A DNA stretch of 61,808 nt, the filler included. It is 4 parts of 4 records of this genome, joined end to end, with 100 filler letters (N's around TTAATTAATTAA, not from the genome) between each part and the next. Parts side by side here need not be neighbours in the genome. Positions count along the whole stretch, not along the records: positions 49,002 to 61,808 come from SRR31156797_751; 3 more parts are not named here. One strand, 5' to 3'. A program made the position numbers and the translations under genes. Numbering within the stretch: position 1 is the stretch's first letter; the number at the start of each line of letters is the position of its first letter. Below, piece after piece: positions 1-61,808 of this stretch. The notes beneath the pieces were generated by a model. It was not told the origin of the DNA and did not search any database. It was given only the letters and a program-made list of their open reading frames with translations.

Positions 1-207
1 CCGTTTTATCAGCCAAATCCGTAATATCCGTGTTCTATTTGTTTTTAATAAAACTTAATTTTCATTTCGAGCTAACGCATTCATTTTCAACTAACCTGTA
101 TCGAGAAAATAATAGATTCACAACTTTATTAAGTGATGCGTTTTATTTTCTTATCTGGAAAATATAAGTCATAGCTGAAAGTTTTTATCTTCGCAAAAAC
201 AATACAC

Positions 208-903
208 ATGAAACAGTCAGAATTTATCCCCATTACACAATGGGCGGAAAATGATCGCCCGCGTGAGAAATTACTTGAGAAAGGTGTTAGTGCACTATCT
301 GATGCTGAGTTAATTGCTATTTTACTGGGATCAGGTTCGCGTAATGAGAGTGCAGTTGAGCTTGCCAAAAGAATTTTAAACCATACCGATAATAGCTTTC
401 ATAAATTAGCTCGTTTGTCTGCCGAAGAGTTTTGTCAATTTCAAGGTATTGGCACAGCTAAAGCAGTTACCCTAGTAGCTGCAATGGAAATTGCCCGCAG
501 AAGAAGCCAGCGAAATGATGATGCTGTTTATCGTATAAGAAGCAGTGTTGACGCTTTTGAATTAATGTCGCCACTATTGTCAGACTTAAATCACGAAGAG
601 TTTTGGATCATTCTTTTGACACAATCCAATAAAGTTATTGCCAGAAAAAAAATCAGTATGGGAGGTATTGCCGGAACTGTTACTGATGTACGGATCATTA
701 TGAAGGAAGCTGTATTGGTATCAGCTCCTGCACTTATTTTATCTCATAATCATCCATCAGGTAATATTGAGCCTAGTTATGCCGATGAAAACATTACAAA
801 AAAAATTAAAGAAGGAGCGGAGTTGCTGGATATTAGGGTTCTTGATCACATTGTAATTGGAGCAGATAAGTATTATAGCTTCGCAGATGAGGGCAAAATT
901 TAG
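208..903 (+). CDS. radC: RadC / JAB-domain protein (UPF0758)
   Basis: N-terminal DRPREKL..G...LSDAELIAILLGSG, HhH GIGTAKA, JAB motif HNHPSG..PS.AD and LDHIVI. Confidence 0.95.
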   Translation: MKQSEFIPITQWAENDRPREKLLEKGVSALSDAELIAILLGSGSRNESAVELAKRILNHTDNSFHKLARLSAEEFCQFQGIGTAKAVTLVAAMEIARRRSQRNDDAVYRIRSSVDAFELMSPLLSDLNHEEFWIILLTQSNKVIARKKISMGGIAGTVTDVRIIMKEAVLVSAPALILSHNHPSGNIEPSYADENITKKIKEGAELLDIRVLDHIVIGADKYYSFADEGKI

Positions 904-1970
904 GTAAAAACATTATCTCCATCACCATCCTGAAATTGAAACTGTTCAGCATTTTTAATTTCAAATGATGTATAAATACCCATGGTAAAGGCTTTACTAT
1001 TTATAAATGGTGTTTTAGTCGAATTTAATTCCTTGCTTAATTTTGAGTCAAGTGTTGTAAGTGTTTTGGCTCGAGAATTATAACAAATATCAAGAATAGC
1101 CTTTGCTGCAAGTTGGATGTTTGAGTACTGGAGGTATGTAACTTTAATGTTCTTTTCTTTTTCCAACAACATTAGGTATGCTTTGCGGCTATCTTTTTCT
1201 ACTTCTACGAAATGATACTTATAGTTTTTAGTATAAAAACTAAACGGATAGCTGAAATTTTTAAATTTTTTATCCTGTGTTAACCACGGATAAGATAAAA
1301 TCCAATCAAATTCCTTTTCATATCTGCCAAAAAGATTGTTTTCATTGCAAATGTTTTTTACAAAGTCTGCAGGGAATTGATGTGAGTAGTGAGTAACCTT
1401 AATTGATTTATCAATTTTATAGCTTAATCTTTTCAAAAAAGTAGAAACGTTGATAAAAACATGAGCAAATGGAATGATTACTCTGTATAGCAAGTTTCGA
1501 TTTCTTAGATATGTGGCAATATTAATATTGCCATAAAATCTTTTGCCTGTTCTTTCAGTTAATGCGTTAAACTTGCCGGATTCAGTATATAAATAATGAG
1601 ATTCAATGGCATAATTTGTATACATTAATTTGCCATTGTGATCTTTGTAAATTTCATCTAAAAGGACTTTAGAATAACCTTTGCACCTGTGTTTAGGATG
1701 TGTGAAATTACCACTTAACCATACAAATCTTTCTGTTTTATCTCCTTGTTTAATTAAATCAGGAAGAACTGTTCGAAAGCAAACTAATTTGTTTTCTAAC
1801 AAGAGCATGTAGATTACATTGTCATCATCTTTACTCCGCGGATTTTTGATATATGATATAGCTCGGTTTGGAGAAATTGGTTTAATCTCCAGCTGCTTGA
1901 AGAAATCACTTGCAATAAATTCCTCAATTTCACGGATTGATATTTTTTTGATTGTTATAGCGTTGTTCAT
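900..1970 (-). CDS. GNAT-fold acetyltransferase-like protein
   Basis: WLSGNFTHPKHRCKGYSKVLL resembles the GNAT acetyl-CoA binding motif A; last gene of a tightly packed three-gene operon. Confidence 0.65.
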   Translation of the reverse strand: MNNAITIKKISIREIEEFIASDFFKQLEIKPISPNRAISYIKNPRSKDDDNVIYMLLLENKLVCFRTVLPDLIKQGDKTERFVWLSGNFTHPKHRCKGYSKVLLDEIYKDHNGKLMYTNYAIESHYLYTESGKFNALTERTGKRFYGNINIATYLRNRNLLYRVIIPFAHVFINVSTFLKRLSYKIDKSIKVTHYSHQFPADFVKNICNENNLFGRYEKEFDWILSYPWLTQDKKFKNFSYPFSFYTKNYKYHFVEVEKDSRKAYLMLLEKEKNIKVTYLQYSNIQLAAKAILDICYNSRAKTLTTLDSKLSKELNSTKTPFINSKAFTMGIYTSFEIKNAEQFQFQDGDGDNVFT

Positions 1971-1971
1971 A

Positions 1972-2901
1972 TCAATCTCTGGTTACAGTGTTTTTGTTGG
2001 CAATTGCCCTGAGCTTAAAGTAAAGATATTCGTATTTGAAAATTTGACTGGCAGCAGACAATCTTTTGGGTTCCATCGGGATTCGCTGAAAATGATTGGC
2101 AAACATATCGTATTTTAATCCTGCCGTGCCTAATGAAATGTCAATTAAATGATCGTCCTGAGCTTTTTGCAAGAGTTTGTTTGTAATGCCATCATCAGTA
2201 TATGGAAATGCAAAAGCTTTAATTGATGGTTTAAATTGATTCTGAATCCATTTCATGCTGAATGCAATTTGCTCGTACTGTTTTTCAAATGAAATATCAT
2301 AAAATTCTGGATGGTCCATGCTGTGACCACCAATTAGGAATCCATCATCATGAAGCGATTTAACTTCTTCCAGAGTCATGTAAGGATTGTGTTTTTTAGC
2401 TAAACCTTCCAAATCAATATTTTTTGATTCTGCTAATTCTATTAAAGCATTTTTTTCATTATACGATTTAAATTCACCAGATAAACCAGGTATTTCGGTT
2501 AAAGCCAGTTCATATAAAAACCGATGATATATTTTATCATTATTGATAAAGTTTGGATTGATAAAGAACGAAGCAGGGATTCCTTTTTCTTTTAAAATGG
2601 GTCCAATTGTGGTATAGCATGATTGCAAACCATCGTCAAATGTGAAGTGAATAAGGTTCTTATTTGCTTGATTTTGTGTAATCTCTTCCAGACTAACTGG
2701 TTCATAATTTTTACATAAAAAGTCAATATCTTTTTTAAATCGGGCAACAGATTTTACACCGTAAGCTGAAATATAAGGTGGGGGTTCATCAGCAATGGCA
2801 TGATATAAAACTATTTTTGGGGGATGTTTTTTGCTTTTTAAAACTCCCAATGGTAGTAAATTGCTTGAATATCTTATGCTATTTCTAAAAAACTGAATCA
2901 C
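1972..2901 (-). CDS. Polysaccharide deacetylase (NodB/CE4 family)
   Basis: LYH, FTFDDG, GGHSMDH and FAFPY motifs. Confidence 0.88.
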   Translation of the reverse strand: MIQFFRNSIRYSSNLLPLGVLKSKKHPPKIVLYHAIADEPPPYISAYGVKSVARFKKDIDFLCKNYEPVSLEEITQNQANKNLIHFTFDDGLQSCYTTIGPILKEKGIPASFFINPNFINNDKIYHRFLYELALTEIPGLSGEFKSYNEKNALIELAESKNIDLEGLAKKHNPYMTLEEVKSLHDDGFLIGGHSMDHPEFYDISFEKQYEQIAFSMKWIQNQFKPSIKAFAFPYTDDGITNKLLQKAQDDHLIDISLGTAGLKYDMFANHFQRIPMEPKRLSAASQIFKYEYLYFKLRAIANKNTVTRD

Positions 2902-3797
2902 TTTAAAAAGAGTTTTAATAATGGGTTTGCTATTCTTTTGGCAATTGTATAATATTCAGGTGTAGCTCCAAATCTGGCAAAAAAGGTGGCAATACCCTCA
3001 ATTGATGAGCCTTCAAAATCCAACATCAGATTTTTACCTGCATTTATTTTAATTATTTGATCCATAATTGCATACATAGCTCTGTTGGTTTTTCCAGCAT
3101 TGTTTGACACACCATTTAAATACAGTAGTCGTTCATTTGTTTTGATGAAAACTCCTGCAGCACAGAGCAGTTCTTTTTCATCATATGCTCCAATTATTTC
3201 ACAAATATTACGTTTTTTACAGGCTTCTATTATCAATCTTAATTTCTTGATATTGTTCTCATTGATGAGATTTTCTGTAGATTCTTTTTTAAGATATAAA
3301 TACGCTTCAGTCTCAATATGATTTTTTAACGTAACGTTTTTTCTGGCATTGTTCACATATCTTTTATGACTCTTACTATAATTAGATTTTAAATCATCAT
3401 ATGCTTGATTTAAGCAAAGCAAATAATTTGGTTTTTTAATGTAGCTAAACCGTTTATTAGTAAGTTTATTTTCACTGTTAAAAGCTATCAAACTATAAGC
3501 ACTAAGTTTAGCAGCATATTCTGCGAAAAGATCAGTTAATTTATCCGGCGGATTTGGAAAAACACCATGCTGTTGTGCATAGGTAGGTTGGTAAGTATAT
3601 GTAAGACCATGCTTTTTTGACTGTGCAATGGGCATTACATAAGTATAGTCATCCATAATTATTCCGGACCACTCTGGAGCCACAATATCTAAATACCAAC
3701 TATATGCATAAAGTCTGCTGTTTTGAGCCTGCTCAATGGTTCTGTCCCATTTATCGCGATTTATATTTTGATTTTTAACAAGTCTGACTTTTTGCAT
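2898..3797 (-). CDS. FemAB-like/GNAT family protein (start revised to MQKVRL)
   Basis: INRDKWD..I, YAYSWYLD, YQPTYAQQHG, LDFEGSSIEGIATFF..FGA typical of Bacteroidota FemAB-like GNATs; TATATTTG -7 promoter element on the minus strand at 3827-3834 lies inside the longer ORF. Confidence 0.75.
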   Translation of the reverse strand: MQKVRLVKNQNINRDKWDRTIEQAQNSRLYAYSWYLDIVAPEWSGIIMDDYTYVMPIAQSKKHGLTYTYQPTYAQQHGVFPNPPDKLTDLFAEYAAKLSAYSLIAFNSENKLTNKRFSYIKKPNYLLCLNQAYDDLKSNYSKSHKRYVNNARKNVTLKNHIETEAYLYLKKESTENLINENNIKKLRLIIEACKKRNICEIIGAYDEKELLCAAGVFIKTNERLLYLNGVSNNAGKTNRAMYAIMDQIIKINAGKNLMLDFEGSSIEGIATFFARFGATPEYYTIAKRIANPLLKLFLK

Positions 3798-3983
3798 ATT
3801 GCCTAAGCAATTAAGTTTTGAATTAACAAATATACAAATCATATGTGAACTGCTATATCACACTCGAATAAATGACATTTTCCTTATTAACTTGAGTTTC
3901 ATATATGGTAATGTTTGTTTCACGATTAGTTTTGTTATTTTTGTTGTGTGATTTCATAACCTTGTCGAAAAAAGATACAACAA

Positions 3984-4640
3984 ATGAAGATTTATAACCT
4001 TGGCGACACAGATTCTGTTTTTAATCGATTTATTGTAGAAATGCGGGATGCTATGATTCAAAAGGATCCTATGCGTTTTAGAGAAAACATGAAGCGTATT
4101 GGTGCTTTGATGGGCTATGAAATTAGCAAAACGCTCGAATATGAGGATAGCGAAGTTATTACGCCATTAGGTACTGCCAGAATGCGTGATGTGAATGAAA
4201 AAATTGTACTGGCAACTATTTTAAGAGCAGGTTTGCCAATGCAAGATGGATTGCTCAGTATCTTTGACCGTGCAGAGAATGCGTTTGTCTCTGCGTATCG
4301 GAAATATGAACAAGGCGATGATTTTCACATAGAATTTGAACATTTTTCTGCACCAAGGTTAGATGACAAAGTGATGATTCTTTCAGACCCAATGTTGGCT
4401 ACAGGTGCTTCAATGGAGATTTCATATAAAGCTTTACTGAAAAACGGACAACCCAAACATACTCATATAGCTACAATTATTGCTTCAAAAGAAGGAGTAG
4501 ATTTTATTAAGGAAAAATTAGCTGGTGTAGATGTTACACTTTGGGTAGGGGCAGTAGATGATGAGTTAACTTCAAAATCTTATATTGTTCCGGGGCTTGG
4601 AGATGCTGGTGATTTAGCATTTGGAGAAAAGTCAGGTTGA
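3984..4640 (+). CDS. upp: Uracil phosphoribosyltransferase
   Basis: ILRAGL, DPMLATGAS PRPP-binding motif, YIVPGLGDAGD. Confidence 0.97.
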   Translation: MKIYNLGDTDSVFNRFIVEMRDAMIQKDPMRFRENMKRIGALMGYEISKTLEYEDSEVITPLGTARMRDVNEKIVLATILRAGLPMQDGLLSIFDRAENAFVSAYRKYEQGDDFHIEFEHFSAPRLDDKVMILSDPMLATGASMEISYKALLKNGQPKHTHIATIIASKEGVDFIKEKLAGVDVTLWVGAVDDELTSKSYIVPGLGDAGDLAFGEKSG

Positions 4641-4645
4641 TATAA

Positions 4646-5146
4646 CTATTTAACTTTCCAAACTTTTCCATTATCCTTGCACTCTTGTAGCAGGGTAGTA
4701 ATTGTTTTACCTATTTTAGGGTGTTTGAATGTTGGCGCTAGCTCATGTATTGGTTCTAATACAAATCTTCTTTCATGCAGTCGTGGGTGGGGAACTTGAA
4801 GATTAGGTAAATCAATAATTTGTTCGTCATAGAATAAAATGTCAATATCTAAAATCCGGGCTTCATAGTAATCTTTAGTTTTTGCAATTCTGCCAGCGTT
4901 TTTCTCAATGTTTTGCAATATTTTTAGTAACTCAATCGGAAGAAGTTTTGTTTTAATTTGCAGCGCTTGATTCAAAAAGTTATTCGATTCAAAACCCCAC
5001 GCTTCTGAACCATAAAGGCTACTTTCATGAAGCACCAGGCCGCCATTTATTTCAATGCTTTGTTTAGCGAATTTCAGGTTAGCTTTTAGATCGCCAATGT
5101 TGGTTCCGGTCAAAAGTATCGCAATATGAGTGTTATCTTGTTGCAT
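4646..5146 (-). CDS. folK: 2-amino-4-hydroxy-6-hydroxymethyldihydropteridine diphosphokinase
   Basis: GTNIGD, FLNQA, RILDIDIL, PHPRLHERRFVLEP. Confidence 0.96.
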   Translation of the reverse strand: MQQDNTHIAILLTGTNIGDLKANLKFAKQSIEINGGLVLHESSLYGSEAWGFESNNFLNQALQIKTKLLPIELLKILQNIEKNAGRIAKTKDYYEARILDIDILFYDEQIIDLPNLQVPHPRLHERRFVLEPIHELAPTFKHPKIGKTITTLLQECKDNGKVWKVK

Positions 5147-5210
5147 TTACTAAGGTTTTATCCGCAAAAGCCAAAGTAAAACAATAATTCACATTATTCA
5201 ATATATTTTG

Positions 5211-5218
5211 TAAATTTG
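5211..5218 (+). promoter_or_regulatory. Bacteroidota -7 promoter element (TAnnTTTG) upstream of sppA
   Basis: TAAATTTG about 60 nt before the sppA ATG. Confidence 0.6.
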
Positions 5219-5275
5219 GTCCTCAAAGTGTATTTGACTCTTAAAACCATTAATTACTAATTAAAAATTATTCCC

Positions 5276-7045
5276 ATGAAAAGTTTTTTAAAGTATTTCT
5301 TAGCCTCATTTTTGGCTGCAATTATCGCTTTTGTAGTTGGAATTCTTATTCTTTTCGGTGTGGTTGGATCCATGCTAAACCAGGAAAAAGTTGTTGAAGT
5401 AAAACCTAATAGTGTGCTTCAATTAACTTTTGATAATGCTGTTATGGATATGGCTCCAAATAACCCATTAGAGAATTTTGACCCAATTGGAATGTCCTCT
5501 GAAGGTGGTGTGAGTCTCAAAAAAATCTTGAATCATATTGAGAAAGCATCTGCTGATAAAAACATCAAAGGTATATTTATGTATGTGGATGATGTGAGCG
5601 CAGGGATGGCAACGTTAAGTGAAATAAGATCGCAACTTGAATCATTTAAAGACAGTAATAAGTTTATTGTGGCCTATGGAAATTATTATTCACAAAAAGC
5701 ATATTATTTGGCTACTGTTGCCGATAAAGTTTATGTAAATCCTGAAGGTTTAGCTGGTATGACTGGTTTAGCTTCACAAGTGATGTTTTTTAAGAAAACT
5801 CTAGCTAAAATGGGAATTGAGCCACAAGTTATCAGACACGGTAAGTATAAAAGTGCAGTTGAGCCGTTCCTTGATAATAAAATGAGTGAAGCTAATCGTG
5901 AGCAAATTAGTGCTTACCTCGGATCATTATGGAATGAAATGTTGAAAAAAGTAGCTGAATCACGTGGGTTAACTGTTGAAGGCTTGCAAGCTATTGCTGA
6001 TGAAATGACTGTAACAAATGTGGATGAGGCTGTTGAAGCAAATCTTGTTGATGGTGCTCGCTATTATGATCAGGTTATTGATGAACTAAAAGCTAAAACT
6101 GAAGTAGCCGAGGACAAGGATCTTGAGATGGTTAAGTTTAAAGATTACCTACATTCGCCTGCTCTGGAGAGCAATAAGTTGATGTCATCAATGGATAAAA
6201 TAGCAGTTATTTATGCCCAGGGTGAGATCGGAAGTGGGAAAGGAAGTGTGGCAGAAATAGGAACTGAGAATGTAGCAAAAGCTATGCGTAAAGCTCGCAA
6301 GGATGATAAAATCAAAGCTATTGTACTTCGTGTAAATAGTCCGGGAGGAAGCGCACTTACTTCTGAAGTTATTCTTCGTGAAGTTGAATTAACCAAGGGT
6401 GTAAAACCAATCGTCGCCTCAATGGGTGATGTAGCAGCAAGTGGTGGATACTACATCAGTTGCCTGGCAGATACTATCGTGGCAAGTCCAACAACTATAA
6501 CAGGTTCAATTGGTGTGTTTGGTTTATTGTTCCAGGCTCAAGAGTTAATTGAAGATAAGATTGGTATTAATATAGAAACTGTGAAAACAGCAAAGCATGC
6601 TGATCTTGGATCACAGTTCCGTCCTTTAACAAAGAAAGAGCATGATGTAATTAAAAAATCAATTGAAGATATTTATACCACATTTATAACACATGTGTCA
6701 AAAGGGCGTGGTATGTCAACAGAAGCTGTTGATGAAATAGCTCAGGGCCGTGTTTGGAGTGGAGCTGATGCTAAGGAAATTGGTCTTGTTGATATACTTG
6801 GCGGATTGAATGATGCGGTTGCAATTGCAGCGGAAATGGCTGGTTCTAAGGATTATATTGTAAAAGAATATCCAAAACAAAAAGATCCATTGCAACAAAT
6901 ATTAGAAGATTTCGGTGCCAGTGCATCAATAGAATCTATTTTAGTGAATAATCATCAGTTGAGTCCTTACTTTAAGCATTTGAAAAGCTTATCCAAAATG
7001 AAGGGTATTCAAATGCGTTTACCATATGATATCTATATTGAATAA
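5276..7045 (+). CDS. sppA: Signal peptide peptidase SppA, 67-kDa type (protease IV)
   Basis: N-terminal TM, GKYKSAVEP, LRVNSPGGSA, SMGDVAASGGY, TITGSIGVFG. Confidence 0.96.
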   Translation: MKSFLKYFLASFLAAIIAFVVGILILFGVVGSMLNQEKVVEVKPNSVLQLTFDNAVMDMAPNNPLENFDPIGMSSEGGVSLKKILNHIEKASADKNIKGIFMYVDDVSAGMATLSEIRSQLESFKDSNKFIVAYGNYYSQKAYYLATVADKVYVNPEGLAGMTGLASQVMFFKKTLAKMGIEPQVIRHGKYKSAVEPFLDNKMSEANREQISAYLGSLWNEMLKKVAESRGLTVEGLQAIADEMTVTNVDEAVEANLVDGARYYDQVIDELKAKTEVAEDKDLEMVKFKDYLHSPALESNKLMSSMDKIAVIYAQGEIGSGKGSVAEIGTENVAKAMRKARKDDKIKAIVLRVNSPGGSALTSEVILREVELTKGVKPIVASMGDVAASGGYYISCLADTIVASPTTITGSIGVFGLLFQAQELIEDKIGINIETVKTAKHADLGSQFRPLTKKEHDVIKKSIEDIYTTFITHVSKGRGMSTEAVDEIAQGRVWSGADAKEIGLVDILGGLNDAVAIAAEMAGSKDYIVKEYPKQKDPLQQILEDFGASASIESILVNNHQLSPYFKHLKSLSKMKGIQMRLPYDIYIE

Positions 7046-7065
7046 ACGAATTATTCATTTGAAAA

Positions 7066-7093
7066 GAAGGCCGGAATTGATATTTCGGCCTTC
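7066..7093. terminator. Probable bidirectional intrinsic terminator between convergent genes
   Basis: GAAGGCCGGAAT-TGAT-ATTTCGGCCTTC hairpin between the sppA stop and the convergent gene's stop. Confidence 0.7.
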
Positions 7094-7099
7094 ATTATT

Positions 7100-9586
7100 T
7101 TAGAATTCTATCTTAAGCTGTGCTCTGATTCCAAACCTTGGGATTTCTGCGAAGTTTTCAGCACTTTCAACTCCTGCAGGGGCTTCAAGGTATGATAAAC
7201 GCCACATGGCATCAATTCTAAATAGTTTGAAGATGTTTTCAATACCAACACTAGCTTCCATATACGGTTCCTTTAAACCTCTTAAATTATCAGGGAATGC
7301 CATGGCTTTTTTATTTCGTTCACTAACTCTACCAATTAAGCCTTTAGCTGCAACTACTTCTCTCCATTTGAGTTTGCGAAATAATGGTACTCTATTTAGG
7401 AAGAAACCTTCAAAATGGTGCTCTACAAATAAGCTTACATACCTGTCACTTACAAACTCATAGTAGTTCATCATGTTAAATGCATAGTCATCATAAGCGT
7501 AGGTTTCATTACCTTCGTGCAGTTGAAGCAGAGGATAAGGCGCTGTGCCAATGTAATATCCTCCATCAATAATATATCTGAAACGCCCAAAAGGATTAAG
7601 ATTGAATTTGTGGTCAATGCTTGCATGTATCTTATAATATTCGTGGCGACTTTTAATTACATCATTCAACCCGATAATAAAGTCGAGATTCAAAATGGGA
7701 TACTTAGTCCCTAAGCTCACTCGTTCAAACTCACCCATTAAGAATTTTTCATTGTAAGCAAACCTGGTATTTATTTTTATCTCAGCGCTTGATACTGTGC
7801 TGTATGAAATTGTATCGATAGGTGTATAAACATCAAAAGGTACGTAAACTGTTCCGAAAACTCTTCGGCCTTCAAGTGTAATTGTATTTGAGAAGCCTTG
7901 ATACCATTCATGTTCATAAAAAACAGAGGCTCCATTCACCATTGTCAGCTTTTTATTGTAGGTGCGTCTTAAAAATGAGGCCAAAATATTGTCTTGCGTG
8001 AATGCATTTTGACTGATGCCAAGCTGCTCCATGTCATGCTTTATGTCAAAACCTGTAGATCGACGTGGGTTTTTATTGAGCATGTAAAGCGTCCCAAAAG
8101 CACCTTTAAACCTTTCATCTTTTTCACCATATGCAATATGAGTAGTGAACATAACATCGGTACTAAAATCATTGCTGGTTCGTCCCCCAAATCTAAACCG
8201 ATGTCCTTCAATAGCATTAAAGCTATATAGTTTAAAGTATGGTCCTATTTCGAAAAATCCAATTACATAATGTCCGGTAATTAGCGTATTGACCACATCA
8301 ATCCATGTTTGAAAAATGGGAACTTGTTTAATAGAGTCAACCATTTTATAAATGTTGTTCTCTTTTTCAGTCAAAAATTCGTGTCGGTTTTCTGCCCAAT
8401 AATCATCATTTCTGTCATTTACACTATCTTTTGTAATGGTTTCCTGAGCAACTCTTGGGTTAAAAAATCCATCCGGGACTTTGAAATTTAATTTTACATC
8501 TCTGTAGGAGGTAGTTTTTCTTCCAAAAATACCGGTTGTTTTTTCTGCAATATTGAAATCAATGAAATAGTGTTCACGTTTCAAAAACCAAAGTGAATCC
8601 TGTACTTTCTGATATTCCATCTCAGCATAAAAGTCGTTTACAAAGTTGATGTTTGCATCTTTTTCAATTCTAATATTGACTTTCTTAATAGCATAAGTGG
8701 TATCGTGCACCCAGAAATCACCAGCAAAAGTTGGTTCTTGTTTTCGCTTTGGGATAAATGAAATTTGATAACACCAGGAATTGTCTAAATAGGCACTGTC
8801 CACCAGATAGTATTTGTAATACATTTTCCCAAAGCTGGCAATAGGACTTACAAATCCTTTTCCAAAAATACTTATGAAATTTTCATAAATATTAACTTGT
8901 AGATACATTTGACCGGTGAATTCAGATATTTTTTCATTTTTCACACCTGATATATTACTGGCATGAATAATTTCTTTTTCTTTTTTTGGACTTTTTTGAA
9001 AGTAAAAATCAGATAATGTCTCTGTGATGAATACCGGCAAATAACTTTTTCCTGTAATGGCACTTGTGTCAACATAATCAAAAACAAACTGGAATTGGTT
9101 AAAAAGGACATTATCCTGAAAGTTTTCATCCACATTGCTCAGGTCAATTTCCATTTTGTTGTATACTTCATAGCTGTAGCTTTCCCATCTTTCTTTGTTG
9201 TTTCGGTCACGGTTTTCATCAATTTTTCTAAGTAACACATGAGCCGGGTTTTCACCGGGTAATACAACAATTTCCTGAAGTTGAACACTGCTTGATTTCA
9301 TTGAAGTGTTGATAGTTTGAAAGCTGTTCATTTGTACTTTGTAGCTTTCTTTATCGTAACCAACATATGAAAATACCAGGGTGTCTACAGTTTGTTTGGT
9401 TTGTATAAAGTAATTTCCATTAAAATCAGTGATTACTCCTACAGTTGTACCTTTAAAAGATACATTTACAAAAGGCAAGGGCTCACCTGTATCAACATCT
9501 TTTACAACACCACGTACTTTCGTTTGCGCAAAAGTAGAGGTTGCAAAAGTTATAATTGTCAATAAGGTAAGTAAGCGTTTAATCAC
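7100..9586 (-). CDS. Outer-membrane protein with N-terminal carboxypeptidase-regulatory-like domain (DUF5686-type)
   Basis: Signal peptide, GVVKDVDTGEPLPFVNV..GTT.GVITDFNG, FNAIEGHRFRFGGRT, PYMEASVGIENIFK, C-terminal Phe. Confidence 0.85.
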   Translation of the reverse strand: MIKRLLTLLTIITFATSTFAQTKVRGVVKDVDTGEPLPFVNVSFKGTTVGVITDFNGNYFIQTKQTVDTLVFSYVGYDKESYKVQMNSFQTINTSMKSSSVQLQEIVVLPGENPAHVLLRKIDENRDRNNKERWESYSYEVYNKMEIDLSNVDENFQDNVLFNQFQFVFDYVDTSAITGKSYLPVFITETLSDFYFQKSPKKEKEIIHASNISGVKNEKISEFTGQMYLQVNIYENFISIFGKGFVSPIASFGKMYYKYYLVDSAYLDNSWCYQISFIPKRKQEPTFAGDFWVHDTTYAIKKVNIRIEKDANINFVNDFYAEMEYQKVQDSLWFLKREHYFIDFNIAEKTTGIFGRKTTSYRDVKLNFKVPDGFFNPRVAQETITKDSVNDRNDDYWAENRHEFLTEKENNIYKMVDSIKQVPIFQTWIDVVNTLITGHYVIGFFEIGPYFKLYSFNAIEGHRFRFGGRTSNDFSTDVMFTTHIAYGEKDERFKGAFGTLYMLNKNPRRSTGFDIKHDMEQLGISQNAFTQDNILASFLRRTYNKKLTMVNGASVFYEHEWYQGFSNTITLEGRRVFGTVYVPFDVYTPIDTISYSTVSSAEIKINTRFAYNEKFLMGEFERVSLGTKYPILNLDFIIGLNDVIKSRHEYYKIHASIDHKFNLNPFGRFRYIIDGGYYIGTAPYPLLQLHEGNETYAYDDYAFNMMNYYEFVSDRYVSLFVEHHFEGFFLNRVPLFRKLKWREVVAAKGLIGRVSERNKKAMAFPDNLRGLKEPYMEASVGIENIFKLFRIDAMWRLSYLEAPAGVESAENFAEIPRFGIRAQLKIEF

Positions 9587-10332
9587 GATTTCGGTTTGTT
9601 TTTTCTCAATTGGAAGTTTTTACCAAGATATAATCTCCGAACTTGTTCATCTGAAGCAAGATCTTCTGCTGTTCCTTTTTTCAAAATGGATCCTTCAAAA
9701 AGCAAATATGCCCGGTCGGTAATGGATAATGTTTCATGTACATTATGGTCCGTGATTAATATCCCGATGTTCTTGTCTTTTAAAGTGTAAACAATATCCT
9801 GAATATCTTCAACGGCAATTGGGTCAACGCCTGCAAAAGGTTCATCGAGTAAAATAAATGATGGGTCAAGTGCTAAAGCTCTGGCTATTTCTGTTCTTCT
9901 TCGCTCACCTCCTGAAAGTTGTATTCCTAAGTTTTTACGACGCTGAGCAAGATTGAATTCGTTGAGTAATTTTTCTAACTTTTCTTGTCTGACTTCTTTC
10001 TTGTAACCAGCCATCTCCATAACCGACATTATATTGTCTTCAACTGTCATTTTTCTGAAAACAGAAGCTTCCTGAGCCAGATAGCCAATTCCCATTTTAG
10101 CTCTTTGATAAACGGGCTTTTCAGTGATATCCTTTTCATCAAGGAATATTTTACCTGCATTAGGTCTAATAAGTCCCACTATCATATAAAACGAAGTGGT
10201 TTTGCCGGCACCATTGGGGCCTAGTAATCCTACTATCTCACCTTGATTTACCTCTACTGAAACACCTTTTACAACTGTTCGGCTTTTGTATTTTTTTACA
10301 ATACTTTTGGTATATAATTTTTTCTTTGTCAT
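9583..10332 (-). CDS. lptB: LPS export ABC transporter ATP-binding protein
   Basis: GLLGPNGAGKTTSFYM, LSGGERRRTEIARAL, LDEPFAGVDPI, ITDHNV. Confidence 0.96.
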   Translation of the reverse strand: MTKKKLYTKSIVKKYKSRTVVKGVSVEVNQGEIVGLLGPNGAGKTTSFYMIVGLIRPNAGKIFLDEKDITEKPVYQRAKMGIGYLAQEASVFRKMTVEDNIMSVMEMAGYKKEVRQEKLEKLLNEFNLAQRRKNLGIQLSGGERRRTEIARALALDPSFILLDEPFAGVDPIAVEDIQDIVYTLKDKNIGILITDHNVHETLSITDRAYLLFEGSILKKGTAEDLASDEQVRRLYLGKNFQLRKNKPKS

Positions 10333-10465
10333 CTATATCCGGAAATTACTTTGATAACTTCTTTTGACTTAGCAAATATTTATTTGCTAAACACCAAAAA
10401 ACAAAAATAGATCATTTTAGCATTGTGTAAAAGATATTATTGTTTTATTTTTAAGGAAAAAAGCA

Positions 10466-10669
10466 ATGGAAAATTATATCATACTTGGAGGATTAGCTGT
10501 AATATTCTTATTGGTCATTTATTTATTATTTGAAATATTCAAGTTAAAGCGTAAAATTCGCGAGACAGAGGTTGAAACACTTGAGAAAATTAACCTGACA
10601 ATTAAGAGTATTGATACCGATGTGAAGGAGCTTAAAAAGAATGTCTACAGCACATTGGATAAAAAATAG
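10466..10669 (+). CDS. Small single-pass membrane protein with coiled coil, hypothetical
   Basis: Hydrophobic N-terminus then heptad-like charged region; fills the gap between lptB and the convergent permease. Confidence 0.65.
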   Translation: MENYIILGGLAVIFLLVIYLLFEIFKLKRKIRETEVETLEKINLTIKSIDTDVKELKKNVYSTLDKK

Positions 10670-10670
10670 C

Positions 10671-11915
10671 TTAATCGAAACGAATCGTTTTTGCAGGTTT
10701 AATTCTGGCTATAAAGAATCCCGGAATAATGAGCATTGCAATGTTTACCAGGAAAGCTCCTGCGTTCAATACTATAAATAATGTCCAGTCAAAATTAATC
10801 GGCACTTTCGATAGGTAATAACTGTCCGGATCAAGGGAAATAATGCCAAATTGATATTGAATTAAGCATAACACCAGACCGATAGCATTTCCAATGATCA
10901 TTCCTTTACCAACAACCCTTGCTGCGCTCAGTAAGAAAATACCATTAACTTGTTTGTTTGTGGCTCCCATGGCTTTAAAGAGACCTATCTGATTTGTTTT
11001 CTCTAAAATATTAATGAGTAAGCCGGTTATCATGTTGATACCTGCAACAAGTGTAATTAGTACTAAAATAACCCAGACATTCATATTTTGAAGTTGCAAC
11101 CAATCATATATTTGTGGAGCCATTTCTAATGTTGAAACAGTTCTTAATGATTCTTCTTTTTCGTTAAACTCTAGGGCTACCCGGTCACTTATTGTTACAG
11201 TTAGTTCCTCAATTTGATCGAAATCATCAATTGGTATTTCAAATCCCGAATATTGATTGTCTTCCCAACCATTTAATTTTTGCAAGTGACGTAAATCAAC
11301 AAGAGCGTAGAGTTCATCATAAGTCTTTAAATTGGTTTCATAAATGCCTTCAAGCGTAAACTTTCGTAATCGAATAGGTTTTTGCATAAAAAACATATTG
11401 ATTTTATCACCCACTTTTAATTTCAGACGATTAGCTACATATTTAGAAAGTACGATTCCGTTGTTTTTCTCATTTGAAAATAAATTCAAAGACTTACCTT
11501 CTATGATATAGCTTTTGAAAAATGACCAATCATAAGTGCTATCCACACCTTTTAAGATAATAGCCTCTATTTCATCTTCCTTTTTTATTACTCCTGGTTT
11601 TGTAATGAATGGGAATACATTTTTAACACCTTCGTATGATTTTATTTCATCAAAATATGGCCAGTTATTGTCCACAGGATTGAGTTCATATGATTTGTTT
11701 AAGTCCCGGTTTAATAACTGAATATGAGAGCTAAAACCAGTGACTTTTTCCCTAATTTGAATTTTAAAGCCAGTTACAATTGCAATAGCAACGATCATAA
11801 CAGCCATGCCAAGCACAATACCAATGGAGGCAATGCGCATCATTGGGCCTGAAATGAGTGATTCGTTTTTTTGTTTTTTGCTAAATCTGTTTGCTACGAA
11901 TTGTATAAATGACAT
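10671..11915 (-). CDS. LolC/LolE (FtsX-like) ABC transporter permease
   Basis: IAIVTGFK..IREKV, large periplasmic loop, ILEKTNQIGLFKAMGA, YYLSKVP, IKPAKTIRFD. Confidence 0.9.
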   Translation of the reverse strand: MSFIQFVANRFSKKQKNESLISGPMMRIASIGIVLGMAVMIVAIAIVTGFKIQIREKVTGFSSHIQLLNRDLNKSYELNPVDNNWPYFDEIKSYEGVKNVFPFITKPGVIKKEDEIEAIILKGVDSTYDWSFFKSYIIEGKSLNLFSNEKNNGIVLSKYVANRLKLKVGDKINMFFMQKPIRLRKFTLEGIYETNLKTYDELYALVDLRHLQKLNGWEDNQYSGFEIPIDDFDQIEELTVTISDRVALEFNEKEESLRTVSTLEMAPQIYDWLQLQNMNVWVILVLITLVAGINMITGLLINILEKTNQIGLFKAMGATNKQVNGIFLLSAARVVGKGMIIGNAIGLVLCLIQYQFGIISLDPDSYYLSKVPINFDWTLFIVLNAGAFLVNIAMLIIPGFFIARIKPAKTIRFD

Positions 11916-11975
11916 TATGTTATTTCTTGTTAATAAAAATCTAATTGTTGATGTTTGTTGTGAAACTAGATATTG

Positions 11976-11983
11976 TATCTTTG
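11976..11983 (+). promoter_or_regulatory. Bacteroidota -7 promoter element upstream of the namZ-like gene
   Basis: TATCTTTG 40 nt before ATG 12023. Confidence 0.6.
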
Positions 11984-12022
11984 AAAGTCATTTTTAAAAT
12001 TGTATTTAAATTCTCAATATCA

Positions 12023-13192
12023 ATGCACAAAAATAGTTTAATCATTTGTATCGTCTTTTTATTTTTTAATATTTTTAGTGCAAATGCTCAATTTGCTGTT
12101 CCGGGTGCCGAAAGAACTGAACTTTATTTTGAATTATTGCAAAATAAACGAATAGGAGTAGTTACCAATCATACTGGTTTAATTAAAGACACTCATTTGG
12201 TAGACTCCTTGATTGGAGCAGGGTTTCAGCTTTCTTTTATTTTTTCTCCTGAGCATGGATTTCGTGGTAACTCAGATGCAGGTCGTTTAATTGATAATAG
12301 TATAGATCAAAAAACAGGCCTTGAGATTGTTTCTCTATATGGGAAAAATAAAAAGCCTGATGCAAAGTATTTAAGTGAGTTGGACATAATGATTTTTGAT
12401 ATTCAGGATGTTGGTGTTAGATTCTATACCTATATCTCGACACTTCATTATGTGATGGAAGCATGCGCGGAAAATAATCTTCCGCTAATTATACTTGACA
12501 GGCCAAATCCTAATGGCCATTATGTTGATGGCCCGGTTTTGAAGCAGGACTTCAAGTCTTTTGTAGGGTTACATCCTATTCCATTAGTGCATGGATTGAC
12601 TATTGCTGAGTTAGCTAAAATGATAAACGGTGAAGGATGGATAAGTCCAGCATGTGATCTTTTTATTGTTGAATGCGATAAGTATAATCATAATATACTA
12701 TATGATCTTCCGGTCCCGCCGTCTCCAAATTTGCCCAATATGCAATCCGTGTATTTGTATCCTTCCTTAGGCTTATTTGAGGGTACTGTGATGAGTGTTG
12801 GAAGAGGTACGAATTTGCCATTTCAGGTGTATGGCCATCCGGAGTATAATGACAAAGATTTCTCTTTTCTGCCATTACCTACTTATGGCGCAACGAATCC
12901 AAAATTGAAAGGTGAAAAATGCTATGGGCCAAGACCTGAAGAAATTCTTGAGCAGCATGCTTTATTCCCAGGCATAAATATAGGTTTTCTGAAAGATGCA
13001 TACTTGAAAACCAACACCGATGAGTTTTTCAACAACTTTTTTAATTTATTGGCGGGGAATGCCCAACTAAAAGAGCAAATACGGAAAGGAACTGATTTGA
13101 AAAGTATTAGGCAGAGTTGGCAAGCGGATATTGAAAAGTATAAAAAGATGCGAAAGAAATATTTGCTGTATGAAGATTTTACAACCGAATAA
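12023..13192 (+). CDS. Exo-beta-N-acetylmuramidase NamZ family (DUF1343); start revised to MHKNSL
   Basis: FSPEHGFRG, SLYG, FDIQDVGVRFYTY, LDRPNP, PSPNLP, SVGRGT; signal peptide after the revised start. Confidence 0.9.
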   Translation: MHKNSLIICIVFLFFNIFSANAQFAVPGAERTELYFELLQNKRIGVVTNHTGLIKDTHLVDSLIGAGFQLSFIFSPEHGFRGNSDAGRLIDNSIDQKTGLEIVSLYGKNKKPDAKYLSELDIMIFDIQDVGVRFYTYISTLHYVMEACAENNLPLIILDRPNPNGHYVDGPVLKQDFKSFVGLHPIPLVHGLTIAELAKMINGEGWISPACDLFIVECDKYNHNILYDLPVPPSPNLPNMQSVYLYPSLGLFEGTVMSVGRGTNLPFQVYGHPEYNDKDFSFLPLPTYGATNPKLKGEKCYGPRPEEILEQHALFPGINIGFLKDAYLKTNTDEFFNNFFNLLAGNAQLKEQIRKGTDLKSIRQSWQADIEKYKKMRKKYLLYEDFTTE

Positions 13193-13194
13193 AA

Positions 13195-13222
13195 AAAAGC
13201 TCCACCGATTGGCAGAGCTTTT
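13195..13222. terminator. Intrinsic terminator, copy 1 of a duplicated element
   Basis: AAAAGCTC-CACCGATTGGCA-GAGCTTTT hairpin with A/T tails between convergent genes. Confidence 0.75.
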
Positions 13223-13242
13223 GATATTTGGTCTTAATTCAA

Positions 13243-13836
13243 TTATTTTTTAACGAAGTTATTTTTCTTTTCAGTTGTCGCATTTTTATATGCTGAAAGA
13301 GGGCCAGAATAAGATCCGGTAATTGAAGTTGGGTCACCAATAGCGGTATAATCTGCGTCATATTCTTGCGCTGTCAAACTATAGCTTATTTGGTAGTTGT
13401 TTCCATTAACAGTAACTGTAACTGTACCACCAGTTACTTCGTAATAATGCTGAAATTGATCTGTTGCATAATTACCACCTACAACTAATTCTGCATAATC
13501 AAATGTACCTGCAGTTTCATTTTCATTATAGGTAAAAGTACCACCCTGGAAATTTTCGGTTCCAGTAAATAGTTCAAAATATAGGATGTTTCCTGTACCG
13601 GTTTCATTCCACCAATCTATACCATCAGAAGTAAGTGTGATATCAAAATTATAAACTCCATCTCCCCAAGATCCATAATCTATAAGATAACCTTGAGTAA
13701 ACTCGACAGTATTGCCATCAACAACTGCAGTGCCATTGTTGCTTTCTTTGTCATCATCATCGTCTTTTTTACAAGAGGTAAAAGTTACTGCCATTCCTAA
13801 CATGGCAAGCATTAAAATTGCAAATAAATTTTTCAT
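13243..13836 (-). CDS. Surface lipoprotein, hypothetical
   Basis: Lipobox FTSC followed by KKDDDDD, resembling the Bacteroidota lipoprotein surface-export signal; beta-rich Thr/Gly/Tyr sequence. Confidence 0.85.
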   Translation of the reverse strand: MKNLFAILMLAMLGMAVTFTSCKKDDDDDKESNNGTAVVDGNTVEFTQGYLIDYGSWGDGVYNFDITLTSDGIDWWNETGTGNILYFELFTGTENFQGGTFTYNENETAGTFDYAELVVGGNYATDQFQHYYEVTGGTVTVTVNGNNYQISYSLTAQEYDADYTAIGDPTSITGSYSGPLSAYKNATTEKKNNFVKK

Positions 13837-13935
13837 ATTGTTTTAATTTTTAGTGAGCGTCAAAAATCCGATAAAAATTATTATTATGCAAGAGCAATTT
13901 GCTTAATGATTAGTTAAAAAAGTTGCTATATAACA

Positions 13936-13963
13936 AAAAGCTCCACCTATTGGTAGAGCTTTT
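13936..13963 (-). terminator. Intrinsic terminator, copy 2 of a duplicated element
   Basis: AAAAGCTC-CACCTATTGGTA-GAGCTTTT just downstream of the aminotransferase stop. Confidence 0.75.
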
Positions 13964-13982
13964 GACTGTATTTGAATTCAAT

Positions 13983-15182
13983 TTATAAAGTTCTTCCCGG
14001 ATATTGCTTTAATCCTTCTTCAAGCGCTTCCATGGCTTGTTTGAGGTCTTCTTTGTTTAATACATATGCAATACGCACGTGCTGTCTTCCTAACTCAGGA
14101 TCGGCATAAAAACCTGAACCCGGAGCCATCATTACAGTGTTGTTGTTGTGAGAAAATTCAGCCAACATCCACTGGCAGAATTTATCTGTATCATCTACAG
14201 GTAATTTGGTGATGGTGTAAAATGCTCCTTTTGGCATAGGGCAAACCACACCTTCCATTTTATTTAGTGCACCTACCATAAAATCACGTCTCTCAATGTA
14301 CTCATTGTATACTTCTTTGAAATATGAGTCAGGAGTATCAATTGACGCTTCACCAAGTACTTGTCCCAATGATGGAGGACTTAATCGTGCTTGAGCAAAT
14401 TTTAATGCAGTTGCTAAAACTTCTTTATTTCTGGTTACAAATGCTCCAATACGCACGCCGCAAGCAGAGTATCTTTTTGATACTGAGTCAATAAGTATTA
14501 CATTTTGCTCTAGTCCTTCAAGGTTCATTACTGAAAAATGCTCGTGACCATCATAGCAAAATTCACGATATACTTCATCGCTGAATATATATAGATCGTG
14601 TTTTTTAGCAATCTCACCTAACTTTCTGATTTCTTCCTCTGAGTAAAGATAGCCAGTTGGGTTGTTAGGGTTGCAAATTAGAATTGCTTTGGTTTTATCT
14701 GTAATATTCTTTTCAAATTCTTCAATTGGAGGTAAAGCAAATCCATCTTCAATAGAAGCGTTGATAGGCTTAATTGTTACGCCACCAATATTAGCAAATG
14801 CATTGTAGTTAGCATAAAATGGTTGAGGCATAATTAACTCATCACCAGGATTCATAACTGAGTTGAATGCAAAAGTTAATGCTTCAGAACCACCTGTAGT
14901 AATTAACAGGTCAGTATATTCAATGTCGATACCAACACTTTTATAGTATCCAGCTAGTTTTCTTCTGTAACTTTCGTTTCCAGCAGAATGGCTGTATTCA
15001 ATAACTTTATCATTGAAATTATGAATTGCATCCAGTGCTACATCCGGAGTTGGAATGTCAGGCTGACCAATATTCAAATGAAATACTTTTTTTCCTTCTT
15101 TTTTGGCTTGTTCTGCAAAAGGAACAAGTTTGCGAATGGGTGAGGCTGGCATTGACTTACCTCTATCTGATATTTGTGGCAT
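13983..15182 (-). CDS. Class I/II PLP-dependent aminotransferase (aspartate aminotransferase-like)
   Basis: HLNIGQPD, ITTGGSEA, CNPNNPTG, SDEVY, DSVSKRYSACGVRIG (PLP lysine). Confidence 0.93.
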   Translation of the reverse strand: MPQISDRGKSMPASPIRKLVPFAEQAKKEGKKVFHLNIGQPDIPTPDVALDAIHNFNDKVIEYSHSAGNESYRRKLAGYYKSVGIDIEYTDLLITTGGSEALTFAFNSVMNPGDELIMPQPFYANYNAFANIGGVTIKPINASIEDGFALPPIEEFEKNITDKTKAILICNPNNPTGYLYSEEEIRKLGEIAKKHDLYIFSDEVYREFCYDGHEHFSVMNLEGLEQNVILIDSVSKRYSACGVRIGAFVTRNKEVLATALKFAQARLSPPSLGQVLGEASIDTPDSYFKEVYNEYIERRDFMVGALNKMEGVVCPMPKGAFYTITKLPVDDTDKFCQWMLAEFSHNNNTVMMAPGSGFYADPELGRQHVRIAYVLNKEDLKQAMEALEEGLKQYPGRTL

Positions 15183-15232
15183 AATTGAAAATTTAGGTTT
15201 TACTTTTTATATGCTTTCCGCGTTGGAAACTA

Positions 15233-15240
15233 CAAATTTA
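15233..15240 (-). promoter_or_regulatory. Bacteroidota -7 promoter element for the aminotransferase
   Basis: TAAATTTG on the minus strand about 50 nt upstream of the ATG. Confidence 0.55.
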
Positions 15241-15334
15241 GCAATTGTTTAACATTCTAATTAATTAGTTTGCTATTTATATAGAATTTAAATAAACCAT
15301 GTGTTTTTTATGCGACAAATTGCAATAAGATTAC

Positions 15335-15342
15335 TATTTTTG
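15335..15342 (+). promoter_or_regulatory. Bacteroidota -7 promoter element for valS
   Basis: TATTTTTG 35 nt upstream of the valS ATG. Confidence 0.55.
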
Positions 15343-15377
15343 TATCCTTTGAAAAATTTTGAAATAATTATATCAAT

Positions 15378-18014
15378 ATGAAGGAGATACCCACTAAGTA
15401 CGACCCTGCGCTGACAGAAGATAAATGGTATAAATACTGGATGGATAAAGGTTTTTTTCATTCAGAACCTGATGAGAGAGATCCTTTTACAGTGGTAATA
15501 CCGCCTCCTAACGTAACCGGTGTGTTACACATGGGGCATATGCTGAATAATACCATTCAGGATGTTTTGGTCAGAAGAGCACGTATGCAGGGTAAAAATG
15601 TATGCTGGGTACCTGGAACTGATCACGCTTCTATTGCGACTGAGGCAAAAGTGGTAAATAAACTTCGTGAGGAGGGTATAGATAAAAATAGTTTGTCAAG
15701 AGATGAGTTTTTGGAGCATGCCTGGGAGTGGAAAGAAAAACATGGTGGAATTATTCTGGAGCAATTAAAGAAATTAGGTGCTTCATGTGATTGGAATCGC
15801 ACCGCTTTTACAATGGATGAGGAATACTCTAAAAGTGTACTTCAGGTTTTTGTTGATTTGTATAAAAAAGGAAAAATTTACCGTGGTGTACGAATGGTAA
15901 ACTGGGATCCTCAGGCAAAAACAGCAGTAAGTGATGAGGAGGTTATCTATAAAGAAGAGCAATCGAAACTTTACTACCTAAAGTATTTTGTAGAAGGAGA
16001 AAAAAATAAGTTTCTAACTATAGCTACCACAAGACCTGAAACCATTTTGGGTGATACAGCGGTTTGTGTGAATCCTAATGACGATCGTTTCAAAGATTTT
16101 GTAGGTAAAAAGGTAATTGTACCAATTGTAAACCGTCCTGTTGGTGTAATTGAAGATGAGTATGTGGATATGGAGTTTGGTACAGGTGCTTTAAAAATTA
16201 CACCTGCCCACGATTTGAATGACTATGAAATTGGACAAAAACATAATTTGGAATCTATCGATATTTTCAATGATGATGGTACGTTGAATGAAGCAGCCCA
16301 GGTTTTAGTGGGAGTTGATCGTTTTGAAGCACGTAAACAAATTATTCCATTACTTCAGGATGCTGGAAATGTAGAAAAGATAGAAGATTATACCAATAAA
16401 GTTGGCTATTCTGAACGTACCGATGCGGTTATTGAACCACGTTTATCAATGCAGTGGTTTATGAAAATGGAAGAGATTTCAAAACCTGCATTAGATGCAG
16501 TTATGAATGATGAAGTTCAATTTCATCCCGCTAAATTTAAAAATACATATCGCCACTGGATGGAAAATATTCAGGACTGGTGTATCTCGCGTCAGTTGTG
16601 GTGGGGACATCGCATTCCTGCCTGGTATTTGCCAAACAGTAACGAGTTTGTTGTGGCACAAGATGAAGCTGAAGCACTACAAATGGCAAAAGAGAAAACC
16701 GGAAATGATGCTTTAAAAATTGAAGATTTACGTCAGGATGAGGATGTGTTGGACACATGGTTCTCATCATGGTTATGGCCAATTTCAGTATTTAACGGGT
16801 TAACTGATCCCGGAAATAAGGACATTAAATATTATTATCCAACCAACGATTTGGTAACGGCTCCTGAAATTATGTTTTTCTGGGTGGCACGTATGATTAT
16901 TGCCGGGTATGAATATTTAGGAGAGAAACCATTCAAAAATGTATATTTCACAGGTATAGTGCGTGATCAGAAACGTCGCAAAATGAGTAAATCTTTAGGT
17001 AACTCGCCTGACCCAATTGAGCTGATGAAGAAGTATAGTGCTGATGGGGTAAGAGTTGGTATGTTACTTTGTTCACCTGCCGGTGGTGATTTACTTTTCG
17101 ACGAGTCATTACCTGAGCAAGGGCGTAATTTTACCAGTAAAATTTGGAATGCTTTCCGTCTAGTAAAAAGTTGGGAAGTAGACAGCACGATTGAACAACC
17201 TGAATCTGCAAAAGCTGCAGTGAAATGGTTTAACGATAAATTAAATCAAGTATCAGAAAAGCTGGATGAGCAATATGAGCAGTTCAGATTGAGTGAAGCA
17301 CTTATGACTGTTTATAAGTTGTTCTACGATGAGTTCTCATCATGGTATCTTGAAGCAATAAAGCCAGCATACCAGCAACCTATTGACAAGCAAACAATGG
17401 ATGATACTGTTCGGATATTTGACCGTGTATTGCATATTCTACATCCTTTCTTGCCATTTATTACTGAAGAGATTTGGCAATACCTTGAAGAACGCAAAGA
17501 TGGTGATTCATTGATGGTTAGTCCGGCCAAACCAACACAAGCTTATGATGCAGAAATGGTTAGTTTGTTTGAGCAAGCTAAAGAGGTTATAACAGGAGTA
17601 CGCTCAGTGCGCAAAGATAAGAACTTACCAATGAAAGATGCATTAGAGCTATTTGTGAATACCGGAGATGATGCATGGCCATCGCAATTCGAAAGTGTGA
17701 TTTGCAAATTGGGTAATGTTGAGAAGCTTGAGCACACCAATGAAAAAGTGGCTGATGCAACCTCATTCCTGGTGCGCACACATGAATTATTTGTGCCTGT
17801 GGGAGACTTAATTGACAAAGATGCTGAGATTGAAAAACTGACGACTGAATTAGATTACACAAAAGGTTTTCTTAACTCAGTAATGAAGAAGTTGGGTAAT
17901 GAGCGTTTCGTCAATAATGCTCCAGAAGCGGTAGTAGCTGCTGAAAATAAGAAAAAAGCAGATGCAGAATTGAAGATTAAAACTTTGCAGGAGCAAATTG
18001 AAAATTTGAAATAG
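15378..18014 (+). CDS. valS: Valine--tRNA ligase
   Basis: [13 protein letters not shown] (HIGH), [21 protein letters not shown]-terminal coiled coil. Confidence 0.98.
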
Positions 18015-18032
18015 ATTTTTATATATAAATTG

Positions 18033-18063
18033 AAAAGGGACTGATTATTAAGTCCCTTTTTTT
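18033..18063 (+). terminator. Rho-independent terminator after valS
   Basis: AAAAGGGACT-GATTATTA-AGTCCCTTTT followed by a T run. Confidence 0.85.
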
Positions 18064-18208
18064 ATTTGTTGTTTTTTTAGCTATTTACATATTTGCATGA
18101 ATGTTTATTTGTTCGTTAACAAATAATTATGATTTCATTTCGGCTTGTTTTCGGAACAAAACATTAAACTGGATTGTTTCCTGCTTAAACCCAGTAAATA
18201 CCTTGCAG

Positions 18209-18673
18209 ATGAAGCGATTAAATTTGAGTACAGAAGAAAAGAAAGTGCTAAGTAGAGAGGAGATTAAAAGGGTTGCTGCAAAGCTAGGCAAACCGCCAAC
18301 AAAGATTGAATATAAAAGCCAACAGGATGTGAAAATATCCTATGGGCAAATTGTCTACCTTTATGGAACCTGGAATGCTGCTGTTCACGATGCAGGATTG
18401 CCTATTAATCTTTATAGATTACCTCCAAGTAACGAAATATCAAAGGATGAGCTGATCAAAGAGTTTATCAAAGCGGCAAATCTTGAAGGAAAAATGCCTT
18501 CATTTAGATTATTCCGTAAACATAGCGAATTGTCACTGACTCCTTTTATCAGGCACTTTAAATCCTGGAATAGTGTGAAGCAATATGTGTATGATAATTA
18601 CAGAGAAGAGCTTCGCTTTGCACCACCTAAGATTTTACCTAAGCGAAAAAGAAGGAAAAAAACAGAATCCTAA
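18209..18673 (+). CDS. Homing-endonuclease-associated repeat protein, two repeats, no nuclease domain (start revised to MKRLNL)
   Basis: Two ~60-aa units: EEIKRVAAKLGKPPT..EY...YGTWNAAVHDAGL and DELIKEFIKAANLEGKMPS...F...FKSWNSV; basic C-terminal tail. Confidence 0.7.
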   Translation: MKRLNLSTEEKKVLSREEIKRVAAKLGKPPTKIEYKSQQDVKISYGQIVYLYGTWNAAVHDAGLPINLYRLPPSNEISKDELIKEFIKAANLEGKMPSFRLFRKHSELSLTPFIRHFKSWNSVKQYVYDNYREELRFAPPKILPKRKRRKKTES

Positions 18674-18702
18674 TTTATTCCAATACGATATCTGCGGGAA
18701 GC

Positions 18703-20664
18703 CTAAATGGTTTCCCTTTTTTCTTCCAATTTGTGTAGTTCTTCAAGTAAACTTTCCCATTTCTCCATGGCCTCTTCCATTCTCTTTTCTTCTTCCTTAA
18801 TTTTGGAAGTATCTTTTTCATAATCAGCAGTTGCCGGATTAGCCAATTTTTGATTCAGAAAACTTATTTTTTCTTCGCACTCAGCAATTATTTCTTCCTG
18901 AGCTTTTGCTTCTTTATCTATTTTTCGAATGTCTTTATCTAAAGCTTTGCGTGCTTCATAGCGTTGCTTGTTGTCAACAGTTGCATTTTCATTAGCATTA
19001 TCAGATGCAGGTTTCTTTTGCTGTTTAGGAGCACTTGTATTAAGTTCATTTAGTCTTTCCAGCTTTCTTTTTCTGATAAATTCATCAATGCCACCTAAGT
19101 GCTCAATTACTTTTTTATTTCTGAATTCATAGGTTTTATCTGATAATCCCTCAAGAAAATAACGGTCGTGGGAAATAATAATCAGCGTGCCATCAAATTT
19201 TTGTAGTGCACTTTTTAGTACATCCTTCGAAATCATATCTAAATGGTGAGTAGGCTCATCCATTACCAACAGGTTCACTGGTTCTAAAAGCATGCAAGCC
19301 AATGATAGCCTGGCTTTTTCACCACCACTAAGTACACTTACCTTTTTATCAATATCTTCTCCACCAAATAAAAAAGCCCCTAGAATATCTCTCGTTTTTG
19401 TGCGCATGTCCCCAGTGGCGATATCGTCTATGGTTTCAAAAACAGTTTTATTTGGATTTAATTGTTCAGGTTGGTTCTGTGCGTAATACCCAATTTTTAC
19501 ATTGTGTCCTATTTTCAAATGACCATCATATGGAATTTCATCCATGATAATACGAACCAATGTTGTTTTTCCTTCTCCATTTTTTCCAACAAAACTTATT
19601 TTATCACCTCTTTCAATGGTGAAGTTGGCATTTTTAAAAACCAGTAGGTCTCCAAAACTTTTTGCAACATCATTCACGTCAACTACCACATCTCCGGAAC
19701 GAGGAGCTGGAGGAAATTTTAGATTCATTGAAGAGTTGTCTGTTTCATCAATCTCAATACGATCCATTTTCTCAAGCATTTTGATACGGCTTTGTACTTG
19801 AACAGCTTTGGTTGCTTTGTATCTGAATCGTTCTATAAAATCTTCGGTTTCTTTAATTTTTTTCTGTTGATTTTCAAATGTAGCTTTTTGTTGTTCTCTG
19901 TGCTCTCTAATTATCTCAGTGTATTTGGTGTAAGTTACCGGATAATCATATATTCTACCTAATGATATTTCAATGGTTCTGTTGGTAATAGCATCGAGGA
20001 AAAAGCGGTCGTGAGATACCATGATTACCGAACCATGGTATGTTTTTAAAACATCTTCAAGCCAGGCAATACTTTCAATATCGAGGTGGTTGGTTGGCTC
20101 ATCCAGTAGGAGTATGTCTGGTTTTTTTAAAAGGATTTTTGCCAACTCAATTCGCATGCGCCATCCTCCGCTAAATTCAGATGTGTGACGTGTGAAATCT
20201 TTCATTTGAAAGCCAAGTCCGCGCAGCGTTTGCTCAGCCAAACCTTCTCTTTTATCTCCTCCCAGTAATTGATATCTCTCAGTTTTTTCTGTAACCTGGT
20301 TTATGAGTTCTAGATATGCTTCTGACTCATAGTCAGTTCTTTGGGCAATCTCTTCGTTGAGTTTTGAGATCTCAGTTTCTAAATGATTGATATGTTCAAA
20401 CGCTGATAAGGTTTCTTCCAAAACATTACGACTATCTGAAATTCGCATGTGCTGTGGCAAGTAGCCTATCGTGGTGTCTTTCGCTATTGAAACAGTTCCT
20501 TCATCATAATTTTGGATACCAGCAATAATTTTAAGAAGTGTTGTTTTTCCTGCGCCATTTCTACCGGCCAGACCAATCCTGTTCTTAGGATTTACTTTGA
20601 ATGTAATGTTCTCAAAAAGCGCAATCCCATCAAATCTTACAGTTATATTATTCAGCGAAATCAT
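18703..20664 (-). CDS. ABC-F family ATP-binding protein
   Basis: Two ABC domains (GRNGAGKTT/FSGGWRMR/LDEPTNHLD and GKNGEGKTT/LSGGEKAR), no TM segments, C-terminal coiled coil. Confidence 0.95.
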   Translation of the reverse strand: MISLNNITVRFDGIALFENITFKVNPKNRIGLAGRNGAGKTTLLKIIAGIQNYDEGTVSIAKDTTIGYLPQHMRISDSRNVLEETLSAFEHINHLETEISKLNEEIAQRTDYESEAYLELINQVTEKTERYQLLGGDKREGLAEQTLRGLGFQMKDFTRHTSEFSGGWRMRIELAKILLKKPDILLLDEPTNHLDIESIAWLEDVLKTYHGSVIMVSHDRFFLDAITNRTIEISLGRIYDYPVTYTKYTEIIREHREQQKATFENQQKKIKETEDFIERFRYKATKAVQVQSRIKMLEKMDRIEIDETDNSSMNLKFPPAPRSGDVVVDVNDVAKSFGDLLVFKNANFTIERGDKISFVGKNGEGKTTLVRIIMDEIPYDGHLKIGHNVKIGYYAQNQPEQLNPNKTVFETIDDIATGDMRTKTRDILGAFLFGGEDIDKKVSVLSGGEKARLSLACMLLEPVNLLVMDEPTHHLDMISKDVLKSALQKFDGTLIIISHDRYFLEGLSDKTYEFRNKKVIEHLGGIDEFIRKRKLERLNELNTSAPKQQKKPASDNANENATVDNKQRYEARKALDKDIRKIDKEAKAQEEIIAECEEKISFLNQKLANPATADYEKDTSKIKEEEKRMEEAMEKWESLLEELHKLEEKRETI

Positions 20665-20920
20665 ATAATCAATTTTGAATCAGCGAAGGTATAAAAAATA
20701 TCAAATTTCAAATACCAATAATCAAATTCCAAAAAACAAATGAATTAGTTTATAACTGTAACTTTTATTGGAATAGGGATTTGGATTTTAATGGATTGAA
20801 ATTTGGGTTTTGGTTAATTGGAAATATGGAATTTGCAAAATTGGATATTGTTACGTTTTCTTAATCTTTCTTATTCCTTTTAGCCTTTTACCATTAATCA
20901 TAACTTTTCTTAGTATTAAC

Positions 20921-20948
20921 CAATCACTAATCACCAATCACCAATCAC
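20921..20948 (+). repeat. Tandem heptamer (C/T)AATCAC x4 running into the contig end
   Basis: caatcac taatcac caatcac caatcac read directly. Confidence 0.85.
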
Positions 20949-21048
20949 NNNNNNNNNNNNNNNNNNNNNNNNNNNNNNNNNNNNNNNNNNNNTTAATTAA
21001 TTAANNNNNNNNNNNNNNNNNNNNNNNNNNNNNNNNNNNNNNNNNNNN
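20949..21048. other. Artificial contig linker N44-TTAATTAATTAA-N44
   Basis: Identical 100-nt linker three times in the window; stops in all six frames; composition changes across it. Confidence 0.98.
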
Positions 21049-22285
21049 TATCAATATTTTCTAATACAACAATGGCGGAATCTATCAACATACCCACAGC
21101 AAAAGAGATACCTGCTAAAGAGATAGTATTTAAACTTCTTCCCATAATATCTAGAATAATAAAGGTACCTATAACAGATATTGGAATCGCTACAGATACA
21201 ACAGCTGTAGGGGAGATGGCACGTAAAAAGATCGTCAATATAATAATAGCAAGAACACCCCCTATTAAAATATTTTTTTGTACAAGATCAACAGCACCGA
21301 CGATATATGGTCTTTGATCATATAACCATTGAATCTTTAGATCTTTTTCTGCTAAGATCCCTTCATTTAAAGAGTTTACTACACTCTCCACATCATTGGT
21401 AAGCTGGACAATATTTGCATCACCTCTAGGTTGGACTCCAAAAAATATCCCATCTTTTCCTAAAAACTTTGCTACAAAGTTTGGATCTGCCAAACCAAAC
21501 TCTACTGTAGCGATATCTTTTAGTTTTATCCTTCTTTGTCTATCAGAATAGACAATAACATTTTCAATCTCATCAATTGAGCTAAATTTACTCACGGTTC
21601 TGATACGATAACTTCTTCTACTCATATCTAAAGTACCCGCAGAGATATCTATATTTTCACTTTGGATAGTATTGATAACTTGTTCAATAGTAAGAGAATA
21701 GCTGGCTATTTTATTTGTATCCAAAATAATATGCATCTGTTTCTCACGACCACCACCAGTCATAAGATCAGCTACTCCATCTATTCTTTCAACATGAGCA
21801 CGAAGCTCATCTTCGAAAAAAGTTTTATAGTTATCTATATGATTAGGGTTATTCTCTTTCGTTTGAAGCATACACCAAATAACTGGACTCGCACTTGCTG
21901 TTTTAATAACAGGATTTTCAACATTAGCTGGATATGAGCTCACTTCATTTAATTTATTAGAAACATCTAAAAGAGCTTTTTGAAGATCTGTCCCAAGTTT
22001 AAATGTTAAAGTTATCTCTCCATAATTATCTTTTGAACTACTTTCATACTCTAAAAGGTTATTTAAACTTTTTAAAGTATCTTCTTGTTCTTCTATGATC
22101 TCTCTTTCGATCTCATACGGAGTTGCTCCTGGCCATGTAGTTGTTACTTTAATCTCTGGTTTTGTAACATTTGGAGTTAACTGGTAAGGAAGCTTACTTA
22201 ATGATAAAAATCCAAATATTACTACTATCAATACAGATACGATAATAGTCACTGGATTTTTAATGGAAAATGATATTAAATTCAT
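21049..22285 (-). CDS. RND efflux permease (AcrB/AcrD/AcrF family), 3' end truncated by the contig edge
   Basis: WPGATPYEIERE, AIPISVIGTF, SLNTISLAGISFAVGMLIDSAIVVLENI. Confidence 0.92.
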
Positions 22286-22293
22286 CCTATATC

Positions 22294-23334
22294 CTATTGT
22301 TTATTTAAAACTTTTATTGGTTGGTTTGGAAAAATTCTTTCATTTCCTTTTATAACTACATTTGCACCTTCAACTAAACCTTGTGCTTCAATGGCTACAC
22401 TTTTATTGTTATATCCTACAACTTTTACTGGAAGCATTGTTGCTTTTCCATCGCTATCAATAAAAATCACATCTCCACCAAACCTTTTAATAACTGCATC
22501 TCTTGGAACAACTAAAGATTCTTTTTCTTTATCTCTTGGTAATTTTATCTTTGCTTCCATCCCATCATAGACAAAGCCCTCATTTATAGATGCTATAAAC
22601 TTTACGGGGAATGTTCTTGTTCTTGTATCTCCCTTTGGAATTGCTGCATAGAGTTTTGAAGTGATCGTTTTTCCACCAAGTTGTATTGTATACCCTTGGG
22701 TTTTATCAAGTTTATAAACATAAGATGTTGGAAGATTAAAAGTAAGTTCTACATTTGTAGTATCAATCAATGTAGCAATCACTTTTCCACTATCTGCCCA
22801 CTCTGCTACTTCAATATCTTTTGTAACGATAATACCATCAAAAGGGGCTTTGATAACTTTTTTTGATCTTTGCACCAGTAGCTCATCCAAGAAAGCCTGT
22901 GCTTTTGTTAAGTTTGCTTGTGCTGTAGTAAAACTTGTAAAGCTATCATCATACACTTGTTGGGACACTGATTTTGTCTTTAAAAGCTCTATATATCGAT
23001 TATGGTTTTTTGAACTATTTTCTAAAGTTACTTTTGCAATCTCTACACTTGATTGTGCTGATTTGATCTGAGCATCTAAAATATCCGTATCTATTTTTAC
23101 TAAGACATCCCCTTTTTTGACATGATCTCCTGTTTGAAAATTTATTTGTTCCACATTACCACTTGTTGCACTTGCAATTTTTGAGCTTTTTGAGAAACTC
23201 AATGTTCCTATAAACTCTTCTAGTGGATTAACCACCCCTTTTGTCACTTTTGCAGTATTTACTAAAGATGGACCTTGCTCCATACTCAATCCATACACTA
23301 CCAATACCACCATAAGTATTATTTTTTTAATCAT
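22294..23334 (-). CDS. RND periplasmic adaptor (membrane fusion protein)
   Basis: Lipoyl-like GDHVKKGDVLVKID, IKAPFDGII, TRTFPVK, VVPRDAV. Confidence 0.93.
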   Translation of the reverse strand: MIKKIILMVVLVVYGLSMEQGPSLVNTAKVTKGVVNPLEEFIGTLSFSKSSKIASATSGNVEQINFQTGDHVKKGDVLVKIDTDILDAQIKSAQSSVEIAKVTLENSSKNHNRYIELLKTKSVSQQVYDDSFTSFTTAQANLTKAQAFLDELLVQRSKKVIKAPFDGIIVTKDIEVAEWADSGKVIATLIDTTNVELTFNLPTSYVYKLDKTQGYTIQLGGKTITSKLYAAIPKGDTRTRTFPVKFIASINEGFVYDGMEAKIKLPRDKEKESLVVPRDAVIKRFGGDVIFIDSDGKATMLPVKVVGYNNKSVAIEAQGLVEGANVVIKGNERIFPNQPIKVLNKQ

Positions 23335-23345
23335 TTTATCCTCAC

Positions 23346-26300
23346 TTATTTAGTTGCAGTGAACTTATTTTTAACTGCCATTACAAGATAGAAGAAAAGA
23401 GGAATAAATATAACTCCAATCACCATCGCGCTAAACATCCCACCAACAACTGTTGTACCAATAATATGTCTACTTGCACTACCTGCACCTGAACTTAAAG
23501 CTAATGGCATTGTTCCCGCAATAAATGCTAAAGAGGTCATAACAATTGGCCGAAATCTAAGCCTTGCTGCCTCAATAGTCGCATCTAGTAAGGTCATACC
23601 AGATTTAAGTTTATCCATAGCAAATTCTACGATTAAAATCGCATTTTTTGCACTCAGCCCCACCAGAGTAATAAGCCCTACTTGGAAGTAGATATCTGCT
23701 TCCAATCCTCGCAAATATACTGCTAATGCTGCTCCGAAAATCGCAAATGGGATAGAGATGATTACCGCCATTGGGATACTCCAGCTTTCATATAAAGCTG
23801 CAAGAATCAAAAATACAAAGATCGCTGCATATAAAGTTGTATAGTTTCCTTCATTTTCAATTTTTTTCTCTTGATAGGTTGTTCCTGCCCAAGCTACAGT
23901 ATACCCCTCAGGTAAAACCTCAGCAGCGATCTCCTCAATAGCTTTTGTAGCATCACTTGAAGCAAAACCAACTCCAGGTTCACCTGAAAGTTTTGCTGCG
24001 TTAAACATATTGAATCTTTGGATTACACTTGCATCAACTTTTCTTGTGACATGAATAAGTTCACTCACTGGAACAAATTGTCCAGAAGAAGACTGTACAT
24101 ATACTGATTTAAACTGCTCTTTTGTAGCTCGATACTCTGAATCAGCTTGGATATTTACTTTAAAGGTTCTTCCATAAAGGTTAAAATCATTTACATACCC
24201 TTGTCCATATGATTTTTGTATCGCTGCATACACTTTATCCACTGAGATATTCATAGATTTCGCTTTATCTTGATCTACAGTTAAGAGATATTGAGGAACA
24301 TTTGTATTCAATGTTGATCTCACCCTTGTAAGTCTTGGGTCAGCATTTGCTTTACCTAATATCTCTTGAACATATTGATTTAAAGTTGAAAGCTCTCCAC
24401 CAGTTCTATCTTGTACCCACATCTCAAAACCACCTGTGGTACTCATCCCTCTAATTGGAGGAGGATTTACAGCTATTACCATAGCATCTTTACTATTCAT
24501 CATAAAGTTCCCCATCAATTGCCCAGCAACTGCCTGTGCACTTTGATTCTCATTTGGTCGCTCATCCCATGGTTTTAGTTTTGCAAACATTAAAGCTGCA
24601 TCTGTTTTATAGGCAAAAGTTGTAATATCAAGCCCTGTAATATTTGCTGATGCGATAACATTTGGATTTGCTAAAAGTTGTGATTCGATCTCATCTGTAA
24701 TCTTTTGTGATTCACCCAGTGAAGTTGATGGCATCATAAAAGCAAATACCATTAAACTTCCCTTATCTTCCATAGGAACTAACCCTTTTGGTGTCATATT
24801 CATAATAGAATATGTTGCATATAAAAGTATTCCAAAAAGAGCTAGGGAGAAAAACCATAATCGAATCGTTTGTCTAGCTATTCCTAAAAATATTTTTGTA
24901 GACCAATCAAAGAATTGATTAAACTTTCTAATTAACCAAAATGGTTCTGGCTCATGCTCTTTTAAAAAGATCGCACAAAGTGCTGGAGTAAGTGTAAGAG
25001 CAACAAACCCTGAAATTACAACTGCCATAACAATAGTGATGGCAAACTGTTTGTACATCACCCCACTAAATCCACCACTAAGAGCTGCAGGGATAAATAC
25101 CGCTGAGAGTACTAAGATAATCGCCACAAGAGGAACTGTTAGCTCTCTCATCGCTTCAATAGTTGCTTCTTTTACACTTAAAGCTTTTGTTCTAAGATTT
25201 CTTTCAACATTTTCAATAACAATAATCGCATCATCAACCACCAGACCAATAGCTAGAATCATCCCAAAAAGAGTTAAAAGATTAATTGAAAACCCTGCAG
25301 CATAAAGCCCTGCAAAAGTACCAACTACTGAAACTGGAATTGCTAAAACTGGAATAATAGTAGCTCTAAGATTTCCTAAGAAAAGATAGATCAATATCGT
25401 TACAAATACGATCGCTTCTAAAAGTGTTTTAATAACCTCTTTAATAGACTCATTTACAAAAAGTGTTGCATCGTAAGGGATCTGATACTCTAAACCTTCA
25501 GGAAACTTTTTAGATATCTCTTTCATAGTCTCTTCAAGTGCCGTAGAAACGTCTAAAGCATTTGCCCCAGGGGAAAGAAAAATACCAACTGGAATCATTG
25601 GCTGTTTTGTAAACTTTGCTGAAGTAAAAATATTATCAGTTCCAAGTCGCACTTGTGCCACATCACTTAATCTTAAAGTTGATCCATCATCATTTGATCT
25701 TACAATGATATTTTTAAACTCTTCAACATTTTTCAATCTCCCCTCAGTAGTAATTGAATACGTAAAAGGTGTGATCTCTTTTATAGGTTCACTCCCTACT
25801 CTACCAGTTGAGTATTGATTATTTTGTCTATTGATAATAGCACTAATATCATCTGCAGTAAGATTATAAAATGCTAACTTTTCAGGATCAACCCAGATTC
25901 TAATAGCATAATCTTTTGCTCCAAATACATTTGCTTCACCAATCCCTTTAATTCTTTTAAGATCATCTAAAACATTCACTGTAATATAATTTGAGATAAA
26001 TGTTGTATCATGCTTTGTAGAAGTAAAAGCAAGTACTTTTAACATATCAGGAGATCTTTCTTTTACACTGATCCCTTGTCTTTGTACCTCTTGAGGTAAA
26101 GATGACATAGCAAGCTGAACACGGTTATTAACATCCACTTTTGCTTGGGCTACATCAGTTCCTACTTCAAATACTACACTAATTGATAAAGTTCCACTTG
26201 GACTTGCCGTTGATGTCATATACATCATATTATCAACACCATTGATCGAATTCTCTAAAACTGTTGCGACTGTTTTTGATAAGGTCTTTGCATCAGCCCC

Positions 26301-26453
26301 GGGATAGGTAGCTGAAACATTGATCTGAGGAGGGGTAACTCCTGGATACTCTTTAACAGGAAGTATATTAATTGATATAAGTCCTGCTAAAATGATCAAA
26401 ATAGACACAACAGTGGCAAAGATAGGTCTATTTATAAAAAACTTTGAAAACAT
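23346..26453 (-). CDS. HAE1 multidrug RND permease (CmeB/MexB-like)
   Basis: FFINRPIFATV, YPGADA, GLVVDDAIIVIENV, KNAILIVEFA, RFRPIVMTSLAF. Confidence 0.95.
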   Translation of the reverse strand: MFSKFFINRPIFATVVSILIILAGLISINILPVKEYPGVTPPQINVSATYPGADAKTLSKTVATVLENSINGVDNMMYMTSTASPSGTLSISVVFEVGTDVAQAKVDVNNRVQLAMSSLPQEVQRQGISVKERSPDMLKVLAFTSTKHDTTFISNYITVNVLDDLKRIKGIGEANVFGAKDYAIRIWVDPEKLAFYNLTADDISAIINRQNNQYSTGRVGSEPIKEITPFTYSITTEGRLKNVEEFKNIIVRSNDDGSTLRLSDVAQVRLGTDNIFTSAKFTKQPMIPVGIFLSPGANALDVSTALEETMKEISKKFPEGLEYQIPYDATLFVNESIKEVIKTLLEAIVFVTILIYLFLGNLRATIIPVLAIPVSVVGTFAGLYAAGFSINLLTLFGMILAIGLVVDDAIIVIENVERNLRTKALSVKEATIEAMRELTVPLVAIILVLSAVFIPAALSGGFSGVMYKQFAITIVMAVVISGFVALTLTPALCAIFLKEHEPEPFWLIRKFNQFFDWSTKIFLGIARQTIRLWFFSLALFGILLYATYSIMNMTPKGLVPMEDKGSLMVFAFMMPSTSLGESQKITDEIESQLLANPNVIASANITGLDITTFAYKTDAALMFAKLKPWDERPNENQSAQAVAGQLMGNFMMNSKDAMVIAVNPPPIRGMSTTGGFEMWVQDRTGGELSTLNQYVQEILGKANADPRLTRVRSTLNTNVPQYLLTVDQDKAKSMNISVDKVYAAIQKSYGQGYVNDFNLYGRTFKVNIQADSEYRATKEQFKSVYVQSSSGQFVPVSELIHVTRKVDASVIQRFNMFNAAKLSGEPGVGFASSDATKAIEEIAAEVLPEGYTVAWAGTTYQEKKIENEGNYTTLYAAIFVFLILAALYESWSIPMAVIISIPFAIFGAALAVYLRGLEADIYFQVGLITLVGLSAKNAILIVEFAMDKLKSGMTLLDATIEAARLRFRPIVMTSLAFIAGTMPLALSSGAGSASRHIIGTTVVGGMFSAMVIGVIFIPLFFYLVMAVKNKFTATK

Positions 26454-26463
26454 CTAAATACCT

Positions 26464-27612
26464 TTATTGATTTATTATCTTATCTACTTGTAAAGGTTGT
26501 CCTGGTTTTACTTTAAAGAAATTATTTACAATAACTCTATCACCACTTTTTAAAGCACCTCCAACTACAACATATTTATCACCACTCTCTTTTCCAACAA
26601 CTACTGGTCTAACAGCTGCTACACCATTTTCTTCAACAAATACAATAGTTCCCATAGGGTTTTGTAACATTGCACGCTGAGGAATAGTGATCACACCTTT
26701 TTGAGAGATCCCTTTTAGAACAACTCTTATAAAATCTCCTGCCATTAAAGTATGATCAGAATTATCTACAATCGCTCTCATTTTGATCGTTGAAGTTGCT
26801 TTATCTATATTTACATCAATAAAATCGATCTTTCCTTTTTTTGCCATTGTTTTTCCATTGTTAAGAATCTCAACAGTAAGTCCCTCTTCTGAAACGCTCC
26901 ATAAACCACTTTTTACGTTTTTATAATCACTTAGTGGAACTGAAAAATCTATATACATTTGATCATTTTGAGTGATACTTACAAGTTCCATTGGTGGATT
27001 TTGAGTCACGAGATCACCCACATCAACTGTTTTCATCCCTGCTATTCCAGAGATTGGTGCTTTTACTTTTGTATAGTTAAAATCAACCTGTGCTTCAGCT
27101 AGTTCAGCTTTTGCTAAAGCCATACCAGATAAGGCTTCTTCATAAGCAAAAAGTGCTTCATCTCTTTTTTCTGCACTTACTGCTCTTTTTTGGAAAAGTT
27201 TTTTGATTCTCTCCCAGTCTCTTTTTGCATTCTCTAAAGTTGCTTCATTCATTTTTAAATTTGCCTGGGCAGCTTCAACTTTTGCTTTATAGATATCATC
27301 TTCAATGGTAAATAAAAGATCTCCTTTACTCAGTTTTTGCCCTTCAGTAAAATGCTTTTGCTCCAATACTCCTAAAACCCTAGAATAAGCTTTTACACTT
27401 TGATAGGCTTTTACCTGAGCAGGATATTTTAGATCAATTGAGAGATCAACAGGGTTTGGAACCACATAAATATCTGCTTTTGGAGGTGGCATCTTTTTCC
27501 CTCCAGCAGGGCCTGCCCCAAATGCTAACATTGGGATCAAACACAAAACTGATACTATAAAACCTTTTGTCATATTACCTTTTAAAAAGTTACTGATTAT
27601 TACTTTTTTCAT
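26464..27612 (-). CDS. RND periplasmic adaptor (CmeA/MexA-like)
   Basis: FTEGQKLSKGDLLFTI, YTKVKAPISG, GKIDFID, IPQRAM; start overlaps the TolC stop (TAATG). Confidence 0.93.
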   Translation of the reverse strand: MKKVIISNFLKGNMTKGFIVSVLCLIPMLAFGAGPAGGKKMPPPKADIYVVPNPVDLSIDLKYPAQVKAYQSVKAYSRVLGVLEQKHFTEGQKLSKGDLLFTIEDDIYKAKVEAAQANLKMNEATLENAKRDWERIKKLFQKRAVSAEKRDEALFAYEEALSGMALAKAELAEAQVDFNYTKVKAPISGIAGMKTVDVGDLVTQNPPMELVSITQNDQMYIDFSVPLSDYKNVKSGLWSVSEEGLTVEILNNGKTMAKKGKIDFIDVNIDKATSTIKMRAIVDNSDHTLMAGDFIRVVLKGISQKGVITIPQRAMLQNPMGTIVFVEENGVAAVRPVVVGKESGDKYVVVGGALKSGDRVIVNNFFKVKPGQPLQVDKIINQ

Positions 27613-28850
27613 TATCGTATAAACTCCTCTAGGTTTTTACCACTATGGTAAATAATATTTGCTTTTTTAATTTCAAGGTCATACACCGCTGCATTTAAAA
27701 TACTCTGTGCTAAATACTTCTCACTTAAAGCTTCTAAATAAGCGATATTATCTACTAAACCATTTTGAAACTTTGCTTTGATCGAATCATAAGCACTATC
27801 AGCTGCTAATACACCAGCTTTTGCAGAATCTATTTTTAATTTTGCTATCTCATATGCTTTAATACTTAGTTTTAGATCAACACTCGCTTTATTTTTCTCA
27901 TATTCATATTGTGATTTTAAAGCTAAATATTTTTTGTATGCTGCATCATAAGCATCAGAAGTTGCACCAAAATTAAATACATTCCATGAAAGATTGAAAG
28001 AAAGGACATTTTGTTCATAGTCTGTTGAATTTGCACTATATCGTGAACTTTCATAGTCTAGATCATTACTATAAAATGTGTCGTTTATACTTATTGTTGG
28101 ATAGTATCCACTTTTTTGACTTTTTGCACTTGAAAGCAAGGTTTGCATTTGATACTCTAAAGCTTTAATATCAGCTCTTAAGCTTTGTTCAGATGAGAGA
28201 TACTCATGTAGTTTTGAGCCTTTTTCAATGGTTACTGTTTTTCCAACTGTATATTCAAGATTATGAAGTATAGTTTGAATTTTCAATTCGATCTCATGAA
28301 GATCAACATTTGAGATAGCAACACGTGAAATAATTTTTTGTACTTCATCTTCAGTTGCAGTTCCTACTTCTAAGAATCTCTCCAATCTTTTTTGTTGTGC
28401 ATCAAGTTGCTCTAACTCTTTTATCTTTGCTTCTTTTTGTGAAACTAAAGAGAGATAGGTATAATAATAATTGATCACTTGCAGTGCGATTTGATTTTTT
28501 ACATTATTTAAACTCTCTGTTCCACTTTGGATAGATGATTCATAAGAATCATAAGTATTTTCTCTTTTACCACCATCGTAAATCACATAATCTACGCTTC
28601 CATATAAACTTGTCATATTCTCAGGAGTAGAACTTATCTCTTCATTGGTTGTTTGATACTTTGCACCAATAGAAAAGTTGGGTAGATACCCAGCTTTAAC
28701 ACTATCATATTCAAACATAGTAGACTCTAATGTTTTCTTTGAAACATCTATCATCTTATTCTCTTTTGATAAAGAGATAAGCTCTGTAAGATTTTCACCA
28801 AAAAGTGAAAATGGAACCATTAGTGCAAATGCTAAACTTTTTTTCATCAT
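27612..28850 (-). CDS. TolC-family outer membrane efflux protein
   Basis: Two OEP repeats (YLPNFS...IYDGG; YYPTIS...WNVFNFG), KFQNGLVD..YLEA. Confidence 0.9.
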   Translation of the reverse strand: MMKKSLAFALMVPFSLFGENLTELISLSKENKMIDVSKKTLESTMFEYDSVKAGYLPNFSIGAKYQTTNEEISSTPENMTSLYGSVDYVIYDGGKRENTYDSYESSIQSGTESLNNVKNQIALQVINYYYTYLSLVSQKEAKIKELEQLDAQQKRLERFLEVGTATEDEVQKIISRVAISNVDLHEIELKIQTILHNLEYTVGKTVTIEKGSKLHEYLSSEQSLRADIKALEYQMQTLLSSAKSQKSGYYPTISINDTFYSNDLDYESSRYSANSTDYEQNVLSFNLSWNVFNFGATSDAYDAAYKKYLALKSQYEYEKNKASVDLKLSIKAYEIAKLKIDSAKAGVLAADSAYDSIKAKFQNGLVDNIAYLEALSEKYLAQSILNAAVYDLEIKKANIIYHSGKNLEEFIR

Positions 28851-29077
28851 TTTTCGTCCTTAATTATTTTATGTACTATTTTTTTCACAAGTGGAGCTAC
28901 AACTGTTATCACAGGAAAAGCCACAAAAAAAGCTTTGATCCAAGCTTCAAGCCATTGTAATACAAATCCATCTATAAATCCTAGATTAATAAGTGTAATT
29001 ACAAAACTCATAATAAAGCTCATAATAAAAGCCATCACAAATGCAAATACTAATTTTTCATGTTTTTTACCAATCAT
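28847..29077 (-). CDS. Small membrane protein, DUF2798-like
   Basis: FAFVMAFIMSFIMS..ITLINLG....F..QWL.AW..AF.VAFP....VAP.V. Confidence 0.8.
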   Translation of the reverse strand: MIGKKHEKLVFAFVMAFIMSFIMSFVITLINLGFIDGFVLQWLEAWIKAFFVAFPVITVVAPLVKKIVHKIIKDEK

Positions 29078-29673
29078 TTTTTTACCTCAATCAGATCAAA
29101 AATAGTGTCTAAAAATATTCTAAAATCTTCAGACACCTCTTTTTTCTCAGTCCATTTAAAAAATAAAAAACCTCTCTCTGCTGCTTTTAAGCCATTGATA
29201 AGATGAAGAGCTTCTGGTATTAATTCCCCTTTTTCAATCCCCTCTTCTATAAAAGATTTTAAAAGATCTTTAAAAAATTCAGAACACTCAGTATTAAATC
29301 TATTCATCTCTTCATTATCACTTGATAAGTTGATACTGATATACTCTTTGTAAAAGTTATGCTTTTGATCAAATAAACCCTCTTTATTTAAAACAAAATC
29401 AAATAAAAAAAGTATCTTCTCTCTTGTAGTTCGGTTTCCCATCTTAACTTTTCCCATAAGTTCAGTATGATACTCTTGAATACTACTTCTAATCACCTCA
29501 AAAACAATATCCTCTTTATTTTCAAAGTAATCATAGATACTCCCTTTCGAGACTCCTGCTGTCTTTGCAACTTCAGCAACTGTGAGCTTTTTGATACCTT
29601 TTTCTAATAAAAGATCCGTACAACTCATAGCTATATCACGTCTTTTTTGTACTTTATCAACAATAATCGCCAA
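29074..29673 (-). CDS. TetR/AcrR family regulator (start revised to TTG, MAIIVDK)
   Basis: HTH LTVAEVAKTAGVSKGSIYDYFENKEDI; GGAGAGG RBS just before TTG at 29673. Confidence 0.92.
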   Translation of the reverse strand: MAIIVDKVQKRRDIAMSCTDLLLEKGIKKLTVAEVAKTAGVSKGSIYDYFENKEDIVFEVIRSSIQEYHTELMGKVKMGNRTTREKILFLFDFVLNKEGLFDQKHNFYKEYISINLSSDNEEMNRFNTECSEFFKDLLKSFIEEGIEKGELIPEALHLINGLKAAERGFLFFKWTEKKEVSEDFRIFLDTIFDLIEVKK

Positions 29674-29701
29674 ATAACCTCTCCATAAAAGTAATTTTTT
29701 T

Positions 29702-29728
29702 ATAAATGAATGACCGTCGTTCATTTAT
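29702..29728. promoter_or_regulatory. Probable TetR operator (13-1-13 inverted repeat)
   Basis: ATAAATGAATGAC-C-GTCGTTCATTTAT, 12 of 13 positions symmetric, about 30 nt upstream of tetR. Confidence 0.8.
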
Positions 29729-29774
29729 TGGAATATTACAAAGGATTAGCTTAATGGTAAATTAAAAAAAAATA

Positions 29775-30449
29775 TTATTTAAGGGAAGTTATATATCGAT
29801 CAACTTTATACCCAACCCCTTTATGGTTTTGGATAAACTCTTCTTTTAAAGTACGTCGTAGACGACTGATCTCAGCTCGTATAGTTGCATCACTTACAAG
29901 ATCAGAATGCCAAGCATACTCCCGAAAGATATCAAAGTTGATGATAGTGCCGATATTTTGACATAAACACTCTATGATAAGGTGCTGTTTTTTTGTAAGG
30001 ATTTGCTCTTTGCCTTGAAAAAGAAGTTTATTCTCTTTTTTTACATAAGAGTAGTTTGGACTTAACAAAATATGCTCTCTTTTTGTATGATCAAGCTCAC
30101 TAGCAACCTTTTGTACCCGCAAAGCTAGCTCTTTTAGATGAAAAGGTTTTTTAATATAATCAGCAGCTCCAAGATCAAAAGCTTCTGTAATGTTTTCAAT
30201 ATCAATAAGTGCACTTATAAAGATTGTTGGGGTATTGCAATTATCTTGTTTTATATGTTTTAAAAGCTCCAAGCCATTCATAGATGGGACATTGATATCT
30301 AAGATTAAAAGATCAAAACATTCTGTTTGTATTATTTGTGAGGCTTCTTGTCCATCACTAAATGCTACACATTGATGTCCAAGCTCTTCTAAATATTCAA
30401 TTATGGAAGTTTGTAACATTTTTTCATCTTCTAATAGAAGTATCTTCAT
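29775..30449 (-). CDS. OmpR-family response regulator
   Basis: LLLEDE, LDINVP, DYIKKPF, winged helix ending GVGYK. Confidence 0.94.
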   Translation of the reverse strand: MKILLLEDEKMLQTSIIEYLEELGHQCVAFSDGQEASQIIQTECFDLLILDINVPSMNGLELLKHIKQDNCNTPTIFISALIDIENITEAFDLGAADYIKKPFHLKELALRVQKVASELDHTKREHILLSPNYSYVKKENKLLFQGKEQILTKKQHLIIECLCQNIGTIINFDIFREYAWHSDLVSDATIRAEISRLRRTLKEEFIQNHKGVGYKVDRYITSLK

Positions 30450-30475
30450 CTATCCTCTTTACTTTTTATTGGTTT

Positions 30476-32041
30476 TCAAAAACTATAGGTGAATTTAGTA
30501 TGATTGTTTAAAGATTCTACTAAAATCTTTACATCTTTTTTTTCACAAATATCTTTGATGATATTGAGTCCTAATCCAAAACCACCACGAGAATCATTCT
30601 CTCTATAATATCTTTGAAAAAGGCGTGAAGGATCTTCTATAGTATCCCCTACATTTTGAACTGAGAGAATTATACTATTATTTTCTTTGAATAATGCTAT
30701 GATTATGCTATTGTTCTCATAACTATATTTTATAGCATTGGAGATGGTATTATCACAGATCCTTTGAAGTTCTGTATCATTAAACTCTATCTCTATCCCT
30801 TTTTCAATTGCTATTTCAAACTGAAGAAGGTTTCCAGAAGCAACCTCTTCAAAAAAATCAATACGTGATACAATAAACTCACTAAAATCTATTTTCATAT
30901 CAGGATACTCTATACGATCTTTTTTTATAAGATAGGAAAGATCATTATAAATATTATGAATAATCTTTGAACCCGCTTCAATTTTACTCAAATATCTATT
31001 TTCTCCATTTTTTAGTTTAAAAAGATCAATATTTGTAATAATGATGCTTAAAGGGGTATTGATCTCATGGATAGCATTTTTGATAAACTTATCTTGTTTT
31101 TTTACAAGTTCTTTGGAGAATGTCTCTGATTCTTGTAACTCTTTTGTTCTCTCAGCTACTTTGTTTTCAAGATTAAAGTTTAAATCTTTTAACTCTTTGA
31201 TCATGAGATTAATATTGTGTGAGACATCTTTAAACTCTTTAAATGAAAGTTTTACTAGATCAATCTGTTTATATTCTGATGCCACATCTTTTAGTGTCTC
31301 TTTTATTCTTATAATATCTTGCTCAATTAGATGAGTAAAATATTTTGAAATAGCTACAGAGGTTAAAAATAATGCAGTAGCAAAAAGGAGTATCTGGATA
31401 ACATATCCTATAATTTGATGTTGATACTCCATCTTTTTTTGTTTTAAAACCTTTTCAATATCATCAAGATACACTCCACTTCCAATCATCCATGAAAAAG
31501 GTTTATAAGAGCTTGCATAGGAGATCTTCTTAGCTAGTTTTCCAGTAGTTGGTTTATTCCAAACATAATTAACATACCCACCCTCTCCTACTTTCGAGAT
31601 ATCAATAAGCTCTTTTATCACCAGTTTTCCATTAGGATCTCTAAAGTTGATAAGATTTTTTCCTAAATTCTGTTTTAAAATAGGATCAGCAATATTGATA
31701 CCATCAAAAGTATAGATAAAAATATATCCACTCCCATTTCTCATATCTCTCATATGTTCAATAGTTTCAACAATTTGATTTTGTAACTCTTTTTGTGTAA
31801 ATTTCTCTTTTGAGATTTTATGCTTGTATTCGATATAACGTAAAGCTCTCATTGTCTCATTTTTTACAATCTCTTTTTGAGATTTTAAATAGTCATTTTC
31901 AAGTTTTTGAAGCTCATCTATATGTTCATTATACGTATTAAAAAAAACAATTAAGGTAATAAATAAAGTGATCAATGCAGTAAAAGTAACAATTATTTTT
32001 GTCACTTGATTGATACTTTTATTATAAAAGAGCCTGATCAT
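30476..32041 (-). CDS. Sensor histidine kinase with periplasmic single Cache domain
   Basis: TM-Cache (GYIFIY, DPNGK, GGYVNYVWNKP, WMIGSGVY)-TM, H-box HEINTPL, NAIKYS, GFGLGL. Confidence 0.93.
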   Translation of the reverse strand: MIRLFYNKSINQVTKIIVTFTALITLFITLIVFFNTYNEHIDELQKLENDYLKSQKEIVKNETMRALRYIEYKHKISKEKFTQKELQNQIVETIEHMRDMRNGSGYIFIYTFDGINIADPILKQNLGKNLINFRDPNGKLVIKELIDISKVGEGGYVNYVWNKPTTGKLAKKISYASSYKPFSWMIGSGVYLDDIEKVLKQKKMEYQHQIIGYVIQILLFATALFLTSVAISKYFTHLIEQDIIRIKETLKDVASEYKQIDLVKLSFKEFKDVSHNINLMIKELKDLNFNLENKVAERTKELQESETFSKELVKKQDKFIKNAIHEINTPLSIIITNIDLFKLKNGENRYLSKIEAGSKIIHNIYNDLSYLIKKDRIEYPDMKIDFSEFIVSRIDFFEEVASGNLLQFEIAIEKGIEIEFNDTELQRICDNTISNAIKYSYENNSIIIALFKENNSIILSVQNVGDTIEDPSRLFQRYYRENDSRGGFGLGLNIIKDICEKKDVKILVESLNNHTKFTYSF

Positions 32042-32128
32042 GCTAAACCTTTACTATTTTCATCATACAAATTGTTATTTTTAAGTTAATTTTTAATAAA
32101 ATCTTCGATACTATTTGGAGATAATGTT

Positions 32129-32845
32129 ATGATAAAAAAATTTAATAAAATAATAGCTACTTTTCTATTTTTTTCACCTTTTACTGGTTTTGCACAACAT
32201 ATAACAATTATTTTTGAAGAGCGTACTCCTTATGTACAAAAAGACCAAAACTCTATCACGGGACTTGTAGCAACTCCTTTGATCAATGCACTCAATAATG
32301 CACAGATCAATTATGAATTAAAAGAGAAACCATCAAAAAGACACCTTTTTGAGATCAAAGCAGATCTACAGCCTCTTTGTGCCGTTGGATGGTTTAAAAA
32401 CCCGCAAAGAGAAGAGTATGCAAAGTTTACAAAACTAGCATATCAAGATAAACCAATGGGGATCATAAAAAGAAAAGCAGATACAAAGATCAACTCTTCG
32501 ATGAATCTTGAAACTCTTTTAGGACAAAAAGATATTAAACTTCTTGGGAAAAAATCATATTCATATGGAAAAGATATAGATAAAATACTTGCGAAATTTC
32601 ATGTAAAAAGACTAGATGTAAGTAGTAGCAATGTGCAAATGTATACTTTGATTGCTAAAAAAAGAGCAGATTTTATGTTTAGTAGTTTTGAAGAAGCAAG
32701 TGAACTTTTAGAAGACCACCCACTCAAAAACTCTTTAGAGTTTATAAGCTTAAAAGATATGCCAAAAGGGAGCAACAGATATTTGATCTGTTCTAAAAAA
32801 GTTGATGATCTAACCATTGAAAAGATCAATAAGTTTTTACCGTGA
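32129..32845 (+). CDS. Periplasmic solute-binding protein (family 3-like)
   Basis: Signal peptide, EERTPY, GWFKNPQREEY, SYSYG, RADF. Confidence 0.8.
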   Translation: MIKKFNKIIATFLFFSPFTGFAQHITIIFEERTPYVQKDQNSITGLVATPLINALNNAQINYELKEKPSKRHLFEIKADLQPLCAVGWFKNPQREEYAKFTKLAYQDKPMGIIKRKADTKINSSMNLETLLGQKDIKLLGKKSYSYGKDIDKILAKFHVKRLDVSSSNVQMYTLIAKKRADFMFSSFEEASELLEDHPLKNSLEFISLKDMPKGSNRYLICSKKVDDLTIEKINKFLP

Positions 32846-33684
32846 AGTATTTTGTAGCAATATTTTTCTTTCTCTCTTTAGTTATTGCAGATGAGAATAA
32901 AACAATCACTTGGCTTATCAATGATGCAAAACCATATTATATAGACTCAGGAGAGTTACAAGATCAAGGGTTTGGAGATCTTACTCAAAAAGCTCTTATG
33001 GATACTATGCCCCAATATAAACATATCATTAAAAAAAGCCCTTTAAGTAGAGTGATGAAAGATTTTGAACATAAAAAAAACATCTGTTTTTCCACATGGA
33101 TATATAACTCAACTCCAGAGCTTACCCTTACTACCATACCAAATATTTATTATATGCCTTTAGGGATCATTGTATCTAAAAAAAAGTTAGCTCAATTTGG
33201 AAAAACTCCTGTGAGTTTAGAAAAAACTCTACAAAACTCAAATCTTAATTTTGGACAAGCACAAGGCAGAGGCTATGGGGAAGCACTTGATTCGATCATA
33301 AAACCCTATAAAAATACAAAACATTTTAAAATACGAAGCTCTTCTAAAAACTTTAACTTTGGTATTTTGGAGATGATTGAGCGTGGTAGACTTGATTATA
33401 CTATCGATTATCCCCATATTATCCAGTACTATAAGCAAACAACCAATAGAGATGATCTCGTTTTTTTACCCTTACAAGAAAACCTAAACCAAGGAGTTTT
33501 AGGCTCAGTTGCATGTACAAAAAACACTTGGGGAGAAAAAATCATACAAGATATCAATAAAGCTATCATACAAACTTGCTCAACAACAAAATACAAAGAG
33601 ATCTTAAAACAATGGCTTATACCAACAACTGAAGAAAATAACTACTGGTCTCAATATCAACAAAAAGTTGAAACCCGCAAATGA
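32842..33684 (+). CDS. Periplasmic solute-binding protein (TIGR02285-like)
   Basis: ITWLINDAKPYYI..G...QGFGD, GRGYG..LD, MIERGRLDY.IDYP, ACTKNTWG; GTG start overlaps the previous stop. Confidence 0.75.
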   Translation: MKYFVAIFFFLSLVIADENKTITWLINDAKPYYIDSGELQDQGFGDLTQKALMDTMPQYKHIIKKSPLSRVMKDFEHKKNICFSTWIYNSTPELTLTTIPNIYYMPLGIIVSKKKLAQFGKTPVSLEKTLQNSNLNFGQAQGRGYGEALDSIIKPYKNTKHFKIRSSSKNFNFGILEMIERGRLDYTIDYPHIIQYYKQTTNRDDLVFLPLQENLNQGVLGSVACTKNTWGEKIIQDINKAIIQTCSTTKYKEILKQWLIPTTEENNYWSQYQQKVETRK

Positions 33685-36600
33685 ATAAAAAAAGCTCAAC
33701 TTTTCTTCATCTGATTTTTCTTCTTTGTTTATTCTATACTGGCCTTATTGGAGCACAAAACTATACAGATACTATTGCAAAATTAAGTGGGAAATTACTC
33801 TATGAATTAGATAGTGTGGGATTAGAAAAAACTCTTAATACATATATTAAAGAGGAACCCTCAATAAACTCTTTAGCAATTATTGATCTATCTTACAATG
33901 AAATATATTGGAGCTATAATTTAGAAAAAAATCCAAAACTTGATACCAATATCTGCTCACCTGGCAATACCTTTTCACTAAGTGAGATCAACTATGATGG
34001 ACAAAAGATTGGTCTTGCAAAAGCATGTATTAAAAGTGAAAAACAGCAAGCTATAAAAAAATCTAGTTCTAGTACGATCTCTATGAGTAATAAGATCATT
34101 GTAAAAGATGTAACTGCTTTAAGTGCACCATTTTTATATGAACTTGAAAAGGCTCAACTAAAACAGGTACTCCATCCTTTTATCGACTCTCATCCAAGTA
34201 TAAGTGTCCTACAAGTTATCGATAATGTAGATCAAAGTATCTTTTTTCATTTTGGAAATACAGCTGAAAAAAGTTTTCAAAAGTGCCCTGCAAATGAAAT
34301 ATTTTTTGAAGAAAATATTATATTTAGAGAGGAAGCGATTGGTAAACTTCATATCTGTTTTAAAGAATATATTCAAATCAGCTTAAGTGAAAAAGAGAAA
34401 GAGTATCTAAAAACCCATAAAGTAATCCGTATCCATAATGAAAAAGATTGGGCACCGATCAACTTTTATGAATATGGACAACCAAGAGGATTTAGTATAG
34501 ATATAATGAACCTAATTGCTAAAAAAACAGGTTTAAATATCAAATATATCACTGGTCCCACTTGGGATCAATTTTTGGAAATGCTTAAAAACAATGAAAT
34601 AGATGTGATGCTCAATATTGCAAAAAGTAAAGAGAGAAATAAGTATTTAATTTTCTCTGATTCTTATTATACTCCATTGCACGGTCTGCTTATAAGAGAA
34701 TCCGATAAAAACTCCATCACTACTTTTAAAGATATTTTAGATGATAAAACCATTGCATTAGAAAAAAGCTTTTATTATCATGAATATTTAAAACAAAAGC
34801 ACCCTAAAGCAGCACTTCATCTAACACAAAACACTTCTCAAGCAGTACAAGCTGTAGCCTTTGGACAAGCTGATGTGGCTATTGGAATCGTATCAGTACT
34901 TAACTACTTTCAAGAGAAAAACAATATTAGAAGTTTGAAAATCATTGAAAATATCAATAATGAGGAGTTTGAGAGGATCCCTCTTCAAATTGCTACTAAT
35001 AAAAACTCTCCTGAGCTTTTATCTATTATCCAAAAAGGTTTGGCTTCTATCACTCCAACTGAACTTAAAAAGATAAAAAAACAGTGGTTTCCACTACAAG
35101 ATGATACAAAAGAGGAACTTATCCTCTCCCCTAGACATCTTGATTGGATCAAGAAACACCCTGTTGTTCATGTGGGAGGGGAACTTGATTGGGCTCCATT
35201 TGACTTTGTAGATGAATCAGGAGAATATACAGGACTTACAAAAGATTATCTCGATCTTATCTCCTCTTTAACAGGGATAGAGTTTAAAATACATACTGGT
35301 CAAAAATGGAATGAACTAGTAGAGTCTTTAAAAAATGGAGACTTAGACCTTCTTCCTGCCATATATTATAATAAAGATAGAGAACATTTTATTTCACTCT
35401 CAGATCCATATTTAACAATCACTGATTTTTATATCACTCAAAAAAATCATGAAAAAATCAGTGATATTAAGCAGCTTTTTGGAAAAAAACTAGCAGTAAT
35501 CAAAGGGTATGAGATAATAGGTTGGCTAAAAGAAAACTATCCTCAAATAGAACTTATAGAATATGATACTTTACTAGAGACTTTAAGAGCCGTTGAATCT
35601 GGGGAGTGTACAGCCACTATCAATGATAATCCATCAGCCACTTATATCATGGGAAAAAACTTTATCTCTTCACTAAAAATGAATAGCATAGTAAAATATA
35701 GAAAACCTATGGGGCTTCATATGGGAGTAAAAAAAGAGGATAAAACACTTGTTGATATTATTAATCTCGCTCTTAAAACTATCTCCCGTGAAGAGAAAAA
35801 GAAAATATCAAATAAATGGATGAGTGAACTTAATCTTACCAATATCTCACTAGAACTTACTGAAGATGAGATAGCTTGGCTTTTAAAAAGACCAAAAATC
35901 AAATTTGCAGTTGATCCAAATTGGCTTCCTATTGAGGGGATCAATAAAGAAACTAACAATTATATGGGGATGATGGCTGATTATCTTGATATGATTGAAA
36001 AATATACGGGAATAGAGTTTGAACTTATCCCTACAACACAATGGTCTGATTCAGTGGAATTAGCAAAAAATAAAAAAGTAGATATGCTTGCAGCTTTAAG
36101 TAAGACTATTGAACGTGAAGAGTTTTTAAACTTTTCTCAAAATACACTCACTCTCTCAGATGGTATTATTATGAGAAATGATGGGAAATTCATCTCTGAT
36201 ATCAATGATCTTCAAGGATTAAAAGTGGGTATTTCAAAAGATACTGCTTTACATAAAATGATCCAAACCCAATATCCAAACTTAGAACTGATCACAATAA
36301 AAGGTGTAGAGAAAGCAGTAGATCTTTTAAATGAAGAAAAGATCGATGCCTATGTTGGAAATTTAGAAGTGATTAGTTATATTATCTTCAAAAAGAATCT
36401 TTTAAATCTCAAAGTAGTATACAAGTTTGAAAAACAACGTGAACTTCATATTGGAATGAGCAAAGAGTATTCACCTCAGGCTCTTTCAATTATAGATAAA
36501 GCAATCAATATTATTCCAAAAGAAGAAATCAATATTATTAGACAAAAATGGATCGGCTTAAAGATTGAAAATCAAGTAGATTATGATCTTATTATAAAGA

Positions 36601-36733
36601 TTATTCTTTTTACTATATTGATTACCCTTTTATTTACTTATTATAATAGGAAACTGAAAAAAACAGTTGATGAAAAAACTAAAGATCTGAAAGATCAGAT
36701 TTTACAATTTGATAAAAATGTGATCTTTTCAAA
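33681..36733 (+). CDS. BvgS/EvgS-like membrane sensor with three periplasmic Venus-flytrap domains, 3' truncated (output domain not seen)
   Basis: Three repeats of L(S/T)...E..(W/Y)L..H...W.P(I/F), then a TM helix and the start of a PAS-like segment (FDKNVIFS). Confidence 0.85.
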
Positions 36734-36833
36734 NNNNNNNNNNNNNNNNNNNNNNNNNNNNNNNNNNNNNNNNNNNNTTAATTAATTAANNNNNNNNNNN
36801 NNNNNNNNNNNNNNNNNNNNNNNNNNNNNNNNN
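36734..36833. other. Artificial contig linker N44-TTAATTAATTAA-N44
   Basis: Same linker as at 20949; abrupt GC increase afterwards. Confidence 0.98.
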
Positions 36834-36835
36834 TC

Positions 36836-37177
36836 ACGGAAATTCAGGTACCCAAACCCGAAAACGGCGCCAAAAGCGCCTTTTTCAAATTCGCCCTCAG
36901 AAAATCCATCGACTTTCCCATCGTTAACTGTGCCGCCAGGATCTCCACCCAAGGCGGCAAAGTGGAAGATGTCAGGATCTGCCTGAATGCTGTCCATGTG
37001 AAGCCGTACAGAGCCCTCAAAGCAGAAGAAGCCATGCTCGGTAAAGCGCTTGACGAAACCAGTGCCGCGGCTGCGGGCAATGCAGCGGTTTCCAATGCAA
37101 AGCCATTGCATGATAATGCATATATGGTTCAAGTGGCAAAAACCATGGTGAAACGCGCCATTTTGGAATGCAGGTAG
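36836..37177 (+). CDS. C-terminal part of a xanthine-dehydrogenase-family FAD subunit (PaoB/HcrB-like), 5' truncated
   Basis: Frame is open from the contig edge: TEIQVP...FFKFALRKSIDFPIVNCAA...VRICLNAV..KPYRA.KAEE...NAYMVQVAKTMVKRA. Confidence 0.85.
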   Translation, partial: TEIQVPKPENGAKSAFFKFALRKSIDFPIVNCAARISTQGGKVEDVRICLNAVHVKPYRALKAEEAMLGKALDETSAAAAGNAAVSNAKPLHDNAYMVQVAKTMVKRAILECR

Positions 37178-37291
37178 TTTTATTTACCCAAAAGATGTCA
37201 TTGGGCCGGCGGGTTTTTTTGCCTGATTCCCGTCTGTCCATTTTCATTTGGCCATATTGCTGAAATACTATTTTTATGGAAGGAATACTTC

Positions 37292-37576
37292 TTGAAAATC
37301 AACATTAATCTCAAAGGAAGATTTAAGGATGCTCTTAAACTACCGGACCCATACCCGCTGGAGGTTAAAGAGGAATCCAATGTACGGGACCTGCTGAACC
37401 TCCTTTGCCATAAAACAGGGAGCCCCACGGACACCTTTTTCAACAAAGACATGCGATTAAAGCCCAATGTTGCGGTCACCAAAAACGGCAGGTTCATCAT
37501 CCACTTGAACTGGCTTGACACCCCTCTTTCAGAGGGTGATGAAATGACTATTTTCACGCTTCATTGCGGCGGTTGA
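37292..37576 (+). CDS. MoaD/ThiS family ubiquitin-like sulfur carrier
   Basis: Beta-grasp pattern, NGRFI..L..LDTPLSEGDE.TIF, C-terminal GG; TTG start after GGAAGGA. Confidence 0.88.
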   Translation: MKININLKGRFKDALKLPDPYPLEVKEESNVRDLLNLLCHKTGSPTDTFFNKDMRLKPNVAVTKNGRFIIHLNWLDTPLSEGDEMTIFTLHCGG

Positions 37577-37668
37577 AATCAAGGGTTTAATTTCACATTC
37601 TGACCAGCCATCATAACCCGATTTTTTTGCCGCCTTCTTCTTATAACGCAGTAGATTCGGTAGCGGTC

Positions 37669-39036
37669 TCAAGACCGATGGATCTTCCCTCTTACTTTTT
37701 TACCAACATCCCCAGCTGAGCCGTAAAGTTCCAGCTTTCGGTACAAATTTCGAAGGCTGACGCCAAGGATTTCCGCTGCCTGCGTCTTATTTCCTTTTGT
37801 CAACTGCAAAACATTTTTGATATGCGTCTTTTCCACCTGTTTTAAGGGAACCGCTTGGAACCTGTCTCGGTTCCGCCTGCCCATGGGAATATCAGCAGTG
37901 GTAATAGAATCGCCGGAAGAAAGGATGACAGCCCGCTCCACGATATTGGCCAGTTCCCTCACATTTCCCGGCCAGCTATATTCCTTGAATAAATCTTTCA
38001 CGCCCGAACCGAATTTTTTAGAACGCTTCAAAAGGTTGTTTTTTCTTTCCAAAAAATAGTCGGCCAATAAAGATACGTCATCTCCCCGCTCGCGCAAGGG
38101 TGGAAGGGTAAGACGGACAACGTTCAGGCGGAAATATAAATCATCCCTGAAATTTCTTTTTGCGACTTCTTCCTCCAGATTCCGGTTCGTGGCAGCAATG
38201 ATTCTGACCTTTGCCATGATTTCATTGGTCCCGCCGACACGGCGGAAAGTTCCGTTTTCCAAAACACGCAAAAGCTTTGCCTGGGCAGCGGTATGCATCT
38301 CTCCGATCTCATCGATGAAAAGCGTTCCCTTGTCGGCAAGTTCCACCAATCCCCTTTTTTGACTTTCCGCACCCGTATAAGCCCCCCTTTCGTGGCCGAA
38401 AAGATCGTTTTCCAGTAGATGCTCCTGCAAATTGGCGCAGTTAATGGCGATAAAGGACCCCCCCCTGTTACGGCTCCGTTTATGGATGCTGTTGGCCACC
38501 AATTCCTTGCCGGTGCCGCTTTCGCCTTCGATTATCACGGGGCTTCCCGTCGGCGCCACTTTGATCACATCACCCATGATCTTTTCCATGCCTGAAGAAG
38601 CGTAGATTAACCGATCATATGGGTCTTTGGCTCTCAACTCCTGTTTCAGAAGCAGGTTTTCATTCTCGAGTCGGTATTTCTCAATCCCTTTTTCAACAAT
38701 CAGCTCAAGTTCCGGAAGGCTGCAGGGCTTTGTCAAATAGTCGTATGCGCCAAGCTTCATGGCTTTGACGGCCGATTCAATACTTCCATAGGCCGTCATC
38801 ATGATAACCACCATCATGGGATAAAGCCTCTGCACCCGACCGAGAAAATCGATTCCGTTTATACCGGGCATTCGAATATCCACCAATGCCACCTGGAACA
38901 TTTCCGATTCCAACAAAGACAAGGCTTCTTCAGCACTGGCAACCCCTTTTACCGCATAGCCTTTGCGTCTCAAACGCCGATTGTAAAGCTCCTGCAAAGG
39001 CACTTCATCATCTATGACCAATACTTTTTTTTCCAT
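37669..39036 (-). CDS. Sigma-54-dependent response regulator (NtrC/AtoC-like); start revised to MEKKVL
   Basis: Receiver VIDDE/DIRMPG, AAA+ GESGTGKE, GAYTGA (GAFTGA variant), IIAATNR, WPGNVREL, Fis HTH. Confidence 0.95.
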   Translation of the reverse strand: MEKKVLVIDDEVPLQELYNRRLRRKGYAVKGVASAEEALSLLESEMFQVALVDIRMPGINGIDFLGRVQRLYPMMVVIMMTAYGSIESAVKAMKLGAYDYLTKPCSLPELELIVEKGIEKYRLENENLLLKQELRAKDPYDRLIYASSGMEKIMGDVIKVAPTGSPVIIEGESGTGKELVANSIHKRSRNRGGSFIAINCANLQEHLLENDLFGHERGAYTGAESQKRGLVELADKGTLFIDEIGEMHTAAQAKLLRVLENGTFRRVGGTNEIMAKVRIIAATNRNLEEEVAKRNFRDDLYFRLNVVRLTLPPLRERGDDVSLLADYFLERKNNLLKRSKKFGSGVKDLFKEYSWPGNVRELANIVERAVILSSGDSITTADIPMGRRNRDRFQAVPLKQVEKTHIKNVLQLTKGNKTQAAEILGVSLRNLYRKLELYGSAGDVGKKVRGKIHRS

Positions 39037-39143
39037 ATTCTCGCTTTTCGTTCTTACCAGGTCCCTAGTTTCATCACCCGAATTTTCCGGAATTGAAAGG
39101 GGCATTCACCGTTTTCCATCTCTTTTAAGGTTCAGCTACCCAC

Positions 39144-41363
39144 TTAATGCCCTGGATTGTTGGGAAAAGTCGTTCTAAAGGTGGTGCCAAAGTTCTTCCG
39201 ACTTTTCATTTCGATTTGCCCTCCCAGCTGTTCGACAATCCGAAAACAGATGGACAGACCGAGACCGGTTCCACGGTCGGGGGCCTTTGTTGTAAAGAAA
39301 GGGTCAAAGATTCTGGACTGTTCCTCCGGCGTCATGCCGATACCCGTATCCGAAACAATGATCGATACAAAACTCCCCCCCCCCTGGGTCCGGACCGTCA
39401 CCTGCCCTCCTTTTTCAGTGGCATCCAGGGCATTTTTTAAGACATTGAGAAAAACCTGCTGAATCTGGAAATAGTCCGTTTTGATGTTTGGAAGCGCCGA
39501 ATCAAAGACCAATTCCAGCCTTTTTCTGGTTTCGTCCCGTTCGTAGCCTGAAATGGAAAGCACGTGCAGAATCATTTCGTTTATATTCACATCAACCAGC
39601 GTCGGCTCACTCACACGGGCGAAGTCCAGAAGACTGCGAGTAATTTCCTTGCAACGATACGATTGTTCCTTTATGACCCGAACGAGATCCTTGAATTCAT
39701 CCAGATCTTCCGTTTCCAGAACCTTTCGTCCCCCGCACTCGGATAGCAGATCCAGAACCTCCTCCGAACATCCCGCAATGGTTGCCAGAGGATTGTTGAT
39801 TTCGTGGGCGACTCCCGCAGCCAGTTCGCCCAGACCGGACAACTTACTGGCCTGCTGAAGCTGCGCTTCCAGTTTTATGCGCTGCCGGATATCCCGCATG
39901 ATAAACTGTAATGCAACCGCCCGGTCTCCCATGCGTACAATGGAAACCGTTGTTTCCACGGGAATAGGGTCTCCCACCTTATTTTTCAGACGGATTTTGT
40001 AGGGCTGGTCAATCATTGTTTCGCAAAGATTATCCAGACACTCCTTCAAAATTTTCACATCCTCGTCGCAAATAATGTGAAAAATTTTTTTCCCGGTCAG
40101 ATCTTTCCAATCCGCTTCCAACAATTCCAGCGTTTTCAAATTGGCGGAGATAAAAGCACCGCCCAGTTCAGTAACAACGATCGCATCCATGGCGCCGTTG
40201 AACAGGGCCTGGTATTTTATTTCGTATTCTTCCTTTTTGGTAATGTCCTCAAAAAAAAGAATGACCCCCGACTGGTAGTGGTCCTCGTCATAAAGGGGCA
40301 TGATGCTGTAACTGATGGAAATGGTCCCTCTTTGCTTCTGAAAAATGCTGACTTTTTTCACATGGCGGGATTTCCCGGTTTCCAGAAGTTTCCGAACATC
40401 TCTTCCCGCCATTATCAAATTCATTTTCGAGAGACATTCTTCCAGCGACAAATTCAACACTTGCGAGGGGGAAAGATTGAAAATTTTCTCCATACCCTGG
40501 TTCCATGTGAGGACTTGAAGATCTCTGTCGATTACCATAATGCCGTTCTTTATGGACTGAACAATATTTTCATTATGTTTCTTTAAATATTCTATCTCAC
40601 TTATATATCTAGCTTTTTCAGTGGTTTCATCGATAATGCACAAAAGCCCTTCGATTTCATTTCGCTTATTTTTTAAAGGAACCCCTTTCAAGTTCATGCT
40701 GAGTTCCTTTCCGGTAATATCCGCTCGGAAAGGAAAATCAACGACTTCGAAGCTTTCCCCCGCGAATCCTTTTTCCAAATAGACATCAAGACCCGATTGC
40801 CGGACCGCCGGACAATGGAGCCAGTCAAACCCCATGAGCTTGTCCACCGCAGGATTCCCGGCGATTTTCACATGGGCCGGGTTGGTGCTGATGATAATCC
40901 CTTTTTTGTTGAGGGTAAAAATACCAACGGGGGCATTGTAAATAATACTGTAGTTAAAATCGCTTACTTTTCTGTATTTTTCCTCAATCTTTTTTCGGCT
41001 GGTAATATCCTGCAAAATCTCAATGCAGTGATTGATATTCCCATTTTCCCCCTTTATGGGGGAAGCCACAATCTGAAAAAAAATCTTCTTGCCGTTCTCG
41101 TAAACGAATTCCTTCTCACAACTGGCGGGCCGACCGGTGGAAAAAGCGCGGGAGGCGGCACAACTTGCGCAGGGGGATTCCCTTCCGAAAATTTCGTAAC
41201 AATATTCTATTTCCGGACGGATGTTCGGCCAATTCGTTGTAAAAGCCCTGTTCCACAGCATTTTCATGCTGCGATCCACCATAATGCAGCCCAGCGCGGG
41301 GCCGGGCATACCTTCCAGGGAGATCATAATCTCCTTGGGAGGTGTTGCGATCATGTTTCTCAT
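39144..41363 (-). CDS. Cytoplasmic multi-PAS histidine kinase (NtrB-like); likely start MRNMIA, alternative 41483
   Basis: About four PAS/PAC units, no TM, H-box AHEINNPL, N-box NALDA, DTGIG, FDPFFTTK, GTGLGL. Confidence 0.92.
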   Translation of the reverse strand: MRNMIATPPKEIMISLEGMPGPALGCIMVDRSMKMLWNRAFTTNWPNIRPEIEYCYEIFGRESPCASCAASRAFSTGRPASCEKEFVYENGKKIFFQIVASPIKGENGNINHCIEILQDITSRKKIEEKYRKVSDFNYSIIYNAPVGIFTLNKKGIIISTNPAHVKIAGNPAVDKLMGFDWLHCPAVRQSGLDVYLEKGFAGESFEVVDFPFRADITGKELSMNLKGVPLKNKRNEIEGLLCIIDETTEKARYISEIEYLKKHNENIVQSIKNGIMVIDRDLQVLTWNQGMEKIFNLSPSQVLNLSLEECLSKMNLIMAGRDVRKLLETGKSRHVKKVSIFQKQRGTISISYSIMPLYDEDHYQSGVILFFEDITKKEEYEIKYQALFNGAMDAIVVTELGGAFISANLKTLELLEADWKDLTGKKIFHIICDEDVKILKECLDNLCETMIDQPYKIRLKNKVGDPIPVETTVSIVRMGDRAVALQFIMRDIRQRIKLEAQLQQASKLSGLGELAAGVAHEINNPLATIAGCSEEVLDLLSECGGRKVLETEDLDEFKDLVRVIKEQSYRCKEITRSLLDFARVSEPTLVDVNINEMILHVLSISGYERDETRKRLELVFDSALPNIKTDYFQIQQVFLNVLKNALDATEKGGQVTVRTQGGGSFVSIIVSDTGIGMTPEEQSRIFDPFFTTKAPDRGTGLGLSICFRIVEQLGGQIEMKSRKNFGTTFRTTFPNNPGH

Positions 41364-41708
41364 GATGAATGTTCCTTTATCATCAGAACGCGGCGGGAAT
41401 GGCTCCGCCGATTTTTTTAAACTTACGGAACCCCCATAAGCAAGTTGCGCGCCGAAAGACGCCGACATATAACCATTCAACATCTTAAAAAGCCGGATAT
41501 TGATAAATTTCCAATTTCCGGGTAACGCGCCCTTGTTACCGGGTCATTCTGACAGAATTCACATAATTTTCAGAAAGTTTCGGCATGATCCGGTTATCCT
41601 GTTGATCCTGTCTACATTATGATATCCGGAATGAGCCATCCTCTCTCAATGATGCACCCGGAATTCCCGGCACACCCAGTTGGGAATCTATCGTGCCTTC
41701 CAGCAAAT

Positions 41709-41744
41709 TGCCAGAAAATACCATGACAAAATGGCAGGATGTCA
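41709..41744. promoter_or_regulatory. Candidate enhancer (UAS) for the sigma-54 activator
   Basis: TGCCA..., TGACA-AAA-TGGCA-GGA-TGTCA chained TGNCA half-sites about 100-135 nt upstream of the -24 box. Confidence 0.5.
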
Positions 41745-41841
41745 CGATTCCCCAAATCAAACATTCCCCTTTGAAGTTGTCTCTATTCAGAAAATTACTT
41801 GGAAAACAGCATGTTGAAGTTTTGAATGGGTTCTATCCGGA

Positions 41842-41858
41842 CTGGCATAACTTTTGAA
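41842..41858 (+). promoter_or_regulatory. Sigma-54 -24/-12 promoter of the radical SAM operon
   Basis: CTGGCATAACTTTTGAA: GG-N10-GA, with GA in place of the canonical GC at -12. Confidence 0.65.
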
Positions 41859-41944
41859 CTAAAGGGAACCAGGGTTTCATGGAATGTTTGTTCCATGAAC
41901 CTCAGAATGAATTGAAAATACCATTGTTATTAAGGAGACAGGAT

Positions 41945-43261
41945 ATGCCCGGAAAGATGCCCTACGAAAAGTATGATCTCGGCAGCTATTTTGAAAAATA
42001 CAGTGACGTGAACAAAGAGGTGATCATTAAAGAAGATATTCTTCGCCTGGGTGTATCGTTTACACCCAAGGCCCTGGAAGAATCAGCCAAATTCACCACC
42101 AAGAGCTATTATCTATTTTCCTATGATGCCATGGATGTGGATGATATGCAGAAGCAGGAATACATGAAAGCCCCCGAATGCTTTAAATTTGAGGGGGGGC
42201 CCTACAATCTGAGAATCTCAAACAACAAAAGTTGCCTTGAACAACCGGAGAAAACACCTTATAAAATTGACGCGGCCGATGGAAAGCTGCAACTTTTCTG
42301 GGAAGACAACTATCTTGCGGATGTCATTTTACGTTCAAAGCCCCCCTACTATCGACACAAACTTCCGGACGGAACTCCCTATTCGGATGTGGCGGCATCC
42401 GTTTTCTGGGGGTATCTTACCTTTTGCACCATCCTCAGAAGCTGCCAGTATTGGGGTGAAAAGGAAGAATGCATATTTTGCGACATCAATACCAATGCCC
42501 GGAAACAGTCCAAGACCGGAAGACCCTTTATGGTCCATAAAAGTATCGACGACGTGGTGACGGTCCTCGACACTATTTTCAACAAGGAACGGGAAGAAAT
42601 CAATCACAACATCCTGTTTACCGGCGGATCCATCTATCGAGAGACCCTGCAATTGAAAGATGCCGAAAACGTAGCCTTCTATGCCTCCTATATCCGTGCG
42701 GTCCGGGAAAAAATCGGCTACCGATGGGGAATTCACCAGCAGACCACGGCATTGACAAAACCGGAATGCCGTGTTCTGAAGGATGCGGGCGTGAATTGTC
42801 ATCATGCCAATATTGAGGTGTGGGACAAAGACCTTTTCAAAAAGTTCTGCCCGGGCAAGGATGCCAAGATCGGCCGGGATGAGTGGATCAAGCGGGTTTG
42901 CGACTCGGTGGACGTTTTCGGGGAAGGGAATGTGGTACCGACTCTCGTCAGCGGCTGCGAACTCTCAAAACCGTGGGGATTCGAGAAATGGGAAGATGGC
43001 GTAAAGTCCATGAAGGAGTGCTGGGAGTTCCTCATGAGCCACGGGGTGACCCCCCGCAGTTCAAGCTGGGTCATCGAGCCCAATTCGGTATTGGGACGTT
43101 ACGACCAGCCCCCCATCCCGCTGGATTACTATATAGAAGTGGATATCGCCTGGTACGAAACCTGGAAGAAATACGGCTTGCCGCCCATCAGCCATTTCTC
43201 GCCCATGGGCCCGGGACGCAGCCTCAGCATCAACAGCGGTCATCTGGACATGGGATCATGA
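41945..43261 (+). CDS. Radical SAM protein with non-canonical CX8CX2C motif; start revised to MPGKMP
   Basis: CQYWGEKEECIFC, FTGG, HANIEVWD..LF...CPGK (biotin-synthase-like barrel); AAGGAG RBS before ATG 41945. Confidence 0.82.
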   Translation: MPGKMPYEKYDLGSYFEKYSDVNKEVIIKEDILRLGVSFTPKALEESAKFTTKSYYLFSYDAMDVDDMQKQEYMKAPECFKFEGGPYNLRISNNKSCLEQPEKTPYKIDAADGKLQLFWEDNYLADVILRSKPPYYRHKLPDGTPYSDVAASVFWGYLTFCTILRSCQYWGEKEECIFCDINTNARKQSKTGRPFMVHKSIDDVVTVLDTIFNKEREEINHNILFTGGSIYRETLQLKDAENVAFYASYIRAVREKIGYRWGIHQQTTALTKPECRVLKDAGVNCHHANIEVWDKDLFKKFCPGKDAKIGRDEWIKRVCDSVDVFGEGNVVPTLVSGCELSKPWGFEKWEDGVKSMKECWEFLMSHGVTPRSSSWVIEPNSVLGRYDQPPIPLDYYIEVDIAWYETWKKYGLPPISHFSPMGPGRSLSINSGHLDMGS

Positions 43262-43351
43262 TGATCCGGACCTCTGAAATTTCCGGATGATCATTTAAAA
43301 CCTTAGAAACGTTTTTCCAAACCCTGACGCCCACGGAACAAGGAGGCCCTT

Positions 43352-45466
43352 ATGAAATACAAGCTCGGCATTGATGTCGGTGGAACATTCACGGATTTCC
43401 TCATGCTCGATGAAAATGGCGATCACGCCATTTTCAAGTCCCTGTCCACGCCGAAGGACCCGAACATCGGTGTGGTAAAAGGTCTTTCGGCCATCGCCGA
43501 TTACCTGTCAATGGATTCGGCCCAATTTTTAAAACAAGTTGAGATCATTGTGCATGGCACCACCATCACCACAAACGCCGTTCTTACCCGGAACGGCGCC
43601 CATACGGCATTCATTACCACACGCGGCTTCAGAGACGTCCTCAACATGAGACGGGGACTCAGGGACCGCCAGTACGACTCCCGCTACGCGCCGCCCGAGC
43701 CTTTCATCAAACGGCGCGACGTCTACACGGTGGAGGAGCGCGTCGACTGCGAAGGCAACATTTTGACGCCTCTGAACGAAGACGAAATGGCGGACATCAT
43801 TGAAAAGATGAAAAGCAAAGACTATGCAGCCATCGGCGTGAGCACGCTTTTCGGCTTTATGAACGGGGAAAACGAAAACCGCATCGGCCAAATGCTGAGG
43901 GAGGCGTTCCCGAACACCTACATTTCTCTTTCCAGTGAAATCCTCCCCCAGGTGCGCGTGTATGAACGCAACAGCACGGTGGCCCTGAATGCCTACGTGG
44001 GACCCATACTGTCCCGTTATCTGGACCATTCCCGAAACCGACTGTCGGCGAACGGATTCGATGGCACCTACCTGATCATGCAGTCCAACGGGGGCGTCAT
44101 GTCGCCGGAAATGAGCAGCCGGTTCGCCGTAAACACGCTGCTCTCGGGTCCCGCGGGGGGGCCTGTGGCGGGACAGTTCGTGGCGGGAATCCACGGGCTG
44201 AACAATCTCATTACCGTGGACATGGGGGGCACCAGTTTCGATGTGTGCCTGATCAAGGACGGTCAACCCGCCATCACCACGGAAGGGGATATCGGCGGTT
44301 ACCGGGTAGCCCTGCCGGTCCTGGACATCGTCACCATCGGGGCCGGCGGCGGGAGCATCGCCTCGGTGGATGCCTCCGGTCTGTTGCAGGTGGGGCCCCA
44401 AAGCGCGGGAGCGGATCCGGGACCCGTATGCTACGGCAAAGGGGGCACGGAACCGACGGTCACCGACGTGGACCTGGTGCTGGGATACCTGGACCCTGAC
44501 TATTTTCACGGCGGCGACATGAAACTGGACATGGAAGCATCGACTGCCGCCATCCGGGAAATGATAGCCGGAAAGCTGGGGATCAGCGTCAATGAAGCGG
44601 CGTCCGGCATATACAAAATGATCAACATCAACATGGCCCTGGGCGTCAATCTCGTTTCCGTGGCCGAAGGACATAATCCCCGGGACTTTGCCATGGTGGT
44701 GGCCGGCGGCGCCGGCCCCATTCACGCGGCGATGATCGCCAAAGACCAGGACATTCCCCTGATCATCGTTCCGCGCGGGTCATCGGTGTTCTGTGCGTCG
44801 GGCATGCTCATGAGCGATCTCAAACACGACTACGTGCATACCTACACCATTGAACTGAGCAAAGTGGATATCCATCGCATCAGCGACATCTGTGGAAATC
44901 TTTTAACGGAAGCGAAATCCACCCTTCGAACCGAAGGCATTCCGGAAAACCGGATTCACAACAGCTTCACTGTGGATATCCGATATCTCGGGCAGTTCAA
45001 TGAAGTCAATGTGCCGCTCCCCATGGCCCCCACCGGCCAGGTACGCGGGGAAGACATCAAGTACCTGACAAAGCTGTTCCACCAAACCCACGACACCCTC
45101 TTCGGGTATTCCATGCCGGGGGCGGAACTGGAGTTGATCAATATTCGGCTGCAATCCATGGGGGAAACGGAGAAACCCAAATTTCAACCATCTCCCGGAA
45201 ACGGACCCGATGCCTCCAAGGCGCTGAAGAACAACCGTGAGGTATTTTTTGAAGGGAAAGCCGTCAACACGCCCGTATATGACGGTTTGCTGTTAAAACA
45301 CGGCAACATGATTTTCGGCCCGGCCATTGTGGAAGAGCCCACCACCACCATTGTGGTGCCGCCCGATTTCGACCTCACATGCGATTCCTACGAAAATTAT
45401 GTGATGTACCGGAAAAATGAAAAATTAAAAGACATCATCGACAGACTCAGAGAAGCCTATCAATAG
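43352..45466 (+). CDS. Hydantoinase A / 5-oxoprolinase family ATP-binding subunit (HyuA/ApcC-like)
   Basis: GIDVGGTFTD, HGTT..TNA, MQSNGG, SGPAGG, DMGGTSFD, IGAGGGS, GPQSAGADPGP, GGAGPIH. Confidence 0.95.
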   Translation: MKYKLGIDVGGTFTDFLMLDENGDHAIFKSLSTPKDPNIGVVKGLSAIADYLSMDSAQFLKQVEIIVHGTTITTNAVLTRNGAHTAFITTRGFRDVLNMRRGLRDRQYDSRYAPPEPFIKRRDVYTVEERVDCEGNILTPLNEDEMADIIEKMKSKDYAAIGVSTLFGFMNGENENRIGQMLREAFPNTYISLSSEILPQVRVYERNSTVALNAYVGPILSRYLDHSRNRLSANGFDGTYLIMQSNGGVMSPEMSSRFAVNTLLSGPAGGPVAGQFVAGIHGLNNLITVDMGGTSFDVCLIKDGQPAITTEGDIGGYRVALPVLDIVTIGAGGGSIASVDASGLLQVGPQSAGADPGPVCYGKGGTEPTVTDVDLVLGYLDPDYFHGGDMKLDMEASTAAIREMIAGKLGISVNEAASGIYKMININMALGVNLVSVAEGHNPRDFAMVVAGGAGPIHAAMIAKDQDIPLIIVPRGSSVFCASGMLMSDLKHDYVHTYTIELSKVDIHRISDICGNLLTEAKSTLRTEGIPENRIHNSFTVDIRYLGQFNEVNVPLPMAPTGQVRGEDIKYLTKLFHQTHDTLFGYSMPGAELELINIRLQSMGETEKPKFQPSPGNGPDASKALKNNREVFFEGKAVNTPVYDGLLLKHGNMIFGPAIVEEPTTTIVVPPDFDLTCDSYENYVMYRKNEKLKDIIDRLREAYQ

Positions 45467-45479
45467 GGAGAAAAGAACA

Positions 45480-47231
45480 ATGGGAAAAGCAAAACTCGAT
45501 CCAATTCTCAGATCGGTGCTGGCCAATCGTTTCGATTCGGTTTGTAGTGAAATGGGAGAAACCATGATGCGGACCTCCCGATCGCCCATTTTCAGCGAGG
45601 CCCGGGATTTTGTCACCGGCATTTTCGACGCCAAAGGACAAATGATCGCCCAGAAACCGTATATCGCCGTTCTGGCCGGCGCCCTTCCCTTCTGTCTCAA
45701 AGCCGTCATGGAATATTATGGAAACGATATCCATGACGGCGATGTGATCGTCACCAACGACCCCTACCTTGGAGGGAACAATCACAAACCCGATTTCACC
45801 GTGCTGCGGCCCATTTTTAACGGCGACAGAATCGTTTTCTGGGCCGCCGCCAAGGGACACATGGCGGATACGGGCGCCACCGGCGCCTGCGGGTACAACC
45901 CCGAAGCCGGTTCCGTCTGGGAGGAGGGTCTGCGGATCCCCCCCGCAAAGCTCTACAAAAAGGGAGAATACCACCGAAGCGTGTGGAACATGATCCTGAA
46001 AAACGTGCGGATGGAATTTCTTGTGGATGGGGATCTGAACTGCCTTGTGGGGGCCACCCGGGTGGGAGAACGGAAGCTGCGACGTGGCATCGAAATGTAC
46101 GGGCAAAAAACCCTTGAACAGGCCGTGGATGAAATCGTTGCGGCCACGGAAAAGCACATGCGGGAGGAAATCTCTAAAATTCCCGACGGTGAATACACAG
46201 CTGAAAGGTTCATGGATCACGATGGGTTCGACCGTGACAAAATGGTGAAAATCAAGCTGAAAATCAAGGTTCACGGGGACAACGTTTGCTTCGACTTCAC
46301 CGGAAGCGATCCCCAGGTCCGGGGGTCCATCAACAGCACCCTGGCCAACACCTTCTCCAGCGTATGTCTCGCCCTGTTCATGACCATTGATCCCGATATA
46401 CGGAAAAACGAGGGTTCCTTAAAGCCCATTGATATCATTGCACCTGAAGGAACGGTAACAAACTGCGTGGAGCCCGCCGCATGCACCGCGTGCACCATCT
46501 GCGGAACCGCCACCATCGCCGAAACCATCTGGCTGGCACTGGCGCAGGCGGTTCCTAAAAGAGTCCAGGCAGCCTGGGCCAGATGGTCGGCCCCCGCCAC
46601 CATGGGATTGAATCCCCGAACCGGAAGATTGTTCGGGGACATTCATTTCATGTGCAAGGGCGGTGCCGGGGCCACCCTCGGGTTTGACGGCTGGGACCAT
46701 CTGGGCGTCATTTCCTGCGCCGGCGGGCTGAGATCCCCCGATCCCGAACTTCACGAACTGGTATGCCCCTACACGGTGCTTCAGTACGAGTATCTCACGG
46801 ACAGCGCGGGGCCCGGTAAATGGCGGGGGGGTATGGGAACCGCCTATCGTTTCAGTGTTGGAGGTGATGGCATTCTTTCGGACAACTTCGGCGACGGCCT
46901 GAAACCGGAAACAGCACCCTTCGGCATCGTGGGAGGAAAGGGACCCGGTCCCAGCAAACTGAATGTGAAGCGGGCCGACGGTTCTTCCGAGGATCCGGAT
47001 GTACACAAATTCGTCATGCTCAACAAGGGCGACATCTATGAAATCGACGAAACCGGCGGAGGAGGATACGGCAATCCTTTTGAACGTAAAACGAGCGCCG
47101 TTCTTGCGGATGTTTTGGATGAACTCGTTTCAATGGATCGTGCCAAAAAAGATTACGGCGTGGTCATTGATCCCAAAACCGTAACGGTGGATGAAGAAGC
47201 CACCAGGATTTTAAGGCAAGCGGCCCTGTAG
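45480..47231 (+). CDS. Hydantoinase B / oxoprolinase family subunit (HyuB/ApcD-like)
   Basis: EMG..M.RTSRSPIF.EARD, NDPYLGGNNHKPD, HMADTG, EGLRIPP, DFTGSDPQ, DSAGPGKWRGG, GGGGYGNP. Confidence 0.95.
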   Translation: MGKAKLDPILRSVLANRFDSVCSEMGETMMRTSRSPIFSEARDFVTGIFDAKGQMIAQKPYIAVLAGALPFCLKAVMEYYGNDIHDGDVIVTNDPYLGGNNHKPDFTVLRPIFNGDRIVFWAAAKGHMADTGATGACGYNPEAGSVWEEGLRIPPAKLYKKGEYHRSVWNMILKNVRMEFLVDGDLNCLVGATRVGERKLRRGIEMYGQKTLEQAVDEIVAATEKHMREEISKIPDGEYTAERFMDHDGFDRDKMVKIKLKIKVHGDNVCFDFTGSDPQVRGSINSTLANTFSSVCLALFMTIDPDIRKNEGSLKPIDIIAPEGTVTNCVEPAACTACTICGTATIAETIWLALAQAVPKRVQAAWARWSAPATMGLNPRTGRLFGDIHFMCKGGAGATLGFDGWDHLGVISCAGGLRSPDPELHELVCPYTVLQYEYLTDSAGPGKWRGGMGTAYRFSVGGDGILSDNFGDGLKPETAPFGIVGGKGPGPSKLNVKRADGSSEDPDVHKFVMLNKGDIYEIDETGGGGYGNPFERKTSAVLADVLDELVSMDRAKKDYGVVIDPKTVTVDEEATRILRQAAL

Positions 47232-47304
47232 GATGGAAATGCACCCCTGACGCAAGATCTCGGGGGACCCGTGGTTTAACCCGAATTGGAAAAAGGAGGA
47301 ATTT

Positions 47305-48189
47305 ATGTTGTACAGAAAGCTATACCCTTTTGACTACCACGAGGCAGGCACGGTTTCGGAGGCCTCCGAGATCCTGGGATATCACGGCTTTAAAGCCTCG
47401 GTAATGGCGGGCGGCATCAGTCTGGTGGATCAGATGAAACGGAGACTCAAAAACCCCGAAGTCCTCGTCTCCATTCAACGGATCAGGGAACTCAGGTTCC
47501 TGGAACAGACGGAAGGGGGCGCACTCAGAATCGGGGCACTCTCAACCCTCGGGGACGCTGAAAGATCGACTCCTTTGAAAACGGGTTTCGGGCCACTCTG
47601 GGAGGCCATCAAACAGATCGGTTCGGCTCAGGTGAAAAACATGGGAACCATCGTGGGGAACGTTTCGGCGTGCAATCCCGCATCCGACGTGACCACGGCC
47701 CTGGCAGCCCTGGGCGCTGAAGCCGCAATTTCCGGCCGCAACGGCAAAAGGCACGTACCCGTGGAATCCGTCGCCGCTGACGTACGCAAAATCGGGCTTG
47801 CCCCGGACGAAATCATTACCGAAATCCGCGTGCCGCCCATGGGCGGTGAAGACTGCGGCGCCTTTCTGAACCTGGCACGTACCAAGGAGGATATCGCCAA
47901 AGTGGCGGTGGCGGTCAAGGCGGTGGTCCAGAACGGTCTGGTGACGGATGTTCGTCTCGCTTTGGGGGCCGTTGCGCCCGTTGTATTTCTGGCATCCAAT
48001 ATTCAGTCTATTCTGGAAGGGGAAAAGCCGTCCCTTGACCGTATCCGGGCCGCCGCACGGGCCGCCGCCGCCGATGAAGGGGTCAGTCCCATTACGGATA
48101 TCCGCTCCACATCTGAATACCGGCGTGAAATGATAACGGTTTTGACGGATCGGGCCTTGAGAAGAGCGCTTTCCGAATATTTAAATTAG
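47305..48189 (+). CDS. Xanthine dehydrogenase/CoxM family FAD-binding subunit
   Basis: AGGISL, IGALSTL, QVKNMGTIVGN....PASD, LALGAVAP, PITDIRSTSEYR. Confidence 0.93.
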   Translation: MLYRKLYPFDYHEAGTVSEASEILGYHGFKASVMAGGISLVDQMKRRLKNPEVLVSIQRIRELRFLEQTEGGALRIGALSTLGDAERSTPLKTGFGPLWEAIKQIGSAQVKNMGTIVGNVSACNPASDVTTALAALGAEAAISGRNGKRHVPVESVAADVRKIGLAPDEIITEIRVPPMGGEDCGAFLNLARTKEDIAKVAVAVKAVVQNGLVTDVRLALGAVAPVVFLASNIQSILEGEKPSLDRIRAAARAAAADEGVSPITDIRSTSEYRREMITVLTDRALRRALSEYLN

Positions 48190-48207
48190 GGGGGGGGGAG
48201 AAAAGCA

Positions 48208-48684
48208 ATGGGAAAGATGCAGGCGACATTTATTGTGAACAACGTTTCATACGATACCCTGGTGGATACCCATGCCCTGCTGGTGGAGGTCTTGAGAGAC
48301 GAGCTGGGCTACGGGTTCAAAGGGGTTCATGAAAGCTGCGGTTCCGGCGACTGCGGCGCATGCACCGTACTCCTGGACGGGCTCCCCATCCTCTCCTGCG
48401 TGACCCTGGCGGTGACGGTCAGGGATCGGGAGATTACCACCATCGAGGGGCTCGCAAAGGGCAACGAGCTTGATCCGCTGCAAAAATCCTTTATGGAAAA
48501 AGGGGCATTGCAATGCGGATACTGCACCCCGGGGATGATTCTGACCGCAAAAGGGCTGCTCAACGAGAATCCCAATCCCACGTCCCGGGAAATCAAGGAG
48601 GGCCTGGCAGGGAATCTCTGCAGATGCACCGGCTACAACAAGATTTTGGAGGCTGTCACCGATGCCGCAAAGGGAGGTGAATGA
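48208..48684 (+). CDS. Xanthine dehydrogenase/CoxS family 2x[2Fe-2S] subunit
   Basis: CGSGDCGACTV...SC and QCGYCTPG...GNLCRCTGY. Confidence 0.96.
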   Translation: MGKMQATFIVNNVSYDTLVDTHALLVEVLRDELGYGFKGVHESCGSGDCGACTVLLDGLPILSCVTLAVTVRDREITTIEGLAKGNELDPLQKSFMEKGALQCGYCTPGMILTAKGLLNENPNPTSREIKEGLAGNLCRCTGYNKILEAVTDAAKGGE

Positions 48685-48685
48685 C

Positions 48686-48901
48686 ATGCAGAATGAACTG
48701 AGAGTCGTTGGAAAGAGATTCCCGCTAAAAGAAAGCTATGACAAGGTTACCGGCAAGGCCGAATATTGCACCACCGTATCGCTCCCCGGAATGCTTGTGG
48801 GCAAAATTCTGCGCAGCCCCCACGCCCATGCGCGCATTCTGAAGGTTGACGCATCCGGGGCCGAAGCCATTCCAGGTGTCAAGGCCGTGGTCACATCACA
48901 G
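48686..48901 (+). CDS. Xanthine dehydrogenase/CoxL family molybdopterin-binding subunit, 3' truncated
   Basis: VVGK.......DKVTGKAEY.....LPGML....LRSPHAHARI; GGAGG RBS. Confidence 0.92.
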
Positions 48902-49001
48902 NNNNNNNNNNNNNNNNNNNNNNNNNNNNNNNNNNNNNNNNNNNNTTAATTAATTAANNNNNNNNNNNNNNNNNNNNNNNNNNNNNNNNNNNNNNNNNNN
49001 N
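48902..49001. other. Artificial contig linker N44-TTAATTAATTAA-N44
   Basis: Same linker as the other two. Confidence 0.98.
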
Positions 49002-49002
49002 A

Positions 49003-49833
49003 GAAGACTGGTTCCAGGTTGAAAACTTTAAGAAATATATTGAGTTCTCAACCTGGAATAGGTTTGAACTGAGGGTAGAAAAAAATACCCTGGACATCCT
49101 GGACTTATTGGACACTTTTTCCTTTAAACCCAAAGCCACTTTTTTCATTCTGGGATGGATTGCCAAGAAATTACCCGGCCTTGTTAGAGAAATAAACGAC
49201 AGGGGGCATGAAGTCGCTTCCCACGGAGGGGACCATCATCTATGTACCAGCCTCAGTCCGAAAGATCTTTTAGTCGATTTAACCGATAGCCGAAAACAAC
49301 TTGAAGATATAATAGGTCAGGTTGTCCGGGGATACAGGGCACCGAGTTTTGCCCTTGATGACACTATTCTGGGATATATCAAGGAAGCCGGATATTTATA
49401 CGATTCCAGCTATAATTCATTTTCAGCCCATGGCCGGTATGGCACCATAGATTTAACCCGGGCAGTTAGAAAAAACGCCTTATATCAATTAGGCGATGGT
49501 TTTTATGAACTGCCTGTCAGTAATATTACCCTTGGAAAAAAAGTGCTGCCCTTTGGCGGCGGCGGTTATTTCAGATTATTTCCGTTTCCCTTTTTCAAAC
49601 AGGGTATGGCATCGATCCTTAAAAAAGAACAGGTTTTTGTATTTTATGCCCATCCCTGGGAGTTTGACCCTGATCAGCCCAGAGTGAACCAGGTTTCCCC
49701 AGGGTTTAAATTTAGACACTATGTGAATTTAAAAACAACAGGAATCAAAATGAAGAAGTTGATCAATTCCTTTTCCGGCTGTGATTTTATCAGCTGCAGG
49801 GATTATATAAGCTCGCTTCAGGCAAGTTTCTAA
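49003..49833 (+). CDS. XrtA/PEP-CTERM system polysaccharide deacetylase, 5' truncated
   Basis: Frame is open from the contig edge with EDWFQVENF; ATFFILGWIA, GHEVASHG, GYRAPSF, GGGYFRLFP, FYAHPWEFDPDQPR. Confidence 0.92.
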   Translation, partial: EDWFQVENFKKYIEFSTWNRFELRVEKNTLDILDLLDTFSFKPKATFFILGWIAKKLPGLVREINDRGHEVASHGGDHHLCTSLSPKDLLVDLTDSRKQLEDIIGQVVRGYRAPSFALDDTILGYIKEAGYLYDSSYNSFSAHGRYGTIDLTRAVRKNALYQLGDGFYELPVSNITLGKKVLPFGGGGYFRLFPFPFFKQGMASILKKEQVFVFYAHPWEFDPDQPRVNQVSPGFKFRHYVNLKTTGIKMKKLINSFSGCDFISCRDYISSLQASF

Positions 49834-49856
49834 CACATTTATTATCCTTTAAAAAA

Positions 49857-50888
49857 ATGACGATACAAATAAAAAAACTCGAAGATGCAGACCTTCTAAC
49901 CTGGGATGATTATGTTATAAACCATCCGGACGGAACCGTATTTCACTTGACCGCCTGGAAAAAAACCATTGAAAAAACATTCGGACACAAAAGCATTTAC
50001 CTGATAGCGGAAAATAATACTAAAGTATGCGGTGTTTTCCCTATTTTTGAAATTAAAAGCCTGCTATTCGGTCATTCGTTTATTTCCGTTCCATTCGCTG
50101 AAATCGGGGGGGTTTTAGCCGATAACCCGGAAATAGAAAAAGAACTGATTGGTAAAGGAACGGAAACCGCAGAATTAAAAAAATCACTTTACCTGGAGTT
50201 GAGAAACAAAACCCAAATAGAGGGGTTTAAGACCAAATCCCTCTATTATAATTTTAAAAAAGAGATTTTTCAGGATCATGACGAAAACCTTATGGCCATT
50301 CCCCGGAAATCCAGAGCCATGGTGCGAAATGCCGTTAAAAAAGGGTTAACTTCAGAAACAGGCCACCACCTGTTGAATGATTTTTATACGATACTGGCGT
50401 TGAATTACCACAGGCTGGGCACTCCGATTTTTCCTAAAAAACTGTTTAAAAATTTTTTGTCCGAATATGGTCAAAAAGCCAATATACTGGTTGTTCGAAC
50501 CAAAGAAGGAAAACTTGCAGCAGCGGTTTTGTTTTTTATATTCAAAGACCAGATGGTGCCCTATTATGCAGGCTCCGATTTTTCCTTCAGACGGCTTGGT
50601 CCCAATGATTATATGTACTGGGAGCTTATGAAGCTTGCGGTTGAAAACAAATGCAGGTTTTTTGACTACGGCAGAAGCAAAGAAGGAACCGGTTCTTTCA
50701 GTTTTAAAAAACACTGGGGATTTAAACCATCCCCCCTGGCTTACCAATACCACCTTGTAAAAGCCCCTGAGATTCCCAATCTGAGCCCTGCCAATCCCAA
50801 ATACCGGAAAAAAATTGAGCTCTGGCAAAAAATGCCCCATTCCCTTACAAAAATTATCGGTCCGGTGATTGCCAGGAATTTAGGATGA
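49857..50888 (+). CDS. FemAB-related protein, PEP-CTERM/XrtA system-associated
   Basis: WDDYV..HP.GT.FH..AW, SLLFG...ISVPF, RLGTP, FDYGRSK.GTGS..FKKHWGF, LSPANPKY. Confidence 0.92.
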   Translation: MTIQIKKLEDADLLTWDDYVINHPDGTVFHLTAWKKTIEKTFGHKSIYLIAENNTKVCGVFPIFEIKSLLFGHSFISVPFAEIGGVLADNPEIEKELIGKGTETAELKKSLYLELRNKTQIEGFKTKSLYYNFKKEIFQDHDENLMAIPRKSRAMVRNAVKKGLTSETGHHLLNDFYTILALNYHRLGTPIFPKKLFKNFLSEYGQKANILVVRTKEGKLAAAVLFFIFKDQMVPYYAGSDFSFRRLGPNDYMYWELMKLAVENKCRFFDYGRSKEGTGSFSFKKHWGFKPSPLAYQYHLVKAPEIPNLSPANPKYRKKIELWQKMPHSLTKIIGPVIARNLG

Positions 50889-52090
50889 AAAAAAAGATAC
50901 TCTATCTTTGCCACCGGATTCCCTACCCGCCCAACAAAGGGGATAAGATAAGGTCTTTTAACCAGATAAAATACCTGTCAAAAGAGCATACCATTGACCT
51001 GATTACCCTTGCAGACGATCCCGGCGACCTGAAGTATGAGAAAGAGCTGAAAAATTACTGCAGGCAGGTCTCAGTCTTTCAGCTGAATACCAAACTAGGG
51101 AAAATCAAAGGTCTGATAAGCCTTTTATGCGGCAAAAGCATATCCCAGGGGTATTTTTATTCAAGAAAATTTCAAACCATATATGACCGGTGGACATCAC
51201 GGGAAAAATACCAAACCGTGATCTGCTTTTCATCTCCAATGGCCGAATATATATTTCGCTCAAAGAAAAACCGGCACCAGGATGCTGATACTTTTATCAT
51301 GGATTTTTGTGACCTGGATTCGGATAAATGGAAGCAGTACGCAGGAAAAACATCTTTTCCCTTCAATTTTCTATATGGAGCAGAGGCCAGGCGGTTATTG
51401 AATTTTGAAATAAAAATAAATAAAAGATTTAACCGGTCGGTTTTTATTTCCGGGAAAGAGGCCGACCTGTTTAAAGCGTATTACGCTGAAGCAGACAATA
51501 TATCCATCACTCCCAATGGGGTAGACCACGGCTATTTTGATCCGGAAAAGATAAAACTATCACAGGTATTCCCTTCTCCCATGATTGCCTTTTACGGCGC
51601 CATGGACTACTACGCAAATATAGACGGGGTTACCTGGTTTGCAAAAAAAATTTTACCCCTGGTAAAGAAAGCATTTCCCGATATCAGGTTCTATATCGTG
51701 GGGAGCAACCCTGCCCCGGCCGTAAAAGAACTCGGGAAGGACCCGGCCATCCATGTCACAGGATTTGTGGATGATATCAGGGAATATTACAGGGCAGCGG
51801 ATGTATGTGTCATCCCCCTTCGTATCGCCAGGGGGATTCAGAATAAGGTTTTAGAGGCGCTTTCCATGGAAAAGCCTGTGGTGGCAACCTCATCGGCACT
51901 CCAGGGTATACACCCCAAAGTCCGGGAAGTCCTGAATATAAAAGATGATCCCGAGGGGTTTGCAGAGCAGATAGTCCGCCTTCTTGGGAGTAAATCCACA
52001 GCAAAAGAGCAGGGCCGGGCCGCAAGGCAGTTCATATTAAGTCATTACGACTGGGTCAACAACCTTCATGGCTTGTCTGCTTTGATCTGA
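50885..52090 (+). CDS. GT4 sugar transferase, PEP-CTERM/XrtA system-associated
   Basis: HRIPYPPNKGDKIRS, DFCDLDSDKW.QY, GAMDYYANIDG, PLRIARGIQNKVLEA. Confidence 0.93.
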   Translation: MKKKILYLCHRIPYPPNKGDKIRSFNQIKYLSKEHTIDLITLADDPGDLKYEKELKNYCRQVSVFQLNTKLGKIKGLISLLCGKSISQGYFYSRKFQTIYDRWTSREKYQTVICFSSPMAEYIFRSKKNRHQDADTFIMDFCDLDSDKWKQYAGKTSFPFNFLYGAEARRLLNFEIKINKRFNRSVFISGKEADLFKAYYAEADNISITPNGVDHGYFDPEKIKLSQVFPSPMIAFYGAMDYYANIDGVTWFAKKILPLVKKAFPDIRFYIVGSNPAPAVKELGKDPAIHVTGFVDDIREYYRAADVCVIPLRIARGIQNKVLEALSMEKPVVATSSALQGIHPKVREVLNIKDDPEGFAEQIVRLLGSKSTAKEQGRAARQFILSHYDWVNNLHGLSALI

Positions 52091-52103
52091 GTTCTAAATA
52101 CAG

Positions 52104-54449
52104 ATGAATAGAAAAATATTTATCATCATACTTTTTTTACTGGGTGCAGCCTTTTTTACCGGTTATAAATTCATGGCGTCCCAGACGGCATCGCCAAAAC
52201 TTGTGGTTTCAAAAATTTTTGAAAAAGCAGGCCTTGGAAAGCAGCTGGAAAAGGTTGAGCTTTTATTGTTTAAAGAAAAATATTCAGACTATATATTCCA
52301 GGGAACCTTTAAGCGATCCCACCCAAAAATTCTTTATAAAAGCAGATCGGAAATAAAGATGATCCGGAATCGCTATAATACCGATCCGGAATATCAAAAA
52401 ACGGTTGATATTTATTCCAAAGGTGCGGCTGCATGGTTTTGTAAGCGGGATGAGGTGCAGGGTGAGATGGCCATAAATAAACTGCTGGATGCAGACATTG
52501 GTCTTCCTAAAGCCCAGGGCAACCACGGCAACATAATATCTTTGGTCCTTCAGTATGAGCTGCTCAACGATCATCCGGCCTGGACCCCGGATAAAAAACA
52601 GATCATTGAAAAAAAATTTAAACAATACCTTGATCATGCCCTGAAAATCCTGAACGCAGACTCTGCATCTCTCTGGCACGGCCGTTTCCAGCTTGCCTGT
52701 ACCGCCTGGATCACTGCCTCGGCCATTGATTTTGACGGTAAAGATAATTTTGACATGATTTCAAAAGCCCAGGCCCATTTCCTTGATGCCGTTGACGCCA
52801 TCAGCCTGACCCAGGGATGGCCGGAAGGTTACAACTACTGGATCAACAACCGGGCCTACCCCTTTGCCCTGGCCTGCCTGAGCCACTTAAACTCCGTCGA
52901 TGACGCCCCGGCACTAAATACTAAAATTGTCAAAGCACTCGAAACCGCAGGCATATGGACCATATACGGTACTCGGCCCGATCACAGGTTTGCCCTGTTC
53001 GGTGATTCCGGCCCCCGGAATGACCTGAAAGATGAAACCCAAAGATTTATCGACCTTGTACTTTTAGGAACCCGAAATACCCTATTTAAATATTATTCAG
53101 CCTATCTCAACACATCCAAAAAACAAGGGTATTACTATGGATACCGTTGGGGCATTCCGGTTTTCAGGGGACTTTCACAGCTTGATTTTCCCAAACGCCT
53201 TAAGCTGGATGATTTATCCTTTGCAGACGGGATTCTACCGGGCAGCCGGCTATTCGGGCCGGATGGTTTCAACCAGATATTCATACGATCCGGTTGGGAT
53301 GATAATGCCACCTTTATTTCTTTTCGCGCAGGGCACACCTTTTCTCACCACGGGCATTACCAGGCCGGCCATTTCACCTTATTCAAGTATGCCCCGCTGG
53401 CAATAACTTCCGGCACATACGGCGGATACACCTCCCCCCACCGCCTCAATTATTACATCAGGACCATTGCTTCCAATTCCATACTTATCCAGAAACCCGG
53501 GGAAATTATTCAGCCCAATCACTACTTTAAGGAAAATGTGGCTGCCGGCGGCCAGAAGATCATTATTCCCACGGGAAGCACCATTACCAGTGTCAAAAAC
53601 TGGAAAGAAAAAAAGGTCTACCAGGGAGGCATCATTACGGCATTTGAGAATACCAACCCGGATTATGTCTATATCAACACCAACCTGACAAATGCCTATT
53701 CTCAAAAAAAAGCAGCCAGGGTAACCCGGGAATTATGTTATTTAAATACGGAAGATCTGCTCATCATCCATGATGTGGTGGAATCTGTCAAAAAAGAATA
53801 TGGAAAAAAATGGCTTTTCCATACCTGGACCAAGCCTTTTACCCGGACCGAAAAACAACTTGCGGGAACCCCTGAAAATGGCATTATGACTTCTTCGGAT
53901 ACCATTGTAAACCTGTCCCATCTTAAGGGCCGTGCCCGGTTATCCGTAATGCTGCCCCGGCATCCTCTCATTTATAAAATCGGCGGAAAGGATTATCGGT
54001 ATTATGTGGAAACAGATGGTGAGGATGCTGTTTTAAACGGCATCAACATGGCGGACGGCGCCAATGAAAAACCCTGGTTTGATTCAGGTATGTGGCGCCT
54101 TGAAATCACTTCAGGCAAAGAGAATAAAAAAGATGAATTTCTGGTTGTTGTACAACCGGGAATATCCGGGGCTCCCCTAAAGCAGAAATATGATACCCTG
54201 TCTTCCTCCTCTCTTTGCGGAATAGCCACAAACCATAATGTCATCTTATTTCCCAAAAGAGAGAAATCCGTTTTCAGAATTCAAACCCCTGCGAACAAAA
54301 ATCATATCATATTCGGCCTGCCTGAAAATAAAATCGCATCTGTTATCATTAATCAGAAAACCATTGAAAAAAAGGTAAACCGGAACGGGGTACTGGAATT
54401 CAACAGCATGCCCGGTAACGGACAGGCGAGCATCGATATTAAAATTTAA
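52104..54449 (+). CDS. Heparinase II/III-like polysaccharide lyase, membrane-anchored or exported
   Basis: N-terminal TM; WPEGYNYW, FIRSGW, HHGHYQAGHFTLFK, NYYIRTIASNSIL, C-terminal beta-sandwich. Confidence 0.72.
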   Translation: MNRKIFIIILFLLGAAFFTGYKFMASQTASPKLVVSKIFEKAGLGKQLEKVELLLFKEKYSDYIFQGTFKRSHPKILYKSRSEIKMIRNRYNTDPEYQKTVDIYSKGAAAWFCKRDEVQGEMAINKLLDADIGLPKAQGNHGNIISLVLQYELLNDHPAWTPDKKQIIEKKFKQYLDHALKILNADSASLWHGRFQLACTAWITASAIDFDGKDNFDMISKAQAHFLDAVDAISLTQGWPEGYNYWINNRAYPFALACLSHLNSVDDAPALNTKIVKALETAGIWTIYGTRPDHRFALFGDSGPRNDLKDETQRFIDLVLLGTRNTLFKYYSAYLNTSKKQGYYYGYRWGIPVFRGLSQLDFPKRLKLDDLSFADGILPGSRLFGPDGFNQIFIRSGWDDNATFISFRAGHTFSHHGHYQAGHFTLFKYAPLAITSGTYGGYTSPHRLNYYIRTIASNSILIQKPGEIIQPNHYFKENVAAGGQKIIIPTGSTITSVKNWKEKKVYQGGIITAFENTNPDYVYINTNLTNAYSQKKAARVTRELCYLNTEDLLIIHDVVESVKKEYGKKWLFHTWTKPFTRTEKQLAGTPENGIMTSSDTIVNLSHLKGRARLSVMLPRHPLIYKIGGKDYRYYVETDGEDAVLNGINMADGANEKPWFDSGMWRLEITSGKENKKDEFLVVVQPGISGAPLKQKYDTLSSSSLCGIATNHNVILFPKREKSVFRIQTPANKNHIIFGLPENKIASVIINQKTIEKKVNRNGVLEFNSMPGNGQASIDIKI

Positions 54450-55667
54450 ATGAGAAAAAACATGAAAATCCTTCATATATTAGACCACAGCCTTCCCCTT
54501 CACAGTGGATATACGTTCAGGAGCCAGAACCTTTTTATAGCCCAGCAGAAAATGGGGTATGAAACCATAGTGTTAACCTCTCCCAAGCATGAAGAAAGCC
54601 TGAAAAAAGTTACGCCGGCCTGTGAAACCCTCGGCAGTATCAAATATTATAGAACAGGCCCCTCACCCCAATACCCGGTTCCGGTGGTATCTGAATTGTT
54701 GCTGATGCATATACTGTATAAGCGCATTATGGAAGTTGCCCGCATAGAACGGCCGGAGGTCATTCATGCCCATTCCCCCATTCTCAATGCCGTACCGGCA
54801 ATCCGGGCATCCAAAAAATTGAATATTCCCGTGGTATATGAAATCAGGGCGTTCTGGGAGGATGCTGCCGTGGATCACGGTACCTATGCTGAACACTCCT
54901 GGAAGTATAATCTGACCAGGAATATAGAAACATGGGTATCTAGAAAGGTTGATCATGTCGGTATTCTGTGCAAGGGCTTAAAAAACGACCTGATCAGCCG
55001 GTCTATTGCCCCGGAAAAGATAACGGTGGTATACAACGGCATCAATCCCGAAGACCTGAAACCCGCTCCGCCGGATAAAGAATACTTTGATGCCTGGGGA
55101 CTGAAAGGGAAAAAGGTAATCGGTTTTGTGGGGTCTTTTTACAGGTATGAAGGACTTGACCTTTTGATAGAAGCATTTGCCAGGCTGGCCAAAAAACGGG
55201 ACAATACCGCTCTGCTGCTGGTCGGCGGCGGAGAAATGGAGGAAGAGTTAAAGGCGCTTGCCGCAAAACTGAATATCCAAGACCGGCTGATTATGCCCGG
55301 CAGGGTTCCCCACGAAAGAATCGCAGGTGTCTACTCAATGATCAATATCCTGGCATATCCGCGGTATTCCATGCGGTTGACGGAATTGGTCACCCCTCTC
55401 AAACCCCTTGAAGCCATGGCTATGGAAAAAGCGCTTGTGGCCAGCGATGTCGGCGGCCACAAAGAACTGGTAACAGATAATAAAACCGGTCTTTTATTCC
55501 GGGCGGGAGATTCAGACCATTTAGCACAGCAGATTTGCGAAATCCTGGACAATGAAAATTTGGAAAAATCATTGCAGGAATCCGGATCTTGCTGGGTTAA
55601 AAAGTATCATACCTGGGAAACGACAACCTCCGTTTACCGGTCCATGTATAAATCTTTAAAAAAATAA
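54450..55667 (+). CDS. GT4 glycosyltransferase, PEP-CTERM/exosortase A-associated
   Basis: HILDHSLPLHSGYTFR, HAHSP.LN, YEIRAFWEDAAVDHG, GSFYRYEGL, RLTELVTPLKPLEAMA. Confidence 0.93.
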   Translation: MRKNMKILHILDHSLPLHSGYTFRSQNLFIAQQKMGYETIVLTSPKHEESLKKVTPACETLGSIKYYRTGPSPQYPVPVVSELLLMHILYKRIMEVARIERPEVIHAHSPILNAVPAIRASKKLNIPVVYEIRAFWEDAAVDHGTYAEHSWKYNLTRNIETWVSRKVDHVGILCKGLKNDLISRSIAPEKITVVYNGINPEDLKPAPPDKEYFDAWGLKGKKVIGFVGSFYRYEGLDLLIEAFARLAKKRDNTALLLVGGGEMEEELKALAAKLNIQDRLIMPGRVPHERIAGVYSMINILAYPRYSMRLTELVTPLKPLEAMAMEKALVASDVGGHKELVTDNKTGLLFRAGDSDHLAQQICEILDNENLEKSLQESGSCWVKKYHTWETTTSVYRSMYKSLKK

Positions 55668-55679
55668 AAGGGAGCAGAC

Positions 55680-56513
55680 ATGGAAGAGACAGAATATATA
55701 TCAGGCATGCTGGACAGGACACTTAGGTGTTTCAGTAGAGAAGATGTGGATAAGGTGCGCAATACCGTTTTTGCCATATCCGGCCTTGGGGGGGTGGGCG
55801 CCATAACAGCAGAGCTGCTGGCCAGGTGGGGGGTAAAGCGATTCCGTCTCCTGGATATGGATGTCTATGACGAATCAAATCTCAACCGCCAGTTGTTCTC
55901 CACCTCCAGGACGATCGGGCGAAGCAAAGTGGATGTTGCAGAAGAGCGTATAAAAGAGATCAATCCCTATGCTGAAGTGGAAATAAAAATAGCTGATCGC
56001 GTTGATAACGACAATGTCCATAAGTTTGTCAAAGATGCAGGCATGGTGATACAAAATGCAGATCACCCGTCCTGCAAACTGTTCTATCTTGCGGCCCGCA
56101 AGCATAAAGTTCCTTTGGTCAACGGTTATGCAACCGTCACCGGTGGCCGGGTTCAAGCCTTTGATTATAAAAATTCTGAATGCAAAAGCATGCTTGAAGG
56201 ATTATGGAACCGGATAAAATACAAAGATGCCAAACCCCTGGACCAGATGTCCACAGAAGAAATCCGTCAATTTGACAAAGAAAATGTTCATCCCACAGCA
56301 CCGTCTTTGAATTTTGTAACCAATCTTGTCGGATGCTGTATTGTTGCAGAAGCCATAAAGCTGGTTACCGGAAAAGGCAGACCGGTTTTATATCCGAAAT
56401 ACTATTACTTTGATACTTTTAAGAATAAATCCGGTATCCGAAATTCGAACTCTTTCATCAATCCTGACAATATAAAAAGAGTATTTTTTATTTTAAGAAA
56501 AGCTTCTTTTTAA
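55680..56513 (+). CDS. ThiF/MoeB/HesA family adenylyltransferase
   Basis: GLGGVG, DMDVYDESNLNRQ, GRSKVD...RIKEINP; no CxxC zinc pairs. Confidence 0.88.
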   Translation: MEETEYISGMLDRTLRCFSREDVDKVRNTVFAISGLGGVGAITAELLARWGVKRFRLLDMDVYDESNLNRQLFSTSRTIGRSKVDVAEERIKEINPYAEVEIKIADRVDNDNVHKFVKDAGMVIQNADHPSCKLFYLAARKHKVPLVNGYATVTGGRVQAFDYKNSECKSMLEGLWNRIKYKDAKPLDQMSTEEIRQFDKENVHPTAPSLNFVTNLVGCCIVAEAIKLVTGKGRPVLYPKYYYFDTFKNKSGIRNSNSFINPDNIKRVFFILRKASF

Positions 56514-58316
56514 ATGAATTTAGGAGAAATACATTTGCCATCCTTCCGTGATTTCAAAAATAAAAATTTAAAAAGTGATGTCTGGTACCGTTGCGATGTT
56601 ATTTTTGGAATATGTGGAACCGAATGGCCTGTAGAAAAAGAGCTTCAAATCCTTCGATTAAAAAATGATCTGTTTCCTGATTTGGAATGGAACTTATATA
56701 AAACCAAGAAATTAATGTTGATATATGCTTCTTGTATAGATGCTAAATATGAAGCAGCAAGTCAAACAATGGATGGTATTTTTTTTCGGGTATCAAAAAA
56801 TAATACCGGCGATAATCAAATCAATACGTTTAAAGGAGCATACTCTGCGATTAGTGTTTATTCAAATGGAAATATAGAATTAAACAGAGACAGAGCTGGT
56901 GCATACAAAATATTTTATCATCAGGCTAAAAACCATGTTGAATTTAGCTCAAATATGCTTTTTTTTAATAAAAGAGGTTTTTCGATCTGTCATCGTGCGT
57001 TAGCTTCATTTTTTAGATATCTTTATATTTCGGCTCCATTGACAGTATATGAGGATGTTAAATCGATTGAACCAAACAAAAATATAATACTCAACCCGAA
57101 AAAAATAGTAAAACAGCTATATTCTCAAAACCATCGTGGTTTGATCAAAAGAGCAGAACTATCTGACGATAGGATAGATACAAAACTAAATGAATTTGAA
57201 GGTTTGTTGGCCACATCAATACAGAATAGATTAAAGTTTTCGCATCATCCTATTCTTCTTTTAAGTGGTGGTAAGGATTCTTCTTCGATCGCATTAGCCG
57301 CAAAGCATTCCGGAATACAGAATTTATGCGCAATAACAATCGGTTTTGATATCGACTCCATTGATGAGTCAGAACTCTCTGTATTTCTCTGCAAACACCT
57401 CCAAATAAAGCACGAAGTTATAAAACCCAAACCATCAGAGTATGTGAATTTTTGGAAAGCATATATTCAAAATATGGGGCAACCCTGGGGTGATCCAGCA
57501 GGATTGCCATTGTTTATTGCTTTTAGGCTCTTTTCCGGTAAGGCTAATTTGTTTCTCGACGGGACCGGTAATGATTCATACTTTGGTATACCAACATCTA
57601 AAATGGAAGAAGTGATATGGAATATTAATAAAACAGCTCCTAATTTTTTAAGAAACAGGATTGGTAATTTAACTAAAAATAAGTCTAAAACGTTAGACTA
57701 TTTTATTACAAAAATGAAAAGGGGCAAAGAAGAACAATTCATATCATGGAGGGGGTGGGATCCAAAACAAATAAGAAAAATATTCAAAGCAAGCAAGGTT
57801 TATGATTCTTCTCCTTTCAAGCGGACTTACATGAATTCTTCAAATGCCCGTGAGCTAAAAACGAACACATTGTGTGGGATTTGGGAACCTGAAGCGGCCT
57901 ACCAAAAAACAATACAATCAGCAACATCCAGTCAGATCTCTATGGCATTCCCTTTTAGAGACATAGACCTAGAAAATTTTATAAGGGGGTTAAGCCAAAA
58001 AGATAGAATCCACAATAGAACAAACAAGATGATTGTTCGTTCATACATGAAAAAATACCTACCGCCAGAAATTGTAAACAAACCCAAAGGGTCATTTATT
58101 TTTCCGAAAGCGATCATTCTAAGAAGCAATAGACACGAGTTATTGCGTGAACTTCTGTCTAAGGCAGATGAAATAGCAAAATTTGAAGGTTTAGATTTTA
58201 AACCCATAAAAAAAATAGTATTACGTTATATTTTTGGAGACGACTCTTTAGAAGACCGTGTTTGGGCGATTGCGATATTCATTGAATGGTATAAATTTGA
58301 CAAAGAGAAAATATAG
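56514..58316 (+). CDS. Asparagine-synthase-like ATP pyrophosphatase with degenerate N-terminal domain
   Basis: RDRAGAYKIFY, PP-loop LLSGGKDSS, DGTGND, FPFRD, KPKGSF; no N-terminal Cys. Confidence 0.8.
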   Translation: MNLGEIHLPSFRDFKNKNLKSDVWYRCDVIFGICGTEWPVEKELQILRLKNDLFPDLEWNLYKTKKLMLIYASCIDAKYEAASQTMDGIFFRVSKNNTGDNQINTFKGAYSAISVYSNGNIELNRDRAGAYKIFYHQAKNHVEFSSNMLFFNKRGFSICHRALASFFRYLYISAPLTVYEDVKSIEPNKNIILNPKKIVKQLYSQNHRGLIKRAELSDDRIDTKLNEFEGLLATSIQNRLKFSHHPILLLSGGKDSSSIALAAKHSGIQNLCAITIGFDIDSIDESELSVFLCKHLQIKHEVIKPKPSEYVNFWKAYIQNMGQPWGDPAGLPLFIAFRLFSGKANLFLDGTGNDSYFGIPTSKMEEVIWNINKTAPNFLRNRIGNLTKNKSKTLDYFITKMKRGKEEQFISWRGWDPKQIRKIFKASKVYDSSPFKRTYMNSSNARELKTNTLCGIWEPEAAYQKTIQSATSSQISMAFPFRDIDLENFIRGLSQKDRIHNRTNKMIVRSYMKKYLPPEIVNKPKGSFIFPKAIILRSNRHELLRELLSKADEIAKFEGLDFKPIKKIVLRYIFGDDSLEDRVWAIAIFIEWYKFDKEKI

Positions 58317-58346
58317 CATCTAATTTACGATTGATTGTAAGCCAAT

Positions 58347-58955
58347 ATGAAAGTTTCATACTTTTTCAAAAGAATCGGGAAAAAAATAAACAAAATTATT
58401 TTTTTAAGAACAATAGGATTAACTGCACCGAATACAGTTATAATTAATGGAAAACCGATAATTGATATTCGAAATGGAGGAAGAGTTAAGCTTGGAAATA
58501 ATGTTACTCTCAATTCTAAAAATAAAGGGTACCATTTAAACATGCACTCACCTGTTAAAATTTACGTAGATAGGCCGGGAGCAATAGTAAAAATTGGAGA
58601 CAATACGCGTATACATGGAACTTGCATACACGCGTATAATTCTATCAGCATAGGGAAAAATGTATTAATTGCGGCAAATTGTCAAATATTCGATGGTAGC
58701 GGTCATTCTTTGAGTTTTAACGATGTCAACAATAGAATAAATACAATCGGCAAATCTAAATCAATTACTATTTCGGATTCTGTTTGGATCGGGACAAATT
58801 CCATTATATTGCCTGGTGTGCATATTGGAATGGGCAGCGTCATTGCAGCAGGGTCTGTTGTAAATACTGATATCCCAGAAATGGTTTTAGCTGGGGGAGT
58901 ACCGGCTAAAGTGATTAAAAGCGCAAAACAAATACATTCACAAAAAAAGTGCTGA
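58347..58955 (+). CDS. Hexapeptide-repeat (LbH) acyltransferase
   Basis: ISIGKNVLIAANCQIFD, VWIGTNSIILPGVHIG.GSVIAAGSVV, GGVPAKVIK. Confidence 0.92.
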   Translation: MKVSYFFKRIGKKINKIIFLRTIGLTAPNTVIINGKPIIDIRNGGRVKLGNNVTLNSKNKGYHLNMHSPVKIYVDRPGAIVKIGDNTRIHGTCIHAYNSISIGKNVLIAANCQIFDGSGHSLSFNDVNNRINTIGKSKSITISDSVWIGTNSIILPGVHIGMGSVIAAGSVVNTDIPEMVLAGGVPAKVIKSAKQIHSQKKC

Positions 58956-59000
58956 AATTTAATTTTTTTTAAATTTATATAGTTATCGCTTGAATAAAAA

Positions 59001-60191
59001 ATGAAAAATACTGAAAAGAACCCGTTAAATGAAACAGAGGGGCGGAATCCACAAAAGCGAATAAACAGAATTCGGATTTGTGTTGTTTCTTTAAAATATC
59101 CGCCAGAATATAGTGGTGCCGGATTACAAGCCCAGAGACTTTTTCAAAAAATGAAACAGAAAGGGGGGCAGTATTTTGTTATCACAGCCTCTGGTTCAGG
59201 ATATCAAAAAAATAGCAAGGATGATGGAGAAGATATTGTTAAGATAAAGGGGACCCCTGGGTCATGGACGTCATTGAGCTTATTGTTATTCTGGTGGAAA
59301 CTGTTTGTTTTATTATTCCAGAAGCGACGTGATTATGATTTTGTTTATATCGTTAGTGCCAACTTACCTTTAAGTATTTTGGGATTATATTCACGAGTGC
59401 TTGGCAAGAAATCAATCGTCAAGCTTACCTTAGCTAAAAGCGATATTGCTGATGTCGGAAATGGTTTTTGGGGAAAACTTCAAGGTTTTTTCTTAAATTT
59501 TATTGATCGCTATGTTGCAATTTCCGATGAGATATATTCTGAACTTTGTAATTGCGGGTTTCCCAAGGAAAAAATTCTTTTATTACCTAATGGTGTAGAT
59601 TGTAGTGTTTTTTCACCTCGTAAAAAAAACATAGATAATAACTCTGTACCCAAATTGCTGTTTGTTGGTATTCTCGACAAGAGAAAAGGGGTTGATATCC
59701 TTTTAGAGGCATGGCTTGACTTAAAGAAACAAAAGAATCCGCAGGTACAAGGGGAATTGGTAATGGTTGGTCCATATGATAAATCCAGTTCCGTTTTATC
59801 GACTTTTGATATGAATGAACTTAAAAAGAATTCAGTCTGTTTTTTAGGGGAAAGAAGTGACATCAACCTAATAATGAAAGAGTGCGATATTTTTGTTTTG
59901 CCATCTTCAAATGAAGGGCTACCCAATGTTGCCTTAGAAGCCATGGCTTCAGGATTACCGATAATTATATCTAATTCGTCTGGAGGGGCTGACTGCGTTA
60001 CTCATAATACCAACGGCTTAATTTTTGAGATGAAAAACAAAACCCAATTAATGAATTTCATAAAAAAATTGCTGTGTGATGGGTCTATGAGAAGAAAAAT
60101 GGGCTATGAAAGCAGAGTACGGGCATTGAAAAGCTTTTCAATCGATCAGGTTGTGGACAGGTATTTTGAAATTCTAAGTGAGCTCAAATAA
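59001..60191 (+). CDS. GT4 glycosyltransferase
   Basis: LPNGVD, FVG.L..RKG, FVLPSSNEGLPNVALEAMASGLP. Confidence 0.92.
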   Translation: MKNTEKNPLNETEGRNPQKRINRIRICVVSLKYPPEYSGAGLQAQRLFQKMKQKGGQYFVITASGSGYQKNSKDDGEDIVKIKGTPGSWTSLSLLLFWWKLFVLLFQKRRDYDFVYIVSANLPLSILGLYSRVLGKKSIVKLTLAKSDIADVGNGFWGKLQGFFLNFIDRYVAISDEIYSELCNCGFPKEKILLLPNGVDCSVFSPRKKNIDNNSVPKLLFVGILDKRKGVDILLEAWLDLKKQKNPQVQGELVMVGPYDKSSSVLSTFDMNELKKNSVCFLGERSDINLIMKECDIFVLPSSNEGLPNVALEAMASGLPIIISNSSGGADCVTHNTNGLIFEMKNKTQLMNFIKKLLCDGSMRRKMGYESRVRALKSFSIDQVVDRYFEILSELK

Positions 60192-61429
60192 TGAGATCTC
60201 AATTATTAAAAGTGCCTATGGGACAAATTGATTGGGGTATTAAAGATATTTTCGACTATTTGATATTAAAAACCTTCCAGAAAAATAAATTTAAGGACCA
60301 GCTAAATACGAAATTTTCTCTCTTTTATGATAAAGATCTGCGTTTTGTTTTTCTAGAGTTAGGACGGCAAGCTATATATTTATCGCTTAAAAGTTTGGAG
60401 TTGAAAAGCAGTGATGAGGTAATTATTCCTTCCTATGCATGCGCAAATGTTCTTCTACCTATACTTGCCAACAATTACACACCTGTCTTTGCAGATTGTG
60501 GAAAGGATTTGAATATCAGTTTAGAGAGTGTTCGATCAGCCATAAATGCGAAAACAAAGGTGTTAATTATTCCTCATATGTACGGAAACATGGCGTCAAT
60601 ATCAGAATTTAGAGAGCTTGCGAATCAGCATAACTTAGTCCTGATTGATGATGCGGCCCAAGCGTTTGGAGCCTCTCTTGGCAATAATTTTGCCGGATCT
60701 TTTGGTGATTATGGGATTCTAAGTTTTGGACCTTTTAAAAGTCTCCCGGCGTCAAAAGGCGGAATATTATTATCAACGAGCCATGAGCTTTATCCATCAA
60801 CAATGGAGGCATCGCAGATTTTGCCGGAGAGGGGAATGACCAAATCCCTTGATATAACAGTAAAATGTTTTATAAAATTTGGATTGCGAAAAGCATTCTT
60901 CTTATTGCGTCAAATGAAAAAAAACAAATTGGATCGTCTGCCCTTTGACGGTCAAGAACAAAAGCGGACTCCTAATTTTTTAAATTTTCATGAGATGCAC
61001 CCAAGGAAAATGTCAGAATTAGATAGTTTCATCATAAACCGGTTGCTTGAAAAGGCAGAGGATCGAATTCGGCGAAGAAGGAAATTGGCCAAATTATTAA
61101 TAAGCTACTTAGAAAAAAGTTCTGCCCATTTTAGTCTACCCGATTTTGTTAAGACAAATATATTTACAAAATTTATCATTATCCTTAAAGAAAGCGTTTC
61201 TGAGGAAAAACGAGATTTATTTATAGACTATCTTAATCATAGCGGCATTGAAAGCTATGGGGGGTATAAACCCTTACATCTGCAGGAACGATTCACAGCA
61301 TTTACCAACAACCGTTTAAAGTATACAGAAAGTGTATGGAGAAGGGTTGTCTGCTTACCACTTAGCGCAAAAATGAAAAATGATGATATTGTCTTAGTTA
61401 AAAATGTTATCAATAATTTTCAATGGTGA
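60191..61429 (+). CDS. DegT/DnrJ/EryC1/StrS family PLP aminotransferase
   Basis: GRQAIYL, DEVIIPSY.C, PHMYG, IDDAAQA.G, SFGPFKSL (PLP lysine), LCLPL-type tail. Confidence 0.88.
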   Translation: MRSQLLKVPMGQIDWGIKDIFDYLILKTFQKNKFKDQLNTKFSLFYDKDLRFVFLELGRQAIYLSLKSLELKSSDEVIIPSYACANVLLPILANNYTPVFADCGKDLNISLESVRSAINAKTKVLIIPHMYGNMASISEFRELANQHNLVLIDDAAQAFGASLGNNFAGSFGDYGILSFGPFKSLPASKGGILLSTSHELYPSTMEASQILPERGMTKSLDITVKCFIKFGLRKAFFLLRQMKKNKLDRLPFDGQEQKRTPNFLNFHEMHPRKMSELDSFIINRLLEKAEDRIRRRRKLAKLLISYLEKSSAHFSLPDFVKTNIFTKFIIILKESVSEEKRDLFIDYLNHSGIESYGGYKPLHLQERFTAFTNNRLKYTESVWRRVVCLPLSAKMKNDDIVLVKNVINNFQW

Positions 61430-61442
61430 ATATGGGGGGAGT

Positions 61443-61808
61443 ATGGCACGAAAAGAAAATATGGTAAAATTAATATGTATTCTATTTTGGGTTTTGATAC
61501 CGAATAGTTCTTTACCAGCCAGTGATAATATTCCTTGGAGCAGCAGGCATTTTCCCAATGCGCCAAGGATTTCAGCAGAACAGGCCCTTAGTCTTAAAAA
61601 CGCCGGTCAAAAAATGGTAATCATTGATGTGCCTTGGTCACAGCAAGGCTTTAAAAAATCACATATTTGCGGGGCAATCCCAATGAGGATTGATGTAAAG
61701 AAGATGGACCGGTTGATAAAAAAAATACCAAAAGATTATATTATTTTATCGTATTGAAAATGACCAAGTGAAGAAAATAGCGCCCGTGTGGTTGCTAGAG
61801 CTTTAATG
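61443..61808 (+). CDS. Exported rhodanese-like protein, probable selenoprotein with UxU active site; continues past the window end
   Basis: GGGGGAG RBS, signal-peptide-like N-terminus, PRISAEQA...IIDV...HICGAI...IPKD.II.Y-TGA-K-TGA-PSEENSARVV. Confidence 0.8.
61778..61797 (+). promoter_or_regulatory. Candidate bacterial SECIS hairpin
   Basis: TAGC-GCC-[CGTGT]-GG-TT-GCTA: 7-bp stem with a bulged U and G at loop position 2; loop starts 21 nt after the second TGA. Confidence 0.55.

Follow-up and report, generated by a model that had tools for sequence, protein, structure and literature searches.

A probable U-x-U rhodanese selenoprotein gene with a single SECIS-like hairpin in an exopolysaccharide locus

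An open reading frame at the very end of the window (the whole stretch of DNA analysed, 61,808 nt) raises the question of whether a TGA codon ends its protein or is read through. Under translation table 11, the ORF that starts at ATG 61443 on the plus strand closes at 61757. The DNA from 61752 to 61808 reads TAT TGA AAA TGA CCA AGT GAA GAA AAT AGC GCC CGT GTG GTT GCT AGA GCT TTA ATG, and translation from ATG 61443 with readthrough of TGA gives 122 residues with no further stop up to the window end at 61808. The two in-frame TGAs are codons 105 (61755-61757) and 107 (61761-61763), separated by one AAA codon, and the surrounding protein sequence is ...I-I-L-S-Y-TGA-K-TGA-P-S-E-E-N-S-A-R-V-V-A-R-A-L-M. 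An earlier, sequence-only reading of this DNA had described the same Y-TGA-K-TGA frame as open to the window end, and our translation agrees with it. It had further proposed a U-x-U rhodanese whose two selenocysteine (Sec) residues are inserted through one SECIS element. Our data support this proposal through the Cys columns of the rhodanese family, the TGAs kept in orthologues, selection on the downstream sequence and a hairpin behind the codons; that one SECIS is used for both is what we infer. We assign a probability of about 0.87 to a genuine gene in which both UGAs are decoded, mostly as Sec. The features of the gene are the following:

61443..61808, plus strand: 5′ part of the probable rhodanese selenoprotein gene; the window end leaves the first 122 of its roughly 160-166 codons
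61434..61441, plus strand: Shine-Dalgarno-like purine-rich run GGGGGGAG, directly ahead of ATG 61443, read off the sequence
61443..61520, plus strand: probable signal peptide or N-terminal membrane helix, with a basic N-end and a hydrophobic core followed by LPA/SD
61755..61757, plus strand: codon 105, the first in-frame UGA, where rhodaneses have their canonical catalytic Cys
61761..61763, plus strand: codon 107, the second in-frame UGA, in the column that holds Sec in the known CxU (LYCAU) family

The start was placed at ATG 61443 and not at ATG 61404, since the GGGGGGAG run supports the former and ATG 61404 overlaps the upstream gene. As the window copy ends at codon 122, its 3′ end is a predicted one, taken from the two orthologues described below (L001 and L002). 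The N-terminal layout of basic end and hydrophobic core is common to all 15 close relatives found in a word-index search, and judging by this layout the rhodanese would be exported. A search for other selenoprotein genes in the window gave 14 places where a TGA is flanked by long open stretches; the two longest were read and look non-coding or antisense.

The positions of the two TGAs were compared with the active-site columns of other rhodaneses. An exhaustive profile search gave 105 proteins at E <= 0.001. These 105 matches and the 15 word-index relatives were combined in a column alignment that, not counting the two query orthologues, has 156 domain rows, and 110 of the 156 rows were informative in that they carry letters in both columns. 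Cys occupies the first column in 106 of the 110 informative rows and both columns in 50, and homologues of the CxC and of the CxU type are found. The assertion that both TGAs fall on Cys positions was thus borne out, as was the existence of a rhodanese subfamily with the loop Y-C-x-C-P-x-E-x-x-S-A-R, which appears in the alignment as a large and real Cys subfamily. The catalytic Cys of canonical C-R-S-G-N-R-S loops aligns to the first column. Together with the end of the central strand in the structure model (see below), this alignment places the first TGA at the canonical catalytic position. The second column, two residues on, is the Sec position of the catalogued CxU family. Many database proteins end at these columns: among the profile-search proteins, 13 end at ..Y and 18 at ..YCx, and for some relatives the C-terminal pieces have been called as separate mini-ORFs (P0021, P0057 and P0067).

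The same pattern was seen among the closest relatives. The word-index search yielded 15 relatives at E <= 0.001 (from 20 candidates), all of them 101-112 aa long and none full-length. Eight end at ..SY, the first column, and seven at ..SYCK, the second, from which it follows that the gene callers stopped at one or the other column. It had been expected that standard gene callers would truncate this gene; the table 11 ORF does stop at 61757, and 15 of 15 close relatives are truncated calls. A Cys-only member of the window's subfamily was found neither in the word-index nor in the exhaustive profile protein search.

Two full-length orthologues were found in nucleotide data, one in a Desulfobacteraceae MAG (L001, in genome G001) and one in a metagenome contig (L002). 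The former was the 1 relative among 69 pattern matches in a scan of genome contigs, the latter the 1 relative among the 592 metagenome pattern matches listed. Both keep TGA-AAA-TGA: they read T-A-Y TGA AAA TGA CCN, and 55 codons later a TAA closes the frame, so that the proteins are 160 aa (L001) and 166 aa (L002) long. Identity among L001, L002 and the window fragment is 49-53%. The sequence behind the TGAs is coding and under purifying selection. In the 15 codons behind the second TGA, the window and L001 share 8 identical codons, with 5 synonymous and 2 non-synonymous differences; the comparison with L002 gives 9 identical, 5 synonymous and 1 non-synonymous. Over the 55 codons that L001 and L002 can contribute, dN is 0.43, dS is 3.2 and dN/dS is about 0.13. 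An orthologue (E <= 1e-12) was detected in 1 of 161 genomes of the G001 family, and among 401 sampled genomes from its order a strong match came from G001 alone, the next best having an E value of 1.8e-9; the window subfamily is therefore rare in the genomes examined. The machinery for Sec is present in G001, with tRNA-Sec (76.6 bits), selB (357.9), selA (592.6) and selD (361.8) all above cut-offs, and the selD gene itself carries an in-frame TGA.

A six-frame search of the 401 genomes gave rhodanese matches in 31 genomes at E <= 0.001. From these searches, 28 copies of the motif were listed, including the window, L001 and L002, of which 19 are CxU and 9 UxU; the second column is TGA in all 28. 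Left out of this list were L024, L029, L034 and L036, which are without an in-frame TGA, L038 and L041, which have one TGA each and in which the C/U-x-U was not found by the motif pattern, and those six-frame matches that have no locus. Besides the window, L001 and L002, TGA-x-TGA occurs in 6 rhodanese genes of other genomes. The UxU copies form these groups:

U-K-U: window, L001 and L002
U-P-U with PSEEDS: L015-L017
U-P-U and U-Q-U with GPGEG: L020 and L030
U-A-U: L033

Sister genes can differ at the first column with little other change. L014 (C-P-U) is otherwise nearly the same as L017 (U-P-U), and the two have the hairpin described below in common. A second such case lies in the sequencing run X1, which is probably the source sample of the window. 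A second, more abundant contig of X1 shares the 51 nt of 61758-61808 with 3 differences, and upstream of the shared part it reads ...L-A-Y-TGT, making it a C-K-U variant with TGT at the first column. The near-identical 51-nt stretch of this co-occurring variant explains why both available assemblies break at 61808. Taken together, the shared hairpin of L014 and L017 and the TGT of the X1 variant indicate that an exchange of Cys for Sec at the first column needs no new RNA element.

Insertion of Sec would call for a SECIS element close behind the codons, and a candidate hairpin was examined with RNAfold:

61778..61797, plus strand: SECIS-like upper stem-loop, predicted by RNAfold and kept in L001 and L002
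61769-61773 with 61801-61805, plus strand: possible lower stem in the window, similar in L002 and not reproduced in L001; weak

In the predicted structure, 61778-61782 pair with 61793-61797, followed by a C/U mismatch, pairing of 61784-61785 with 61790-61791 and a GUGU loop at 61786-61789. The hairpin with a G-containing loop that had been noticed at 61778-61797 is thus real by RNAfold; the version with a bulged U, in which the loop starts at 61785, is weaker by 0.9 kcal/mol (-5.6 vs -6.5). The 54-nt stretch that contains the hairpin has an MFE of -10.2 kcal/mol, and 6 of 200 shuffled sequences fold equally well. The loop lies 28 nt past the first UGA and 22 nt past the second, or 27 and 21 nt in the version with a bulged U. 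For bacterial SECIS elements, the published criteria are a loop of 3-9 nt, a stem of 4-16 bp, a G in the first two loop positions, a spacing of 16-37 nt and an MFE <= -7.5 (PMC13188914). The window hairpin agrees with all of these: its loop measures 4-5 nt and has its G at the first or second position, the stem has 7 bp, the MFE is -10.2 kcal/mol, and both UGA spacings (21-22 and 27-28 nt) fall within the consensus range of 16-37 nt. Within the subfamily, the pair 61782/61793 is G-U in the window, U-A in L001 and A-U in L002, a covariation that rests on 3 sequences. Stability compared with shuffled sequences is unremarkable in the orthologues (L001, z +0.69, 153 of 200 as good; L002, z -1.16, 25 of 200). 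The case for the hairpin rests on its position and on covariation.

Position and covariation were followed across the family. In all 28 C/U-x-U copies a hairpin sits in the same place, with the loop starting 21-22 nt past the second UGA. Its 5-bp core has the consensus G-Y-G-C-C / G-G-C-R-C and overlaps the Ser-Ala-Arg codons; in the window subfamily the stem is longer than this core, with a mismatch or a bulged U. In a gap-free alignment of the copies, 90% of cells pair in the core register; shifting the 3′ arm by 1-3 columns lowers this to 25-62%. One core pair is U-A in 11, C-G in 7 and U-G in 3 distinct rows. Changes on both sides occur in 3 of the 5 core pairs, and the covariation score was reached by none of 500 shuffles, a control that ignores relatedness. 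Since the codons for Ser-Ala-Arg-Val themselves constrain the sequence, this covariation appears supportive of a SECIS role rather than conclusive. No second hairpin was seen near the TGAs. With Rfam, no family reached its gathering score anywhere in the window, and around the L001 hairpin only a meaningless match was obtained (E 5.8); no Rfam model fits the candidate SECIS. It seems likely from this arrangement that the single hairpin serves both UGAs, 6 nt apart, and the use of one element for both codons is helped by the finding that the same RNA occurs in sister genes of the C-x-U and U-x-U types.

It is conceivable that only the second UGA is read as Sec, while the first is mainly decoded by near-cognate reading as Cys or Trp or terminates translation, so that the product would be C/W-x-U or scarce. 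The distance of the hairpin is fixed with respect to the second UGA in 19 of 19 CxU copies, the first UGA lies 6 nt further away, and UxU arose by a single base change with the hairpin unmoved. For E. coli the spacing has been reported as strict, and for its fdhF gene as tight. On the other hand, both spacings lie inside the 16-37 nt of the consensus model, and UxU is found in four or more groups that have diverged from each other (U-K-U; U-P-U with PSEEDS; U-P/Q-U with GPGEG; U-A-U). Moreover, orthologues that are only about 50% identical have retained it, an argument for a functional first UGA. We consider such mixed decoding improbable and prefer the decoding of both UGAs as Sec.

The L001 orthologue, with Cys substituted for Sec, was modelled with AlphaFold2 on an alignment of 35 rows; the model has a mean pLDDT of 92.0 and forms a complete alpha/beta domain. 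Residues 3-19 are predicted as a separate N-terminal helix. The central strand (98-103) ends in the first Sec position, and a helix begins at residue 109, six residues on. With this model, Foldseek returned 77 PDB matches at E <= 0.001. The rhodanese-like BH2092 (3nhv, E 1e-7) ranks first; YgaP, Cdc25B, Acr2-type proteins and further entries with the rhodanese fold come after it. Whether the rhodanese fold is completed past the TGAs can thus be answered for the orthologues, where the model (pLDDT 92, Foldseek E 1e-7 to BH2092) indicates that it is. Sequence profiles gave low scores. With Cys for Sec, Pfam Rhodanese PF00581 scored 21.3 for the window fragment and 18.2 and 18.3 for the full-length orthologues, all three just under the gathering threshold of 22.2 bits. 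The best NCBIfam match was NF041203, rhodanese_LYCAU, a rhodanese-related (seleno)protein, with 40.9 bits for the window and 30.1 and 37.5 for the full-length orthologues against a cut-off of 115. By these scores, the window subfamily is related to the NF041203 equivalog and not a member of it.

These results also bear on the explanation that the first TGA is a true stop, the protein a decaying or naturally short one of 104 residues and the downstream frame a relic. That all gene callers end the protein at the TGA columns and that the hairpin is thermodynamically weak would fit with this. However, both TGAs have been kept in the three orthologues (window, L001 and L002), which are about 50% identical, together with an open downstream frame that is selected at a dN/dS of about 0.13, and no Cys columns are better conserved than the two that hold the TGAs. 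In addition, sister genes differ only by TGC or TGT vs TGA, and according to the model a 104-residue product would be without the catalytic loop and would also miss two helices and strands. We therefore regard simple truncation as highly improbable.

Sequencing or assembly error for TGC/TGT, or an amino-acid reading of TGA as in code 4 or code 25, is a general possibility to which only the contig break at the window end lends itself, and it has next to no probability given that a second assembly agrees at all bases of 61300-61808 with a k-mer depth of about 35, that identical codons occur in orthologues from other records and that TGA stops 6 of 16 long ORFs of the window. That assembly is a Logan contig of run X1, which is not an independent sample; it shows 0 differences to the window over 61300-61808, making an assembly slip unlikely. 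The 6 of 16 long ORFs in which TGA is an ordinary stop include the gene directly upstream, which indicates that TGA is not generally recoded.

On the preferred reading, in which both UGAs are decoded mostly as Sec, the stretch would be the first three quarters of an intact gene, whose product is a small single-domain rhodanese that is exported and has the active-site loop Sec-Lys-Sec-Pro-Ser-Glu. SelB with Sec-tRNA(Sec) would bind the single hairpin and decode both UGAs. The sulfur or selenium atom to be transferred might be carried by the first Sec, at the canonical catalytic position. Resolution of the adduct via a Se-Se bond could fall to the second Sec, two residues on, giving a redox/transfer cycle of the CxC type. 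The protein would presumably act outside the cytoplasm, within a Wzx/Wzy-type exopolysaccharide module.

Two features lie ahead of the rhodanese gene:

49108..61429, plus strand: XrtA/PEP-CTERM-type exopolysaccharide locus, assigned by marker families
60191..61429, plus strand: DegT/DnrJ/EryC1-like aminotransferase gene with an ordinary TGA stop, adjoining the rhodanese gene upstream

The gene order in the locus is deacetylase, FemAB-like, stp1 glycosyltransferase (GT), heparinase-like, stp3 GT, ThiF-like (adenylyltransferase), AsnB-like (amidotransferase), acetyltransferase (hexapeptide type), GT4 and DegT-like. Between 49857 and 55667, curated cut-offs are exceeded by three families associated with XrtA/PEP-CTERM, those of the FemAB-like, stp1 and stp3 genes, namely TIGR03019 with 396.9 (cut-off 260.35), TIGR03087 with 440.4 (316.65) and TIGR04063 with 543.8 (442.05); the deacetylase family TIGR03006 scores 224.1, under its cut-off of 276.2. 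In L001 and L002, too, a DegT-like gene immediately precedes the rhodanese gene, and L002 is syntenic with the window over stp1, stp3, the ThiF-like gene (65% identity) and the DegT-like gene. Downstream of the rhodanese gene, L001 and L002 carry a Wzx-type flippase, membrane proteins, a GT4 and a deacetylase-like gene, which places the rhodanese gene inside the exopolysaccharide locus. The sequence-only reading had located the gene directly behind a PEP-CTERM exopolysaccharide cluster: the context stands, by the three TIGR families, and the gene is more than just 'behind' the cluster, since it is inside the locus in both orthologous regions. A MoeZ-like sulfur relay between the product of the ThiF-like gene (55680-56513) and the rhodanese was considered and set aside, since the rhodanese appears to be exported and L001 has no ThiF-like gene within 6 kb.

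The same neighbours recur beyond the window's subfamily. In the PSEEDS- and GPGEG-type groups, a Wzy_C protein, a DegT-like gene and/or a flippase of the same clade adjoin the rhodanese gene. The three groups are only about 30-37% identical to each other in their rhodaneses, yet all 8 of the 8 loci retrieved from them have the Wzx-like flippase clade and/or the DegT-like gene next to the rhodanese, vs 0 of 23 other rhodanese loci (within flanks of about 1.5 kb). In a reverse search, the flippase matched in 12 of the 401 genomes at E <= 1e-60. Eight of the 12 do so at >= 45% identity, and 7 of these 8 carry a Sec-rhodanese, 6 in the same locus; as to the remaining two, the Sec-rhodanese of G267 is on another contig, and G103, with a 3-kb contig, shows none. 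No Sec-rhodanese was found with the 4 distant flippases. It would go further to propose that the exported C/U-x-U rhodanese is a fixed component of a Wzx/Wzy-type polysaccharide module in Desulfobacterales-like bacteria, and we hold this generalization to be doubtful. If it were true, there would be a selenium-dependent step at the membrane's outer face during exopolysaccharide assembly, for example the handling of a sugar substituent that contains sulfur or selenium, or a redox reaction of the lipid-linked repeat unit. A literature search over titles and the first lines of abstracts gave no paper linking such a selenoprotein to exopolysaccharide loci. The novelty here is modest and lies in the link of a divergent exported subfamily to a Wzx-flippase/DegT-like polysaccharide module.

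Several points make the locus useful. Relatives in databases are recorded as truncated hypothetical proteins of about 100 residues, and a correction of this annotation is warranted. The gene is a natural example of one bacterial SECIS hairpin that apparently serves two UGAs 6 nt apart, and it illustrates that the switch from Cys to Sec at the canonical catalytic position takes one base change. The CxU and UxU variants that occur in one sample form a pair suited to asking what the second Sec adds. Finally, the placement among Wzx and DegT polysaccharide genes gives a selenoprotein family without a function a testable context.

The U-x-U arrangement had been called an unusual motif; it is not an unreported one, with a precedent among rhodanese selenoproteins dating from 2007. 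In that work, a second Sec evolved beside the known one to give U-x-U in a rhodanese-related sulfurtransferase of deltaproteobacterial symbionts of Olavius (PMC1976440). This UxU rhodanese is presented there as a sequence prediction only (Zhang & Gladyshev 2007, Nucleic Acids Res 35:4952, PMC1976440). As in the form from 2007, the active-site loop of the rhodanese in the window, L001 and L002 contains two probable Sec codons with a single codon between them, and both are predicted rhodanese-domain selenoproteins with U-x-U, a likeness by description only. Unlike here, the part of the paper dealing with that form gives no gene context, export signal or link to polysaccharides (PMC1976440). The rhodanese listings of reviews from 2022 and 2026 contain CxU rhodaneses, namely COG0607 form 2 and form 3, NF041203, with 1 Sec; UxU is absent from the rhodanese forms listed there. 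The C and U of NF041203 align with the two TGAs of the window gene, and its hairpin is at the same distance past the U codon. Our protein differs from it in that the first position would be Sec and not Cys, in the loop (K-U-PSEENS vs A-U-PNE) and in its polysaccharide-gene neighbours.

With the Cys-x-Cys rhodaneses (Y-C-x-C-P-x-E-E-x-S-A-R; P0022, P0038 and P0040) the window protein shares the predicted fold and the loop length, whereas these proteins use Cys and are 19-33% identical to the orthologue. We know of no function for P0022, P0038 or P0040. The best structural match, BH2092 (PDB 3nhv, 3o3w), has the loop C-W-G-P-A-C and not C-x-C. Two closely spaced Sec residues in a rhodanese domain are also described for TsoB, a rhodanese/DsbD fusion-like selenoprotein (NF045694, form 5) that is entered as UxxxxU with 2 Sec in the family listing of PMC13188914. 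The likeness is again one of description; TsoB is a fusion protein with UxxxxU, whereas the small rhodanese of the window would carry its two Sec residues as U-x-U.

The window ends at position 61808, and the contig with the window-type sequence in Logan, an independent assembly of run X1 (probably the window's own source sample), ends there as well. A second X1 contig was found that matches window 61758-61808 (51 nt) except at 3 positions. It has a depth of 92.8, compared to 35.4 for the window-type Logan contig, and carries TGT (Cys) at the position of the window's first TGA. Therefore, a C-K-U variant of the rhodanese gene is present alongside the U-K-U form (U, selenocysteine, Sec). The assembly break at 61808 was probably caused by the near-identical region of the SECIS hairpin in the two variants.

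Further genes of the window were noted, two in the exopolysaccharide (EPS) locus and a group at 41879-48684:

52104-54449 (+): 781-aa protein in the EPS locus, partial match to the heparin/heparin-sulfate lyase HepB
55680-56513 (+): ThiF/MoeB-like adenylyltransferase in the EPS locus, flanked by the stp3 glycosyltransferase gene on one side and by the AsnB-like/DegT-like genes on the other
41879-43261 (+): 460-aa ORF with Cys-rich stretches
43352-47231: hydantoinase A/B genes, downstream of the 460-aa ORF
47305-48684: xanthine-dehydrogenase-like FAD and 2Fe-2S subunits, downstream of the 460-aa ORF

The HepB match of the 781-aa protein is only partial (121.8 bits vs a cut-off of 600), and no Pfam match was obtained at 1e-5. 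Searching Pfam at the same threshold also assigned no family to the 460-aa ORF. A ThiF/MoeB-like counterpart, 65% identical to the window gene, lies at 3830-4657 of the orthologous metagenome contig L002; in the orthologous locus L001, none was seen within 6 kb.

The relative that carries L001, genome G001, has the following selD gene:

G001:C3:3946825-3947745 (L012): selD, one in-frame TGA

Given this TGA, its SelD is, as read from the gene, a Sec-containing protein.

In L048 (G396), an apparently intact U-P-U rhodanese gene adjoins the flippase/DegT-like module. Three in-frame TGAs lie inside the flippase match, and the DegT-like gene was matched as two pieces. This module may be decaying, or the assembly may be poor.

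The remaining loci are from genomes of the order of G001. L027 and L039 each contain a pair of genes for CxU rhodanese selenoproteins, one C-A-U and the other C-D-U, about 450 nt apart, and each copy has its own hairpin. In L015, TGA serves as both Sec codon and stop: a single gene (1468-1965) is read through TGA twice (U-P-U) and has its true stop, again TGA, 58 codons on. In the sequence ATGA, this stop and the start codon (ATG) of the DegT-like gene overlap, an arrangement suggestive of translational coupling between the two genes. In L033, a multihaem cytochrome gene adjoins a U-A-U rhodanese similar in type to LYCAU, the CxU family NF041203.
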